This document shows, in pieces, positions 1 to 64,000 of a stretch of 64,000 bases of DNA. Every line of letters begins with the position of its first letter. Positions within the stretch are counted from its first letter, which is position 1. A program made the position numbers and the translations under genes. The notes under the pieces were generated by a model. It searched no databases, was not told the DNA's origin, and worked only from the letters and a program-made list of their open reading frames with translations. This stretch comes from Haplodiscus bocki. Lineage: Eukaryota. The stretch covers positions 62,620,001 to 62,684,000 of the forward strand of contig OZ296656.1 in the NCBI GenBank assembly GCA_965655095.1. Reading direction: 5' to 3'.

Positions 1-222
1 TTTTTTCAATAAAAAAACAAATATTGAAAGTTTTGAAAAATCTTTCTTCTTCAAACGCATTCTACGGCAAATTTGCTCAACATTGGTGAAAATACTTCAC
101 ATTCAGAAGCGCGAACGAACACCGTGAACGCAATTGGCAAACATCAGGTAGGAAAACCCATTTGAGTAGAAGACTTTGCTCCCATAATTTTTAACTGTGA
201 CGCAAAAAAAATTAAATGATAT

Positions 223-603
223 TGTCGTGGCCGTCTTTTAGGCCAGAGTTTTGCGTCGTCTGGTTGCGCAAGATGGTTTCTTCAGGATGAGGATCACTCT
301 GGGAGTCGTCCTCATTCGTTCCCTGGTTTGTGCTATATGTGTTCCGGGACGCCTCTGGATTAGTTGGTTCTTGAGGAAGTCGTCAAGACGTGATAACGCG
401 CATAAGATGCGGTTTTCTGTCCCACTGAGCTCTTGAGACAACTTCTTTCTGACTCTTCCCTCAATTTCCTAAGAAACTTGAGATATGTAGTCTTCCTGTG
501 ATCTGGGAACACTTGTGTTTTGTGCCAGATTGCTCCCAGGATATTCCTCACAGTTTTCCTTGTCTAACGCTGCCAATTTTTTCTTGTTTCTAAGAGTTGC
601 CAT
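223..603 (-). pseudogene. Degenerate ORF remnant (MATLRNKKKLAAL...), probably the N-terminal gag-like part of a decayed retroelement or solo LTR
   Basis: ATG at 603; ORF fragments 469-669, 360-551 and 238-441 join into one basic/coiled-coil reading with a stop; the segment ends in ...CCACGACA at 223 (- strand); no TSD found. Confidence 0.3.
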
Positions 604-1539
604 TTTATACGGGAAAAGTGATTGTTTGGAGATTAATAATTCATTGTCTTTACTGATGAGAAATAACAATGTTGTTTTACAGTCTTTTTAGTAATGGAAA
701 TAATAAAGCTGGTGATAATCGTCAGTACTACAGAGTGCTAATAAAAGTTCTAAATCTGTGCTTTCATTTCTCTTGTTTATACCTTTTCCTTGGCCGGAAA
801 CATAATTATTTACCTGCAGAGTCAGGTTACAAATAGGAAAAAGTACTCATATAATTTAAGTACTAAGATAAACAACAACATCAATGTCAAAATGCCGACT
901 CTGGCGGTAAATAAACATTTTTTTATCCATCTCTTCCCTCATAGGACGCGCCTTCTCCATCTTTCGACAGAAAATGGATGGACCAAATCCGAGAGATGGA
1001 CATCAAAAAATGTTTAATCCTGCGCCCACATATTGTTTACAGATTGAAAAGAGTCTTCCATAAATGGGAAAACAATACATTTTTCCTCTAGCCCGGAAAA
1101 TGAAATAAAATAATAAAATGCTTCACCTTACATATGAAAAAAAAACAATTTTGTAGAGGAGGAAGATGTGGAAAATATAAAAAAGTATCACCCTCGTGTT
1201 CACTTCATCGTTATTCATAGCAGTTCATCAGTCTTTACTCTTTAGAAACGAGGAGACATTAGTAGCACTACTAGTTTATTCCTAATTCATACGAGTAGCG
1301 ACTAGTGGTTTCCGGATAATTCCGTATTCACTAGTAGTGGTAGTAGTCTGTGCTTAAATGAGGAGTGAATCCGGAATCACTCCGTATTCACCACAGCATT
1401 GCAGCACGGCATATTAGGAGTAGTTTTGGTGACGTCACCGGACTAGTAGCGACGGGAGACGTACGGACCAAATATTCATTCCGACAGTCAATACACTTTT
1501 TTTATCGATAAAATTACAAGTTCTAATTAAACTGCACTT

Positions 1540-1739
1540 NNNNNNNNNNNNNNNNNNNNNNNNNNNNNNNNNNNNNNNNNNNNNNNNNNNNNNNNNNNNN
1601 NNNNNNNNNNNNNNNNNNNNNNNNNNNNNNNNNNNNNNNNNNNNNNNNNNNNNNNNNNNNNNNNNNNNNNNNNNNNNNNNNNNNNNNNNNNNNNNNNNNN
1701 NNNNNNNNNNNNNNNNNNNNNNNNNNNNNNNNNNNNNNN
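1540..1739. other. Assembly gap (200 N)
   Basis: Run of N. Confidence 1.
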
Positions 1740-2744
1740 ATTATATAGAATGCTTTGTAGTATGTAAAACCAGGTACCACTGAGCATATTATAAACTAGC
1801 TGCTACCCAACATCAATACCAATAGTGCAGAAACGACAAGATAAAACAGATTCAATAGGTGCTAGATTCTGACTGAAGCTCAATGGTGGAAATACACTTT
1901 GAGAGACTAGAAAACACCGGTAACCTTCGGCCGGAAATCTGCAATATTTACATGTGCCCTCTGTGATGCAGTAACTTGACTATATAGACTCGTATTGAGC
2001 TGAACCTACATCACATCGGAAAACATCCGTCCCGATGTTTTCACTCCAAAATCAATTCTGCTATAAGCGCACACGGAGATTTTCGGTTAGAGAGATATAT
2101 AGCATTAGATAGGACAGAAGTTGAATGGATTTAGGAGAAAGTGAAAATTTACATCGTTTTCCATCCGTCCAAGATGGAAAACGGTAGAATTTGACTCTGC
2201 AGCTGAACTACCGACAGAAATCGATAGATAAAACACACATGAGTATATGCTAGACAACTCACATTGATTTCGGTCGGGAGAACAACTTGCGCCACGTTTC
2301 AGACATTTTACGATGTCTGAGGACTTGATAAAAATGCTGAATGGTTAAATACATGTAAACAGACATTTTCCGATGTCTTTTTAACAAATAGCTTGATGTA
2401 TCAATACTAAGACATATTCCGATGTCCCACGCGATAAATAGCACTACGTATGAGTACTAACACGGACTAAGCTGATAAATCAGGGCTTCAGACATTTTCC
2501 CATGTAAATCGGAAAATGCTATAACCCCCCCCCCCCCCCCCCCAAAGAACATTTGAACACATGCAATTCATCATATTTAGCCCTCAATTCCTCAGTTCAG
2601 AGAATATTTGCGCCATATTTAATTTATACAGTATTGGTGCTTAAATTTGCATAAATTTCATGTTTTATCGCTCTAGCGGCGAATTCGCGCGTCACGCAGT
2701 GATTAACTATTCAGCATTTAGGCCAACGAGCCAATAAGAGCTCG

Positions 2745-2785
2745 CCGATGGTAAGAATTGCGTCTTACCATCGGTCACGTGACCG
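2745..2785. repeat. Perfect 12-bp inverted repeat overlapping a 14-bp palindrome that contains an E-box
   Basis: CCGATGGTAAGA-ATTGCG-TCTTACCATCGG (2745-2774) and CGGTCACGTGACCG (2772-2785); CCAAT at 2731. Confidence 0.85.
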
Positions 2786-3088
2786 CGCTATTCCGACCGT
2801 GAAGCGTTAGTAATTCATAACCAGAGCAGAAGCGAGAACCACCGAGCAGACTATGTGCGAGTCAGAGAAAAGTTATTTCAATTCTCAAGACCCACAGCTC
2901 CTTACATTTTGATACATGGTTTTACGTCAGTATCTAGATTCAAGTTTGTAAACTTTAGAAATTTATACTCTTCCCACAAATATATCGGCCTAATTTCTAA
3001 TTTACCTCTTGCCGATTGTATGAGCTTTTCTTGTGAGTCTGAAACATTAAGAAACCGAAACTCGTACGACTTTAGAGCACAGCCAAAA

Positions 3089-3403
3089 ATGTCGACGCAT
3101 GAAAATGAGAACACTGAAGTAGTGGAATCGGGAGTAACTGAAGGCAGTGGAGAGAGTAACATTGAACTTTTTCCAGAATTAGTTGAGGAGAGGATAAAGG
3201 CTAGCCTTGAGCCTCTGCATCCGCAAATCTCTGCCCTTACTGAGATGATGGACAGGTTAATCCAAGGCAATTTGACCACAAAACTAAGACGGCGAGTACC
3301 CAAGGGCTAAGACTTCAGCATGAGTCACCTTAAAGCGAAGAACCGAGATCATCTAGGTTCCCAACAGTAGCACTTCTGACCACCGCCGGAAACTCGCCCG
3401 ACA
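3089..3403 (+). pseudogene. Degenerate ORF remnant (MSTHENENTEVV...LHPQISALTEMMDRLIQ), gag-N-like, probably in a solo LTR
   Basis: Acidic N-terminus plus short coiled-coil; segment ends in ...CGCCCGACA; promoter-like motifs upstream at 2730-2790. Confidence 0.3.
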
Positions 3404-5129
3404 ATATATATGCCAAAAACAGTTATTGAATTGACCACGAAAAAGATTACAGTATGGCTCAGTCAACATTAACGGGAAAAGATGCCATAAAACGACTCTC
3501 CCAAACCAATTTCCATTCTGATATGCAGTACGGCAGATACCGATCTAGTGAGAACGGAAACGGATTTCCGTCGGCCAAGTTTCGCTCTCTTGAATAGGAT
3601 ACCAGATAACGACATTCTCATCGGGAGAGACCACATTCTTGGAGGAACAAAACGAAAAAGTAAAGCGATTTAAAATTGAGGGACTGATCAAAAAGCCATA
3701 CATTCTATCGAACTGTAACTAAATCATAAAATTTGTGAAAAACTGGAACTAAAGGAAATAGTAACCTGCTTCAAGGAACGGCTAATGGCGACATAACGGT
3801 AAAACTAAGCGGCAGACTTCTTTGAACATCAATGCATCGAAAATCTGACGCCCGAGGCAAATAGGGCAAGATCTCAGACATTGGGAAGAAATCACAGTTA
3901 CAAAAGTCAAAAGTCAGTTCAGTGGTAAAGGAAGATCATGATGAAGAATCAGAAAACCAAGCCGAACCATACCGAAAAAAATCTGAGGCTACTACGGAAT
4001 GACACAAACCAACGGAATTACTAAAGTTAAACGGAAGTCAAGATAAATATGGAGCTGAGGAAGTGCGCTCAGAGGAAAAATAACAATAAACAACAAGAAA
4101 CAAAGATCACAACCAATCCAGAAAAAAATGCGCCGCCAAAGTGGTCAAACCAATTGAACAGCGCATCATAATAGTTCAGTTCAGCGCAACGGGAGAAGCA
4201 CTTTGTAAGAACCCTCAAATAGAGAAAATACTTCAAATTGATGTGTACAAGTACACCAATACGACTCCTCAATGCAGCCTCCGACGCCAACCAATCTGAC
4301 AGCTACGCAGCATATTTGCCAAAAATTCAATTAAACTTCACCAAAAAAATTCAATACCCTGAATGGTTTTTCAACAAAAAAAACTGATCCTAAACGGAAA
4401 AACGGCAAGCAATTAGTTAGTATCTGACCAAGTATAAAAATTACACCAAGAGCAAATGCAGAACCAAGTAATCAAAAACGTTCAAGGCTTTTGAGCAGCA
4501 AAAAAATCTGAGCCAGAAAAAGAGATTTCCGTGGGCTAAGTGTAAGTAGATGTGAGGAAGATCGAATGCGAAGTGGCATCACCATTTACAAGGAGTTATC
4601 TACGACCACTAATACGTCTGGCTTGGATGAGCAGAAAATATACATGCAATTACGAAAGAAAAAAATCAAATAGAATATTGTCTGAAAAAAATTTTATCAA
4701 ATGGATCCAAAGTGCAAGGAAAGCCCAAGAAAATATTTCGAAGAAAAAGTAGGATCAAAAGTTGCGATAAAATTGAATTAATGACCAATTGCATAATTAA
4801 CCCTACAAGCACCAAACCACTTCTCATCCAATTGGAAAAACCAGCATCCAATGAATTAAATGAAAAGTTCTGTCAGGCCACCAGAAGCGAGTAACGGATG
4901 TCGTGTTCGACATACAGCAGAAAGAAAAAGAAAAAGAAAAACTTTGGAAAACTAAACTTAAAAATATAACATTTTGTGTCCGCAATTTTGACTGCCGTTC
5001 CGCAAGTCCGAACACGTCCCCAATTTGTTTACATCCACTTCAAAACTAACGCCGCCATGACACTTTCACCTACTTTATATGGACATCGGCGTCACCCAAC
5101 AAAACAATAGACTCAACTCCCGAGATAAT

Positions 5130-5295
5130 AACGTCATCTGACGTCATCTGACGTCATGTGTGTATTAATCTTATAAATACTGACGACTCCCAAGTCACAT
5201 GACTAGGTCACGTGACTGACGTCATTCTCGGAGCCAATCCTGTGCTATCTTCATTCTGATTCGCTCCCGAGAGCACAAAAAATAGTATATACAGC
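5130..5295 (+). promoter_or_regulatory. Putative LTR U3 promoter: three CRE palindromes, E-box, CCAAT box, TATA-like box
   Basis: TGACGTCA at 5139, 5149, 5217; GTCACGTGAC at 5207; CCAAT at 5234; TATATA at 5286; all retained in the 3' LTR. Confidence 0.6.
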
Positions 5296-5744
5296 GGACG
5301 AAATTTGCCCCTTCAGAGAGGCGCCGTTTCAGCTCAGACCAGATGTCTAACGACCCGTGAAGTCACTCCATCCATTTTCCAACAACAGTAGATCGAATCC
5401 AGTGCACTACTCTTTGAGCAGTAATCGTTAATTGAATAATGTTTTCACTTTTGCTTTTGATTCTAACTTTTTCTTTCGGCGATATTTTCTTCATAATCTA
5501 ACTTTAACTTTTTCTTCTGATGTAAACTAAATATCCAAGTAACCAAGTTTAACTCCTAACTAAAAAACAGTAAAATAACTGAGTTCAACTTAAACATTAT
5601 TCAACTCAACTTTAACTTAAACTTTTAAAAAAAGTAACTCTTACCGAGATTAACTCTACTTTAACTTTTTTTAACTTTAACTTCACACTAAAATCTAAAA
5701 CACAACTTTCGGTTCTACTCAGTGAAGTTAAGTCAAATCCTCTG

Positions 5745-6230
5745 TGAGGTGGTCTCGTCAAATACGGACTTGTTCAGCCTTGGTCAAGTACCGGTTGATA
5801 AAATATTTACTATCCCTAAAACTTAAACTCTGCTTTGACTTTATTTAACTTTAACTTTACACTAAAATCTAAAACACAACTCTCAGTTCTAGTCATGGAA
5901 GTGAACTACTCAAATTCTCTGTGAGGTGGTCTCGTCAAGAACGGACTCATTCAGCCTTGGTCAAGTACCGGCTTGATCTTTGGAAAAAACTCAAATACTT
6001 TTTGAGGTAGTCTCGTCAAGTACGGACTTGTTCAGCTTTGGTCAAGTACCGGTTGATAAAATATTTATTATCCTTAAAACTGATAACTTTACTTAAGTTT
6101 TATTCAACTTTAACTTTAAACTAAAATCTAAAACACAACTCTCAGTTCTACTCATTGAAGTGAACTACTCAAATTCTCTGTGAGGTGGTCTCGTCAAGTA
6201 CGTACTCAATCAGCCTTGGTCAGGAACCGG
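5745..6230 (+). repeat. Four copies of a 50-bp GC-richer core in the 5' LTR separated by AT-rich spacers
   Basis: TGAGGTRGTCTCGTCAAGWACGGACTYRTTCAGCCTTGGTCAAGTACCGG at 5745, 5922, 6003, 6181. Confidence 0.92.
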
Positions 6231-6821
6231 CTTGATATCTGGAAAATAACTAAAATTTCCTTCTCATTTGAGAGGATCAAACTAGTCTTCAACTGAGGTA
6301 AAGTCCTAGCCTGTGGCGGATTTATTAAAACAATAAACTAAATACTCTCTTTATTTAATCTGACTGATGATTCTTTTAGATGTCCTTGTGTTCATAATAT
6401 TTATAATACTTTTCCTCTTTTGTATCTTTTCTCTATGATTTATACCTTAATTTATTTCATTTGTTTTGATACTTTAATACTATTAACTTTTCTGATATTT
6501 TGTCTTTCTGATTTTACTGATAATTGTAAGTCACCAGTTGATATTATTTACGATACTAATTTATCTGTTTATAATAATAATAACAAGGTTTCTTCACAAT
6601 ATTCACCAGATAGAAAAAGTCCTTGCTTCCGAACTCACGCCTGAGACGACCTTTGCTGAAGTGCAGGAAGGCAACAGTCGCAAAATTGAATTAGGAGACT
6701 TGTCCTGAGTTTAGGGATAGTTTTCTAGCGTGGAATAGAGTGGCTTTTGAGACTTTCCGCTGCTATTCCATAAAGACCAAGACCCCAACCACTCGCACAC
6801 TCTCTACACTTTTGCACTTCA

Positions 6822-7060
6822 CAAACTGGTGCGACAAGTGAGGCTAATCAAACTACACAAACTGGTGAAGCGACCTACCACAACAAATCAGTCAGGCACT
6901 ACCACAAAACTCAAACTGGTGAGTGAGGCTACAGATAAGCCGATAACGACAAACTGGTGAGGAAACCACCCACAAACTGGTGTGACCAACAAGACAGTGA
7001 GGCAGACACACAAACTGGTGAGACTTGAAATTTTGCAGTAAGACAAACCTCAACTGGTAA
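6822..7060 (+). repeat. Dispersed CAAACTGGTG repeats in the 5' leader
   Basis: Copies near 6822, 6858, 6913, 6950, 6974, 7011 and a degenerate one near 7051. Confidence 0.9.
6827..6840 (+). promoter_or_regulatory. Primer binding site of element 1 (tRNA not assigned)
   Basis: TGGTGCGACAAGTG 3 nt after the LTR end; TGG complementary to tRNA CCA; same 9-nt core in element 2. Confidence 0.8.
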
Positions 7061-7147
7061 ATTAAAATTTTAATTTCTTACTTTACTTTAAACTGATAAA
7101 AGAAGCCGTCGAGAGACAGACACCCACGAAACCAGACAATACTGACG

Positions 7148-8419
7148 ATGGCAGAGAACACAGTATCATTTTCTGACTTGGCTTTAGACAAATTCTCAGG
7201 TAACGACCCTGATGAAATTGCAAAATGATTTCTGCTTACAGGTGAAAACAAAATCAACTTGTCGCTTGGATCAAGATCAACTGACGCTGCCGAAAGAGCA
7301 CGATATCTATTCAGAGAGAAAGCACTATTTTCTTCACTTCTTCGAGGAGCAGCAGCAGAATGGTATACAGACTCAATAGGCGATGCAGCAACTTGGGACC
7401 AGATCAGAACCGCCTTCATTGACAGATTTTCAGATAACCGAGACAAATTTAAACACAGAATTACAGCACAGAACTGCGTGCGAGGAAATGAAGAAATAAT
7501 CAAAAACTTCTATCACAGAGTCAAAAGCGCAGTTGACAAAGGATGACCACTAGACCCAAATGGGACCTAGGCCGAGAAAGATAACCAACAGAACCAAAGA
7601 AATGCCAAACACATCGAATTCACAGTTAGAGGAGTCAGACCAACCGGATTAAAAAGAAAAGCTCATGAATACCTAATAGAACATCCGAATGCTACCTGGG
7701 ATGCCTTCCAAACCCATATCACGTCCAAAGACGTCATCTACACCATCAGTTCAGAGCTAGTGCCTAATGCCACCTCAGATCAGAACAACAAACTCCACTC
7801 TCTGGAGCAACAGATCAAAGAACTCACTGCATTATTCAAACAGCAACAAGTAAACCAAATCGCCCAACCTAATTCTCGACCTGCGAACGCTGATAACAAA
7901 TCAAGACCGAATATGACCAGATTCTGTTCATACTGCCGAAGAATTGGACACGCTCTCATGTACTGCAGAACCAAAGCTTTCGAAGATCGGATTAAAAGAC
8001 AACAGACACGAAAAAACCAAGAGCGCCGCACAGGCTTCACTCATGATTACAATAAACGAAGAGGACCGAACTTTGGGTCTCAGATTAATCAGAGTTTCAG
8101 TCAGCAACCCAGATACGGAAATCAGAACAACCAGACACCCTATCAAAAAACTGTCTTCAACCCAGATAGGAACAAAAACCCAAACTCAGATAGACAATAT
8201 CACCAGAACAGATCAAGCAACTCCTGCAACAACGGACCAGATCACCGTCAGCAGGCTCAGTATAACTTCAACGCTGGACCAGAGATTTCTGATACTCAGT
8301 AGAACAAGAATTTTCCACAAAGCAACAACCTACCTACACCCAACTCAGTTCAATTCATCGACAATCCGGGACAAGATGTAGTAAATACCCTTTCAGGTTT
8401 CTTTCATTTAAACTTCTGA
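7148..8419 (+). pseudogene. gag: gag (capsid-like region plus CCHC zinc knuckle), several in-frame stops
   Basis: MAENTVSFSDLALDKFSG..., LRGAAAEWY...TWDQIRTAFIDRF retrotransposon gag motif, CSYCRRIGHALMYC knuckle; colinear with element 2 gag. Confidence 0.9.
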
Positions 8420-8432
8420 TGTCTCCGAGACC
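8407..8432 (+). promoter_or_regulatory. -1 programmed ribosomal frameshift site gag-pol
   Basis: T TTA AAC heptamer in gag frame just before the gag stop; pol ORF at 8419 is in the -1 frame; followed after 7 nt by GTCTCCGAGAC. Confidence 0.8.
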
Positions 8433-11400
8433 TGATGAAAAAAGTAACTTCAGATCACGTTTTCATTTGAATGTCTTCTACTTTCCCACCGAAAACTGCC
8501 AAAAAGACAGTGGACTCGAAATCAACATTATGCTCGTCACTGGTGCAGCCTGCTCAATAGTAAATTACCGAACCTTTCTTGAAATTGCACAATTTAGACA
8601 AATGATCACCGTAGTTAGAATTAAACAGAAGACAAAAACCTACACTGGCGATATTGTACCCATGATTGGACACACTACTCTATCTTTCAGCTTTGATTCA
8701 AATGGAGAACATTAATTTGAACTACGAATTTGGATTACAGAGACACAGACCTCAAATCTACTCGGGATCGATTTTTGCGGACAATGCGTTTCGAAATTAC
8801 ATTTTGAAAAACCAGCAATAGAACTCAAGAACACAGCGAATACTATTTGTTACGGTAATATGTGTTCAACAAATCCTTATCCCTTCGTTTCAAAAATACA
8901 CACTATCAGAATACCCCATCAGATTCACATTGATGCCAAAACTTCCAAAGTCTGGAAATACTCATCAGAAGATAAATCGCAGAGTTTCCCACCAGGGACC
9001 ACATTCATTCCTCATCGACACTCTGTCAAATCAGGACTAGATTTTGTTAATGTACTATGCACCCAATCCGAGAACTATCTTCCTATCTTGATGGAAAAAA
9101 AACAGAAACCACCAAATAAAGCTGAACAAATGAGTTATTGGATACTCTTCACTTGATATCTCAGACTATGAAAGACCCAAATATCAGATCAAAGACTGTG
9201 TCCAGATGGTAGTTTCAATCCTTACTGAGAATGGCCAACATAACGAATGTTTCCTTCTTCATTCCACAGTTCCATGCGAACCTGACATTCAAGATAAAAT
9301 ACAAATACTGATCGGGAAGGACGAAAAAATTTTTCAAGCTAACACCGCCATCGCTCATTGCATTTCAGCCGATGCTAAAATGAGTGAAGGATTTGAAGAA
9401 ACAATTTGTCGTAGAGTGAACGGACTTCAAAAAATTTGTCGAAGAGCCAAAACAACCGTAGGTTCAGCTCTCCCCTATTGGGATCCAGAATCCAACAACT
9501 TCATCTACAATCTCGTAACCAAATCGAAATTTTTCGAAAAACCAAAATTAGACAACATTCGACTCTCACTCGCAAATATGAGAGGACATGCTCTACCTAA
9601 CAACATCACCAAAATTTCAATGCCAAAAAGCGGATGCGGACTAGATAAACTCCAGTGTACCGATGTTTTCAAACTCATACAGGACACTTTCAAATACTCT
9701 GGGATCCAGATTCAGATAATCATCAAACTAGAAACACACTCCATAAGAGGAAACCCGTCATCCAACAACGAGCGCTATGTCGAAGAGGAAGTAGAAAATT
9801 ACACAAACGAATGGACTAAAGAACGAGATGAACTTGAAACTGACTTCACGAGAGCTTCAAAATCCTGTCAACCACCTTGTACCGAACAATTTCCTATCTT
9901 GAGATCAAAACAACTTAAGGATGATCTGATCGATTACTACCTTCAATACCAATCAGAGGACATCAAGAACCTCGTAAAACATTTTGACTTCCGATACACC
10001 AACCTCGAGGAGGAAGAACTAGTTACCCTTATTGATGTGATCATAGACTCCAGAGACGTATAATCTCAACACAATTTCGACATTGGCCAGACCAAACAGA
10101 AATTTCATGTCACCTTGACACCCAATTCAGAGCTCAGAAAACAGCGAACTAGCAAATGCCCTCTTCATCTCAAAGAGAAACTATAAAAACTACTTTGACA
10201 ACTCCAAGACTCTGGTATCATCCGAGAAATGGGGGTTGATGATGAACTAGGATCACACTTCGTCAATTCAATCATTTTACTTCCAAAAGCAGATTACAGT
10301 AAACTAGTCATCGACGCTAGATATCTAAACTCCCTCACCGAACTAACTAACTATTTATGGCCACTAGAGCTACTCCAGATGATTATGACTAGAATCAATG
10401 GCAAAGACTTCACAGCAAGCGATCTTTCATGCGCTTACCACCAAGTCCCTCTATCTGCTGAAACACAGAAACTGACAAGTTTTGTATAAGGAGGAAAGAA
10501 TACACCTATCAAGTTGGATACTACGAACTCTGCGGTCTGCCTCAATGGTTCAGCCGGATGATGGCTATCAAATTCGAACCCCTCATCAAGAAGAAGGAAG
10601 CTATAACCTACCTTGATGATAGTCTACTCCAATCCCATACCAAAACAGAAAAGTATTATGAAAAGTAAAGTTAAAGTTCCTTGGCCACGTTATCTCCGAA
10701 CAAGGGATTCAACCAGCTGCAAAAAGAATAAAAGACCTACAGAACCTGAAATCTCTTGAGAGCGAAAGAGATGTATCGAAAGTCCTCGGATGTCTAGGCT
10801 TTTATAGCTGTTAGATCAAGAACCTGCACGTCGATAGTCAAACATTCTACGAACTGATCAAAGATACTACTCTTTTTATGTGGACCGATCATCATGAAGT
10901 ACTTTTTAAGAAGTCAAAACCAGAATCACCGAAGACACTATATTGGCAGTACCTTCAACCGAGTATTCCTTCCACATACACGTCGACCCTTCTTATGTCG
11001 GAACCGGTTGCATACTAGTCCAACAAATTCCCGAAGGAAAGAGAATAGTCTCTTTCAAATCTAGAGTTTTTGATAACGCCGAGCAAAACATGTTGACCCT
11101 CCACTGCGAAATATATGGAATAATATCTGCACTACAAACTTACGAACAATATATCATTGGATCGCCCTTTCCGATCTATCTCTACTGTGATCACAAACCC
11201 ATACTCTACCTTTGGGGAAGAAAAGGACAGCTATCAAATCGATTTTTCAAAGATCAAGTCATCATCACTAAATTCCACAACCTAAAGATCATTTGGACAC
11301 CTGGATCAAATCTCGCCTTCCCCAATATTCTCAACAGAAACGTGACATTATCAGTGGCAAACAGATTGCAACTTCAACATAAAGAAATTCCGCTTGATAT

Positions 11401-13878
11401 TTCATTCTATTACCAAGACGGTCACAAAGTACACTAAACCATCAAACACGAAGAAGAACAAAACGCATCCTACAACGACTGCTACCCCATCATCTGCCAA
11501 GAAGGCAATACGAGAAAGACCCTCAGACTTAAAAACGATGGAAACGAACATCACGTTGAGGATTATCTCGAAGATAATGAAATCCTAGCCACCATGCAAG
11601 AGATGACTGACTGCTTTGAACTCAGAAAGACCATTAACCAATATAAACAACTTTGCTCAAGCATTAGCCCAGCATCAAGTACCTTTAGTCTTAACGAACG
11701 CGACTATAGTGATTTTGAACAGTATGATGAAAAATCAACAGATGACGAAACCGAAATAGCCGAACTCAACCTTGAAAGTCAAGACCCTGATTTTCGAAGA
11801 GATCACTCCGTAGCTCATGAATTGTTCCGCACGAAGACAAAAGATAAACCGATTCTCAAGAAACCGATTTCTTTCGAACTGTTCCCTCACGTAGACACAT
11901 CCGACTTGATTCAGAAACTCAGTGATTTTGCTCGCGACGCTGACTTAGACATTCAAACACTACTAGAAGAACAACTCAACGATCCTGTATTACAGGTCGT
12001 TCGCAAATGGATGAAAACCTCAGATACAAGACCTCAGAAGACACCGGATATTAACCAATCAAAAGCTCTGCTATCATATCACAACAAATTTGAACAACTT
12101 CTCATCGAACCTGACATCAACCTCCTATGCTACAGAGAACCGATTCAGGATACCTGCAGAACCGAGATGAAAATTTGTGTTTTCTTATCGCTATTCCTAC
12201 CACTCTTTCGTTTAGCCCACACTCATAGCCATAGTGGTCATCCTGGAATATTCAAAACCTTGGAAAACATCAGACAATACTTCTTCTGGCCAGGACGATA
12301 CAAGTGGATAGTATACCTGATAGAAGACTTCATCGAATGCCAAACTAATAAAACGGAAAGACATGACCTACACGAAGCACCATTGGAACAATGGGGAGAA
12401 CTAGAAACAACACCTTTCAAGACGATACATATCGATCATAAAGGACCATTTCGCCCTAGCAGTAACTCCAACACTCATTGTCTTGTCGTGGTAGACGCGT
12501 TTTCTTGACTAATTGGAGCCTATCCAGTTAGAGACACCGGAGCCCAGACCACTATCAACGCAGTAGAAAAATGGATCACATCATGTGGTATAACCCAGAG
12601 AATTGTTCAAGATAACAGTTCAAATTTCATAAAAAGCGACTTCTTCAACTGTACTAAAGAGTTTGGAATGACCCTTGCTCCTCGTACTACCTATTCTCCA
12701 TGGACCAACGGCAAAGTCGAAGTACAAAATCAGCACCTCACCAGATACTGGCGAAACTTCATGAATCAATCTGGAAACAATTGGTCAAAACTTGCATCCA
12801 AATTTGCGTTAGCACATAACACGAGTGTAAACTACACAACTGGCCAGACACCTTATGAGATCGTTTTCCGAACAAAACCGCAGATTCCAATGACTCTTAA
12901 GCTCGGACTATTACGAGACAAAGATAAACAATGCAAATCAGAAATCTGTGATGGACTTCAATCTCATACGCACGGTGAAAACAACCTGCCGAATAATTCT
13001 CTTAGCCGCCTACTTCGACCAGAGCTTTCCGACGAGCTACTAAAACGAGAAAATGAATTTAAGCGAATTTACTCGTCAATCTATCAGAGGTGTCGCCGGA
13101 TTACGTCAAAAGTACACGAGCACCGAAACCGATTCAAGCTCGGACGACCTATCGGCACCGGACAAAAAGTGTTCTTAGAAAACCACGCGCAAGACCTCAC
13201 GAGGTCTCAGAAACAGAACCAACTACGAGTCAGTCCGTTCACAGTAACAAAACAAATCACGAATAAGACGTACGAAATACGAGAAGATGCAAATCCCGAC
13301 AATATCAAAAAGCACGCATAGAAATCACCTGATCGAATATCTCCCGAAAGAAGAACGACTCCCTCCGTTTATTACTAACTACGCTGTCATATCCAGAGAC
13401 TCCGATTTCTCTAAACATTTAGTCAATTCGCAAATTAAACAATATGAGTCCGGTAAAGAAAAACACTCCCTTGACGTAATGCCCTTTATTATAATACCCA
13501 TCCAAAACAGTTCAGACAAACAACAAAAAGATAATAATGAATTTTCACCTATAGCAGTCTCTGGAATACATTCGCCTGATATTTCAATGCAGCAATCACC
13601 CAGAAGTCAAAAACCGAGCCCTTATGAAAATAGAACATTTTTTCACCTACCCCAATTACAATACTTTGCCCACGACTCCTATGCTTAGACAACCGCACGA
13701 TCTACCAAACCCAATACGCGATTTTCAACCTTTTAATTGAAATACCCCAACAAATTTAACTAGTGCTACCGATAAAGGCAAAATAGCCCACTTCGCGACA
13801 AAAGTTAAAAAGAAGTATAAAAAAAATGATGCTAACAGCTCACTCAGAACACTAGAAAGAAAGGGATACAAAGACTAG
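8419..13878 (+). pseudogene. pol: pol polyprotein: protease, dUTPase-like segment, macrodomain, RT, RNase H, unknown spacer domain, integrase; multiple stops and frameshifts
   Basis: LVTGAACS (mutated DTGA), LVIDARYLN and YLDD (RT), IHVD...CDHKP (RNase H), HTHSHSGHPG, HIDHKGP, NGKVEVQN (integrase). Confidence 0.95.
9299..9724 (+). CDS. TARG1/OARD1 (Poa1p-like) macrodomain embedded in Pol between protease and RT
   Basis: AIAHCISADAKMSEG, FIYNLVTK, KPKLDNIRLSL, ISMPKSGCGLDKLQ match the TARG1 motifs LAHCISED, YIYYLITK, KPTYENLQKSL, LSMPRIGCGLDRLQ; uninterrupted within ORF 9206-10063. Confidence 0.93.
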
Positions 13879-13918
13879 AGCAATTCATTAAAGAACTATT
13901 CACAAAACAAAAATTTAA

Positions 13919-14425
13919 TCAATCATCAATCTCGAGGTGGCCGCCAGTTTCTGCGAGAAAGTCGAGTATTTCTCGGTACTTGAACGTCTCTTCCCAGCGC
14001 TGTATAATTTGTCTTTTCCCCATGTATCCAAGGGACCCATACCCAGCCTGGATGGCCTCCAGCTTGTGCCAAAGCACATCTCCAAAAGGGGCAACCAGAG
14101 AAGCCAACCACTGAAACAGAACAACATCATTTTTGCAATTCGAGGAACATCAACTACTAGAAGAACCAGAACATTAATATTGCAAGCCAATGAACATCAA
14201 TTAACAAAGGAAATTTGAAGAAACAAAAACATCACCAATCCTTACATCATCCCCGGCGACGACTTCCAGCACAGTCACAAATGACTGTGTAAAGCTCATC
14301 TTGACCATGTCGTCTCTAATGAACAGTGGCATTCTCAACTCTCTTACTATGGAGTGCAACCTCGCCATCTCTCGAGGACACCAAAAAGCTGCCCAGACTG
14401 CACCATCGGGAGTTAGCTCTGCCAT
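13919..14425 (-). CDS. Candidate two-exon antisense gene, 123 aa, unknown function (exon 1 14425-14246, intron 14245-14111, exon 2 14110-13919)
   Basis: GAT|GTAAG donor, TTCTGTTTCAG|TGG acceptor, T-rich 135-nt intron holding three in-frame stops, in-frame join ...VVAGDD|WLASLV..., ATTAAA immediately after the stop. Confidence 0.65.
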
Positions 14426-14799
14426 CTCAAGAGTAATGATGATGAAATTGAATGAAGAACAGAAACACAAGAAAATGTGAAGTTTCACTTTCACGCATCC
14501 CCATGCTAGTTCAAAAAGTTCCCAGATTTTGTTCAACGGCGGTGGGTCTACTCAGTCGCAGAAGCAACTTCGTAAGCAAACGTAAAACAAATAAGAAACG
14601 TACCGTAAAGAATTTTGAAGTCAGACTGACGAGCCCAAAAAAAGGAATATCTTAAAGATAGAATCCCATCTGTTACACTAAACAACAATTGACGACAAAA
14701 CCAACAAACCTTTTCTTTTATGCAGCCTTTGTTCAACTAGTCTTTTGTCCCACCAAACCTCTCTCTACCCTTTGCTAATAAACAAACTTTTGATTTATC

Positions 14800-15115
14800 C
14801 ATCTATTGTTTTAACCTTCGTTTGTTCCACCCGTCTATTGTTCAACACATCTATTGTTCAAACCTTCTTTTGTTCCACATATCTATTGTTCTACTCTTCT
14901 ATTGTTCTGAACCCTTTTGTTCTATCGCTCTATTGTTCGATGCTTCCTTTGTCATAATCTTCTATTGTCTTACACTTCTGTCATTTTACTCGCCTATATC
15001 TCCCTACTGTTACAACCTTCTATTGTCTTAACACTTCGCTGTTCCACTCCTCTATTGTTAAACAGCTCTACCGCCTCTCATAAACAAATTTTTGTTTTAA
15101 ACACCTATTGTGCTA
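14800..15115. repeat. Imperfect tandem array with ten CTATTGT motifs (AACAATAG on the - strand, SOX/HMG-box-like sites)
   Basis: CTATTGT at 14803, 14835, 14851, 14883, 14899, 14930, 14962, 15020, 15052, 15105 plus TTTGTT variants. Confidence 0.85.
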
Positions 15116-15284
15116 ACACCCCTTGATCCACTGCAAATCCACATTCCAGAATTCAACTAAATAAAGAATTGACGTAAGCAAAATCGATGATACGGTCGTG
15201 TTCGATCACGCTACCCAGAACCAAATTTTGAAGAATCATAAAACTGAAAGGAGTATAAAGTGTAAATACATGATTTTCAGTTGC

Positions 15285-16059
15285 ATGCCTAACATAGAAG
15301 AAAACGCGAGAAACCTAATCAACTGGTATATCCTTCCCATAGAACCCCAAAACTACCATCATAGAAGACAACACTTCACCAGAAACCAAAATCCACCAAA
15401 CTAAATAAAGTTGCAGTAACAACTATCTTGATGATTTCTAAAACAAATAACACAATCGTTGAAATATTCCAATTTAAAAAGAAAGACCCACATTGCATTC
15501 TCCTACATACAAGAAACCCTCAGACTAAAGAAAAGAAGCTAATTGCCTTCATAGAAGGAACCCTATATTTTCCACTTTTTGAAACAGTCTTCACGCTTCC
15601 ACATGCCATCCCGTCCAATCTACACCTAGCCGAACTAACAGCCATAACTGATTACAATGATGTTTGATCTTGACGAAGAAATTTACGACGAAAATTAAAT
15701 TGAAGAAATTGAACTCAACTGCCCATGGACCATAACCATAACCTCAGGAGCAAGTCATGGCTTTATGACAACAAAACTCAGAAGGTCATTTCAATACCCA
15801 TTTTGGCTAACAGCTAGTATCTACCCCATTGACAAACCCGCTAAACCAATCATCCTTGATAATAAAAGAGAGACTCTTGCCTTCGCAAAAACTTTTCATC
15901 ACTCTGACTCTCTACAGGAATTATCCTGAACCGCATCTCACTCAACACGATATTCATACTTTACGAGAATTAATGGACACTGCAAAATTTCACATGGGAC
16001 CTCACACAAGTTACTACACAGAATATATAAAGAAGATCATACAGAATCCATTCAACTAA
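15285..16059 (+). pseudogene. Degenerate accessory ORF of unknown function (~250 codons) between pol and env
   Basis: Consecutive ORF fragments 15198-15404, 15428-15667, 15829-16059 with the A/C-rich composition of the element's coding strand; TTTTCAG acceptor-like site at 15280. Confidence 0.5.
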
Positions 16060-16098
16060 AAGTCGTCTTTGCTGATGGTGACAGCTTTCCTTCCCTAT

Positions 16099-16325
16099 AA
16101 CTAGTGGTGCTAGTTTTACACTGGTGGTGCCAGTCATATTCACTAATCTTTTCATTTCAGGCGCATTTGCTTTTCTTAGCTAGTGGTGCTAGCTCATTAC
16201 CTTTTCCACTGGTGGTGCCAGTGATGTTCACTAATCTTTTCATCTCAGGTGCATTTACTTTACTTAGCTAGTGGTGCTAGCTCATTTCCTTCATACCACT
16301 GGTGGGTGGTGCGTGGTGCCAGTGA
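16099..16325 (+). repeat. ~87-bp repeat x3 containing hairpins with a constant TGGTG loop and splice-acceptor-like sites
   Basis: AACTAG-TGGTG-CTAGTT 16099, ACTGG-TGGTG-CCAGT 16120, AGCTAG-TGGTG-CTAGCT 16178 and 16266, CACTGG-TGGTG-CCAGTG 16207; CACTAAT-pyrimidine tract-CAG|G ending at 16160 and 16248. Confidence 0.85.
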
Positions 16326-16441
16326 TGTTTGTTAACAATTTGCTTTCAGATACAAAATAAAAATCTCTTGACTTTCTCTTTCAGACGTCTTACCAATACT
16401 TTCCTTTTCAGCATTAACAAAATTTTATTTTCAGCGATTTG

Positions 16442-16605
16442 TTCCGGCTTAAAAGTGCCGAAGAGTGTCTTTCCGGTTTAAAAGTACCGACGTGTTCCGG
16501 CTTAAAAGTGCCGAAGTGTGTCTTCCCGGATTAAAATTACCGATGTGTGGCAATTTCCGGCTTAAACGTGCCGAAGGGTGCCTTTCCGGCTTAAAAGCGC
16601 CGACG
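16442..16605 (+). repeat. Six tandem copies of TTCCGGCTTAAAAGTGCCGA (small hairpins)
   Basis: Copies near 16442, 16471, 16495, 16524, 16555, 16584; CGGC/GCCG stem changes to CGGT/ACCG in copy 2. Confidence 0.9.
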
Positions 16606-16860
16606 CGTTCTTCATTTTCTGGCTAAAGTTATCGCCGTGGCCAATACTTTTGACTTCAATTCTTCATAGCACCTCGACCAATCATTGTAAAATCCTTTCA
16701 ATTTCTATGCACCTTAAACACTACATTGCTAAAGAGCTTCAGTACAAACCTTCTTCGTCATTCGGTTAGCGAGTTGCTACTTTTATCCTTGTAATAACAT
16801 TTCTCTATTTTAGCTAAAATCGGAGAACCGTTTTCATTTGTGATAATGAATAGTGAAAAG

Positions 16861-18964
16861 ATGGCTATCATAGAATGTGCTATATTTCTCTTGATACTAA
16901 AATATTCTATATGTGACAAAGACGAACCCAAACCTGACGACATTGCACCTTCTGTACAAGTATCCCACTATGACTGCACAAGATGACGGAAAACAACCTT
17001 TATTCACTCAACGAATTTGAACCTAGTAATATGGCACCTCAGACTATTCAGATGAATGACGTGAAATTGACTTTGTATACCAAACACTTCCGGACTGAGA
17101 TCAATGCTACAATTTGCCGAATCAAACACCAAAGAAACAGATTTTTTTGCGGGCTGCATGATCTTACTAGTATTGATGTTGAACAACCTCAGATAACAAG
17201 TGACACAGATTTGATTCCTGAACAATGCAAGCAAGCCTCTGAGGGAAGATCACTAACTTTATTTGACCATAAATTAACTTTCGAAAAGGACAAGAAAAAA
17301 ACTCATCACAAATGGACTGGAAATGTAGATGGAGACAACCGTAACCGTAATGGGAAGGTTACCAATGGATAACTAAAGATACCATTGAAAGTCATATTCA
17401 AGATATCACCTTGAAAATGAAAATTAAAGATGGCAAGATATTCAACAGAAACGATCAAATACTACCTTGTGACTCGGAAAAACTTGGATGTGAAAGTACA
17501 TCATTAGATCCTTATGCCTACACGTGGAAAGCCCCTGAAAATTGGATCTTATCAGTGCTATAAGAAGACTATGCACATATGCTAAAAAATGACAACCACG
17601 ACTACATAGTTAGCGAAACCACTTCAGAAAACAAGTACTTCTTCGAAGTAAAGAATAACCCTCAGCATCTTTGAAACAAACCAACTGAAGTCTACCCAAC
17701 CATTTAGGGCTCAATGTACGTCGCAATTCACTATGATGGTTTTGAAATGAAAAGAGGACGAAAACATAACGAACTGGGACCTCATCTCTTACAGTATCAG
17801 AATAACGCCTTCTTCTTGAAACCTGGGAATCTCTACGTGTACAGTCCCCAACCTAAACCAGCTGACCCATGAATTAATACATGGTTAAATATGGACTACG
17901 AACTACAACAAAGTACAAAGCTTGATTACCTTTTCTTTGAGAGTTCCAGAGCACTACAGGCATCAGAACTAAATCTATTGCAGAACCAATGTGAACAAGA
18001 GAGAATCCAAGTTTTCACTATCCTGATGTTATCACTTGAAAACCCCAGACTCGCAGGATATACGCTCACTGGAAACAGATCAATGTTTCTAGAGACAGAT
18101 GGAAGCCTAGCTTGGCTCTACTCCTGCCCACAAGTACGATCACCCCTACATACCCTTAACCAATGTTACGACAAAATACCCATCCTCTATAAAGGACAAA
18201 TACAATTTGTAGATCCAATTACCAGACAAATCTTGCCCGCTGCTTTGCCACAAAACTACTCCGACCCAATCAACAATTTATTGCAAATGGATATGGACAA
18301 AAAAGACTCATGGTACTCCCTTACACCCGAAATCACGCACAGAGACAGACCTGCAGTATTCGCCCCCAAAGACATATTTCCCTTCAATACGCAAAAGTTT
18401 CCCCAATCAGCTAAAGCAGGTATGTATACAAAAGGACAACTCAGTGATTATTGGGATGCCATCCTAATGAGTTCAGCATCAAAGAATGCCTTACAGAAAA
18501 TTACACTAAACTTAATAGTCCCCTCAAATGCAAAGAAAGGCCCTGATGGATATAGCTACTACGCACCCCGAACTGACTTCTTCGTAGATAGCATGATATG
18601 TCCGAAAAAATTCGAGAACAAATTTGTCCCGTTTTTTGGGACCATTAGCTATTGGCTCGATAAATGTGGAATCTGGTTTGCCAAATTCCTCTTCGTAAAA
18701 CTGATTATTGACATTGTTGTCACTATCATGAGAACCTTAGGAATACACCGAATAACCAGAAGATCAGTCAGTTTTGGAAAAATCCTACTATCAGCAACGT
18801 ACAGCCTCTTCGTGGTTTCAATATTTAGCTCAGTCTATTCACCAGCCAAACCCATCGAGTCTTCGACGCCTATAGCTGTAGAAATGCAAGAATCCACAGA
18901 ACATATCTACCCCTCTGTTCAAACACTACCCAACAATGCCCCTAACTCAGTTTCACCCGTTTAA
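16861..18964 (+). pseudogene. env: env-like glycoprotein, class III fusion protein-like (chuvirus G / herpes gB-like pattern), disrupted
   Basis: Signal peptide MAIIECAIFLLILKYSIC, VSHYDC...YSLN, Cys-rich ectodomain, NQCEQER...LAGYTLTGNRSMFLETDGSLAWLYSCP, C-terminal hydrophobic segments; colinear with element 2 env. Confidence 0.82.
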
Positions 18965-18994
18965 AGTACCTATTAAGTTTTCAATTTCACCATT

Positions 18995-20240
18995 ATGCAC
19001 TAAGACGACCATTCGTTCTCCGACCTAGACTCTCTTCTATCTAAAGACAATATCACAGAAGACGACCTCCTACAGCTTTCAGAACTATTCCCTGAAGAGC
19101 CGAAAACCCCTTCTAAACAAACCTCCATCAATCACGAGCTAGAGAACCTCTCACTTACACCAACTGACAAACCTACAATTGCCCTAAACGTTAGACCCAG
19201 TAATCGAAAATCAACTACCCCCTCACGTCAACTGTTTCATAAACAGAAGAAAAACGAAGAAGCCACTTCCAAATACATTACCACCCAAAACCCTCAGTTC
19301 CAATTTAACCTGACCTACAGAATTAAAGAGAATATTAACCAGGGGAGAATAGTATTTTGGGACTCCAAACGACAAGAGTTCACCCTAGAAAACCTATCAC
19401 TTAAATATCACTGACTATCTGTCCCCCTCGGATCAATTTCAGCAATCTGTTAAGTTTATCTCCACCTTCACTGAAAGAGAAATTTGATGACGAACAACTT
19501 CTTAGTACCGCCCTTGCTATTGAACTAGAAGATGTCAAAAAGACCTTAGCCCAATTCAAATTAGACAAATCCAAACCCCTACACAAGGGACCCTTCAGCT
19601 TGAAAGTAGATTTCTAGATAAAGAGGAATTTTAAAGAGATGGTTGATATTGAATCTCGACTAGAGAAACTAGAACCGGGAGCACAACCCCGCGATTGGAA
19701 TTTTTATGAGATTTTTTGGAAGCTTGAAAACTTTTCAATAATTTTCAATAAAGCCAAATTTTTTGAAGAAACGAAAAACAAAAATGATACTGATCCAAAT
19801 TTGGCACGCGACTTTTGTAGCACAGCTTTTCTCAGCAAACCTTATGGCTACAGTTTCTTTGTCCACGCGTTTCCTTATGGATGTGGTCCAGCACTTGGCA
19901 AATCAATGTCTATCACTATATCTCTGATCTCCGAACACTTCGACGATATCCTCACTTGGCCTCTAGAGGAACAATCCAAATCAGTGTTTTCAGACAACCC
20001 AAATCTAGTTTAATCTGGACTAACTTTTTGAAGACTAATGATAAAACGACACCCTGTTTCTGACGACCATCACCCATACAACCAAACCCCAGTTGTGGTT
20101 TCTTCTCCTATCTTCCCCACGAAGAAATGTTCAAGTCCGATAGAAACCTGATGAAGAACAACAAAGTCTATTACCAAACAAAAATTCTTGATTTGCCGCG
20201 AACCCCGGTTTCAATTTCATCAAGCGTGAACCCCCGGTGA
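18995..20240 (+). pseudogene. Post-env ORF4 (~410 codons, disrupted) ending in a short coiled-coil plus TRAF-type MATH domain (approx. 19700-20190)
   Basis: IFWKLENF, FCSTAFLSKPYGYSFFVHAFPYGCGPALGKSMSI, FDDILTWP, RGTIQISVFRQ, CF*RP...NPSCGF...LMKNNKVY follow the TRAF-C consensus (IWKI, S.PF....GYK, NG.G...GTHLS, YD.LL.WPF, F.RP....N...G, KDD.IFI). Confidence 0.87.
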
Positions 20241-20242
20241 GA

Positions 20243-22247
20243 TGTCGTGTTTGACATACAGCAGAAAAAACAATAGACTCAACTCCCGAGATAATAACGT
20301 CATCTGACGTCATCTGACGTCATGTGTGTATTAATCTTATAAAAAAAGACGACTCCCAATTCACATGACTAGGTCACGTGACTGACGTCATTCTCGGAGC
20401 CAATCCTGTGCTATCTTCATTCTGATTCGCTCCCGAGAGCACAAAAATTAGTATATATAGCGGACGAAAATTGCCCCTTCAGACAAGCGCCCTTTCAGCT
20501 CATACCAGATGTCTAACGACCCGTGAAGTCACTCCATCCAACTTCCAACGACAGCAGATTGAATCCAGTGCAGTACTCTTCGAGCAGTAATCGTTAGTCG
20601 AATAATGTTTTGACTGTTGCTTTTGTTTCTAACTTTTACTTTCGGTACTATTTTCCTTATAATCTAACTTTAACTTTTTTTTCTGATGTAAAACAAATAT
20701 CCAAGTAACCAAGTTTAACTACTAACTAATAAAAACAGTAAAATAACTAAGTTTAACTTAAACATTATTTAAAATAACTTTAACCTAAACTTTTCAAAAA
20801 AGTACATCTTACCGAGATTAACACTACTTGAACTTTATTTAACCTTAACTTCAAACTAAAATCTAAAACACAACTTTCAGTTCTACTCATTGAAGTGAAC
20901 TCAAATCCTCTGTGAGGTGGTCTCGTCAAGAACGGACTCATTCAGCCTTGGTCAAGTACCGGCTTGATATTTGGAAAATGCTCAAATGCTCATTGAGGTA
21001 GTCTCGTCAAGTACGGACTTGTTCAGCCTTGGTCAAGTACCGGTTGATAAAATGTTTTTTATCCTTAAAACTAGTAACTTTACTTAGGTTTTATTTAACT
21101 TGAACTTTAACTCTAAACTAAAATCTAAAACACAATTTTCAGTTCTACTCCTTGAAGTGAACTCAAATCCTCTGTGAGGTGGTCTCGTCAAGAACGGACT
21201 TATTCAGCCTTGGTCAAGTACCGCTTGATAAAATATATTCCATCCCTAAATGTTAAACTCTGCTTTAACTTTATTTAACTTTAATTTTAAACTAAAATCT
21301 AAAACACAACTCTCAGTTCTAGTCATGGAAGTGAACTACTCAAATTCTCTGTGAGGTGGTCTCGTCAAGAACGGACTCATTCAGCCTTGGTCAAGTACCG
21401 GCTTGATCTTTGGAAAAAACTCAAATACTTTTTGAGGTAGTCTCGTCAAGTACGGACTTGTTCAGCTTTGGTCAAGTACCGGTTGATAAAATATTTATTA
21501 TCCTTAAAACTGATAACTTTACTTGAGTTTTATTCAACTTTAACTTTAAACTAAAATCTAAAACACAACTCTCAGTTCTACTCATTGAAGTGAACTACTC
21601 AAATTCTCTGTGAGGTGGTCTCGTCAAGTACGTACTCAATCAGCCTTGGTCAGGAACCGGCTTGATATCTGGAAAATAACTAAAATTTCCTTCTCATTTG
21701 AGAGGATCAAACTAGTCCTCAACTGAGGTAAAGTCCTAGCCTGTGGCGGACTTATTAAAACAATGAACTAAATACTCTCTTTAAATAATCTGACTGATGA
21801 TTCTTTTAGATGTCCTTGTGTTCATAATATTTATTTCACTTTTCCGCTTTTGTATCTTACCTCTATGATTTATACCTGAATTTATTTCATTTGTTTTGAT
21901 ACTTTAATACTTTTAACCTTTCTGATATTTTGTCTTTCTGATTTTATTGATAGTTGTAAGTCACCAGTTGATATTATTTCCGAAACTAATTTATCTGTGT
22001 TTAATAACAAGGTTTCTTCACAATATTCACCAGATAGAAAAAGTCCTTCCTTTCGAACTCACGCCTTACACCACCTTTGCTGAAGCGCAGGAAGGCAACA
22101 GTCGCAAAATTGAATTAGGAGACTTGTCTTGAGTTTCGGGATAGTTTTCTAGCGAGGAATAGAGTGGCTTTGGAGACTTTCCGCTGCTATTCCATAAAGG
22201 CCAAGACCCCAACACCTCACACACCCTCTACACTTTTGCACGTCACA
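20243..22247 (+). repeat. Element 1 3' LTR (2005 bp) with six copies of the 50-bp core
   Basis: TGTCGTGTT...CACGTCACA followed by TSD CGGA; cores at 20913, 20994, 21175, 21352, 21433, 21611. Confidence 0.96.
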
Positions 22248-25200
22248 CGGACAAAAAAGGTGGGTTCCAAATCGGCATCTGTGTTAACAGGAAAGTAGTC
22301 CAGAGAAACACAAGTGCTTTGGATATTCAAAAATAAAACAAAATTTTCAAAACTCTCAGTCAAACCGTCAATCATTGAAGTAATCATCAGGAAAAAGTCC
22401 AAGAAAGTATATCAGATAGTTAAAAATTGCTGTAGATCTCCCACATACACCTGAGTTGCACTTAGAGAGAAAAGCAATCATCCAGTCAGACGAAAAAGGA
22501 CTGTCTAAAAGAAATGGTAGGTGGAGATTTCTCTGAAGGTCTACAGATTCGAAAACGTAATCTGCGCAATACAATATTTCAAGATAAATTTATGAGACAA
22601 CTTTTACAGACTGATGAAATTGAAAGCAACGGTGCAATTGAACATTGAGTGTCCTATAATTTTTTGCCACATCTTTCTTAATATGTAAAAAAACTGTTCA
22701 TTCAGTAGGGTTGCTTTTTTTTCAGTCTAGTTTCGCCAAATCTTTGTATTCGAAAACAAATATCAGCAGTGGGGTTAAAACGAAAACTTTTCAAGCAGCA
22801 GTTTGGGGTTCAAATCTCTTTCCTGTCGTTTTTTCTGCCTTCACTGAGCTTTGTTACAACTTCTTCTGGTTACCAGGCATAGTTGGTGGGACAAAAGGGT
22901 TCTGAAACGCTAGTTACTGCTTCAAATCACAGCAGGTACCTGATAAGTTGTTATTATTAGTACAAGTTCGCATTATGACGATTGTTTTATTGTTCTATTC
23001 ATGTCGAATTTGTTATTTTTTGTTGGTTTTTAGTCGGTGTTTTATGAAATAAATTGTTACGTCTTGTAGGTACTTTGTTTCTTCTTTAAAAAAAACTTTT
23101 TGTATTATCACAAACTTTTTAGAGATGTTAACGCATTTACCATTTTTCCTTTAGTTGACCTCCCCGGTGAAATTCTTGAAAACATGCAACAGCAGTTAAA
23201 AGCAGGCAGAGGCAAGCACTCAAAAACACCTGGAAATTTTTTCTACAAAAAAATTCGGTACTGTTCCCGAGGCAAACTCATCATACCCCCTTTATTGCGC
23301 AAAGCTTGTTGATACCAGGAATATCCAGAAACACAGACAGAAACCCCATCGAAAAATTTTGGCACTTCCAGACATAAAACAGTTTCAAGGAAAAATGTGA
23401 TGCCCAGCTTCGCATCGCATTCTTCGTACCAGAAGATTTCAAATAGTAAAATGGCCAACTCAGGAACTTTTTTCTGACAAACAAAAATGTTTCGAAACCT
23501 TTTTGTGATACTCCTTTCTATTGTTTACCAACACTTTTGCACCGGACACATTGGCAGCGCAAAGACATCCAGAAACACAAAAAATGTGAAGTAGTGCCAG
23601 AAACGGTCTCTTACTATTTTTTCGGTACTGTGGTATCGTGAGGAAGCAAGTTTTCAGCTTTTCGACAATTTCTGGTCATACACTCATAGAACTTACTGAA
23701 GCGTTTGCGCTGGACAGATGAGCAGCGTTGACTCTGACGTGTTCTCGGTTTGCTAAAATGGTTTCCGTCCAAAAAATTCGGGAAAGAAAAATTGTCACTT
23801 CAGTTGGGGAGTTTTTTTCTTTTTCCAGATTTTGCGAGGGTCACGCAAACTTTGTGTAGGAAACTGATTAATCTCTCTCGAAAAACATATCTGAGATGCC
23901 ACCGCAGACAGGTAGCCCCAAACTAGAAGGCACCAATTCTTTTCCGAATTGGTTCTGTGTTTTCCCAACCATTGTACGTTTTTGGTTCTCCTTGATCTAC
24001 AGTACAGTTTTTCTGATATACTATAGTATTTTTCTGAGTTTCGAAAAAAAATTTCTGCAGAAATGAATTAACTCGACTTAATCCAAATTTTCGAACAGTT
24101 AGCAAAAGTTTGACTTGGTCAAAAATTTTAACTTTCCCAAGTAATTAACATGAATTTATTGTATGGATTCAGTTATGAAATTGGAAATATTTGCCTTCAA
24201 AAGACTTCTCCAGCGAGTGTATTTTGTTTTACGTATCTGGGTTGCAATTAAAAGAACTTTTTTCCTGGAGCAAGTCGTTGTGTACGTTGTAAACTCCTTA
24301 GAGTCAGTCAGGCTTAAAAAACAATTGGTGCTTTTTGTTCTCAAAAATCGAATTTTTCACCCGAAACATTCGACTGGATTCTTCCACGAAAACGACAATC
24401 AACAATCTTTTAGCAGTAGAAATTCTGCTGTTATCGGAAAGCTGGCATATGAGACAGGGATCGATTATGCAGAGATTGATTGGACAGGTATTTTTCTAAA
24501 CAGATTTATCAACCTAATTTTTCACAAAACTACCTGCGGCTTTTCATCGATCAACGTCCTCCTTGAACATTGTCACATTGTGAGAACGCGTTGAATGAAA
24601 AATTTTGCTGTTTGATCTCTTCAATAGAAACATTATTCGGCCAAAGCCAGCAAGACTTGCAATTTCGTATGACGAATCTCTACATTCAAATTGTCTTCTC
24701 TTGAAGACTTTTGGCTCTAACTCTTCTGCCAACGTCTCATTCGACAGTTCCGTACTTGCAAAACATCCTTCAGCAATGGCATTTTAATACCGGTTTTTGC
24801 ATTGGAGCTTTTGTGGATTGAATTGATAAGCAAACTCGATTTTTTTTCTTTGCAAAACAAACTGGTTGAACTCTGCCATCATAGCCTCGGTCAACTTTTT
24901 CTATCTCCAGAACAATTTTCGTATTTTCCCGTTGCTGGAAAATGTCATGGCCTCGCAAACTTTGAGGACCGGTGTATCCAAGCAATGGGAGTTGTCTGAT
25001 TTTTCTGAATACAAACTTGCTTTCCTCAAAATATCTTTATGCATTCCAATCAACAAAGTATCAGTCCACTCTTTTATTACCTGTACACATCGGAAAACTT
25101 CAATTGTTGCGTTTAGTTCCCAGCAACACAAAATTGATAAACCGCATGTGTCAAAATTACACGAATTCATCTCGATGATGAAATTCGATACTTTCAAAAC

Positions 25201-28200
25201 AAATGGCTGAATATCTCTCATCGAGATCTCAGTCAACAGATTTGCAAACGTAGATCATCTTTGAACTACAAATGTTTTAGGAATTTTTGTCATATTGGAT
25301 ATTTTAAGGACAAGAAGATTTGAAAAATACAAAAGATTGCAATTTTTCTGAAAAATCAGAGCTTTCTCTCTCCAAAACTACCGCTTTCATTTTGTTCATT
25401 ATAGTAACAATCGGCATTTTTCAGGCGTGAAATGTTAATTGGCTACCAATTGGTGTATTCAATTCCCTACAACAGAATTTTGATGGGGGAACTAGCCAAA
25501 AAATGAAAACTTGTTTGGTTCCTCTTCATAATTGAACTCGCTTTCCTTCAAAGCAATTTTAAAAGTTACTGCGGTCAAGGTCTCAACAAAGGTTTTCATG
25601 CACAAGATGATTCAATTTCCATGTCTTCTGTTTTTATCTTTTCTTGAGAAAGTGATAAACCTTCATTGCCAAAAATTAGGTATTTGTGTGATGCACCTCT
25701 GTATCAGAACCTTTTTTTCCTGAGCTACCGGCTGCATTTCTTCATCAGGCAAATAAAAATTTTGAATGATTTTGGTTTTTGAAACTTTAAATTTTTTTGC
25801 TCTCAGCGGAAATTTGTTTGACTGAGAATTCCACAACTTGCATATGCATGTGGTTCTTCTGGAGATTGCACATGATTTCTCCAAAACAACCAACCGGACA
25901 TGTTCCACCAAGGTCTCAGTGGACGTTTTGAGTTGCGTATAAGGTTTCTTGATGAAGTTATTCCACAAAACGTTTCCTGTCTCCATATTTTTTCAGGCAC
26001 AAATTGGCAAAAGTTTTACTTGTGGCGGCTGTTTTCTCTAGTCAAACCCATTCTCTTTAAAATTTCAGGCTGGTTTTTCGCTATCAAGATCTCACCTGAT
26101 AGTTTCAAATTTTCGAGAGGTGGTTCAGAAAAACAAATTGGGCCATAGTATTTTGGTTTGGAGGCCTGGTAAATTTATCATCCCGAAATTCATATAAATC
26201 AGTGGTGGAAGTGATCTTTATGGAAAACTTCAGAAAACTAGACTCAAAACAGTAATCTCCATTTTTAACTGTTTGCAAAAAGTGAAAAGAAACTTTGTAT
26301 TTAGGCAAAAAAGATGATGTGCTAGCCGGCCGTCCTGTTCTTTTGCGCACGCGTTCCTTCAAAGCGCAGCAAAAAACGGTTGAGAAAATAATCTGAAATG
26401 AAGGGAAAAAATGCAGACAGAGAAAAGAAATTCAGATCTTTCGAAAAGAAACCGACTGAATAAGTCTCAAAAAAGACTCAATTGGATAAAAACTGAGCTA
26501 AAAAAAAACAGAACACTATCAAAAAAATCCAGAACCAAAAAACGTCAAACAAGTGATGAGCATTGTGAGAACAATTGCCAGGGATTAAAACGAGTCTATT
26601 GAGTAAAATTGAAAACATAAGCCAATCACTTGAGAAAGACAGAACATAGGCAAACATTGCCTTGCCCGTCAGATTCAAGTGATCGAAAACAAACAACATT
26701 CGATTGACCGGGCGCTACTGTCTATTTTTCACTGAAGTTTCGTAATTAGACCAAAAACTACCAAGCAATGGAAAAACTGAAAAAGAAATACAATTTTCGT
26801 TGAACTTCGCGACAGATTTTGCGTTATCAGGGAAAAATGTTTTCCAGGGAAAACCGCAGATCACACCGGACGCTATGCATACAAATTGTTTCAAACACAC
26901 TGTAGTCTTGCAGGTATAGCAACAAACGACGTTAAAAAACGGAAGTTTTTGATACAGACTTGTAATTTTCCTCCAAAAAGTGGATCGTCAGAAAATCTAC
27001 GGAAAGTAGGCATAGTTGTCGCAGACTGCCACTCGTGACGTCCAAGTCTACACGGTAAACTATGACAACCCACAACCAGGTACATAAACCAACCTAATGC
27101 TTTTGTTTGAAGACTTCAAACGTCGTAAAATTCAACTAAACGTAAGCGTCGGACAAATTCCCCCTGTTTTGCAGAACACACTATACCTACATATATAAAC
27201 TTATGTATATCTCTATATTTAGAAACACATTTTATTAGAGTGTAAATTGCATACTATTAGCAAAAGCGCTAGTAAAAAATGAAGACGCAGTTTAAACGAA
27301 TGTTTACAGTACTTAACTAACGCACAGAGACTGTATTGGAAACTGAGTGGTCAAAACAAAAGTTTTCAGCCAAAGTTCTGACCAACTAACAGCACTACTA
27401 TTGAGTGGTTAAAAGTTGGTCACAAAGACCTAATTTTGCCCAGTTTGCTCAAGGCAAGCAGTTGCCTCCAAATAAAGGGACAAAAAACAGCAAGACGAGG
27501 CTATACTGATCAGAATTTGACCGCCATTTTGTTGTAAGATTTAATACATGTTATCCTTACCTATTATATAACCATATCTTTAAATAGTACCTTGTTTCAA
27601 CCCATCCAGTGCTTACTGCAAACAACTTCCCGTGAAAATCACGGTTGATCAAAAGGCGGTACTAATGACCGTTGTAGCCCACTAAATCTTAATGGTAATC
27701 CTACCCGGGGAACATATATTGAAAAAATGTTTGATATCATGAATATTGATCTGTTTTACTACTCTCACCATGTATCAATATTTTTGCATGAATGAAGAAA
27801 AATGATAGTCACAACGACATGAAAATTTTCTCAATATTTTAATCACGTCAATTGACACCATATGTAATTTAACCATCACCTTGATGCTCCTGGAAGTACC
27901 ATGATCTTTCCCATGACCTCTTGTATGCATGTACTTATGTTCCATAAAATTTCTTTCTATGTTTTTTGATTTTATTCAGTTTGTTGGAACCAAAATTTGC
28001 ATGTCATTATTTCTCGGTGTCACCCCCTTTCGAATTACAAAAGTGGTGCTATGTTTAGAAAGATGACACGATCATGTCATAGAACGAGCAGTATAAACAT
28101 TTTGATGTTTTATATCTTTGTAGTTACAGGTATGACGTCAAGGCATTAGAAGAAATGTTTGGCGAACAAACTAGAAGTCATGACACAGAGTCCTAACTTG

Positions 28201-28460
28201 AGGTCCACTGAAATCTCCTTCTTGAGATGTACGAAAACTCTCATACGATTCAGTCGAAAACGAACTTTCATACGACTCAGTTGAACAAAACTTTCTTGTG
28301 ATCGAATTGAACAAAAACTTTATCACATTTTGAACTGTCACCCTTTGATTGAAACCTATAATTTGTTTAACAATAAATATACTTTTGAATTTCTGTTGCT
28401 TTGTTATTTCACCAACTTTTTCATTGTTCAAGTACAATTGATTTATTTGTTAAAACAAAC

Positions 28461-29027
28461 ATGGTTTCCACTCGCAAGAAGAGACAGTTAGATAGAAGCC
28501 TTCTCAACCAATTACATGGCTTCGATAAAGATGTTAATATTGGTAATGTTTTGAGCAATAGACGAGAAAATACTACGGTCAATGAAGGTACCGCTGACCA
28601 GGAATTTGCCGTCGGTAATTCCAACGTCGGCCCAGCAGTAAATGAAAATATGGTGAATGGAGAACCTTAGAAAGATGTTTTAATGAGAAGATGGACAAGG
28701 AAACGGGTAATTTTGTTGACACGGTCGAAGACAGGATTCAAAACACGATTTTGACCGCGATAGGTAGTAATATTACTCCTAAAATCGAATTAGCTATTAG
28801 GTCAATAAGATAATCTTCTGGACGGAATGCGACCAGTATTATGGCAAGTTCAGAACGTGGGAAAAACATAGGGATTACTGTCCCTTTTGAAAGGACCGTA
28901 TCCGAAAGGAACAATACACTACATGTGTTAAACACAAATGATGAAACTCGAAACAAAATTCCGGACGAGGTAAGTGAATTGTCGGTCCCAGATACACATT
29001 TTGAGTAGCAACCACACACTCATCACA
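28461..29027 (+). pseudogene. Degenerate ORF remnant (MVSTRKKRQ...), gag-N-like, decayed retroelement or solo LTR
   Basis: Basic N-terminus similar in style to the remnant at 223-603; reading continues through lesions to ...CTCATCACA. Confidence 0.35.
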
Positions 29028-29699
29028 ATGGTCTTTATGGGTTTCTTTCATGCAGTTTACAGGGATGTGCAGAAATGTTTGGAGGCACCATATGTAAAAA
29101 CATACCAATTACCAATTTAAAAAAATAGGAATTTTACGTTGTTTCGGCGAACAAAAGGTAACCACTAGAGATATGTTGTGCGAGCAATCGGAAAAACTCC
29201 CGCCTGACTCGAAACTCAGCGGAAAGGAAACGCTTCCTTTTTTTCCCGCCGCAACCCAAAAACACTGCTGACAAATAATGTATCGCAAAAAGTTTTTGGA
29301 GAAAATCAGTAAACAATTTTCTGCTGGGTAAGGGTGAATTCTATGCTAAACTTTTGACAATGGAGCGAAAGCAAAAACATCAGTCCACCGAACACTGGAT
29401 TAGCATAATCAAGGAAACATTATGCAGGCTCTGAAAGTCAAAGTACAACCTATTTTAGGGGAAGAGTTACCAACGACGTAGGAAGAAGTGAATTTGTTTT
29501 GACCATAAAAACACGTGAAGGCAAAAAAATTTCGGACAAATTCGACGGCAAAGGTTTAGCCCACCATCTCCTGGTCTTCTGGAGTTGAGTATGTGAAAAT
29601 GCCGCATGATGTCACAAGCTCTGAGATGAGAACCTGTAAAGAAAAAATTTGTGGCAGATGTCACGAAATCTGCTGAAATAGGTTGGAAAAAAGAAACTG

Positions 29700-31060
29700 C
29701 GCCTATATGAAGCGTTTATCTCGGTAGCTTAAACATGGGAAAGGAGCGAAAAATTCAGAAATGAGTTCTTTTTCAAAACTCAAGAAAGTATACTACAGTT
29801 TGCACAATGTCCAGTGTTCATCCATTATATCGGGAGCCGCTTTTTGGCCTAAAAGATCTCAAGGAGATGTGCAACAAATAAAGTTTGCCAATCGCTCATA
29901 TGAGAGTGAACTGAAAAGAAGCACAGAACTAGCGTTTCAGTACTTTCCTTTGCAGTTTGGGTATTATACGAAATTAGACTTTACCCAATTGGAAAGTTAC
30001 TAGTCCTAATAACGGATCATCAAGCTTTGCACGCCTTGCTAAAACGGAAGAGAGTATATAAGCAAAATAGTGCCTTGCTAAAAATGTAGACCAAAAAACT
30101 CATGGGCTCGTGGCGGTAAAAATTGGGATGACAAAAAAAATGACAATAACTGATAGTGTGGTTCGGAACGTGGGTTTTACAGCGTCACTTGAAAACAGTT
30201 CTGAAGAAGAGGAGTCCCTTTGAAGCAATTGTGGGCGAGTTCCTCAACTAAAATACGTGAACGAAAGCGGACTTGTAAAATCAATCGAAGTCACGGACAA
30301 CTAAAATGCCGTCGAATAACTCCGAACAACAGAACCTAAAAATAGACAGGTAATTATCGGAGCAAAGAGAAAAAACAACTAGACAATCAAATAACGCGGA
30401 TAGCAAACTAACAGGTGCAGTTGCTGAAATCCGATTGATTGAAGAGCAAAACTCCATCGAAAGAAGCCAATCAAAATGGAACATTCTATTGAGCGCAGCT
30501 TTAACGAACTTGATAGAGGCATCAACTGTTGAAGGAGATTACCACCTGAGCCAAATTATTTCACAAGTTATTGCATGGATAAAAATCAAGGCAACAAGCG
30601 TGAAACCCGGAAGGAACCTGACTGACAAACTAGTTGACTGCAGGGTGGGGCAACATTCAAGCAAGTTCTGACTACCCAACAGGAGTTGTCCCCAACGACG
30701 AATGAGCTGAAATGAACCCGAAGAAAAAGCCAGGAGTAAAACGAGGTTCAAGCAATCAATTTCAAAAATACAACAATCAGCTCAACTTCCCAGAGACGAA
30801 ACAAAAGAGATAAAATGACAGATTTCACCGTTACGGGACAGAATCGGAACGCGAAGAAAGACTTCCAGTCAATGCGGGTGAAACGGAAGTTAAGTACAGT
30901 AAATTTCCGACTATTCGATCGCGCGCACACGCAAGCTATTCTAAGATTCAATCAAATATATCAGCATAAACCAGGTCGTGTAATAGGTTGAAAGGAAAGA
31001 AAAGCAGCTGCCAAGAATGAGCCGATTTTGATGGAACGGTTCGTCACCGATTTAAGTTAC
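29700..31060 (+). pseudogene. Highly decayed older Gypsy-like pol fragment (RNase H-like), probably continuing at 43761-44400
   Basis: GAAFWPKRSQGDVQQIKFANRSYESE resembles the Gypsy RNase H GA.L.Q...G...PIAFASR.L..SE motif. Confidence 0.4.
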
Positions 31061-31066
31061 CTTGTA

Positions 31067-31198
31067 TACCCGGGTTGGAAAAACATAGCTGACATGCCAT
31101 GATCTTGCCATGATCATACCATGGCGAGTATGAATCACCATGATCATACCATGTCACAGCATGATCGTCATGTTTGACCATGGCTGTCAACCCGGGTA
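31067..31198. mobile_element. Small MITE-like element with terminal inverted repeats and TA flanks
   Basis: TACCCGGGTTG (31067-31077) ... CAACCCGGGTA (31188-31198); interior of CATG-rich short repeats. Confidence 0.75.
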
Positions 31199-31204
31199 GG
31201 TTAC

Positions 31205-31722
31205 TGTTGTAAACCGGGGGTTCTTAAATTATTGCTTTGCTCTCACTTGCGCATAAGTCTCAAAAAGTTGTTATAAAAAGAACATAAATTTTAGAAAGGT
31301 CTTTTACAAATATTGGAAAATTCTAAGTCATGAGCTTTTCTGACTTAGCTGTTTTTATAAATAAGTCTTAGTGAAAATTCAAGACTCTTTGTCAGTTGAA
31401 TTTCAGGGGTGTTTTAGAGAGAGCAAAGGAAAGAGAGAAAAGAACGACTATTGCCTTCTTAACGTCCGCATAGGATCGTTTGTTTCTGTTAGCGTATTTT
31501 TCTCTCTAGCTCAGGACAGTTGTTCTGTCACGCGGCTTTTCCTTATTGGCTGAGCGTTAAAAGAATCGTCTTTTGCAATTTCATGCGAGCGCGTTGCTAT
31601 TCGCTCAGACAATCTAAATGCTAAGATAATTCCTCTTCGGATATTATTTCTCTCTGAGTCATTTTCCCTGGATATTCTCCTTTAGGAAAATGAACTAAAT
31701 TAAACGGTAGCGCATTGCTACA
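31205..31722 (-). repeat. Element 2 3' LTR (518 bp)
   Basis: Near-identical to 43239-43756 (about six substitutions by eye). Confidence 0.97.
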
Positions 31723-31826
31723 ACTCACCCCAGTTGACAGAGAAGACTGCTTTAGCCGTAATATTCGTCAACTGATAAAAAATAACAAAAGAATAAATCA
31801 AGAAAAGATAATATAATGTATGCAAT

Positions 31827-33509
31827 TTAATATTTAAATGTTTTAACAGAAAGATTAATGTTGAAGAAAGGTTGAAAGGGTGCAAAATGTTTGTAAGCAA
31901 GAAAAGTTATTAAAAGGTTTATGAGTTGAAAGTTTGAAGGGTTTTGACTGTTCTTCAACTCAGTTATTCCTTCCAGTGGGAACGTTTTTTCATCAATGGG
32001 CCATGGGAGACGGGTACATTTCTCTTTCCAGTTAGGATCTTTATCAAAATTGTATGCAATGGGGTAATATATTGTTGAGAGTTGAGTCTTGATGTTTCCT
32101 CGTTTAATGTTGAAAATTGAGTACTTCTTGTACTGTTCAACGTCCCAATGTTCAGCATGGGTAAGAAGTGCATGGAGACATCTTTCTAGCTTCTCATACT
32201 GCTGATCATCAACAGCTTGAATTAGCTGTATGGCCTCAGCTCTTTGGATGTCTATTTCCACTCTCATTACTTGTAATTGTTTGACCAGTTTATCGATTTC
32301 GGTCTGCTCTTTGATCTGGGCAGCTTTTTTATTCAAAGACTCTTGAAATCGTTTATTAGCCAGATCATACTCATCGAGTTTTTTCTTTAAGAGTATGTTG
32401 GTCTTAATCGACTCTAACAATTCAGATTGAAGAGACTCCGCTTTGGAGGTCACTTCCTCTAATTGTTGTCTGACTTCTTTGTTCTCTTCGAACAAGTCAG
32501 ATGTCACTCTTTCAGAGATTTCTACCTTTGATTCCGCGCGATCCGCGTTAATCTTGGCATTTGCTCTTGATCTGTTAGCACACCTCAGAGAAACTTTCAA
32601 GTTGTTCAGTTCAATTAGTAGGTTCTTATTCTGCTGTTCAAATTCAGCAATTGCAAATTCGGTGTCCCAGAGTGATGCTGTTAATTGAGTATCTGGTTGG
32701 AAATCGGAACTTTCTGGGTCTGTTTGAGTTCCAATTGATGTTGTTCCGGTTGAATAGGATCGATTACAATTGCGAGTAGTAAAATTAAGATCTGCCTGGC
32801 TTGACGAATTGCTGGGCAAATATGATGATAAAGGGCTGTTGAAAATAGGATTGGGGTCGTCAGGGAACGCAGTGACGACACCAAAGGGAGCTTTAATAAG
32901 AGAGTTCAAATCATGATTGTAAATCACGTATTTCCTTTCGTCTGGGATCCTGTCCTTTAATCTCCATTGATTAAGGTCTTTAGGAATGTTCACCATCAGG
33001 GCAGAACTTCGATTAGCAGGGATTACAATGGAACAATTCAATTTTTTATTGAAGAGTCTGACTTCTCCAATACTACGGGGCAAAGACCATTCATTACAGT
33101 CTTTACGAATGCCATATTTAAGAAAAGATATAAATTGTGGATCAGCGTTATCAATATTCAGTTCCCGCTCTCGTTGAATTTCCAATCTCTCTTTGAGACT
33201 TGGAAAGGATTTTTTATCCTTCGGGAGACCATCATCCAAACGTGAGAGACCACGTGAGGGTCCTTGTCCATCATCGAGTCTCATTGACAAACGATGAGAG
33301 GGTTTAGGATTATTGCCAAGTCTCATTGACTTTTTGGCACTGATGTTTTCTATTGATTCGGTGGCAACACGTTTGTTGGCATTTTGGTAAATAGAGACTG
33401 CCTTTTTATTAATTCGTCTTGCTTTTCTGGGCTTGAAGGTAACGTTAGGGGGTCTCAGGTCACTGGGGATAAAACCTTCAGGCTCGAATATTTCAATAGA
33501 GTCAGACAT
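31827..33509 (-). CDS. Post-env ORF4, 560 aa, intact, long coiled-coil, unknown function
   Basis: Uninterrupted ORF between env and 3' LTR; heptad-rich E/K/Q/L region roughly aa 285-440. Confidence 0.8.
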   Translation of the reverse strand: MSDSIEIFEPEGFIPSDLRPPNVTFKPRKARRINKKAVSIYQNANKRVATESIENISAKKSMRLGNNPKPSHRLSMRLDDGQGPSRGLSRLDDGLPKDKKSFPSLKERLEIQRERELNIDNADPQFISFLKYGIRKDCNEWSLPRSIGEVRLFNKKLNCSIVIPANRSSALMVNIPKDLNQWRLKDRIPDERKYVIYNHDLNSLIKAPFGVVTAFPDDPNPIFNSPLSSYLPSNSSSQADLNFTTRNCNRSYSTGTTSIGTQTDPESSDFQPDTQLTASLWDTEFAIAEFEQQNKNLLIELNNLKVSLRCANRSRANAKINADRAESKVEISERVTSDLFEENKEVRQQLEEVTSKAESLQSELLESIKTNILLKKKLDEYDLANKRFQESLNKKAAQIKEQTEIDKLVKQLQVMRVEIDIQRAEAIQLIQAVDDQQYEKLERCLHALLTHAEHWDVEQYKKYSIFNIKRGNIKTQLSTIYYPIAYNFDKDPNWKEKCTRLPWPIDEKTFPLEGITELKNSQNPSNFQLINLLITFLAYKHFAPFQPFFNINLSVKTFKY

Positions 33510-33692
33510 GAGGAATGTTCTGAAATTAAATCAAAGAAGTGAGTAAACAAAAATTGAGGAAAATATGTTGAGAAAAAAAAGATTTAAAAAAATTCAACAC
33601 AGCGAGTAAATAAGTGTTTTTTTGTTTTTGTTTTCGTTTTCCCCTTTTTTTTCAATTTTTTCGAGTTTCTTTTTTCTGTAAAGTTAAAAAAA

Positions 33693-36083
33693 TTAAGGTG
33701 GGGGTAATGGAGCATTTCCATTAGTGTTCGGAGCATTTCCGTTATTAGAAGTATTAGGAGCGTTTCCATCAATACTGTTATTCCAAAAAACGCTTGAAGT
33801 ACTGGGAGCATTTCCGTGAGTACTAACAATTGAATTTAGAGGGGCATTCCCCGATGAATGAAACACATTAGGATCATTTCCTTGTGACTCGGTTATGTTT
33901 GAACTAATCGGAATTGGATTGTTGACAATATGTACATGAGGGTACAAAGAAGTTGGATTTTCTTCGTACATTGGTGCAGCTAAGGTTTCATTACCTGTAA
34001 CGTTCTGCATACGAAGATTACCATTATTTTTGTTTTCATCAGTTTAGTACATTGGGGTCTGTAGTGAGAGAACAAACAAGTGAAAAGTGGCACCTAGCAT
34101 AGTTTTGACAAAACCGAAAGTGGCACCAGAAACTTTTCGAATTTCAAGTCCGCGGAGGACAATAACAACAACATCAATAAAAAACTTTACCAAAAGGAAA
34201 CAAGCAAAAAAGTTTCCCAAACATTGAATGTAATATCCCAAAAGACCAAAAGTTTCTTCAAACTTGTCGACGAAAAAGGAAGGCGTCAATAAATGATCCA
34301 TCAGAAGTCTGTCATCTAGACTCAAAAGGCGTTCTAAGTTTCCAGGATCGGAAATTCGAACTGTATTGCCTTGTGTCGAAATGGTTCTTGTAAGCTTCTT
34401 TAGGACAGTGTCGGAAACTGAAGCATGGATTATATTATCCCAGAAATTTTTCATTTGCTTGGGAGTATACATTCCAGCACGCCTAGTGTCGAAAGTAGGA
34501 AACTGAGTAATGTGTCCAAGTTCAGTTGGCTTGAACAACAAAGGTTTATTAAAAGGCATGGGATCAGGTAAAAGTTGATACCAGGAATTGTCATTCTCGA
34601 GATCAAGTTGAAACACATTAGTGTAATCACCCAAACAGGGTATCTCGGATGCGAAGTCATAAGTCTGGCGGGTGATAGGATCTAAAAATTTAGTAGTCCG
34701 TTCAAACAAGATCGGAATCCGATCATAGCATTTATCAAGCACTCTTAGAGGCGACAAAATTTTAGGACAATGATACAACCAAGCGACACTTCCATCGGTG
34801 TCCAAAAACATAGACCTGTTCCCAGTTAGCATATAACCGGCAAGCCTTGTATTTTGCATTGCTAACATTAGAATTGTTAACATTTGAGTACGCTCAAGTT
34901 CGCATTGATTTTGCAAGAGCGTCATTTCTGAATGTCTCAATTGCTTGGTGTTGAAGTACATTATGTAATCCAATTATGTTCCCAAGTGCAATTCATAATC
35001 AATTTCATCCGCGCCGACAGAACGCCCAGGTTGAGCACCAACCCATTTGCCGTTTACTTCGCTAAAACTTAAAGACGTATAAGAGACCTGGCTCGTGTTG
35101 TCAATCGAAATATGATATGCGTTAGATGAATATTCCTTTGTTCGTAGTTCTCCACCTGGCATTGCGACACCTCCTTGGTAATTCACAAACAGACTTTCAA
35201 AATTTGTCTTGTACAATCTTTCCGGTTTTCCACATAGCTCATAGCTTTCAGGGAAAACTTTAAATTTTATGTTCATTCGCTTTCCAGTGTCGTTGAATTC
35301 ACTAAGAAAGAAGAATTGATTTTCCTCTCGATCCGTTGTCAAAGGATAGTGCAGCATTTTTGCATCTTGTGTGAGAAATTTTGTCATCACACAATTTTCT
35401 GGAGTGTCCCAGGTATATGCAAAAGAATCGAGAGTAGTGGTCTCGCAACCACCCTCCATTAAAAGACATGGAAGTTTCTTCCGGTCCCTATTGGAAACCT
35501 CTTTGGTCCCATAATTATAAGTCAAGTTGACACGTTGCATTAACGTTTCAAAAGTGTAGTGTTTGATTTGGCCGCTAGTACATTCAATTGTTGAGCTAAC
35601 AGCTTGGCCATCATTGAAATTTGATTGTGTCTTTGTATCAAATTCAAAGGGAACATCAAAATTTTCATCAAACGCTGTGATTTTGATTTTTTTGGACTTC
35701 GATGCAAGTCTACACATTTCAGGTGTGACTATCATGTCATAAGTCATGCTATTTTGGTCATGCACGTATGACGTATGCGACAACATTCCACAATTGTATC
35801 GAAATACATGGACCTTGACAGAACACATTGTTGCTGACAGGTCGGTGCGATAATTTTTTTGGTAGAGTGTAATAGTAGCCGGAGCGATATACAAGTTTTC
35901 AGGTGAAATCTTGCATTCAGCTACTTTGTTCAGTGAGTACATTCGATTGTCCTACCTTTTGGTACAATCGTAATGAGAAACAATTAACTCTTGCGACACA
36001 TTGTCTGTGTAATCCACTTCAAGAGTTTTAGTTAAGGAATTAAAAAGAAAAATAATAAAGACTAATAGGTTATTACGCGTCAT
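33693..36083 (-). pseudogene. env: env-like class III fusogen-like glycoprotein (~797 codons, three in-frame stops)
   Basis: MTRNNLLVFIIFLFNSLT signal peptide at 36083, VSHYDC, YSLNKVAEC, NQCELERTQ...LAGYMLTGNRSMFLDTDGSVAWLYHCP, TM segment; all fragments are in one frame. Confidence 0.85.
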
Positions 36084-36106
36084 TGCTGTTTTAAGAAAAA
36101 TGAGAA

Positions 36107-36194
36107 GCACTAGATGTTGTAAATGCATAAAAACACCAGATGTTGTTATAGAAATACCAGATGTTGTATTATCTACAGAAACACCAGATGTTGT
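36107..36194 (-). repeat. Four internal copies of the element's own LTR-end/PBS junction (ACAACATCTGGTG)
   Basis: + strand GCACTAGATGTTGTAAA 36107, CACCAGATGTTGT 36134, ACCAGATGTTGTA 36156, CACCAGATGTTGT 36182 versus the true junction GCACCAGATGTTGTAAA at 43231. Confidence 0.9.
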
Positions 36195-39100
36195 GGTTAA
36201 TTAGATGGAGGTATAAAAGATACAAATGCGTTGAATAGCATAGGATTTGTTTGGAATGACTTGGCGAGTTTTTTTTGAGATTTTTGTGATTAAATAGAGA
36301 AAGAAGTAGTAGAAGGTGAGAGAAGTTTTGGAAGTATGGCTTCCCGTACCACTCGCGAGGAATATTTCGTAAAGTTCCTGTGTTTCGTGAGCGTGGAGCA
36401 GTGCCAGTACTAGTTGACTGAAAATTGTTAGGATTAATAGAAGTTCGAGGTAAAGGACTAGGTGTAGTCGGTTGACTGGTTATGACTGGTGATTCCGATT
36501 GAAATGAAAGAGGAGTGTGAGGAGATGAGTGTGGAATACCAGAGTCAGGTGAACTCGCTGAGAAATTCGGCGTCAAATGGCAACTGTTGTCTTTAACAGG
36601 CGACGTAATAGTCGTGTCCATTCGTGACGGTCTACATGTGTCAGGAAAGATCGGTAAATAGTCATTCAAATGTTGTCGTTAAACAATTGAATCGATTGGT
36701 TGATTTAAATGAGAGAGTCGGCATTTTGCATATTCATTATAGAAATGCTCGGTTTTGTCGTCGTTGAAAGGCTTCTCGTAATTGGATACTAAGTTCGGTA
36801 TTTCATTGTCACGAGGAAAATATTCAACAAGGTGATTGCGATGGACGACTTGAGTCCTCGTCGGATGTGCGTCGAGAGCAATCTCGTAATTAACCTTCGT
36901 AATTACTTTAGTCACTATGTACGGTCCACTTCGGAGTTCGCACAATTTTTGAGATTTTCCGAAAGCAACATTATGATTTTCCAAAAGAACTTTTTGTCCA
37001 ACTCGTAGTGGTTTGGCAAGTTTGTACTTGTTTCTGTAGGATAAAGATCGATAGTTGGCTTCTCGGACTTTCCGATATACTTTGCGATAAATATTTTTGA
37101 ATTGAGTTTCGCGGTTAAGTAAATCCATCGAGCTTTTCGAGAATAAAACATTGTCAATGCATGAATGACTTGTTTTTTTATTCACATGCGTATGATTGGG
37201 TAAAGATTGACAAAATTCAGACTGACATAAATCATTGTCGTCTCGAACTAGGCCCAATTTCAGAGAAATTGGTATTTGAGGTTTAAAACCAAAGACAATT
37301 TCATAAGGAGTTGTTCCAGTTCTGGAATTTACTGAAGTATTGTGTGCAAAGGCAAATTGACAAACCAACTAGGCCCAATTGTTTCCAGCTTCAGACAGGT
37401 AACAACGGAAATATCTACTCAAATGTTTATTCTGTATTTCATTTTTCCCATTGGTCCATGGCGACCATTTCGTTCTGGGAGCATGAGTTATGCCAAATTC
37501 CAGAAGGAAAGTAGAGAAATCGGTACTCACGAAGGAAGTCCCTCGATCATACACAAGCTTTTGAGGAATCCCAAAAGAAGTTATGAACGTAGACATGGCT
37601 TCGATAGTATGAGTAGTATCAGTTGATTTAACTGGATACACTTGAATGAAACGTGAAAAAGCGTCTGTCACAACCAAACAATGGTGTTTGCCATCACTCA
37701 TTGGATTCAGAGGTCCTTTGTGGTCAATGTGTACAGTGTGGAATGGGTAAGGTACTTCCTCTCCCCTTTTTCATTGGGAGCTGTGTTTTGATCCTTTCGG
37801 ATTTGTTTATTCTTTCGGCAGATTAGGCAACTCTTCGTTAGAGTTCGTACCCATTTATACATTCCAGGCCAATAGAAAAATCGTTTCAAAGACAAAAGAG
37901 TTTTTTCAGAACCCGGATGACCAGACAATCGATGGTCATGTGCAGCATTGAATGCTTCGATGAAACTACTTCGTGGTAGGCAAATTTGCTTAGGTGAATG
38001 TTTGCTTTTGCGGCAGACTAATTGTGTTTCTTTGTCGACAAACAGTTTTTCAAATTGATTTGCATAGCCAAGTAGGCCTTTGCATTGTCGTGATTCTACG
38101 TCTTTTGTGGGCAATTTGCCTCTTGATATCCATGAACGGACAATTTTTAAGACGGAATCATTCTCTTGATTCACCAGGATATTATCACAATCCAAAGTGT
38201 CAGTTGTCAATTTCAGTGTTTTGCTTGATTCATGCACGAAAAAAATGGATGGAGTACTATAAACATTTGTTTTCCGGAACTCTTCAATCTCTTGATTCAG
38301 AGCGAGGTCCTCGTCGGATGCCTCATCGTCACTGATTTCACTATCAGACTCAATTTCTGAGTAAAAGTTTTCATGAACTTTGGCTTCCACAACCATTGGT
38401 GGAGCTTGCCATTTTCGTCTATTGTTAATGTTTTTGCCTTCTCGGAAGGAATCAGAAACATTATACAGAGCTTTAGGTGACTTCGAGTTAAAAATTGTAC
38501 AAATCATTTCAGTGCCATCATTTTTAAGGTGAAGTGCTTTTGTTTCACCCAGATGTGTGCAAACAATTGGATAAAAATCATCATTTCCATCATCAGCAGG
38601 GCTGTTGTGGTCAATGAGATATTGAACTTCTTGTCCGCTTTGGTTGAAGAATCTAATATCTTTGGGAACTTCTTTATGAGCCAATTGGTGACCGTTCAGG
38701 TCCTTCAAGGAAACATTTCTACTCAACAAATCAGGAAAAGCTAAGTTTTTTCCAGGAGTCCAGATGATTTGGAGATTAGTGAACTGTAAAATGATCACTT
38801 GATAACGGAAGAATCGGTGAGACAATCTTCCTTTTCTTGTCCACAGGTACAACAGTGGCTTGTGATCACAAAAAATTTTGATCGGATGTGGTGAACCAAT
38901 GATGAAATGCTCATAAGTTTGTAGAGCGGATATGATTCCACAAAGTTCACGATGCAAAGTTGACATCTTTTGTTCATCTTTTGTGAACACTCGAGAATTG
39001 AACGAAACTATACGTTTTCCACTTGGAAACTCTTGTACCAAGATGGATCCAGTACCAATGCTGGATGAGTCAACATGAATGTGGAACGGGTATTTAGGAT

Positions 39101-41259
39101 TGGGTACAGCTAGAATAGTTTCTTCACTGAGTCTGTCTTTAATGTTCTGAAAAAGTTTTTCATGCTTTTTCGTCCATTTGAATGGGACATCATCTCTCAA
39201 GAGCTCATAGGAAGGTTTTGAATCCACATGCAAATTCTTTATGAATGTACTGTAGAAACCTAAACTTCCGAGTACGCGCATTACGTCTCTCTTGTTTTCA
39301 GGGCTCTTCAAATCTTTCAGGCCTTGGACCTTTTTGGCAACTGGTTGAATCCCTTTGTCGGAAACAATGTGTCCAAGGAATTGAACTTTTCTCAAAAACA
39401 GTTTGGTTTTGTTTGGGGCAGCTTTCAGTCCAGATGATCTCAAACATTTGAAATAAGATTCTAAATTTTCCCACATTTCCGCTTTGGTTTTTGCTTGGAG
39501 GATCACATCGTCAATATATGTGATGGCTTGTTTCTTAGCAATCATTTCAGCAAAATGGATCGTCATGATTCGACCCAAGAAATTAGGAAGACCGAATAGG
39601 CCATAAAATCCTCGTTCGAACATGTATTGTTTTCAAACCAACAACGAAACTGGTTAGTTTCTTGGTATCTTCTGAAAGAGGTACCTGATTATAGGCTGAA
39701 GCCAAATCACTTGTGATATAGTATACACCGTCAAGTCTAGTCAGTAACATTTGTACTGGCTCTAGAGGCCATGAATAGTTTGACAAATCGGTTATGGAGT
39801 TGAAATATCGAGCGTCAATCACCAATTTGACGGTATCTCCTTTGGGTAGAATGATGATAGGATTAGTAAATAACGAACCCATTTCAACATCACTTCCCAT
39901 TTCGCGAATGATTCCTGCTCGTTGCAGTTCATTGAGAAGGATTTCTAGTCGATCTCTGTAATGCAAAGGTACCTTGGAAGGTCGTTACTTCCGTAATTCA
40001 GCATCTTTTTTAAATTTCACATGGAATTCTTGAGTGATTCTTCCAACATCATAAGTAAATTTAGAGAAAACGTCATTGTTTTCAATTAAAACTCTCAAAA
40101 GATGTTGTATTTCACTGTCGGTAATATCAGATTCAGAAAAACCAAAGTTTTTCAGAAACGTTTGTTCAGTAGGACTGAAATCAGAAAAGAACTTTTCGTT
40201 AAGTTGTTTTCGTTTGATATCACACGCCAATTTAGGCGTTTGAGGTTGCAGGGATTTTACCTCATTGGAAAAATCTGTAGCTAATTCGTTTTGTGACACA
40301 GCCATTTCTGATAGTTTGTTTCGGGAGTCGATTTCAGTTAAAGAGTAAATGTATGGTTCAGTTGAACAAACATGCATGTCGTTGTTCAGTTCTGAATCGA
40401 ATGCCTTGACAAAGTCAATGAAGGCAACGTTGTCAATCACGCTCATTGTTTGAGTTGTTTCTTGAGTGAAGTCAAGGAGAGTATATCCAAGAATTCCCTT
40501 TCTAATAGTAATACTATTGGGATTTGGATTATTCAGCATTAAGGGGTACTTTGATTCATCATGTGAACAATAGACATGATAAGTATAAATTCCAGTGTCA
40601 AGAACATTTCTATGTAAACGAAAACTTGTTCCTTTTCGAAACAAATGCTTGTCTTCGTCTTTAGCTATAAGCGTCAATACTCGCGTTGAGTAAGGTGCAA
40701 TAGTCAAATCTTGTGACAGCTCCACAGAGTTCACTTGCGAAAAATACGGAAAAGGTTTATCTAAATAGGGTGATAGTTTAACACACTTGCCGGGGAAGAC
40801 CGTTAAAATTAGCATTGGGTTTCTCAGATTAATAAATTCACCAAATTTTGCTAAAAAGTCCATTGCAAGAATGTTCATTCGTGCCTCGGGTGAATCAGAA
40901 ACATAAACAGTATGTTCAATCACACAAGAATATTCTACGTCAAACGCAGATTGAATCACTATTTTCCCTTTCATGGGCATGGCATGTGCATTTGCAGCCA
41001 AAGGTGATTTTTCAAGAGGCATTACAACTAATGGTTGAATTTTTTCAATCTCTGTGAATGTATCACAGTTGATAATGGAGCACGTTGCGCCAGTATCAAT
41101 CAGAAACTGAGTGCTAAGGCCATTACTTTTATTTGTGTCTCCGACGGCGTATTGGAATAATTCAATAAAAAAATGTTGGCCGGGCATTCCAGCTATAGAT
41201 GTGTGAGGAATGTCATTTGGATCCTCACTTTCTTGGTTCGGAGACTTGATTATTTTAAA
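36169..41259 (-). pseudogene. pol: pol polyprotein: protease, dUTPase-like segment, RT, RNase H, spacer domain, integrase (three stops, two frameshifts); no macrodomain
   Basis: FLIDTGATCS, LVIDARY, YIDD, IHVDSS...CDHKPL, HDHRLSGHPG...CLIC, VYDRGTSF, NGKNEIQN, GPY motif. Confidence 0.96.
41235..41259 (-). promoter_or_regulatory. -1 frameshift site gag-pol
   Basis: T TTA AAA (41259-41253) directly before the gag TAA; pol is in the -1 frame; 7-nt spacer then GTCTCCGA as in element 1. Confidence 0.8.
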
Positions 41260-42347
41260 GGATTGCATGACTGCAGTGTGTCATAAAATGAGTTAACCTT
41301 GTCAGGTCTTGCCTCAAATCGAACAGTTCCAGAGTAACTGTTACTTCTGCTACGATTGCGGTTTGCAACGTATGGACTGTCGCTACGACCTCTTTGGGTG
41401 TTAGAGCGGTCATTGGAGTTCGGTCTGTAAGTATTTGGCGATTTTGATCGGTTGGGATAGTTTTGTGAGTATGTCTCTTTCGGTTGGGGAGGTGCTTTTT
41501 CCTCATTCAGTTTTTTTCTCTTGAGTGACCAACAGAATTTTACTGTATGGCCGGATTTTTTGCAGTATGTGCAAAACCGAGTGAAATGTTGTTTCATTTT
41601 AGGATTGTTTGGATCATAGGTTGCATTGATCTGATGATTCTTCACCATATTGCTGATCTCATTCAACGTTTTCTCAATACTTGTGAAACGTGAGTCAGTG
41701 GTTACAAAATTGGAACTTGTTTGTTAGAAACCAGACATTTCAGCGCTAATTACAAGACTTGTGTCTTTGTTTATTATTAACGTCTGTAACGCGTCTCATG
41801 TTTTGTTGGGGTCTTCAATTAGTACCTGGTGGGCTTTCTGTTTAAGTCCAGGGGGTGTTAAACCACGTATAAAATAATCTTTATACTTTCCAATTCGTTG
41901 GTTTTCACATGCTGTTCGCGCATTTGCGTCAGCGTCGGAAGGCGTTGGCCATCCTTTGTCAACTAATGTTTTTATTCTGTGTATATAACTTTTGATGTTT
42001 TCGTCGGGCTGTCTCTTCAAATTTTCAGCTTCGATTCGGAATCGGTACTGCATTTTCCCGTCAGTGAATCGAGCAATAAACTGAGTTTTTATTTCACCCC
42101 ATGTCAATGCAGCGTCGAGTGAATCGAACCACTCAGCAGCTGGACCGCGTAAGACGGAACCGAAAAGGGCTTTCCTTCGATCGTCATATACGGTTTGAAT
42201 GTTATTTTCATTTGTAGCAGGTCTACTGCCTAGCGAGAAACTGATTTTCTTCTCTAGCAAACGAACAAACGCTGTCGGGTCTTCACTTGAGTCAATCCCG
42301 ATAAATTTCTCTAATGCTAAATCTGGATATGCAACAGTGTTCGCCAT
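41250..42347 (-). pseudogene. gag: gag with CCHC zinc knuckle (two in-frame stops)
   Basis: MANTVAYPDLALEKF..., LRGPAAEWF...TWGEIKTQFIARF, CTYCKKSGHTVKFC. Confidence 0.92.
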
Positions 42348-42595
42348 TTTCTATTTAACAATTTTAGTTGCTCCAATTTTGTTCGATTTTGTGCTCTTTG
42401 CACTACAATTATCTATTCAAGTTGCTTTAACTTGAAAATGCTCCTTTGTTTATCGATTAATCACGTAATTATACTGTGATTTTGTTATTACGCTTTGTAA
42501 TAACAAATGAAATTTTGAATTTTGTGTGGAAGAGTGTCTTTTACTCTTTCACGTGCTTCGCTTTGAATAAGAATTTTATTCAACTCAAAATTTGT

Positions 42596-42740
42596 GTATT
42601 GGAGTTTCTTTGCTCCTTCACAAAATGAAATTTTTCTGTTGGAGTTTCTTTGCTCCTTCACAAAATGAAATTTTTCTGTTGGAGTTTCTTTGCTCCTTCA
42701 CAAAATGAAATTTTCTGTTGTAGTTTCTTTGCTCCTTCAA
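42596..42740 (-). repeat. ~39-bp tandem repeat (about 3.7 copies) in the 5' leader, each with a GGAG/CTCC hairpin
   Basis: (TGTTGGAGTTTCTTTGCTCCTTCACAAAATGAAATTTTTC)n on the + strand. Confidence 0.9.
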
Positions 42741-42908
42741 AATCAATTTTCAAAACAGTAAATTTGGACGGGTCTGTGTATTTAAGACCTAACACGGAAT
42801 AAATCCAAGGCAGCAGGCGAGGTGAATTTTGGGCTTTCCAAATTCTTGCTAAAACCTCACAGGGGTCGTGCAATTTAAGATTCCCTCTTGCTTCAGAACC
42901 GAAATTCG

Positions 42909-43098
42909 TCCACGGAACCCGCACACGCCAATACCGAAGCTAGCGTAGTGGATACAGGTTAGACTCGGGTACCAGGAGTATATTGTGCAAATTAAGGATC
43001 ACTCTTGCGTCAGAATAAATTTTTCCACGGAACCAGCACACGCTATTACCGCAGCTAGCGTTAGTGGATACAGGTTAGACTCGGGTACCAGGAGTATA
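42909..43098 (-). repeat. ~74-bp direct repeat x2 in the 5' leader, each with a hairpin exposing the palindrome GGTACC
   Basis: Copies 42909-42982 and 43024-43098; ACTC-CTGGTACCC-GAGT on the element strand at 42963-42979 and 43079-43095. Confidence 0.88.
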
Positions 43099-43220
43099 AA
43101 TTTGAAATATTTGCTTTAAATACTTCATTTTTGCAAGATAAAACCCACCCCGGGAAAAAAGATGAAAAATTGTATGCTCGGTGTTTTGGTCATACAAAAT
43201 GCGGAGTGATTTTTGTTCTT

Positions 43221-43236
43221 TGCTCTGGTCGCACCA
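43221..43236 (-). promoter_or_regulatory. Primer binding site of element 2
   Basis: TGGTGCGACCAGAGCA 2 nt after the 5' LTR end on the - strand. Confidence 0.82.
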
Positions 43237-43238
43237 GA

Positions 43239-43756
43239 TGTTGTAAACCGGGGGTTCTTAAATTATTGCTTTGCTCTCACTTGCGCATAAGTCTCAAAAA
43301 GTTGTTATAAAAAGAACATAAATTTTAGAAAGGTCTTTTACAAATATTGGAAAATTCTAAGTCATGAGCTTTTCTGACTTAGCTGTTTTTATAAATAAGT
43401 CTTAGTGAAAATTCAAGACTCTTTGTCAGTTGAATTTCAGGGGTGTTTTAGAGAGAGCAAAGGAAAGAGAGAAAAGAAGGACTATTGCCTTCTTAACGTC
43501 CGCATAGGATCGTTTGTTTCTGTTAGCGTATTTTTCTCTCTAGCTCAGGACAGTTGTTCTGTCACGCGGCTTTTCCTTATTGGCTGAGCGTTAAAAGAAT
43601 CGTCTTTTGCAATTTTATGCGAGCGCGTTGCTATTCGCTTAGACAATCTAAATGCTAGGATAATTCCTCTTCGGATATTATTTCTCTCTGAGTCAATTTC
43701 CCTGGATATTCTCCTTTAGAAAAATGAACTAAATTAAACGGTAGCGCATTGCTACA
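43239..43756 (-). repeat. Element 2 5' LTR (518 bp)
   Basis: Direct repeat of 31205-31722, flanked by TSD TTAC. Confidence 0.97.
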
Positions 43757-43760
43757 TTAC

Positions 43761-44400
43761 AAAGAATGATCACTGGCTGTCTAGCGTCGTTCACGCTGTT
43801 CAGAAAAAGAACAGAGACGAGATCCCGAAAAAAGCCGGTCGTTTTCATTCAGTTGTGGACAATTTTTGAACTCGAGTATACCAACGAGCACGTTGTGTTA
43901 CCCAAAAAATATTCAATTACTCATTTTGCTGCATGTGGGTCATATCAGAGCCAACGAAATTTTGGCGGAGGCGCGACGTGGAGAATTGTATTAAGGGAAA
44001 CGCGAAATTTTGCAAGCTCTGCAATGCTGCCAGTAAGAACTCAAGAACTCCAGAACCGCCTGCTAAAAAATAAATTAAGTCCTTTTGCCATACCGAATGA
44101 AGATGATCAGTTAGAATTTACAGAGCCCGATTTGGATAAACGTAGTAGTTGTATTTCAGAATCGTTAAATCAGTACAGTAAAAAAACAATTGTTAGAGTT
44201 TTTGATATGCGAAAAACGGAAAAAATACATTCATTCCGGAAAACGCTCCATCCGTTGATGGAAAAACCAAGACAATCCGGTCTGAACACTTTCAAAAATT
44301 TGGTGGAGCTTTCAGAAACTTTCGAAAAAATCAAAATAAGATACGCATTGCTACAAATTTAACCACGGCAAACAATATCATCCAACGGAATAAAGAAACG
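43761..44400 (+). pseudogene. Decayed integrase-like remnant of an older element interrupted by element 2
   Basis: 198-aa ORF 43766-44362 with HVVLPK tether-like motif; same strand as the RNase H-like remnant left of element 2; no intact catalytic motifs. Confidence 0.3.
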
Positions 44401-47134
44401 CTACAGGGCTTTATTGAGGACAGTTGAGGCAATAAAACTATCGCAGAAAATTTACAGCTGGCGTTAGAGGCTATACGAATGCCCATTACTTTCGAGTTGT
44501 TTTTTGGACAGAAACCCTGTCACAAAAATGACTCGGAAACTAAAAATTGGCAGTTGTTTGGTTGAAATCGAGGTGAATTTTAGCCAAAGATTGGAATTGT
44601 TACCTGTACGCAATGTTTCGCAATAAAGTAGAGGAATCTTCAGACCATCTAGTACATTCGATAAAAACAACGCAAATTCAAATAAAAAGGAAAGTCCGGA
44701 CACTACTTTGAGCCCGTATAATAGCACGCATTGCTCTTGTTTTAAAAAAACCCTGAGAGCTAAAGCTACGTACAGTAAATTTACATAGATGCCAGTTATA
44801 GCAGTTAAAGAGACAAGTCACACGGTAGTTGCCGATGTCAATAGACGTTCACAATAAATTTTGTGTCGGGGCTTTTTATTAAGCCAAACCACAGAATGAG
44901 AGTGAAACGGCCAAGGAAGACAAGAACGTGATTGATTTTCGCCGACCGAACATTTGAAATAGACCGGCAAGAAAGACATCTTGCAAAATACGACAGAATG
45001 TGAGCAACAGCAACAGTCCCATTATAGTTACCCCATTGAAAGGGCCAGCAGAAGGAGTAGTGGAATTGGAGTAGTGAGCAGCTCAGGAGGAATAAATACA
45101 ACTAAGTAAAATGAAAAGCAACACCAAACTATAAAGCCAGCGATAACTGGCCGTTAGGAGACAAAAACACGGAAAAGGCCGGAGGAATAACGAACAATTT
45201 GCTACAAAATGAGGCTGTTAGAAAGTCAAATTGAAAAATTTCAGTCAAACAAAGCTTGAAACATTCCAATTTTACATTTTAATTAACCAACTGGTTAAGC
45301 AATTTGTGAAACGCTGTATTTTCAGTACCAGTTTTTCATTTATTCGTAGTCAAATTCAACTTGAGTTTAGATTTTAGTACTTGATTTCTCTAAAAGTACT
45401 AAAAAACATTTTATGAACCCAGGATTACGTTCAAAGAATTACTCAATGGAATACTGGTGCACATTCACATCTAACAATACAAGCCTCAAACTTCACAAAA
45501 TTTTAGACAAATTACGCAATTGTTGCCATCGGGCCTTGTGGTTAAAGAGAAACAGAGCCGATAGAGTCTTCCTTATGCCAAAATGCTGACATTCTTCAAA
45601 TAACCTTCCAATATTTTTCATCTTGGGGATGGTACATAGGACCAAATTATCAAGCATACTGTGCCTATTGTTTTCACAGTTGATCAGATAGCGCGACCCC
45701 CTATCTCGACCCCAATTGCATAAAAAGAAGTCTGCTTAACCACCTAATCAAGATGAGAACCTTCATTGGTTGAATGTCAATATAACGACTGTCTCAGTTT
45801 ATAGCATAAAAGAGCAGTCCATTCGAAGGTTTTTCTGAAACGCTGCTGTTTTTTAAACATTGCCATTGTTTAGGCCACTAATTTTACGCCACCTTTGAGC
45901 CCCAAAAATTTTGATCTGTGGATGAGAAGATCTTATCTGAAAAGTTTTCGTTTCTAAGAGAACATTCAGCATTCTAAGGGGTGGTTTTTCATTTGTTCAA
46001 GTCCTGTTGTTGCATTAAAAATTGACTTCTGGTTCAAAACGGAGGAAAACGTCCCACGAATGAAAAGTCAACGAAAGCTTCCGAGACGCTTCAGTGAAAG
46101 CAAACACATTGAAGAGATTGGCAAATTAAAGTTTCTAGCGATGCTAAATATCACAAACTTTTTGCTCTTGATTTAGCAATGAGTTGGTGTGCTAACTAAG
46201 TTATTCTGCGACAACTTCTAGTGAGAGACTGTCGGTAAAACTTGGGGAAAGGGCGTTGCTTGCGGGAGATAGTGGAAATTTTGATCGACAATTTACATAT
46301 ATTTTTTTACTGTATGCCGCTATTTTGCTTAAAAAATGCTGCGAGTTCCAACGATACCTTAAGAAAGTTCTAAAATTTTCTAGAGTGGCCCGGATGTCAT
46401 TTGGGAAGATAATTTGATTGAAAAAGTCAAAAATGAAGTCTCGGATTTTCTAAGATAAAATGTAGTTGATTCGATACCCATTCTCCAGTACAACAGCAAT
46501 GGATTTTGATGTCGAGCCAGCAGAAAACGATTTCTATAGGCAAAAACTATCATGATATGTCACAGTTTTGCAATTATAAAAATCTTTCCTTTGAAGTACC
46601 TAATTTCAGAAGGTTGAATTTCGATCTTTTCTAAACTCAGTTTGTTTCCAAAATTCTCTGGAAAAAAGTAGTAAAATAAAAGACCTGCAGTTCTAAAAGA
46701 GGGAAAAGCCACAGGCTTGACTTTTTGACAGTATAATGGTGAAGAATTCAGGAAGTGTAAAGCAGGTGAAACTGTCCCTAACTGCATTTATTGTTCTAAG
46801 AATTGCCGGTGTACGCTGCTGTTTTTCCAGGAAACGACGGTATACGGTATGACGGGCAAATTTCATCTATTCATCGCCTATACATCTCTATCGTGGAAAA
46901 TTTTCGGATGAAACTTCAGCTCGGGCGGAACTGACGATTTCCAGAAATCTGATGATCTCAATTGCATTTATCACAGTTCTGAATATCGAGTGCCCGAACT
47001 CCTAGCCGAAATGATTCTTCTGCATTTGAACCTGGAAAAAGGGAAATTCGAGAACATGGACTCATCGAGTTCTTCATGCAGGATTTTGATCTGTCTGCCA
47101 CGTGCCGATACAGTATTGTAAGCATACGTTCATG

Positions 47135-47741
47135 NNNNNNNNNNNNNNNNNNNNNNNNNNNNNNNNNNNNNNNNNNNNNNNNNNNNNNNNNNNNNNNNNN
47201 NNNNNNNNNNNNNNNNNNNNNNNNNNNNNNNNNNNNNNNNNNNNNNNNNNNNNNNNNNNNNNNNNNNNNNNNNNNNNNNNNNNNNNNNNNNNNNNNNNNN
47301 NNNNNNNNNNNNNNNNNNNNNNNNNNNNNNNNNNNNNNNNNNNNNNNNNNNNNNNNNNNNNNNNNNNNNNNNNNNNNNNNNNNNNNNNNNNNNNNNNNNN
47401 NNNNNNNNNNNNNNNNNNNNNNNNNNNNNNNNNNNNNNNNNNNNNNNNNNNNNNNNNNNNNNNNNNNNNNNNNNNNNNNNNNNNNNNNNNNNNNNNNNNN
47501 NNNNNNNNNNNNNNNNNNNNNNNNNNNNNNNNNNNNNNNNNNNNNNNNNNNNNNNNNNNNNNNNNNNNNNNNNNNNNNNNNNNNNNNNNNNNNNNNNNNN
47601 NNNNNNNNNNNNNNNNNNNNNNNNNNNNNNNNNNNNNNNNNNNNNNNNNNNNNNNNNNNNNNNNNNNNNNNNNNNNNNNNNNNNNNNNNNNNNNNNNNNN
47701 NNNNNNNNNNNNNNNNNNNNNNNNNNNNNNNNNNNNNNNNN
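47135..47741. other. Assembly gap (607 N)
   Basis: Run of N. Confidence 1.
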
Positions 47742-50700
47742 GTGTCTTATTTGTGCAGAAAAATGAATTTGGCTAGAAATGGTCCCTCTCAAAAATCGTC
47801 TTCGAATTTTCAAAATCTCGTATGAAATAAAAATTCTGGCCCTAAAGGTACTTAGTTGCAATGAAAAAACATTAAATTAAAACAATCATTTTGAAAACGA
47901 ATGACACCGGGCAGAATAATAAAGGGAAAACTCCAATTTGGCTCCGCTCAGTTTCTGCCTTTTGAAAACAGTCCGATAAGAAGCGAATCATCATTTTGAA
48001 GCGTTTCAGAGACAAAAATAATGATACATTGACGTAAATGGTCCGAAAAGTTGCTCAGAACTTGCAACACCCTGATGCTAAGAAAGTCAATTAGTCAACT
48101 TTATGCAAACGAAACTTCTCATTAGGAGAAGGTGGATACAGAAATTTTGATACATTTCTTTTAAGACTGCTAAAAATGAAGAAGGTCTAAAAAATACAGC
48201 AAGCTTTTGAAAGTTTGCAAGGTTGAAAGGTGGTTGATTGCAAACTTTTTTTCTGTTTTTCGCTAGTTTTGCTCTTAAATCTTCCTTGTCAAAATTTGCA
48301 GTGGAGTTGAAATTGTCAATTTAATCGCAATTCTCGCAAAAAGAGTGAGTTCTTCATAGATCAGTTCATGCTAATTGGCACGAACATTCGAAAACAAATA
48401 ACCTCTTAAAGTTGGAAAAAATTTAAGTTGATTAAGTTTAGTTAGAAACAATTTAATTTTGCTGCAAAGCGATTTTAGATTTCACACTTCGAAAGAAAAA
48501 TTCAAAGTCCCACTTTTGGTCCTTTTTTGACATGTTGGGAATACAAAAGAGCAATCCTTAATTACAGGCGGGAATCACCACCCTCGTCCTTTTTCTTCTG
48601 AACGGGACCGAGACGAAAAGCAAGAAGAAATCTCGTGACCAGAAAAACTCAAACAAGACCAGAAAATTCAAAATTTGTCCCCTGTTAATATTGTTATTAT
48701 AGGCAAAGTTCTGCAAATCGTTCCTTGGGAAATCACTTTTTAGCCTCAGCGTGAATCTTACCGAACATCAGGGTCTAGCAGGCAGTTGTTTTTCCTGGGA
48801 GCTATTTTTTCAAGAGCTAATTTAGGTTTTCATGAGCAAGTAGGTTAGTCTTAAGTGTTGTGAGATGCAACAAAACCATAGAAATTGCTTCCCGTTATCT
48901 TCAGATCCCAATACTGGAGATCACGACATCAAAATTGTGAATGATTCGGGCTGAGCAGGATTTTCCGTGGTCCATTACCAAATCGTTTGTCGTTTGACGT
49001 TGTGTGGATGGAACCCACGAGAGGTTTCTATTACAGAATAACCAAAAAAAGTTACATCTCGATATTATCATTTTCTACCCATATTTATAATATGGAAGGA
49101 AATCATCCACTTAGCACGGACATTTTTTAACGTTTTGTTACTAATTAATAATAGTCGAAGGAAATGTCCGATTCTGAATTCTTTTATTACCAATTCATAG
49201 CAGATTTCGAATTTATAGAAATCGACTGAAATAGTAAAGTTACCAAAAACTGACGAAATTTGGGGTTTTTTTTCGAAAAAAACTTGATTTTTTTTCCAAA
49301 ATCGTTAAAGGTGACAAATTTGATGAAGAATTAGCACAAAATGATATTATTTTCAAAATTCTTTTTTCCACTTAAATCGAGTTTTTTGAAAAGATTTGGA
49401 ATTTGGAAAAAATTGGAAAATTTGCTGAAGGAAGTGTATGCATCGGAAAAAACGCTTTTAACCTTCTAAAAAGCATCTTTGTAAAAGTTGGACAGCAACA
49501 AATATGCAGATGGTAGCCGGCCGTCTTTGAGATATCTTTTAACATTTTTGCTGAGCAATTATTTTCGTTTATGCCATGTATAGAGCAGAAAATAGCTGTC
49601 GGTTACATGGCCATTATTTGGTGGTTTTAAGTTATGCAATCCCATTGTAGCTCAAATTGTACAATAAAAAGTGGTTCCAAGCCATGTCTCCGCAACAAGA
49701 ATCTTACTCCTACTCATACTTTCGTGAAAAAAAAATAATATACCGGATGCTTCCAAAAATAAAGATATATGATAGATTCCACGAAACAATTCCTTTGAGT
49801 TGGAGGTGAGCTTCTTTTCTGGAGGCCATTTCGATTACTCCAACAGACAAAAACCGATCAAAAACTACGCATTTGTAGAAAAAACATCTTTCTATTGATG
49901 TGAAATACCATTATCATAAGTGCTCAAGATTGAGAAACTACATTTTATTTTCCGTTGCTTGCATTTTTTTCTATCCAATATTTAAGTGGAAAGCTTAAAA
50001 GAGTATAATATTTATTGTTTGAACGCAAAAGCAAAATTCTTTATTCGAAGCATGCTGTGAATATCAAACACTTATATTGGCATCCCTTTGCCTACTCCAC
50101 CTAATTCTCGACTATTTCCTTCTAGTCGTTGATCCATATCAACCTTTACCAATTCTAGTTATGAGTATGACCTTTTTCTTTATTACAAATTTCAAAAATG
50201 TGAAATTTTAATATCCGACTAGATACACCAAACGCCACTGCAATCCGAACAGTCCCAAGACACCTTGAAATTCCGCGTTTAGAGATGAATTTTCTGTTTT
50301 TCTCCTCTACCTTCTCCTTTGAGACAATATGGCGTCCAAATTTTTGGGCGCTAGCAATGACTAAACCCGACGTCATCGCCCCATTTTAATATAAAGTTGT
50401 TAGAGTGAAAAAATCTTCATAAATATATAGCACGCACTCAAAATATGAAGATCATACTATGGAATGTAAGGTAGGTACTCTGTTGATAAATAGCATTTTT
50501 CGGATATTGCGAGTTTTGCTTCAAACTTACAGGTCACCGGAAAAACCTTAATCGAAGTATTTTAATAACTTCAGCTATTTTTTTCACCAATTTTTAGTCG
50601 ATCGCGTGAAAGGACGCAATGACCTCTTTTTTAATCTCATCCTGATTCTTTTTTCAAATTGTTGTCAATTTCATTGATGCCTGTCTACATACTTCCATTC

Positions 50701-51040
50701 TATTAGATTTTAATTAATTTTGGTACAATTTTCGACTAAATAATTCGATTCCAGACAGGCAACTCAAATTCAGTACATTCGTAAAATGTACACATCATCA
50801 CTATAATAGAACACAACAAAAAAGAGTATCCGGAATCGAACTTTTGTAGTCTAAAATTCTACTGAAATTGTTTGGAATCGAGTAATGGCTAGAAAATTGC
50901 AACATTTTACTTAAGATCGAAAAGCGTTTTATATTATGACAGGGCGCCACAAGATGATTTTAGAATTCTGAGCGAGTGGTCGCTTTAACTCTATGCTCTC
51001 CACTTTCTAATGTAATCAAATTGCGCTTTTAATCTTCTGC

Positions 51041-51645
51041 NNNNNNNNNNNNNNNNNNNNNNNNNNNNNNNNNNNNNNNNNNNNNNNNNNNNNNNNNNNN
51101 NNNNNNNNNNNNNNNNNNNNNNNNNNNNNNNNNNNNNNNNNNNNNNNNNNNNNNNNNNNNNNNNNNNNNNNNNNNNNNNNNNNNNNNNNNNNNNNNNNNN
51201 NNNNNNNNNNNNNNNNNNNNNNNNNNNNNNNNNNNNNNNNNNNNNNNNNNNNNNNNNNNNNNNNNNNNNNNNNNNNNNNNNNNNNNNNNNNNNNNNNNNN
51301 NNNNNNNNNNNNNNNNNNNNNNNNNNNNNNNNNNNNNNNNNNNNNNNNNNNNNNNNNNNNNNNNNNNNNNNNNNNNNNNNNNNNNNNNNNNNNNNNNNNN
51401 NNNNNNNNNNNNNNNNNNNNNNNNNNNNNNNNNNNNNNNNNNNNNNNNNNNNNNNNNNNNNNNNNNNNNNNNNNNNNNNNNNNNNNNNNNNNNNNNNNNN
51501 NNNNNNNNNNNNNNNNNNNNNNNNNNNNNNNNNNNNNNNNNNNNNNNNNNNNNNNNNNNNNNNNNNNNNNNNNNNNNNNNNNNNNNNNNNNNNNNNNNNN
51601 NNNNNNNNNNNNNNNNNNNNNNNNNNNNNNNNNNNNNNNNNNNNN
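51041..51645. other. Assembly gap (605 N)
   Basis: Run of N. Confidence 1.
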
Positions 51646-53029
51646 AATGAGGTTTCTTGTTTGTTCGAGCAAGATTTGAGCGAGTTTCATTCTTACCAGA
51701 ATATTGCTCAGAAACTGAGTTGAATCATACAAAATTGGCTCGCAAAATCTGTGGCGAGTATATGAAATTGGCTCAAAATTTGTTCAGTTGTACTTCTCTA
51801 GGTGAGCGTTGGTTCAAGTCAATTTTATCATTCCTTTAGTAGTCAGCTTTAATACCTCTACTACTATTGAATTAGTAAAGCAGTCTTCTTTTAGTTCTGC
51901 TCTACTTTGAAACTCGGTTAAAGCTTGCTATCACACAAAATGAAAAATTATGAAGTCAGTTGAAAATCGTATTCAAGTTTCTGATATTTAGGGATTATAA
52001 TTTTTACAATATTCAGTTCCTTCAATAAAAAGAGAAAATTAGGATATGCAAACTTGACGACGACACTAACGACATTTTGCCAAAGATTATTTTTGTCCCC
52101 GTTGATTTAGACCGGTCGTGTTTTTGTTGGTTTGACTTTCATTAGTCTGCTATCAGTGATGTCGTTGATTTCAGAAATTTGTAGTTGAGACGTCGAACGT
52201 CTAATGAAGTGTTTGGTCGGTCAAGATGCGACAACAAAATTTGAAGTTGAGCCGAGTTTTGTTGTTTTTGTTTTCCGAACATCCGTCCTGCCTGAGCTAT
52301 GAATACTGATTTCTGAGTTGAACAAAAAAAATTTCATTTTGATGCACTCGCTTTTTCTATTTCTTACTTTGGTTGATGTGATCAGATTTCACACTTGAAG
52401 GATTTTGAAATTATTTTTATCTGACTTGCTTATTTCGATGTGATCAGCGGTCGCTAGAAGATCTGCAGTTGAACTTTGGAAACTTCTATGTTTTCCGTTA
52501 CCAAGATATTTGGCAGTGCAGAAGCAATGTCTGAGCGATTGCTAAGCACCCTGTTGTAGTTATTACGTCGTCATTGTCAATTTTTATCTGCGCTAAAATC
52601 GGATCGTGGTGGCGTGATATGTTTTTGTCAAGAGACATAGCTTGATCGCAGGAATTATACGCGATTCTAATTTACAAATAAAAAAGATAGGCACCAAAAT
52701 CAAAGTTAAGAAAATGGTTAAACTCTTTTCAAATTGAAAAAACAATTTGTTTTTTCAGACAGTTTTTTTTAAAGAATATGGAATTTATAGGTATTTATGG
52801 AACACCGCTGACCAAACGGTAAGAATTGCAGGGCAACCTTCCTGTGTCTTATCACCAAAGGGTCTGGGCAACTCTCCTGAAAACTGGACGGATTTCTCTT
52901 TATTTGTGCTGAACTATGCCAGTAAAATTGTTTGAAATACGCAAAAAAAACTTCTGAAATCAAGACAAATCAGAAAAACATCATCATTCCAACGTTTTCG
53001 GCGATAATGAGCAAAAGTTTACAAGCAAC

Positions 53030-53132
53030 TGCAACAACAACACCAACAACAACAAGAAGCAAAATCATCATCAACAACAACAACAACAGCAGCAACCAGA
53101 ACAATAACAGGAAAAACAATTACAACGACAAA
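53030..53132 (+). repeat. Imperfect (CAA)n microsatellite
   Basis: caacaacaacaccaacaacaacaag...caacaacaacaacaacagcagcaac. Confidence 0.8.
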
Positions 53133-56100
53133 ACGACGTCACCTTTCTTATATCAACACTTCATAATCGACACAGCCCACTTCGCATAACAACAGGGTAA
53201 TTTTACGTCAGCATAGCAACAGCGCCCAAACACAGCCTCACCTAACACACAGACAAACGATCACAAACCTCATGGATATGACTCCAACGGAACTTACAAG
53301 AAAATTACAAGCAGCCGACGTTGAAGCAGAACATTGGCACACATCAAGAACCATTGACGCCGACGATAGACACAGCACCGACAACTATAACAGATCCCAG
53401 CTTATCACATTAACAGCTGCTCTACCGTACCTTTGCGTGTTACTGAGTTGTTGGGAGAACATCCTAAATGCCTAACTTCAGTCAGCACCCTGTCCTTAAG
53501 TTCATTCACAGCAATAGTTTCAATACAGGGCCAAACATTGTTTACGAGCAACATAATATTCACTCAGCAGGAGTCTGCAGAACCCGTTATCGCACCTCAT
53601 ACATGCTGATACAACAGTCACTTTCCAGCCTCTGCAACAGACACGTATTACCAACAACAACCTTCAGCCAAAATTCCACAATAAGTAAGCCGACATCCGT
53701 GAGTCCTACACGAACTACATAGCGGTGACACTAAAGAGCTTCGCCAAACGCATATACACAACGTCAACCAGCATTGAAGAAAACATAGCACTCAGAGCGT
53801 TACTCAAACATTTTCCAGCAATTTTTATATCGACATCAACGCCAGCAACACCTCACCATAAACTGCCAACCAATCCGTGCAGTGAAGCATAGCTGCAGCG
53901 AAGGACTGACTCAATAGCCACTCCCGGTACACCTTTCGAACAGCCCGTGGACCTTCCAATGAAGCAGTACATCTGTCATTAAACTCTGAGCCTTCCTATT
54001 CTCCTCTCTTTCCTCTATCACATCAAATTATCAGTCACACTACCTTGGCAACAGAGCTAAGCCACCTATACGTGTCATAACAGACGGAAACCAAGCACTC
54101 GGCAACCAGTCATTTCTGACAAAAACCACTGTAAAGGCTCACTCAATGTTTCCGCAATCGAAAATTTCCCCGACTAACGTTGGTTCCGATAAAGCTACCA
54201 CAAGTCCACATACCCAGGTTCGACGAAGGTCATTATTGTTTCATTACTGGCTTAACAGGTTCATAGCCTCATTACACAACAAAACTTCAGTCACACAAAG
54301 AGCGGCATCACCTACTCTTTGCATTTTGTGATCACTCGCGTTGAAGCTTTATCCGTGGTTTTTTGGTGCAACCCTGCATTCTACCATTGCAGTAATCCAT
54401 TCTTGTTTTGCATCAGCACAGAATTTCGTAACAGTTTGTGTCAACCTCTTGGAGACCTAGAACTGAATAACATGACAGCATCCACCTAGTTCTGCGTCCT
54501 TTACAAGAAAGTTGGTCAACACGGCGTTGAACCGGAAAAATAGCGGCGTTAACGGGGTTGAATCGGAAAAATTTTGGCCATTATTTCGACCCGAGTATCC
54601 AACCGTTTCTGAAAAGACTAGATACTTGCTACAGTGAGATTTTTGTTACCACATATATTAAGTCCATTCCAAAAAATAGCTTGAGGCCCCCTGTTTTTCG
54701 CAATCGACAGAACTGTGGCAGATTTTTGGTCAGCGGTGTAATCAAATTTATTGAATGTATATATACATGCCAAAGTGATAGAAGAACATCATTACAGTGC
54801 CATGATTTTATTAGCACCGCAATCGTTTACTTCATGTACACCCTTGTACGATGGAAATTACCTTACTAACTATTCCAATGCGGCCCCACTAACACGACTA
54901 AGCCCTGCCGATCTCAATGATCGACAATATTGGAAAGAATCTCCTATTGACCAGCAGGAGCGATACAACCCCTGCACTCTACCAGCAGCCGCACTTTTTT
55001 TACCAAGTTCCCGAGATACCAGAAAGTTACAGTCAGGGATCGCCAACAGCGTGTGGAAGAGAAGTATTAGCGCCTCATCTACCTCAGTTTTCCCCAGATG
55101 GATCGTCACTGCCCCTCTAAGCACCAATGTTTGAAGCACTAGTAAGCCACGGCCGTTTACCAACGCAAAGAAATTTCGCTCGCCGTACTACAAGAAGTTC
55201 TACTTTTAGTTTTTAGTGGCAACAGAGCTGTTCATCTTCTCGCCCTAATTGACCCTTTTCGTACTGAGATATATGTTTTTGACAGGCGCACTGCCCGATT
55301 AAGTCTACCACAAAGTGACACTTAAAACATGGACATCCAAATTCTGATCGTAACTCACACTGTGCCAGTGACCGAAACTTCGGCACTTCAAGTCTCACGA
55401 TTTTGAATGAGGCAAAATTGGTAAGCTACCAGGTACTTGCTGAGCCAAATTCACCCTGGTTGATTTCCGGACAACACACTCGCCCACCGGTCTCGAAACT
55501 GCACTCAGTTACACAATTACCGGTAGTTTTACTCACGATCCTTGAAAGATCATGTGTAACGCCTGGGTCGAAATATTGGCCGAAATTTTTCCGGTAAAGA
55601 TGATGAAGTTGCTGGGCCGAGTTCTCCTTTTAAAAGTTTCAAAATGATATAAAAACTTTTTGAATTATAAATTGAAACTGTTAAAAGATGGAACAACTTT
55701 ATAACAGAAAAACTAAAAATGCCTTTAGAAAAAAATATCACTAACCTGATTCAAAACACTTACCGGTCATTTTGTTTTCTGCACTGGTGCTGATTGTTAC
55801 CACTGCTGGGTAATAGGTTTAGTTGTAAGTTTCTTCTAATACAGCTTCATTTGGATTATAAACTGAATGATTGATTAGAGAAGCGGAGGTAATCAGGAAG
55901 GTGTGCAGAATATGATAGGGGAAGGCTGCTTACTCGAGAGAACAAGGAGGGGAAAAGTTTCGATATATTTATTTATTCACATGTTAAATGATTCACCTGC
56001 ATAAAAGCGCCAAAGTGACCAAAAAATAAACATATTTCAGCTTCTATTTTTTGGTAGGAAAAAAAGCAAAAATGGTGAATTTCACCTGCTGCTGTTTACT

Positions 56101-57749
56101 GGCCAAGAAATGAGTTTATAACTTGGTAATAATGGTTATAATTTTGCACATTCCATCATAACACAAAACGGCAAAACGGGGCAATCGGATATTGGAGAAG
56201 CAAATTAGTGGCTTAAAAATTGATTTTGTCTCTCTTCCAAACCAATATCCAGCAAATTATGTTGATCTAAAAAATCGCGATGCAGTTCGATTCGTATTGG
56301 TAGTTGGCAGACATTACAGCTGTTTCAAATTTTTTCCTTAATAATAAAATTTCGCATTCTTACAAGAACACTTTTTTTATAAGTATACTTTCTTAGCAAC
56401 CAGTCATGTTAACCAACAATAATGGTGGCAACCAATCGACCAACGAAAAAAGTTCACATGTTGTTCACAGCACGCTATGAATAAAAATGGATGGACTGAT
56501 TTTCAAACAAGTAGGACAGCCAAAATGAGAGAAACGTGAAACAAGCGTGATAATGCAAAATGTTCGGATTTGTTTTTGTTAATTCCATTTAAATGATGTG
56601 TTCATCCCACCTGGCACTATTTTTCTTTTTAACTGATTAGTGACTCAAAAATTTACCAAAATTCGCAACTAACACCGAAACACTGATTTTCTTAAGCTAC
56701 AATCAAATGCCCATTGATAAGGCCAAATTATTTCACTCTCCGGAAAAGGTGTGTTTTTCAATAATTACGTGAAGTTTGTTGAAACTATCATTTAGTATTA
56801 CCCAACAATGTAAAGGAAACCTTTAGCCTAAGCCTCCGCAACACGGATTTCGAAACTTGATGATTTTTCTTATTGGATGAAAAATTCGAAGTTGCCAGAT
56901 CTAAACATTTGCAACATGCTGGGCAGGCCAATGAGCAATGTGAAATCATAAAAGCGGGAAATCCATTATTTGCGCCCCTTCCCCGACACAACAAACAACA
57001 ACCGCAAAAGAACACATATAGAGACTAAATCACGAACGTACCAATGAAAACTCAAACTTACCCTGATAGAAGTTCTTCTTTGGGCTGAATATCATTAATA
57101 AATATTGCTTGGATATTTGCGTTTTCCGTCACTGAGTGTGAAAATCCACTCACCACCAGGATGAAGTCGAGGTTGATTCAACATAGTGACTTGAGATCGT
57201 TGAAAGCTAGAGGCTGAGCCTAAGATTCATGTCATGGTATTATTCCACTTAATCGATACCCCTCGTCTCTGGATCCCGACACGGACAGTCGGACCCTGAA
57301 ACACCAAAGGTCGGGGCAAATGAAGGAGCTCCGTGGTCCGGAATCGAATCGTCTGTAGCTTCCGGTTATGTTAGCAAGGCTTGTAACAGCTTTCCGTTTT
57401 TTAATAAATCTGATCGGGCAACAGAAGCACCAAAGAGGAGCTGCGTACTGAAAAGTGGAGTTCTCGGTACACGGTGGGATAGCTGGTACCCGGGACTGAA
57501 GAACGTGTTTTTCAAAATTAATTTAAGTCTCGAGCGCAGGAAAGCCCTCTTGATTGTTTTGCGTCCCAATTCTTGGTGGTTGAAGAAGAGCTCGTTCTAA
57601 CTATTTTCAAAAAAATTTGTAATTTCCCGCTGTTTCCTCGAGGCGTCAAAAGGAGCATAGTTCTACTCAACATATGCAGTTAGCAGTCAGGGAACACAAG
57701 CTGTAAATCACGAAGTTCTGCTAAACCAACCGTGAACGGATTACATGCA

Positions 57750-59580
57750 GGACTCCTCGAATATACTAAATATAAAAATGGCAGCTTTGATTATTTCTTA
57801 CTCCGAAATGAAGGAGCAAATGGCCCACTTTAAAAGGCATCAAGAAGACAAGAAGCGCAACGAGCAACCCCAGTAGCCATTAGACGTAGCTTAAGAGGCT
57901 GTAAAGCTCGCAACTGAAAACTGAAGATCAGAGTGTTGAGGCAATGACTATTATGGGCTGCATCCTGCCTAGCTGAAACTTCGAAAGTTCAACAGAAGGC
58001 ACCCAAGGTTTGATCCTGAACGTATCTCAAGTTTTGTTATCGAGCATCAGAAAGATGAAAATTATGAGAGGGTTACGAAAAAAGAACGAGGAAACTCAGT
58101 ATGACATTGGACTAACAGATGAAGCCCGATAACTCAAGCCTGCCAAAATTGATTATCGCGCGCCCGGAACAGTCACCCACATTTTGATTGACAAACGCTC
58201 GGAAATTGTTACTGCAAGCCCTCCTATTTTTGTACAAATGAGCTGTATGAAGGTAAAACTAACACCCTTCAAAAGGATCTAAAAATAAAGATTTTGAAGG
58301 GTGCATCACAGTTTTGAACCATGTTAACAACGATTCGCACCCATTCTCGTAAGACTTACACAACGCGATGCTAGCTATCAGGAATTTGATGTTGAAGAGA
58401 GTACCTTCATCTTGAAGAAAACGCGAGTCCAACAATCAACAACTCGAGCTCATTTTTTAGCTCCTGTCACGAAGATTCGGGGGGGGGGGATGACAGGCAA
58501 CAGAAAAAAGAACGATTTTAATCAAGACAGGAAGAAATTGGAAGGATTAAAGAGCAGGAAATACCTAAAAAAATTGCCTCAAATCCGTCTTTAGGACTAG
58601 CGGGAGCCAAAACCAGGACACACATCAGACCTTAGCAAACATGAATTCTACGGTGAGTTTCGTGCAAAATCTTCCCATGGTAGAAAAAATTGAAGTAATT
58701 TGCCACAGACTTCATGAGAATGAAACAACAGCGTCATAAAAGTGTGGTTATATGATCCTTCCAGCACAACCACAATCATTTGGCATTAAAAACCCCCAAA
58801 CTCTCAGCACCTGCTGTGGCACCAAAAGCCAAGACGCATAGGTATGGTAACCTTCTGCAACCAGTCAATGCCATGCTCAACTGGGACCGAAAAGACAACG
58901 TGACCACACAGAACAATAACCCAACATCAATGGATCCCATTTGAAACCAAATTGGTAAAATTGGCCATTTTGACTGTGCTCGTGCCGCTAACCGTAAAGG
59001 TTAGGCACAAACCACTTGAGTTTGTGTTCAAGTACCAGGAAACGATTGCCAACAACAACAACCATCTTTTGCAAATGATCACAAGATTCCTCTGCAGGAT
59101 TCTTTCAACTGCGGTGGCAATCGGTTGTACCAAGTCTTCCATCCAGAAGAGGACCCAGCCATCTGTTCCCTCGATCCATACCTGCCTCATGAACATCAAC
59201 TGGAATTCCGACTGCTATGTCAAGAAACGGAAAATTGAAAATGCACCCTGAAAACAACGCCACTGGAGGAGAATCGATACAACCCTTGAAAATAGCGGGA
59301 CCCGCACGCCTTGTGCAGCAGTTCAGTGACACGGTGAAAGTTATTACGGAAGCCATGTTGGTCACACAGAGAAAATTCAGTGAATAATTTCCCTAAGGTA
59401 ATGAGCAATTGTTTGCCGGAACCTCCGAAGTACACCATTGCATCTCAAGAGACCCTCATTGATCAGAATGACACCTTTGTCTTGAGCTTTGCAATGCGCC
59501 CACCGCTCCTGAAATTGCTCGGTCCAATCAAGTTTGAAGCTAGACCATCGGTGGTGACAACCGCTGCCCGGTAGAAACTA
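57750..59580 (+). pseudogene. Very decayed retroelement gag-pol-like debris
   Basis: Coding-like composition with short overlapping ORFs and a faint resemblance to an RT N-terminal region near 59250-59500; no intact motif. Confidence 0.2.
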
Positions 59581-62500
59581 CTCTCAGATGCTCCTCAGAG
59601 CCTGATACCCCAGCACAGTAGGCTCAGAGCAGCCACAAAATTGGACGCTTGCACCTTCAGAGAGGCAGAGACAGTTTTATTTTGGTGACTGGACTCATGC
59701 TGCAAGGTAGTTTTTTGATGTGCATGACCATCTCCCTAACAACTATATTCTAAGAGGATGGATTTTGACACAAGGTGACTTGATGGCAGACTTGAAGTCC
59801 AATAATTTGGTCGGCAGAGATCATCATTAGGACAAATTGATTGCAGCATTCCATGGATACGAAAAAAAATGCCGAAATTTCCGATTAGGTTAATGGGTAA
59901 ATTTGAACTTTAACAGTGGGAATTGAGTTGAGTAAGAATGAAAGATAGATGTCATTCAGATTAGTCACATGTGAATGAGCCTGTTTTATTCACCAAGGTA
60001 AAAGCAGTGCTTAACCAACCGATGTTTTAGTTGACACTACGAGCAGGTATTGTTCAGCCACACCAGTCAATTTCATGTTTGAGGAAGTTCAAGAGCAATG
60101 GAAAAATTGTCTAATATGTTGATGTCTTCTTCTGTAGATATTGAGATCTTGCAGCCACACGAACTGACACAAAGGCGAAGTACTATTAAAGTTGTGATCT
60201 TCACTAGAAACGTGTTTTATGCGACAAAAATTGCATATACTTCAAGTCACCATTCACATGAGACGGAACTTCTGATATGAAAAGAACAGCTTTCAGTTGA
60301 ATACAAAGAATTAAAGATAGAAAAAAGCGTGGACCGATCATTAACGAAAGCCATTTTACGACCAGGTCTTACACCAATAGCAAGTGCTTGGCGTTGGAAC
60401 CAAGGAAAGGCGATGGAGCAGTTTTCAGATACTTTCCTGAGACATAAAGCAGATCTAAGTAGATGTATTTTATTGAAACATGGGATTGAAGCAGTTTTTT
60501 TACACTAAGCCTCAACGTGAAAGAGCAAGGAAATTGACAAGATATGAGGCAGAGAAAACCAGGCGAGATTACATCACTTGCTTGTTTTGGGCATGATAGG
60601 ACTGCCAAGATCGCCTAGGGCAATTGGTGAAGTAATGCAGGAAAAGAAATAAAAGATATGCTTTATGCTTTTCTGTTGTATCTTGAGGAATCCTAATCAT
60701 GTTACCGCTGAAGACGCCTCACCCCTGCCATGCATCAACAAAAACCGACCAGTACTAGGCAGAACAGATCACTTCACCAGCTTATACCTAGCCTCAGCAT
60801 TCGAGTGAATTCTTTTTGAAGTAAAACCATGAATTTCGGATAACCGCTTTCCCTTGTGAGATTGGTTTGTTCGAGTCGCAAAGGATTTCCTTTGGTCTTT
60901 GTAGTGCAACTGCTACGTTCCAACGCGTGATGAACAAAACCTTAGCTTCCGTTGAACAAAGAACAGATAGCTTGTGATTGTGCTGGATAAATGACGGCTT
61001 AATCGCTACTGAAATGGTTGAAGAGCACAAGATACGATTGCGAGATGTCTTCCATTGCGTTAGATTTGCCGAATTTAGGTCTAAGTCATCGAAGTTCTAC
61101 TTCATCAAAAGAAAACCCATGTCATCGGCCAATGAAACCTTCCCAAGAAGGACGGTGCTAAAGAACTCCAGGATCTGGCAGCCTCAGAAAACAAGCACCA
61201 TTATTAAGATTTTTCGGTTTGGCCAAATCCCACCGCCAATTTATCCCATGTTGTTCCTCATGGAAAACATGGTAATGTCTATCAATTTGAGGAAATTCAG
61301 CTTGCTCTGAGCAAATCAGAGAAGACTTGCTGAATGCAATAGCATTAGCACAGCCAACGGTTGAGCGGTTGTTGTGGAGTCATGCAAAAATTGTTGGTTT
61401 ATCTCTCTTCCGTCATCAAGATCAAAACGGGATCTGTATGTATGTGCGACAAATTTCATGTTCCATCACCTTTCACTTTAATGTTCGGCAGATGAAGCAT
61501 GCATAGTCGAAACTATAAACTTTGGCTGCTGTCACAGAAATCAGAACGTTCACAGCATTTTGAGCCCCCAAAACATTACTCTCACAATAGAAATTCAGCG
61601 TTGTTGTGACTAGAGACATACTTTTCTGATGAAAAAATCAATGGATTAATCCATGATTAAGTTGCGAGACTAAAAGGTCAATAAAATGGACATAAAACAC
61701 AAGAACTTTGCCTCTTGTGAAGGCCGATGACTTTAGCACACGAGCCCATCATTACGTTCCGCAATCGTCTGCAATCGCGGGGCACACATGGCTAACAAGA
61801 AACCGAATTTCATTTTCCTTCACGAGAACGCAAACGGATCTGTTCCATCTGCGCACTGAGCTTATCGAACAAGGCAAGAACAACTGGGTTCGTTACACCA
61901 AGTTACTGTCGCCTCCAAGTACAGAGAAACTTTCACAATCGACGAACTCAGTTATTTCAAAGCGAAACGAATAGAGAGATCTGAAGACCCGGAGGGGGTT
62001 TCAAACTGGACTACCCATCCTGCTGCAATACATATGGAGTCATGTAAGCACCGAGGAAACTTCAAGCAGTTGTTTCTGGAACGAACAGCCAAACTGCCGC
62101 AAGGAATCCGAAAAGGTTGAGATATAATTGCAAACCTTGAACAAAAAGTTCAAAATGCTAAATGTCACAACATCCCGACGTTTTCAAAAGTTACAAACAA
62201 TAACAATTTAGAGATGAGCAAGACAATCTATTACCACGAAAAACCTTTAAGTTTATTTTCGAGTTTGGTTCGAAAAAATCACAAAGAAATCAGACATTAT
62301 GAAAAAACAGAGTTTTTGAAAAGACTTCAACAACAAAAAAGCTGGCCATGTTGGCAGAATAAAAGGAGGAAACTGATAGCCGCCTACCCCGCTCGTCAAA
62401 ACAATGAAATCATGCTGACGCTGTACACTATGCATCGAAGAAAACTTTGTCACTGGAACTTGAATTGCACTAATCCAGATTGACCACCTCAAGAGTTGGA

Positions 62501-64000
62501 ACATCAAAACTGGCCGTTTGGGACTCCTAGTGATCATTAACCACTTTTCCAGCAATGTTGGAACGATCGCTTTCCCAACGAGTCAAACTTTTAATCCTGC
62601 AATGTGACAATGAAACACAGCTCACCGCCATTTCGACTCAAGAAGGCATCCGATTGTTTAAAATACTTCAAACGTTCCGCATACCCACGTTATAGTAGCA
62701 CGCCCGAACGGAATTTTTCTTTCTTTACTTATCCTGTACTGCAGTAAAAGATAAAAAAAATAAAACCAGTATCTGGGAAACAACTGCAGGGCCTAAATTA
62801 GCACTTGTCATTCGGTTGAGTTCTCGCGATTTATGCTCATGACGAGATAAGAAAAAACTTTCCACTAGCCTATAATTGCTCGAACTTTCGAAGAATCATC
62901 TACCGTCACATCAACAGTATCATGCCGATCTCCTGCAGAAGGAACAAAGGAGCACAAATTTGATCACTGAAACTCCGCCAAACTCAGCTAAACGAGAATA
63001 AACAGAAAAGACAAGTCTACTAATGTCTCAAAGGAGAACTTAGCTTCGGAGAGGACAAGGTCCTGGTGTTTTTGAAATCTTTCCTAATGGAGGAACAAGA
63101 AAACTGTAAGATGCCTATAGAGGACCTTTATGGTAATCATTAATGCAGGAAAGTTGATAGTAGATTTTGTCCAAGAAACTTAAAGTCCATTTCTACCGCT
63201 TCAAGTCTTTTATGAGATACCTCACAGATTGAAAGATACAACAACAGGAATCAAATAGACAAATCATTTTTATTCCACCTGCGGACGACTCTGTTGAAAT
63301 GATTGCAACTGATTTAGAGGAAAGGGCTTTTCTGAAAGAAGAACCCGTTTCAGGAACCTCAGGTACCGGAACATCCGAGAAGTACGAGGGCAGTCACTGT
63401 TCTTGTTTTCTAATGTCATAAAATCGAAAGAAAAAGGTATCATTCGAAATTTTATGGATACATGCACCTCTTCATTTTTCTCCGATGATTCACTCGACAA
63501 GGATTTTTTCTTGCCTTTAGCCATAGAACTTCTTGGAAAGCTCCGACTATGGTAACATACAAGAGATATCTCGCCTAAACGTCCAGTGAGTCCATAGAAT
63601 ACCAATTTTTCCCCACTGACATCGAGAGCTTTCGTGACTAATACGCAGGGCCATGGGAAAAATAGCCCCACCAATACCGTTTAAAATTATTGCCTAGCTT
63701 TTGCCTCAACGTTTTGCCAAAATCATTAGAGCAAAATGTCCTATACTTCTGCCCCAGAGCAATCTTTTTCGATGAAATCAATATCCCAGCCACTTCATCG
63801 TTGAACGCTAATGCAGAACACGCTCTAGTAGTTCAAGAAGTGAAACTAAAAACTAACGAAGAACTTCGGCCTATCATGGAACTGCTTTTTCGTTCAGCAA
63901 GAAAACTCGCATCCACCACCTTGAAAACCTTGGAGAAATGGAATCATCTTCTATTTATGATTGGAGGATGACTTACTGCAACGCATACCTCAACATAGTC

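What the first reader, a model, noticed from the sequence alone, without database searches (positions are those of the whole stretch)
4899..22247. Complex enveloped Gypsy element carrying a putative host-defence-antagonist toolkit (macrodomain + TRAF MATH + antisense gene + extra ORF)
Seen: one 17.3 kb LTR-bounded, TSD-flanked unit encodes gag, pol, an env-like glycoprotein and at least four accessory modules (TARG1-type macrodomain, TRAF-type MATH domain, candidate spliced antisense ORF, unknown ~250-codon ORF). Established: viral macrodomains counter PARP-mediated ADP-ribosylation, and TRAF adaptors relay TNFR/TLR/RLR signals to NF-kB. Inference: this is an invertebrate retrovirus-like lineage organised like a complex virus, with captured host genes aimed at innate immunity. 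I do not know of this combination in a described Metaviridae family, but cannot search.
Basis: partly seen in the sequence, partly recalled or inferred. Interest (0 to 1): 0.92.

Follow-up and report, generated by a model that had tools for sequence, protein, structure and literature searches.

The report
Complex-retrovirus-like Gypsy with eight genes
This is a broken copy of a recently active, envelope-carrying jumping-gene family that keeps an ADP-ribose-eraser-type domain, a shortened TRAF signalling protein, a likely spliced reverse-strand gene and three more genes of no known family under purifying selection, and it likely uses the first two to blunt host defences.

Summary
The element is confirmed: 17.3 kb, LTRs, 4-bp target duplication, tRNA-Met primer site. 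The window copy is decayed, but it belongs to a large, recently active Ty3/Gypsy family. Natural copies with open frames show gag; pol with a TARG1-type macrodomain between protease and RT; a likely spliced antisense gene; ORF-A; ORF-B; gB-type env; ORF-X; and a RING-less coiled-coil+TRAF-MATH gene. All cargo is under purifying selection (dN/dS 0.07-0.14; controls 0.45). Three sister families keep the same gene order. The antisense and ORF-B protein families fold confidently but match no solved structure. The host encodes at least nine RNA-helicase–PARP fusions, a plausible target for the macrodomain. Precedents exist for single parts: MATH plus env in planarian Burro, macro domains in fish endogenous retroviruses, gB-env Gypsy elements across animals. 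I found no paper with this combination. This scan noted the macrodomain before on other DNA of this genome. Verdict: new variant of a known kind, interest 0.74.

The parts
4895..4898 (.). 5' target-site duplication CGGA
   Evidence: sequence; same 4-mer at 22248-22251
4899..6823 (+). 5' LTR, TG...CA, with internal repeats of about 170-260 bp
6827..6844 (+). primer-binding site after a 3-nt spacer, complementary to the 3' end of a tRNA with CAT anticodon (Met); one mismatch in this copy
   Evidence: genomic tRNA 3'-half fragments ending in CCA match the site of young copies over 18 nt; an intact tRNA gene was not found in the 3 of 9 matches examined
7148..8419 (+). gag (439-codon frame in open copies); 4 stops here
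   Evidence: PF03732
8407..8413 (+). predicted -1 frameshift site TTTAAAC just before the gag stop
   Evidence: present in 10 of 10 young copies and in the window; frameshifting inferred
8407..13878 (+). pol: protease - macrodomain - RT - RNase H - integrase - SH3-like tail (1886-codon frame in open copies); broken here
   Evidence: RT closest to Ty3 in PDB, E 5e-36
9340..9720 (+). TARG1/OARD1-type macrodomain, in frame in pol between protease and RT; catalytic-position Lys (LVTK, 9512) and Asp (GCGLD, 9632) kept
   Evidence: dN/dS 0.07
13919..14110 (-). antisense gene, second coding exon (63 codons)
   Evidence: dN/dS 0.10; collinear with intronless homologues in sister families
14246..14425 (-). 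antisense gene, first coding exon (60 codons, ATG at 14425); a further non-coding exon is predicted upstream (donor near 14603)
   Evidence: dN/dS 0.10
14803..15111 (.). array of 10 CTATTGT motifs between the divergent antisense and ORF-A genes; candidate internal two-way promoter or enhancer (Sox-like site, likeness recalled)
   Evidence: all 10 occurrences in the element lie here; 10-11 in two young copies; not seen as an array in 3 sister loci; function inferred
15431..15667 (+). ORF-A, 78 aa, no known family; one or two paralogues at the same place in sister families
   Evidence: dN/dS 0.14; leave-one-out profile E 2e-5 to 2e-4
15657..16059 (+). ORF-B, 133 aa, overlaps the end of ORF-A; member of a paralogous family with a C-x-W...T-x-x-x-W motif; stop and frameshift here
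   Evidence: dN/dS 0.08; model pLDDT 88, four strands then three helices
16846..18964 (+). env, 705 aa, gB/class III type, hydrophobic N-terminus and C-terminal membrane segment, no R-x-K/R-R site; broken here
   Evidence: PF24664 E 4e-44; dN/dS 0.06
18995..19453 (+). ORF-X, 152 aa: acidic, proline-rich N-terminus and a conserved C-terminal domain of about 70 aa; 2 stops here
   Evidence: dN/dS 0.10; 35-44% identity across families; no Pfam or PDB match
19456..20201 (+). TRAF-like gene, 248-252 aa: coiled coil plus TRAF-C/MATH, no RING or zinc fingers, intronless; broken here
   Evidence: PF21355 E 2e-18; PDB TRAF hits E 1e-13; heptads and no RING pattern; dN/dS 0.14
20243..22247 (+). 3' LTR; lacks about 180 bp near its 5' end; no purine-rich tract directly upstream
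22248..22251 (.). 3' target-site duplication CGGA

Best explanation
The stretch is a decayed copy of a recently active Ty3/Gypsy family with a gB-type env and six conserved extra modules, and it likely works like a complex retrovirus whose macrodomain and RING-less TRAF protein would counter host defences. Shown: the gene layout, its conservation in four families, and purifying selection on each module. Inferred steps: Gag-Pol is made by a -1 frameshift, so the macrodomain would be packaged with RT and integrase and would strip ADP-ribose placed on element RNA, cDNA or proteins by host PARPs, most plausibly the expanded helicase-PARP fusions. The coiled-coil+MATH protein would form trimers and occupy TRAF docking sites or host TRAF trimers without a ubiquitin-ligase RING, acting as a dominant-negative brake on stress, death or immune signalling. 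An internal two-way promoter would drive the antisense gene and the ORF-A/ORF-B/env/X/TRAF block. The orphan proteins are likely regulators or further antagonists.
For: Family trait: the MATH DNA has 40 scored matches of 326 candidates; the macro region has 150 scored of 6021 candidates, 19 of the 150 in frames of 1870-1892 aa; ORF-B has 150 scored. In 10 copies chosen only for an open pol, env is open in 9, ORF-X in 9, the TRAF gene in 8, ORF-B in 8 and ORF-A in 9. LTR pairs are 99.3-100% identical in 7 of these 10. dN/dS: macro 0.07, antisense exons 0.10 and 0.10, ORF-A 0.14, ORF-B 0.08, ORF-X 0.10, TRAF coil 0.14, MATH 0.14; gag 0.10, RT 0.05, env 0.06; controls 0.45, 0.45, 2.0. Of 10 sister-family loci (pol 55-60% identical), 9 carry env, X, TRAF and an antisense homologue, and the order is the same in the 8 mapped except that one family has the antisense gene duplicated at both ends, at LTR positions. 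The catalytic-position Lys and Asp are kept in 20 of 20 macrodomains printed. Host context: 9 of 31 PARP matches share an open frame with an SF1 helicase domain; 5 of 5 such frames scanned are Upf1/ZNFX1-type helicase-PARP fusions that keep the His and Tyr of the NAD site. A three-copy model of the TRAF protein scored 0.69 against a best control of 0.00 (mark reached by 21 of 30 solved pairs and 0 of 23 single chains; contact agreement at least 37%, pLDDT at least 67). This pass may come from memory of solved TRAF trimers.
Against: No expression, enzyme or infection data; every functional step is inferred. No Rel-homology (NF-kB) match and only 2 TIR and 1 zf-TRAF matches in the host, so a classical TRAF-to-NF-kB target is unsupported, though an exon-wise search can miss genes. 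TARG1 is a housekeeping-type hydrolase that also acts on nucleic-acid ends and with PARP1 (PMC7050489, passages), and is not the MacroD class used by RNA viruses (recalled). Within the family the cargo shows purifying, not positive, selection. The element MATH is only 29% identical to the one host MATH exon found, so cross-trimer formation is uncertain. dN/dS is Nei-Gojobori without transition correction, on non-independent pairs. Four of the six modules have no functional clue.
Confidence: 0.57

Rival explanations
1. The cargo is real but serves replication and host-cell control rather than immunity: the macrodomain clears ADP-ribose left by DNA-repair PARP1 on cDNA ends or integration sites, and the TRAF-like protein keeps the producing cell alive or dividing, as proposed for Burro's apoptosis and ubiquitin domains.
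For: The macrodomain is fixed inside pol next to RT. TARG1 works with PARP1 and on nucleic-acid ends (PMC7050489). The host has PARP1. No NF-kB match. Burro's extra domains are read as meddling with apoptosis and ubiquitination (PMC6431247).
Against: Most Gypsy elements replicate without a macrodomain (established); the window's second element has a related RT (71%), a gB env and no macro segment. The host's PARP expansion is of RNA-helicase fusions rather than repair PARPs.
Confidence: 0.25
2. Most extra genes are regulators of the element's own expression (transactivator, RNA export, antisense repressor), as in complex retroviruses, and host antagonism is limited to one module or none.
For: A spliced, polyadenylated antisense gene faces a motif array and a block of small sense genes. 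Sister antisense proteins have acidic, proline-rich N-termini. ORF-B's weak best Foldseek hits are SsgA/SsgB (E 0.08), a Whirly-like fold by recall. Internal env promoters are known in Tor elements (PMC4402516).
Against: It does not explain capture of two host-type domains with kept active-site or structural residues. The fold hit is not significant and was not reproduced by VIA-align. This reading is compatible with the best explanation for the orphan genes.
Confidence: 0.15
3. The extra ORFs are neutral passengers or one-off insertions in this dead copy.
For: The window copy is full of stops and frameshifts.
Against: The cargo is present across the family and in three sister families, with dN/dS 0.07-0.14.
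Confidence: 0.02

Closest known systems
Env-carrying Ty3/Gypsy 'ancient errantiviruses' with HSV/gB-type env (Chary and Hayashi, eLife 2026, PMC13524379)
   Same: gag-pol-env order, gB-type env with signal and membrane segments, multi-copy and recently active, invertebrate-type host
   Different: Six extra conserved modules here. The terms macro, TRAF, MATH and accessory have 0 hits in that paper's main text; in its 7 supplements TRAF has 0 hits and the 'macro' rows shown are species names (4 of 10 seen). Placement in their tree was not tested.
Burro/GYPSM1 of the planarian Schmidtea mediterranea (Arkhipova and Yushenova 2019, PMC6431247)
   Same: Gypsy element with a MATH_TRAF_C domain and an env related to mononegavirus fusion proteins; in a Dugesia element MATH is a separate accessory ORF; read as meddling with host pathways
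   Different: Burro exceeds 30 kb, has one polyprotein of about 4,900 aa with env in frame between gag and pol, carries BIR, BCL2, ankyrin and dUTPase domains; 'macro' and 'antisense' have 0 hits in that review. Here: 16.4-17.7 kb, separate env after pol, TRAF gene at the 3' end, macrodomain between protease and RT.
Fish epsilon-like endogenous retroviruses with macro-domain ORFs (PMC4977317 citing Basta et al. 2009, not read)
   Same: macro domain carried by a reverse-transcribing, enveloped element
   Different: Retroviridae, described as additional ORFs; macro class not stated in the passage; no TRAF gene mentioned
Tor elements of Oikopleura dioica (Henriet et al. 2015, PMC4402516)
   Same: env-bearing Gypsy elements, some with env transcribed from an internal promoter after pol
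   Different: no accessory gene block described in the passages read
Human TARG1/OARD1 (PDB 4j5q, 4j5r) and animal TRAF proteins (PDB 6ku5, 5yc1, 1ca4)
   Same: sequence match at E 1e-26 and 1e-13; catalytic-position residues kept; coiled coil plus TRAF-C layout
   Different: macrodomain embedded in a polyprotein; TRAF protein lacks RING and zinc fingers, like TRAF1 or truncated dominant-negative TRAFs (recalled)

Membership tests
Ty3/Gypsy (Metaviridae) | pol order protease-RT-RNase H-integrase | tested here: met
Ty3/Gypsy (Metaviridae) | RT nearer to Ty3 than to retroviral RTs; Gypsy-type Pfam set rather than BEL/Pao | tested here: met
   Ty3 RT E 5e-36, next group 6e-24; PF17917, PF17919, PF17921, PF24626 and no BEL/Pao families listed
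Ty3/Gypsy (Metaviridae) | TG...CA LTRs, short target duplication, tRNA primer site | tested here: met
   4-bp duplication in the window and exact in 5 of 7 young copies checked; tRNA-Met site
Ty3/Gypsy (Metaviridae) | polypurine tract next to the 3' LTR | tested here: inconclusive
   the adjacent 15-25 nt are not purine-rich in the window or in 4 older copies; no search for another tract
gB-type ancient errantiviruses (PMC13524379) | separate env after pol, gB type, with signal and membrane segments | tested here: met
   PF24664 E 4e-44; hydropathy
gB-type ancient errantiviruses (PMC13524379) | position in the published RT tree | not testable with these tools
   no named reference sequences could be brought into the tree (one search holds unnamed rows only)
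gB-type ancient errantiviruses (PMC13524379) | 'mini' domain in the RNase H-integrase bridge | not tested
Burro/GYPSM1 | MATH_TRAF_C domain | tested here: met
Burro/GYPSM1 | over 30 kb, single giant polyprotein with env between gag and pol | tested here: not met
   16.4-17.7 kb in 7 copies measured; separate ORFs
Burro/GYPSM1 | BIR, BCL2, ankyrin, dUTPase domains | tested here: not met
   none in Pfam scans of 77 window frames and 14 open frames
TARG1/ALC1-like macrodomain hydrolases | catalytic Lys84 and acidic residue 125 | tested here: met
   aligned Lys and Asp kept in 20 of 20; the review writes Glu125 while the PDB chain shows Asp; residue numbering recalled
TARG1/ALC1-like macrodomain hydrolases | hydrolase activity | not testable with these tools
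   needs an assay
canonical TRAF adaptors | coiled coil plus TRAF-C/MATH, trimer | tested here: met
   trimer model 0.69 vs control 0.00, possibly from memory
canonical TRAF adaptors | N-terminal RING and zinc fingers | tested here: not met
   no RING pattern, 2-7 Cys in 4 of 4 families; no such Pfam hit
complex retroviruses (Retroviridae) | retroviral RT and env | tested here: not met
   RT is Ty3-like, env is class III type
complex retroviruses (Retroviridae) | several selected accessory genes, including an antisense gene | tested here: met
   (works-like comparison only)
complex retroviruses (Retroviridae) | infectious particles | not testable with these tools
   no data

The most novel reading that the evidence does not exclude
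An undescribed clade of enveloped invertebrate Metaviridae has reached lentivirus-level complexity on its own, with up to about ten accessory genes, and is in an arms race with an undescribed host sensor family, RNA helicase-PARP fusions, which it counters with a packaged TARG1 eraser and a decoy TRAF; its antisense and ORF-B proteins are new folds.
Probability: 0.35. Interest if true: 0.92.

Novelty: new variant of a known kind. Interest (0 to 1): 0.74.

Why it matters
Env-carrying Gypsy elements are usually treated as three-gene genomes. This clade keeps a fixed, selected set of accessory genes across four families, so retrovirus-like complexity would have arisen independently in Metaviridae. 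It also offers a matched, testable pair in one genome, an element-borne ADP-ribose eraser and an expanded host helicase-PARP family, for the open question of whether animals use ADP-ribosylation against retroelements. Two orphan protein families with confident models and no structural match are targets for structure work.

Tried and rejected
No RNA holder was listed for the region; 4 runs of unrecorded kind from one study held it, and no reads were laid. Pfam found nothing for ORF-A, ORF-B, ORF-X or the antisense exons. PDB sequence profiles gave nothing significant for the antisense, ORF-B and X families. The ESM Atlas gave only sub-0.8 hypothetical clusters for ORF-B and no usable hit for the antisense protein. 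Fold searches: antisense model (pLDDT 92, six helices, from a natural intronless sister-family protein) had no Foldseek hit at E<=0.001 and best VIA Z 4.1, so a death-fold guess got no support; ORF-B model had best Foldseek E 0.08 (SsgA/SsgB) and best VIA Z 6.5 on its helices only. These blanks do not show that the folds are new. The viral-structure library was never reached. A 52-codon frame upstream of ORF-A (15255-15428) gave dN/dS 0.26 (0.13-0.48), overlapping the controls, and is left out. A hydrophobic 109-codon frame over the motif array gave 0.45 and served as a control. A search with the 41%-identical TRAF-like protein P0138 found no match above 49% identity among the 150 scored in this genome. 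The RT tree did not resolve the order of the four families (5 of 10 inner branches open), so cargo-pol congruence was not tested. ARAGORN found no intact tRNA at 3 of 9 primer-site matches. Ten paper searches listed no paper on this combination, on a TARG1-type domain in Gypsy pol, or on ZNFX1-type helicase-PARP fusions; Repbase, GyDB and most subscription journals are not covered. The host phylum was not determined.


Full report
Observation. The unit at 4899-22247 is an LTR element: LTRs at 4899-6823 and 20243-22247, CGGA on both flanks, 94.4% LTR identity over 1740 columns. Pfam and PDB searches on the window's own frames found gag, RNase H, integrase, a PF24664 fusion glycoprotein, a TRAF-type MATH domain and a TARG1-type macrodomain. 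This copy is dead: gag, pol, env, ORF-B, ORF-X and the TRAF gene carry stops or frameshifts.

Family. The window lies in a 1.5-Gb animal-type genome. The ten best DNA matches to the MATH region share the 3' block with the window at 84-88% identity, and 9 of 10 also cover the macro region. A protein search with the macro region scored 150 of 6021 candidates; 19 lie in open frames of 1870-1892 codons. Ten such copies, chosen only for an open pol, show the layout: gag (439 codons), pol (1886-1892), antisense gene, ORF-A (78 aa), ORF-B (133 aa), env (705 aa), ORF-X (152 aa) and a 248-252 aa coiled-coil+MATH gene. Env is open in 9 of 10, X in 9, ORF-A in 9, ORF-B in 8 and the TRAF gene in 8. Seven of ten have LTR pairs 99.3-100% identical; the other three are split by indels at 96-100%. 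The family has therefore moved recently. A TTTAAAC heptamer precedes the gag stop in 10 of 10. The primer site matches 18 nt of a tRNA 3' end whose anticodon loop reads CAT. RT is nearest to Ty3 among solved structures.

Antisense gene. In 10 of 10 young copies there is a GT(A/G)AGT donor and a CAG acceptor that join two exons in phase, with an intron of 122-135 nt, plus a second donor-acceptor pair upstream of the ATG; 9 of 10 have AATAAA just after the stop. In ten older copies the sites are partly decayed (7 of 10 keep both by my patterns). Sister families encode the homologue without an intron, and it runs collinearly across the predicted junction, which supports the splice independently. 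No RNA run was available to show it.

Selection. Pairwise Nei-Gojobori dN/dS among the ten copies: gag 0.10, protease 0.05, macro 0.07, RT/RH 0.05, integrase 0.05, antisense exons 0.10 and 0.10, ORF-A 0.14, ORF-B 0.08, env 0.06, X 0.10, TRAF coil 0.14, MATH 0.14. Controls: two chance frames 0.45, the sense frame over the antisense exon 2.0 (9 or 10 copies per gene, 7 for the last control; bootstrap over codons only; no transition correction, so 0.45 is the neutral yardstick).

Sister families. Ten loci from three related families (pol 55-60% identical) were fetched. All ten have the macrodomain with the Lys and Asp aligned to TARG1's catalytic positions. Nine carry env, X, the TRAF gene and an antisense homologue; one is rearranged. 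The order in the eight mapped is ORF-B paralogue, gag, pol, (ORF-B paralogue), antisense gene, ORF-A (one or two), ORF-B paralogue (one or two), env, X, TRAF; in one family the antisense gene sits at both ends instead. MATH diverges much faster between families (about 30% identity) than RT. None of the four TRAF-like proteins has a RING. The window's second element, with a related RT and a gB env, has none of this cargo.

Orphan proteins. The antisense family has 415 database homologues, none of the 120 listed named; its model has pLDDT 92 and six helices. The ORF-B family has invariant Cys, Trp, Thr, Trp and Leu positions and 186 clusters; its model has pLDDT 88. Neither matches a solved structure convincingly. 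Their function is open; regulators or antagonists are the likely classes by analogy.

Host side. The genome has one detected canonical TRAF gene with introns, whose last MATH exon is 29% identical to the element's, two TIR matches and no Rel-homology match (not proof of absence). It has 31 PARP-domain matches; 9 share an open frame with an SF1 helicase domain, and the five scanned are Upf1/ZNFX1-type helicase-PARP fusions with the NAD-site His and Tyr kept. ZNFX1 is an antiviral RNA helicase (bioRxiv 2025.09.05.674436, search listing only).

Mechanism. Shown: layout, conservation, selection, kept residues. Inferred: frameshift-made Gag-Pol brings the macrodomain into particles, where it would erase ADP-ribose from element nucleic acid or protein; TARG1 acts on modified proteins and nucleic-acid ends (PMC7050489, passages). 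The RING-less TRAF would trimerise (model 0.69 against control 0.00; mark reached by 21 of 30 solved pairs and 0 of 23 single chains; agreement at least 37%, pLDDT at least 67; possibly from memory of TRAF trimers) and act as a decoy; that such truncations are dominant-negative is recalled. I put this at 0.57, a replication or cell-survival role at 0.25, mainly self-regulation at 0.15 and neutral cargo at 0.02.

Comparison. gB-env Gypsy elements are widespread (PMC13524379: abstract, first parts of sections 5 and 6, section 7, term searches of text and 7 supplements), with no mention of these modules. Burro/GYPSM1 already joins MATH_TRAF_C and env, in a very different layout (PMC6431247, passages). 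Fish endogenous retroviruses carry macro-domain ORFs (PMC4977317, one passage). Tor elements use an internal env promoter (PMC4402516, passages). Plant Gypsy lineages have extra and antisense ORFs (PMC11963269, PMC7264820, search listing only). bioRxiv 2021.11.30.470311 (passages) added nothing. Ten searches listed no paper with this combination; Repbase, GyDB and closed journals were not searchable. Earlier notes of this scan report the macrodomain, small duplicated accessory genes and the missing purine tract on other DNA of this genome; none of those listed reported the TRAF gene, the antisense gene or the helicase-PARPs.

Verdict. A real feature, a member of Ty3/Gypsy, working like a complex retrovirus but not a member of Retroviridae or of Burro. 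New variant of a known kind; interest 0.74.

Noticed in passing
L065-L068, L070 and four more G000 places: The host has at least 9 long single open frames (882-2243 aa) joining a Upf1/ZNFX1-type SF1 helicase to one or two C-terminal PARP domains, in at least two subgroups about 30% identical. Candidate RNA-sensing ADP-ribosyltransferases; one paper search listed no description.
   Followed up: partly
window 13919-14425 and L022-L040: The antisense exons are far more diverged at synonymous sites (dS 0.95-1.3) than the rest of the same ten copies (0.08-0.32), with mosaic exon types 59-98% identical; old alleles appear to be kept and shuffled. Balancing selection or escape from small RNAs is possible.
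   Followed up: partly
L043-L060: Sister families carry 2-4 ORF-B paralogues (one upstream of gag) and 1-2 ORF-A paralogues; a profile finds 186 clusters at 50% identity with E<=0.001, a few of them clearly unrelated long proteins.
   Followed up: partly
window 31205-43756, minus strand: A second Gypsy element, 518-bp LTRs 98.8% identical, gB-type env 35% identical, pol without the macro segment, and no hit to the cargo profiles.
   Followed up: partly
P0017: A distant Gypsy pol carries a TARG1-type macrodomain between RNase H and integrase, which suggests a separate capture.
   Followed up: no
P0138: A 238-aa intronless coiled-coil+MATH protein, 41% identical over its length, with no close copy among the scored matches in this genome; the TRAF gene probably occurs in another lineage.
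   Followed up: partly
G000:C10:65794031-65805914: Five open copies of the TRAF-like gene in tandem with a 2791-bp period.
   Followed up: no
G000:C271: Three sister-family pol frames in tandem with a 17,066-bp period.
   Followed up: no
L073-L075: Dispersed 3' halves of a mature tRNA-Met ending in CCA, apparently reverse-transcribed primer fragments.
   Followed up: partly
window 6824-7065: The motif AAACTGGT recurs 3-7 times from the primer site into the leader in young copies; LTR length varies from 1.43 to 2.12 kb through internal repeats.
   Followed up: no
window 16098-16610: Short tandem repeats (88 bp; 53-60 bp) between ORF-B and env.
   Followed up: no
L069: Host PARP1 lies in a single 899-codon open frame.
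   Followed up: no

Follow-up and report, generated by a model that had tools for sequence, protein, structure and literature searches.

Does a gene of signalling type carried by a retroelement encode a protein that the element keeps, and if so, where did it come from and what might it do? This question is raised by a stretch of 64,000 nucleotides of the Haplodiscus bocki genome (contig OZ296656.1, positions 62,620,001 to 62,684,000; the whole stretch is called the window, and its own numbering is used below). In this window, a TRAF domain is encoded by the final gene of a gypsy LTR element with env, 17.3 kb in length (4899-22247). A sequence-only reading of the window copy had described a single open reading frame behind env, encoding an intronless, retro-captured TRAF decoy that could dampen NF-kB or cell-death signalling.

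Structure and state of the element

The element has the features of Ty3/gypsy elements with env, namely LTRs with a target-site duplication, gag, the order PR-RT-RH-IN and an env-like third gene, all on the forward strand. It is bounded by the same 4 bp at both ends (4895-4898 and 22248-22251). The 5' LTR (TG...CA; 4899-6823) is 94.4% identical to the 3' LTR (20243-22247) over 1,741 aligned bases, and the latter lacks the stretch corresponding to 4923-5100 of the former. Between the LTRs lie a zinc-knuckle gag remnant with a broken frame (7571-8302; 86% identical to a sibling gag frame) and pol fragments encoding protease, reverse transcriptase (RT), RNase H and integrase (8293-13688; Pfam RT_RNaseH, E 2e-18, and Integrase_H2C2, E 1e-12), which match the 1,662-aa open pol frame of a sibling at 79-88%. 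Within pol, between protease and RT, is a macrodomain resembling TARG1/OARD1 (9341-9718; PDB sequence matches, E 7e-21). The env fragments (16974-18964) encode a mononegavirus-type fusion glycoprotein (PF24664, Monjiviricetes_fusion, E 1.1e-22 and 8.8e-8). Every gene of the window copy is broken.

Two further features were observed. Tandem subrepeats of 175-260 bp occupy 5563-6256 and 20731-21686 inside the LTRs, and their number varies between the 5' and 3' LTR and from copy to copy. Small open frames that are 65-82% conserved in siblings of the same family (family A) lie between pol and env (15365-16059).

Two genes between env and the 3' LTR

The post-env region was re-examined in 51 family A copies. 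Forty of these were scored among the 326 candidates of a DNA search of the genome, with identities of 82-89% when the window itself is left out; the other 11 came from a protein search that favours open frames, and three of these share one tandem cluster. The region contains two genes in the siblings, ORF-A (152 aa) followed by ORF-B (248 aa), which correspond to 18995-19453 and 19456-20201 in the window. The single frame spanning 18995-20240 is therefore rejected. The ORF-A stop is kept in 50 of the 51 copies, and the ORF-B start site lies 2 nt (38 copies) or 1 nt (13 copies) past it. At the site equivalent to 19456, 44 of the 51 copies have a start codon, 61 codons ahead of the protein start at 19639 proposed earlier, which is likewise rejected. 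The ORF-B stop is found at the site equivalent to 20199 in 47/51 copies. From the end of ORF-B to the LTR the distance is 41 nt in 36/51 copies and 40 nt in 2/51 (not measurable in 13/51); an end 2 nt before the LTR, as previously described, is a read-through peculiar to the window copy.

Decay of the window copy accounts for these differences. Its ORF-A has stops at 19001 and 19412, and the junction between the ORF-A stop and the ORF-B start (19451-19458) has lost the start codon. The N-terminal part of ORF-B (19456-19707) has a stop at 19615, whereas the TRAF-C (MATH) domain (19708-20201) has a frameshift at about 19951-19962 and a stop at 20061, both of which the sequence-only reading had located, and lacks the usual stop at 20199. 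ORF-B of the window is thus a pseudogene, and the start and end first assigned to it are artefacts of the missing start codon, the extra stops, the frameshift and the lost terminal stop.

ORF-A consists of a disordered N-terminus and a conserved C-terminal block of 55 residues with three predicted strands, the only part for which its structure model is confident. The block is conserved in five element families (A, B, D, F and G, described below). ORF-A gave no notable Pfam match, no Atlas match and no Foldseek match at E 0.001, and the family D version used as a query retrieved family D copies only. Close stop-start arrangements such as AUGA and UAAUG serve termination-reinitiation in RNA viruses. 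Here, the ORF-A stop and the ORF-B start are separated by 1-2 nt in family A and overlap as AUGA in family B and as UAAUG in family D. The start of ORF-B at the ORF-A stop in three families suggests, on sequence grounds, that ORF-B is translated by stop-start coupling behind ORF-A.

Identity and predicted fold of the TRAF domain

The TRAF-type MATH domain noticed at first reading was confirmed by HMM search. The window frame 19618-20010 matches Pfam PF21355 (TRAF-mep_MATH) with E 1.8e-8 and 35.2 bits against a cut-off of 27.4, and also matches TRAF4 chains in the PDB; the piece past the frameshift, with the stop read as X, weakly matches the C-terminal part of PF22486 (E 0.036). Translated with X in this manner, the window copy reaches 127 bits with a host-clade TRAF profile, compared with 2.4 for the best of 500 shuffles. 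This profile was built from 14 homologues, including P0191, whose label as an element sequence is assumed.

In intact siblings, both MATH models (PF21355 and PF22486) are matched over their whole length. Modelled with AlphaFold2 (mean pLDDT 79), an intact sibling comprises two helices and a beta-sandwich; the helices are predicted at residues 6-39 and 51-74, with a low-confidence loop between them, and would form a TRAF-N-like stalk in the N-terminal part of ORF-B. With this model as a query, the Foldseek matches listed were TRAF domains only, with E values down to 1.8e-13. Pfam scans of intact siblings contained no match to RING or zf-TRAF, in agreement with the earlier observation that RING and zinc fingers are lacking, and a RING pattern scan with a working positive control was negative. 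A complex prediction with two host-clade TRAF chains and one family A protein gave 0.54, against 0.35 for a single unrelated control, and is given no weight in either direction.

Purifying selection

Selection was measured in family A from the 46 of 49 copies that passed the filter, variants common to at least three copies being counted as shared. For the MATH domain, shared variants (N = 61, S = 129) give a pN/pS of 0.12, and the corresponding values are 0.14 for env, 0.25 for ORF-A and 0.26 for the N-terminal part of ORF-B. The two shifted frames of the family A MATH domain, which served as off-frame controls, give 2.14 and 1.95. Single-copy variants of the domain give 1.78, a value that is inflated because shared alleles occupy synonymous sites. 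In family B, shared MATH variants give 0.17 (30 copies, from loci chosen by HMM score). Since element copies are related rather than independent, Fisher p-values overstate independence; the contrast with the off-frame controls is nevertheless clear, and the TRAF gene is under purifying selection. ORF-B is almost certainly a real, selected TRAF gene.

A clade of element families with a TRAF gene

A PF21355 search of the genome yielded 2,967 candidates, a figure that does not represent copy numbers; 150 were scored and all 150 lay above the cut-off. The order env-ORF-A-TRAF is common to families A, B, D, F and G, and was found in 10/10 loci of families F and G. In siblings, gag, pol, env, ORF-A and ORF-B are all separate genes. 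The domain is family-wide, selected and in the same place in five families, and the first reading was correct in calling it an integral part of the element. LTR pairs of single copies with an open TRAF gene are 99.5% (A), 99.7% (B) and 99.9% (D) identical; these families have thus been active recently with the TRAF gene open.

The TRAF domain of family A is only 30-33% identical to those of B and D. Identities in pol are 79% between B and D, 63% between A and B, and 60% between A and D, an order that agrees with the TRAF tree; with the pol of the TRAF-less neighbour in the window (31205-43756), the three families share 48-50%. The pol macrodomain is also present in families B and D, and is absent from the TRAF-less neighbour. 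No match to BIR or BCL2 was obtained in the element frames scanned with Pfam.

The TRAF sequence might be a neutral passenger of replication, as the broken state of most old family A copies would allow: an open frame of at least 240 aa from the ORF-B start site is present in 7 of the 40 copies chosen by DNA likeness. Against this stand the shared-variant pN/pS of 0.12, compared with about 2 in the off-frame controls, which give no hint of an overlapping signal, and the retention of the gene in families whose TRAF domains have diverged so far. The selection test rejects a neutral passenger, and this explanation is hardly credible.

Several loci depart from the common layout. Tandem units of the env end, ORF-A and TRAF with a 2.8-kb period occur in family A (G000:C10:65794265-65805848), and tandem TRAF units with a period of about 1.8 kb in family G (C4:103372051-103398064). 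In L027, P0155, P0180 and P0197, internal deletions have fused env sequence, in frame, with a part of the TRAF domain. A family D element (L043; G000:C1:34977446-34987445) is truncated soon after the ORF-B start and lies about 3.5 kb from a conventional host TRAF exon on the opposite strand. The window itself contains a second env-bearing gypsy element on the minus strand (31205-43756), with 518-bp LTRs that are 98.8% alike and no TRAF; its 567-aa post-env frame (31827-33530) belongs to no known family and shows at most a faint likeness to ORF-A (E 0.02). In a metagenome scan for relatives, 13 loci were found, all distant (25-35% identity), and 0/45 candidates among viral contigs qualified.

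Probable host origin of the TRAF gene

The two best PF21355 matches in the genome, L021 and L022 on contig C5, are spliced host genes. They have a GT-AG intron of 186 or 349 nt inside the MATH domain, which the elements lack. In a TRAF tree of 43 rows, 15 of them conventional TRAFs, the element rows and those of the host subfamily (L021, L022 and the homologues P0126-P0137) form one branch against the 15 conventional TRAFs (100/99). The tree label "element" is an assumption for P0186, P0190 and P0191; the first two resemble family A, and a search of this genome at E 1e-60 gave no match for P0190. The element rows split into two well-supported groups, one A-like and the other containing B, D, F and G. 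With the labels used, they form a single clade in 0% of bootstrap trees, and the AU test does not reject such a clade (p 0.456). Element proteins and the host subfamily have an insertion in the MATH domain in common, and families B and F retain an N-terminal motif of the host subfamily. The host subfamily, which is 33-39% identical to family A, has a zinc-finger remnant and a longer stalk.

Capture of the TRAF gene by an element from the host is very probable, and it is likely that this happened once. In the opposite direction, the host subfamily would be a domesticated element gene that gained introns later, and the tree, which does not fix the base of the element and host clade, would allow it. 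Nevertheless, a zinc-finger remnant exon of the kind typical of cellular TRAFs survives in the host genes, they have close homologues from several other sources on short branches, and TRAFs are otherwise cellular; such a reversal is therefore highly improbable. For host-to-element capture, the claim that the gene was retro-captured holds as regards host origin, which the tree makes most likely, whereas the intronless state fits RNA-mediated capture without proving it. P0134 and P0137, host-clade homologues from other sources, read through the intron site as the elements do, so that the intron was possibly gained after capture and the host intron may be the younger of the two.

N-terminal RING and zinc fingers are a feature of all TRAFs save TRAF1. 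A fish TRAF5 query located exons for RING and zinc fingers in a conventional TRAF of the host (contig C8), and no such exon in the stretch of about 28 kb ahead of either L021 or L022, where an exon may have been missed. The first coding exon of L022 opens with a methionine 16 residues ahead of the zinc-finger remnant, as in P0135-P0137; for L021, a search designed for short exons found no first exon. The host subfamily itself thus appears to be RING-less, and the missing RING of ORF-B was therefore probably inherited. The tree places the element gene with host TRAFs, as the sequence-only reading had supposed, but the nearest host genes do not appear to be RING-bearing proteins from which a decoy would have been cut. 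To regard ORF-B as the copy of a host adaptor of TRAF1-like, RING-less type is more apt than to regard it as an E3 that was truncated.

The host TRAF subfamily also has decayed copies at dispersed sites (L077-L091, L095 and L101; for example, G000:C3:129361213-129364338). They are often arranged as inverted pairs and share about 72-77% DNA identity among six compared; in two contexts of 20 kb, neither pol nor env is present. An insert of 130-139 nt is present at the intron site in 8 of 17 of these non-LTR copies, and the last exon was not found in the other 9. They likely represent a second, DNA-level mobilisation of the host TRAF family.

Predicted function of ORF-B

Host TRAF signalling is the probable target of ORF-B. 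In TRAFs, it is the stalk and TRAF-C that trimerise and bind receptor tails (PMC6125299). In the model favoured here, the helical stalk of ORF-B would trimerise, its TRAF-C groove would occupy the tails of receptors or adaptors that host TRAFs use, and the signal would not be passed on, since the protein has no ubiquitin-ligase domain. ORF-B would then compete with host TRAF signalling as an inhibitor and dampen defence or cell death, a reading to which a probability of about 0.5 is given. The presence in the same elements of a macrodomain resembling ADP-ribose erasers fits a counter-defence kit.

The lack of a RING does not by itself make a dominant negative, as had been presumed, because TRAF1, which is RING-less, plays negative as well as positive roles (PMC11117997). 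ORF-B could instead mimic a RING-less host TRAF and switch on a survival, proliferation or death pathway that favours the element. The positive roles of TRAF1 are compatible with this, as is the TRAF of the virus ISKNV, which promotes caspase-8 apoptosis, though it bears a RING (PMC3352826); moreover, if the donor was already RING-less, no poison subunit was created by the loss of a domain. However, at about 33-39% identity to the host genes, and with most of the host N-terminus lost in family A, the element TRAFs fit a changed role better than faithful mimicry, and an activating role is considered unlikely.

Residues of the receptor groove were compared with a fish TRAF5 row as the anchor. 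The hot spots of the TRAF2-type groove (R393, Y395, the serine triad and C469; numbering of PMC6125299) are not kept in the elements: only the R393-like and F456-like positions are retained in family A, and the serine triad is absent from both the host subfamily and the elements. At the R393-like position, family A has R and family B has Q. Because the TRAF2-type groove is not kept and this position varies, partners may differ by family. As for the pathway, the genome gave no match to the Rel domain with PF00554, a single query that exon-split genes can escape and that does not prove absence; with PF00020, one TNFR cysteine repeat was found and no more. The proposed link to NF-kB thus finds no support, and inhibition specifically through NF-kB is improbable.

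The start of ORF-B provides evidence for a different role. The PAM2 consensus is given as LNxxAxEFxP (PMC7356810), and in families B and D a PAM2-like motif that follows this pattern save at the E position is present at the ORF-B start in 27/30 and 41/42 loci, respectively (for example, L028:2713-2748, minus strand, and L128:2155-2190). The motif also occurs in the single family F locus read. ORF-B might therefore have been repurposed as an adaptor for the RNA or particle cycle of the element, linking, for example, element RNA to a ubiquitin enzyme or to poly(A)-binding protein, rather than acting in immune signalling; the variation of groove residues between families and the failure of PF00554 to find a Rel domain would agree with this. 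Yet family A has no such motif although selection on its MATH domain is equally strong, and the match is one of pattern, the Pfam scan of family B and D proteins having made no PAM2 call. A role confined to the RNA cycle is accordingly rather unlikely.

Competition with host TRAF signalling is thus retained as the preferred reading. A broader proposal is that these families form a large and still active invertebrate clade of env-retroelements resembling complex retroviruses, in which a stop-start cassette ending in a captured, groove-diversified RING-less TRAF, fused in some families to a PABP-binding motif, would together with a captured macrodomain disarm innate defence against retroelements. 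This proposal is tentative and somewhat doubtful as a whole.

Comparison with known systems

Invertebrate defences against retroelements beyond small RNAs are poorly known, and genes captured and kept by elements point to them. Here, a donor subfamily in the same genome, five family versions, measurable selection and young open copies make function directly testable.

A gypsy-borne TRAF-C beside a mononegavirus-type env is already known from Burro/GYPSM1, a giant gypsy element of planarians; the present layout differs. The original papers on Burro/GYPSM1 are reportedly those of Jurka in 2007 and Grohme in 2018. Burro likewise combines MATH_TRAF_C with an env akin to mononegavirus fusion glycoproteins, and its authors too propose interference with host apoptosis and ubiquitination (PMC6431247). 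In Burro, however, TRAF-C forms part of a polyprotein of 4,873 aa or belongs to an accessory ORF further upstream, env stands between gag and pol in the same frame, and domains of the BIR, BCL2, ankyrin and SUMO-like types accompany TRAF-C (PMC6431247), whereas the TRAF described here has a gene of its own at the end of the element, behind an env that is itself free-standing and behind ORF-A, and is traceable to a host subfamily.

Virus-borne TRAFs such as ORF111L of ISKNV and those of other megalocytiviruses also have a coiled coil and a MATH domain and are closest to host TRAFs; ORF111L differs in belonging to a DNA virus, keeping its N-terminal RING, binding TRADD and promoting apoptosis (PMC3352826). 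The likeness to mammalian TRAF1 is one of architecture only: TRAF1 is RING-less, has a coiled coil and TRAF-C, and regulates TRAFs without being a ligase (PMC11117997, PMC6125299), but it is a cellular gene and has retained the TRAF2-type groove, unlike the element proteins and their relatives in the host.

No publication on a post-env TRAF gene was found in a search made mostly outside subscription journals and without repeat databases. The terms TRAF and MATH have zero occurrences in the main text of a 2026 survey of env-bearing retrotransposons (PMC13524379, term search), the supplements of which may contain them. Alongside Burro, the elements described here would represent a second, differently built uptake of TRAF-C by gypsy elements, suggesting that TRAF signalling has exerted pressure more than once.

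Follow-up and report, generated by a model that had tools for sequence, protein, structure and literature searches.

The env gene on the minus strand of element B is most probably the envelope gene of a Ty3/Gypsy element of the 'HSV/gB-type errantivirus' kind, and would code for a class III, type I membrane glycoprotein that moves element particles between cells. A second Ty3/Gypsy element, A, carries a homologue of the gene in the window, by which we mean the whole stretch of 64,000 nucleotides that was analysed. Both env copies in the window are pseudogenes, and A and B are decayed copies of gB-type errantivirus families, not intact elements. The function would be carried by open relatives of the two genes, while the copies described here are dead.

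Two Ty3/Gypsy elements and their env genes

The features of both elements are collected in Table 1. The 4-bp target-site duplications are TTAC for B and CGGA for A, and the LTRs of A, each about 2 kb long with repeats of about 260 bp inside it, are distinguished by large indels. The order PR-RT-RH-IN is common to A and B, and the Pfam domains found in gag-pol (PF17917, PF17919, PF17921, PF24626, PF22938, PF00665 and PF03732) are typical of Ty3/Gypsy. The best PDB match of the RT-RH region of B was the Ty3 RT (E 2e-23), followed by retroviral RTs (3e-15), with no BEL RT among the matches listed. A BEL/Pao backbone was rejected, since no Pao-type Pfam domain was present in the gag-pol pieces scanned, and the RT was nearest to that of Ty3. 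The Gypsy backbone proposed earlier from the letters alone is supported by domain content, domain order, the affinity of RT-RH and the LTRs with their 4-bp duplications. Although the interior of B contains at least seven stops and two frame changes, its two LTRs differ by only 1.2%. Because the LTRs are so similar despite these internal breaks, B was probably already defective at its last copying, which would then have occurred in trans, or else its LTRs have been homogenised.

Table 1. Coordinates of the features of elements A and B in the window
Feature	Position	Strand	Basis or remarks
Element A, Ty3/Gypsy	4899-22247	+	LTRs, target-site duplication
5' LTR of A	4899..6823	+	
PBS-like TGGTGCGAC of A	6827-6835	+	same motif as B
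gag-pol of A, decayed	7157..13439	+	homologous to B throughout
TARG1/OARD1-like macrodomain	9341..9718	+	between protease and RT in pol of A; E 7e-21 to C6orf130/OARD1 structures
env of A, same family as env of B, decayed	16861..18964	+	tblastn, Pfam
YPx[ILVMF] tail site of env A	about 18910	+	
Broken ORF after env of A, ending in MATH/TRAF domain	ORF 19004-20013, domain 19618..20013	+	PF21355 E 1.8e-8, above cut-off
3' LTR of A	20243..22247	+	96 mismatches in 1,740 aligned nt against 5' LTR
Element B, complete Ty3/Gypsy, gag-pol-env-ORF4	43756→31205	-	LTRs, target-site duplication
5' LTR of B, 518 bp, TG...CA	43239..43756	-	
PBS-like TGGTGCGAC of B	43228-43236	-	2 nt inward of the 5' LTR
gag of B	41253..42350	-	Retrotrans_gag PF03732, zinc-knuckle-like Cys/His stretch, at least one stop
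pol of B, PR-RT-RNaseH-IN(-SH3)	36172..41280	-	three stops, two frame changes
env of B, class III (gB-type) fusogen gene	33693..36083	-	translation, Pfam, models
YPx[ILVMF] tail site of env B	about 33950	-	
ORF4 of B, open	31827..33509	-	between env and 3' LTR; about 520 conserved aa
3' LTR of B	31205..31722	-	6 mismatches in 518 nt against 5' LTR

Env B is read in a single frame of 796 codons plus a terminal stop, in which codons 44, 370 and 680 are stops too. As judged by hydropathy only, it has the type I topology, with a signal-like N-terminal stretch (residues 6-16, Kyte-Doolittle 11-mer 2.61), an ectodomain spanning residues ~22-612 with 14 cysteines between residues 40 and 483, and a C-terminal transmembrane (TM) segment (residues 625-643, 19-mer 2.75). 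The cytoplasmic tail is of low complexity, carries the motif YPHV and terminates in PPP. No R-x-x-R motif was found in env B. Env A is split over three frames, with frame changes near 16980 and 17350 and stops at 17561, 17672, 17705 and 17870; of the 16 cysteines that could be aligned in P0036, the open relative nearest to it (88% identical to the C-terminal piece of env A), it has kept 12, and its tail carries YPSV and ends in SPV. The two genes are 33.5% identical over 558 columns (tblastn, E 3.5e-99), a similarity that, with the PF24664 matches of both genes given below, is far beyond chance and bears out the view of the sequence-only reading that both elements share one env. The motifs listed in that reading as common to both proteins were only partly recovered: HYDC, YSL..C, NQCELER and GSVAWLYHC are all present in env B, but in env A the N-terminal motif is divided between two reading frames and has in part decayed. 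Env A is thus a homologue, as had been proposed, but with its three frames and four stops it is more decayed than had been implied.

Fold of the env ectodomain and predicted fusion mechanism

When the stops were read as X, env B matched the Pfam family PF24664 (Monjiviricetes_fusion) with an E value of 1.2e-40. This was the sole family above the cut-off on env B and on all 16 of the relatives scanned, and it was found on env A in two pieces (1.1e-22 and 8.8e-8). The model of the env B ectodomain, also built with X at the breaks (mean pLDDT 76.7, pTM 0.53), displays long beta hairpins, a central helix of 39 residues and a beta-rich C-terminal domain. Searched against the PDB with Foldseek, it gave herpesvirus gB in 32 of the 32 matches listed (E 1e-13 to 1.6e-10). 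Against BFVD the top matches were chuvirus-like, xinmovirus and qin-like glycoproteins, with E values down to 3.9e-29 at 13-19% identity; among them were that of Tacheng tick virus 4 and a number of others labelled chu-like, at E 1e-29 to 1e-24, and herpesvirus gB came in no earlier than rank 25. VIA, an independent aligner, returned class III proteins only in rows 1 to 11, namely gB, Bourbon and Thogoto GP, and Chandipura and rabies G. The lead row was gB domain IV (Z 8.2, rmsd 3.4 Å, 155 aligned) and gB domain II scored a Z of 6.7 (rmsd 2.6, 75 aligned), values of Z from 5 to 8 being rated as middling by the aligner itself. Domains I-II, an unbroken stretch, were also modelled on their own; this model reached a pLDDT of 88.9, gave class III proteins in 9 of the 10 top VIA rows and superposed on two viral G models with TM-scores of 0.60 and 0.59. 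Superpositions of the whole ectodomain were poor (TM 0.2-0.3, rmsd about 40 Å), and therefore the class III match holds domain by domain.

Taken by domain, the models contain the predicted class III set of an elongated beta fusion domain, a PH-like domain, a long central helix and a beta crown. These are features of herpesvirus gB, rhabdovirus G, thogotovirus GP and baculovirus GP64, among which the best PDB matches fall, although env B is only 9-16% identical to the solved class III fusogens and its domain I-II region is shorter than that of gB. Since the ectodomain model matches herpesvirus gB and the chuvirus and xinmovirus glycoproteins, and since Pfam, Foldseek and VIA agree domain by domain on one class, the modelled fold of env B is class III (gB-like) and not F-type. 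An F-type env was rejected on three further grounds: the lack of R-x-x-R in env B, the absence of the furin consensus R-x-K/R-R from all 46 open relatives, and PF24664 standing alone in Pfam. Structure prediction had been named in the sequence-only reading as the test that could refute a class III fusogen; the class III domains were recovered by Foldseek and by VIA, and both the preference for class III over the baculovirus F-type env and the likeness to chuvirus glycoproteins are upheld, the nearest viral matches being chuvirus-like and xinmovirus proteins. With these and related glycoproteins of negative-strand RNA viruses env B shares PF24664 and its best BFVD matches; it differs from them in being encoded by a reverse-transcribing element and in its long cytoplasmic tail with a YPxΦ motif. 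Genes for partner glycoproteins of the gH/gL kind, as in herpesviruses, were not recognised in the element. At the sequence level, searches of the PDB with env B and with the family profile gave no relative, tblastn against phages gave no match, and a profile of 16 distant env relatives aimed at named proteins recovered nothing but a single member of the profile itself.

The domain I-II model has two hairpin tips, with C98 and C168 each located at one of them. Loop 1, which follows C98 and reads G-M-L-S-H-T-S, is moderately hydrophobic and rich in histidine; among the 46 open relatives G99 is kept in 39 and H103 in 31, with hydrophobic, aromatic or histidine residues frequent at positions 100-101. 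Loop 2, at the second tip (residues 160-170), is polar across the relatives. This combination of a somewhat hydrophobic loop 1 with a polar loop 2 fits the single-loop state of the insect gB-type envs, for which one fusion loop only is reported (Chary and Hayashi, eLife 2026, PMC13524379).

Working members of the family would be type I membrane glycoproteins with a class III fusion fold. By analogy with class III fusogens, env would trimerise on particles and bind a cell, its refolding would drive the loop after C98 into the target membrane, and collapse of the hairpin around the central helix (residues ~372-410) would fuse the two membranes; by the same analogy, no furin cut would be needed. 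With its histidine-rich tip, the loop may be triggered by low pH in endosomes, and the YPxΦ conserved in the tail may serve sorting or endocytosis. The likely purpose of such a protein would be to move element particles from cell to cell within one animal, from soma to germline. Drosophila gypsy moves from soma to germline. How gB-type errantiviruses enter cells is, according to PMC13524379, not known.

Relatives, selection and origin of the env family

A homologue search with env gave 97 proteins, none of them bearing a name, and a search of representatives gave 1,443 clusters at E ≤ 0.001 and 188 at 1e-30. The alignment used below (n = 118) comprises 91 of the 97 homologues and 27 long matches from the best 150 representatives, with the env B ectodomain, X at its breaks, as reference. 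All 14 ectodomain cysteines are 93-100% conserved among the rows that cover them. Forty-six of the 118 relatives are open from C40 past the TM segment, at pairwise identities of 20-95%; a hydrophobic N-terminal stretch is found in 42 of these 46 and a TM segment in all. In the env tree, env B groups with the open near relative P0003 (81% identical) and has the longer branch of the two (0.13 against 0.042), in a tree made by a quick method with unlabelled rows and long branches. The relatives are known from env sequence alone, and the open ones presumably sit in intact Gypsy elements. Five near-full-length open env genes (P0013, P0015, P0023, P0037 and P0045) lie on contigs of 2.4-3.9 kb, which could be transcript assemblies and so hint at expression.

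Of 77 tails, 61 contain YPx[ILVMF], where shuffles lead one to expect 5.0; this motif was framed once 12 relatives had been seen, and the relatives are not independent. It may act as a tyrosine sorting or late-domain-like signal. The C-terminus is P[PVI] in 26 of the 46 full-length relatives and [ST]x[VIL] in 17, the latter presumably a class I PDZ-binding end. Neither the YPxΦ tail motif nor the orphan ORF4 of the B type was found described in the literature searched.

Between A and B, synonymous sites of env are saturated (pS 0.74-0.79) and replacement sites are not (pN 0.40-0.45), with codon-position identity in the order 2>1>3, which supports long purifying selection on env. The values were obtained from the unbroken pieces as they lie, and codons were paired through the protein alignment, which favours low pN somewhat, although one block of 304 codons is nearly ungapped. 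For integrase and gag pN was 0.35-0.50 and for RT and RNase H 0.21-0.23; the constraint on env appears similar to that on gag and integrase, and is consistent with co-inheritance of env with pol since the split of A and B. Env would have been present in the ancestor of both families and kept under selection from then on. The earlier expectations of long-term selection and of conserved cysteines are sustained by pN well below saturated pS, by the near-invariance of the 14 residues and by the 46 open relatives. The same pattern refutes a passive viral fossil or a chance resemblance: both window copies are broken, as a fossil would be, but this conservation and the E values of 1e-40 (Pfam) and 1e-29 (Foldseek) leave that explanation a virtually negligible probability.

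A class III fold could also be kept for a job other than fusion: it might block receptors and so hold off related elements or viruses, or it might serve the trafficking of particles. The weak hydrophobicity of the loops would agree with it, and receptor interference has been proposed for solo chuvirus-like glycoproteins in mosquitoes (PMC7642597). However, the env position has been held in two complete elements with saturated synonymous sites, and the whole architecture is conserved, the cysteines and glycines of the loop tips included, so that we regard this possibility as very unlikely. There is also precedent for the capture of a viral gene: Anakin elements of mosquitoes are BEL/Pao retroelements with a Chuviridae-like glycoprotein (Dezordi et al. 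2020, PMC7642597), and the Gypsy lineage described here might have acquired a chuvirus (Jingchuvirales) glycoprotein in a separate, lineage-specific event of that sort. Among the best BFVD matches, Tacheng tick virus 4 and chu-like glycoproteins indeed stand ahead of gB, and a C-G-M-x-S-H-x-S loop is, by eye, common to env B and the mosquito BEL gB rows. Yet xinmovirus, qin-like and rhabdo-labelled proteins score as the chuvirus ones do, and since these viral groups score alike at 13-19% identity no donor stands out. The env family is moreover very deep, with members only 20% identical, and the loop and cysteine order recur in published insect and planarian Gypsy envs, for which PMC13524379 favours ancient inheritance. 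A separate capture of this kind is accordingly judged unlikely, and the reading as the env of a gB-type errantivirus is preferred.

The published work places this env in known company. Chary and Hayashi (PMC13524379) describe 1,512 env-bearing Ty3/Gypsy elements across animals, 221 with ENV_HSV and 1,291 with ENV_F, and report that mosquito BEL chuvirus-like glycoproteins used as baits led to 114 gypsy elements with homologues. Burro, a group of giant Gypsy elements of planarians described in 2019 (PMC6431247), has an env that matches mononegavirus fusion glycoproteins and, as cargo, a MATH_TRAF_C domain. That a Gypsy backbone bearing a chuvirus-like glycoprotein would be something new, as the sequence-only reading implied, does not survive these reports; the older view behind it is that of PMC10084718, which describes Gypsy fragments adjoining Jingchuvirales glycoproteins without clear capture. 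Because Gypsy elements with a gB-type env are already known, the finding adds only one more lineage of them, apparently unlisted. Like the HSV/gB-type errantiviruses of PMC13524379, A and B are ordered gag-pol-env, have a Ty3/gypsy pol and encode, between signal peptide and TM, a gB-like ectodomain with a cysteine beside the fusion loop, and a furin site is not obligatory; unlike the elements of that survey, which kept only those with intact ORFs, A and B are broken. The C-G-x-x-S-H-x-S loop of env B and the order of its domain I-II cysteines are, by eye, those of the Insecta_C1, Platyhelminthes_C1a and mosquito BEL rows, the eight cysteines 87, 98, 124, 168, 206, 213, 231 and 284 following the Insecta_C1 order, and env B may, by eye, fit the C1 layout of that paper. 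No errantivirus row of supp2 of PMC13524379 contains any of the family motifs SLDP, TNYD, TNFE and AYTW, although alignment gaps there may conceal one, and TGGTGCGAC, the PBS motif, is absent from the table in supp1; this env family therefore probably lies outside the published set, as far as these two supplements reach.

With Anakin the elements share an LTR retroelement body, a chuvirus-like gB-fold glycoprotein and a similar first fusion loop, but the backbone is Ty3/Gypsy here and the glycoprotein, 13-19% identical to its best viral matches, is far from the sampled viruses. As in Burro, a Gypsy element carries an env matching mononegavirus fusion glycoproteins and, in A, a MATH domain; in Burro, though, env is joined in frame to gag on one side and to pol on the other within a polyprotein of roughly 4,900 aa, whereas here env follows pol as an ORF of its own, and the MATH domain of A stands after env.

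Extra genes and the rest of the window

The macrodomain of A (Table 1) could possibly counter host ADP-ribosylation; it is absent from the pol of B. Some retroelements carry macrodomains. No report of one in a Gypsy pol was found in the literature searched, which consisted of titles and abstract openings, with thin coverage of subscription journals and without Repbase. About 3 kb between pol and env of A (13700-16860, plus strand) contain no recognised ORF and include short tandem repeats at 16098-16305 and 16442-16610. The words 'macro', 'accessory', 'cytoplasmic' and 'TRAF' are absent from the main text of PMC13524379.

The reading frame of ORF4 is intact while gag, pol and env of the same copy of B are broken. 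Its middle part looks coiled-coil-like by eye, and 92 relatives at 56-93% identity were found, most of which share the start position and end near residue 520. More distant relatives were not found among 8,000 candidates scored, Pfam gave no match, and the best score in the ESM Atlas, 0.81, was below the useful range. Homology of ORF4 with the ORFs that follow env in A is unsupported (best E 0.86).

Open natural members are numerous in the env family, its alignment is deep and its domain model is confident, which makes the family suitable for testing if a class III env can do without helper glycoproteins. Judged by their tail motif and extra genes, these elements may be more virus-like than the gag-pol-env picture implies, and the host range of gB-type Gypsy elements would be extended if the host group lies outside the taxon list of PMC13524379. 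A bolder reading, to which we assign a small chance, would make A and B 'complex' infectious Gypsy retroviruses from a host group missed by the survey, entering cells by means of a class III fusogen that acts alone and combines conserved sorting and PDZ-type signals in its tail, and carrying accessory genes against host defence, namely the TARG1-like de-ADP-ribosylating domain in pol, the TRAF-like gene after env and the orphan ORF4. Under the same reading, chuvirus and xinmovirus G could descend from a retroelement env, since the env family is as deep as the viral G families.

No tRNA gene was found in the window, and the 74 ORFs outside both elements gave one weak Pfam match, below the cut-off. 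Assembly gaps, seen as runs of N at 1540-1739, 47135-47741 and 51041-51645, all lie outside A and B. Between the two elements, positions 23200-26500 hold dense short ORF pieces, without a Pfam match, that resemble another decayed mobile element and that may be Polinton-like.

Follow-up and report, generated by a model that had tools for sequence, protein, structure and literature searches.

An array of LTR-junction copies before env in a Ty3/gypsy-type retroelement is probably functional

Why should an LTR retroelement carry copies of its own LTR end and primer-binding site (PBS) just ahead of env? The question is raised by Element 2, a 12.5-kb Ty3/gypsy-type LTR element with a gB/chuvirus-like env, on the minus strand (43756-31205) of the window, the 64,000-nt stretch of Haplodiscus bocki DNA analysed here. 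How env is expressed has been worked out in only a handful of invertebrate env-bearing retroelements, and the repeated motif provides a compact, testable handle on it. Our sequence comparisons indicate that the junction-repeat array is real and probably functional.

Element 2 is bounded by two 518-nt LTRs (5' LTR, 43239..43756; 3' LTR, 31205..31722; all Element 2 features given below lie on the minus strand). The LTRs have TG...CA ends and 6 mismatches between them, with a GTAA target-site duplication on both flanks, and a short GGGGTGAGT polypurine-like tract precedes the 3' LTR. Pfam matches run in the order gag, protease, RT, RNase H, integrase and then env, with protease and the first RT piece below curated cut-offs. 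The gag and pol region (36331..42350; PR-RT-RNase H-IN) contains stops and frameshifts in the window copy. The env frame (33696..36083, ATG at 36083) encodes a fusion protein with a signal-peptide-like N-terminus that matches PF24664 (Monjiviricetes fusion; E 2e-26 and 4e-10). It carries in-frame stops in the window, unlike the env frames of about 840 aa that are open in many genomic copies of the family. A 567-aa open frame without a Pfam match follows env (31830..33530); short pieces of it are weakly similar (24-41%) to L189, an element from another assembly. The 12-nt PBS (43225..43236) is complementary to the 3' end of tRNA-Met(CAT) and is predicted to form a 6-bp hairpin together with the 2-nt spacer at the junction. 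By its LTRs, pol order, PBS and gB-type env, Element 2 fits an env-bearing Ty3/gypsy (Metaviridae-type) element. We counted 144 exact LTR/PBS junctions of the family in the 1.5-Gb host genome.

Pol and env are separated by a non-coding spacer (36084..36330), and the pol stop follows WYGKPYF directly in 6/6 copies checked. Within this spacer, 37-111 nt before the env ATG, lie four copies of a 12-mer, ACAACATCT(G/A)GT, that matches the element's own LTR-end/PBS junction (43231..43247). The cores of units 1, 2 and 3 (36183..36194, 36156..36167 and 36135..36146) are exact copies, and that of unit 4 (36109..36120) has one mismatch, a G>A change that is characteristic of last units in the family. 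As a 17-mer (43247-43231), the junction recurs at 36197-36181 and 36170-36154 (13/17 each), 36149-36133 (14/17) and 36123-36107 (16/17). When the 11.5-kb interior was shuffled 500 times under an order-2 Markov model, the exact 12-mer occurred with a mean of 0.002, against three observed, and the 12-mer at up to one mismatch with a mean of 0.056, against four observed. These scores bear out an earlier note on this DNA, which had described the junction as copied four times just before the env ATG with up to 16/17 identity. What lies beyond chance is a seed copy and its retention, not four independent events.

A coding role for the array was rejected: its units do not share a reading frame and are spaced by 21, 26, 27 or 33 nt. 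An in-frame ATG is present upstream of env in 54/83 copies, and in copies read in the env frame a stop then follows. The idea that the array is a relic of an internal LTR was also rejected, LTR similarity being confined to the junction in four families. An Rfam search returned nothing near threshold.

The motif is a family-wide feature. All 30 loci retrieved by DNA similarity carry four units at up to 2 mismatches, although this set, the best 30 of 40 scored from 368 candidates, is biased toward the array; 25 further distinct copies retrieved via env protein alone all have four or five units. Over 83 distinct copies, unit number is four in 50, five in 18, three in 11, two in 3 and one in 1, some of the low counts being larger arrays that have decayed. 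The motif is thus conserved in other copies, the check that the earlier note had proposed. Its further claim, that such copies are not expected from ordinary tandem duplication, does not stand: the multiplicity is a 26-nt tandem expansion, and tandem arrays are common in the non-coding DNA of the clade. TRF calls the four units a tandem array, and spacing in relatives is mostly 26 nt.

In most members of an older radiation (env DNA 65-72% identical), a single unit is recognisable, some 25-30 nt upstream of the ATG; these relatives keep the same LTR/PBS junction wherever a junction was found. One copy of an old lineage, L159, has four units with spacers unrelated to those of the modern family. 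In a 44-row env tree, the modern family sits on a branch of 0.25 with support 100/100 and L159 falls outside it. Because one-unit relatives lie nearer the modern clade than L159 does (97/88), two expansions are likely; the motif probably expanded in two lineages separately, though L159 is a single, mosaic copy. Copies on the shortest branches carry 4-5 units, and unit number grew in younger copies. The genome yielded neither of the sister families that share 50-60% env identity (P0009, P0011), and a search of viral contigs found none. Metagenome contigs yielded 5 loci, of which the one that is near-complete lacks the motif.

To assess constraint, we used the 41 copies with a 26/26/26 layout, other layouts being excluded, and took variants shared by at least 3 copies as changes in replicating lineages. 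The 48 core sites carry 2 shared variants, whereas the 30 spacer sites have 15 and the 63 env four-fold sites 22; in further classes, there are 26 for the 135 upstream intergenic sites and 27 for the 322 env first and second positions. Rare variants are similar in all site classes, at 0.7-1.2 per site. MK tests separate the cores from the spacer (p 0.0002) and from env four-fold sites (p 0.0006), but unit shuffling could inflate the core-versus-spacer contrast, and shuffling or conversion could homogenise cores without selection. The contrast with the upstream intergenic spacer is weaker (MK p 0.12, site p 0.03). Both halves of the core are constrained alike, with shared variants at 1/24 sites each. 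In 18 old relatives, the single unit is kept no better than its flank (0.61 vs 0.69). In the modern family, the array is likely a control signal for env mRNA rather than junk, because its copies are better conserved than nearby neutral sites. Given a core that looks constrained and a motif that is family-wide, a cis-acting role near env is plausible.

We tentatively prefer the possibility that the array is a set of repeated pseudo-donor or protein-binding sites that modulate the use of a splice acceptor 2 nt upstream of env. In this view, env mRNA would arise by joining the donor-like CTG/GTG in the junction to the AG that precedes the env ATG by 2 nt. Of this presumed donor, the units preserve the GT and the A/C-rich half; near the branch point, they could serve as pseudo-donors or could bind the host or Gag-derived factor that recognises the donor itself, and the array would thereby balance spliced env RNA and full-length genome. 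Splicing that starts inside the PBS would remove the PBS, which would explain why no spliced copy has reinserted; if this reading is true, the position of the donor would keep env mRNA from reverse transcription. The array lies directly upstream of a pyrimidine tract and AG (36086..36106), a candidate 3' splice acceptor. The AG is retained in 73/78 copies, a figure that is in line with the ordinary decay of dead copies and alone does not establish an acceptor. Element 1, on the plus strand of the window, repeats its junction as CTG/GTGA sites in its leader and has many acceptor-like sites before env. There are also precedents: passages in the literature describe spliced env RNA in ATHILA (PMC7197481) and a repeated element at the foamy virus env acceptor that regulates splicing (PMC5294762). 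The junction is also the best donor-like site across 920 nt of leader (CTG/GTGCGA). Against a role in splicing, it fits only 4/7 consensus positions, and the units are poor donors after the GT. The weak constraint relative to the upstream intergenic spacer and the ordinary retention of old single units also count against it, as does the lack of a U5/PBS copy before env in families B (P0017) and C (64% identical to P0015) and in the L189 element.

Because the junction donor is weak, two other explanations stay serious. It is somewhat unlikely, in our judgement, that the array is largely neutral, a chance or captured 12-nt look-alike that slippage or RT template switching multiplied and concerted evolution kept uniform; it would then be an ordinary tandem repeat. 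A junction-spanning 13-nt exact match was reached in 1/100 shuffles, unit number varies from 1 to 5, old single units are not specially conserved, and the clade's non-coding DNA is rich in tandem arrays (40-nt x3.8 here; 88-, 29-, 16- and 259-nt in Element 1). However, concerted evolution should homogenise whole units, yet mismatch between units within one copy is 0.08 in the cores and 0.48 elsewhere. Moreover, the same motif probably expanded in two lineages, and core variation is as low as that at env first and second codon positions. Alternatively, though we consider it unlikely, the array could be a cluster of transcription-factor sites in DNA, serving as an enhancer or internal promoter for env. 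We take AACATCTGG in the core to resemble Twist/Hand-type sites, and CATCTG to be the CAGATG E-box. Elsewhere in the element AACATCTGG forms only at the 5' LTR/PBS junction. CANNTG is present in 3/4 units and kept in some variants, as CATGTG in L159 and L129 and as CATTTG in a young 5-unit lineage. A leader without a strong donor is consistent with this role, as is the TATA-like box that families B and C have 137-243 nt upstream of env, which hints at internal promoters in the clade. Yet the last unit is kept although in nearly all multi-unit copies it has no E-box, Element 2 has no TATA within 270 nt before env, and the junction repeats of Element 1 (CAAACTG) are not E-boxes.

It is improbable that the units are secondary sites for the tRNA CCA end, tRF-3 or Gag/NC, working as a decoy, packaging or dimerisation signal. 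The conserved match does end at TGGTG, the complement of the last 5 nt of the tRNA, and hairpins with a TGGTG loop and covarying stems precede env throughout the Element 1 family. As RNA, units 1 and 3 are quasi-palindromic, with a self-duplex of -11.9 kcal/mol that ranks in the top 3% of 15-mers, and the units fold on each other (array folding z -2.35). The palindrome is lost, however, in units 2 and 4 and in several L159 units, and long-range pairing between array and junction was rejected, the array being absent from the 14 best partner windows of the junction. The PBS matches the 3' end of genomic tRNA-Met(CAT) genes over 12 nt only, the same in 12/12 copies viewed; the array units share only the 5 nt of the CCA end with tRNA-Met. 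Their predicted duplexes with the tRNA-Met 3' end reach -4 to -10 kcal/mol, against -24 kcal/mol for the PBS. The units have no tRF seed match, and passages of PMC7472051 state that tRF action needs a seed or near-full complementarity. Two roles offered in the earlier note, decoys for 3' tRNA fragments and secondary tRNA binding sites, thus lose ground. The Ty3-type bipartite PBS is no closer a fit: the units repeat the CCA-end contact, and a T-arm complement occurs once only, at 41229.

We regard as extremely unlikely the remaining proposal, that the units are template-switch or premature second-strand-transfer sites joining LTR to env. The transcription-regulating sequences of nidoviruses have an identical short core in the leader and before a downstream ORF, and in Element 2 the same core is found in the leader and before env. 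However, Element 2 has no RdRp, no joined DNA products and a core before one downstream ORF only: the 567-aa frame has no junction core copy ahead of it, and among downstream ORFs only env has one. To our knowledge, Pol II does not switch templates as the nidoviral RdRp does. Internally deleted copies that retain env are common. An env start could be assigned to 64 of the 100 junctions listed, at PBS-to-env distances of 1.6-1.9 kb (16), 2.2-2.8 kb (2), 6.8-7.5 kb (44) and above 8 kb (2), the shortest being 1614 nt. But the short class mainly reflects one shared gag-pol deletion (42098 to 36692, with an 11-nt filler) that retains the array and breaks about 500 nt from it, so that the motif is not where deletion breakpoints fall. 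Among genome copies, 0 have an LTR end fused to an array unit, against 144 normal junctions, and a wide-gap search run without a positive control found 0 LTR ends within 120 nt of an env start. No LTR-to-array joint is present among the matches listed from four public runs, which behaved as genomic DNA. At the DNA level, then, the leader-joining signals suggested earlier find no counterpart. The amplified gag-pol-deleted subfamily (L002, L004, L009, L025, L045, L065 and others) has kept the 3' part together with env and the array; on the left, the break falls at a GG/GT site near 42098, and the flanks by the break look more diverged than the rest.

Related elements place the Element 2 array in a wider setting. 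Since families B and C have no internal U5/PBS copy and the L189 element has none before env, the array is not required clade-wide. Some 280-380 nt ahead of env, families B and C each repeat 11 nt of the PPT/U3 junction; in both, the repeat matches the family's own LTR start and not that of the other family. The copy is exact in 10/10 B loci and 8/10 C loci, and 11 nt was reached in 0/100 shuffles for either family. This copy (L093-L112) is central-PPT-like and at the same time fits the donor consensus perfectly. After it come a structured block common to both families, in which the stems covary, and the TATA-like box.

In Element 1, whose family was also returned by the P0024 search, a repeat search located copies of its own LTR-end/PBS junction in the leader (6815..7062, plus strand). 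Across that family, 15/20 fetched regions have 3-8 motif hits in the first 330 nt, usually including the junction itself; the remaining 5/20 lacked the junction. Many of these leader repeats (L257-L274) are split PBS copies in which both ends are kept and the middle is lost, and some carry a tRF-3 seed match and a donor-like CTG/GTGAG. Before env, Element 1 has five TGGTG-loop hairpins among several TTTCAG acceptor-like sites (16099..16325, plus strand). In its family (L214-L243), 30/30 loci have 3-9 such hairpins some 550-750 nt ahead of env; the TGGTG loop is fixed, the stems covary, and the commonest hairpin variant resembles the PBS hairpin at 12/15 letters. The loop is complementary to the last five letters of the tRNA, and these hairpins are possibly more interesting than the array itself.

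Copies of an element's own LTR boundary thus recur in sequence in all four families examined, and the exact arrangement of the Element 2 array is lineage-specific. Own-boundary copies near env in sister families suggest a general design in the clade. One could envision, by analogy and as a decidedly improbable scenario, that the clade builds an env-control region from copies of its own LTR boundaries: U5/PBS repeats in Element 2, mimics of the PBS hairpin with UGGUG loops in the Element 1 family and PPT/U3 copies in families B and C. The UGGUG sites would capture the tRNA CCA end or Gag, as a T-box antiterminator does, and would couple env expression to priming and packaging.

The negative regulator of splicing of Rous sarcoma virus is a pseudo-5' splice site that restrains splicing and keeps genomic RNA. 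It is single, lies in gag and binds U1/U11, whereas the Element 2 units are tandem and adjoin an acceptor-like AG. The purine-rich C element of foamy virus is, like the array, a short repeated motif at the env 3' splice site and branch point (PMC5294762); it consists of GAA repeats inside pol, whereas Element 2 has a non-coding 12-nt U5/PBS copy as a putative regulator. The bipartite PBS of Ty3, as described in part of PMC5371799, resembles Element 2 in its short 5' PBS and in a further tRNA-related segment that lies thousands of nt away from it. Its distal segment pairs with another part of the tRNA, whereas the Element 2 units duplicate the CCA-end part and the U5 end. Central polypurine tracts, in the relevant passages of PMC7197481, are internal LTR-boundary duplicates and match the PPT/U3 copies of families B and C; the Element 2 array duplicates the opposite boundary (U5/PBS). 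By sequence, Element 2 appears to fit the gB-env Ty3/gypsy class of PMC13524379, whose supplements may already include the family. The passages of that paper available to us describe LTR-gag-pol(PR-RT-RH-IN)-env elements with a PF24664 env, a tRNA PBS and many near-identical copies, as in Element 2; unlike Element 2, those passages present no junction repeats, and they make no mention of splicing, subgenomic or polypurine. In the literature searched, with few subscription papers within reach, we found no description of U5/PBS repeats before env.

Several smaller features of these elements deserve mention. The PBS hairpin (43224-43238, minus strand), also present in families B and C and in L189, has 6-8 bp and a GCG loop, and its outer pairs covary between families. 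The Element 2 PBS, cut to 12 nt, is without the tRF seed half. In one family copy (L137, G000:C1:184534757), more than 18 nt of additional tRNA-Met complement follow the PBS, as though RT had gone further into the primer. No tRNA was found in the 200 kb beside the window. Genes resembling tRNA-Met form a long tandem array with a period of about 955 bp on G000:C9, near 74.2-74.4 Mb (L143); ARAGORN calls some of its units Val or SeC, and many are probably variant or decayed. The letters AGCAATG are common to the env start context (36073-36087) and the first letters of the LTR (43745-43756, minus strand), which may be chance. A third copy of the first 12 letters of the LTR lies at 44355 on the minus strand, 600 nt upstream of the 5' LTR. 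The Element 2 leader holds two more tandem arrays, at 42588-42739 (40 nt x3.8) and 42868-43098 (about 115 nt x2).
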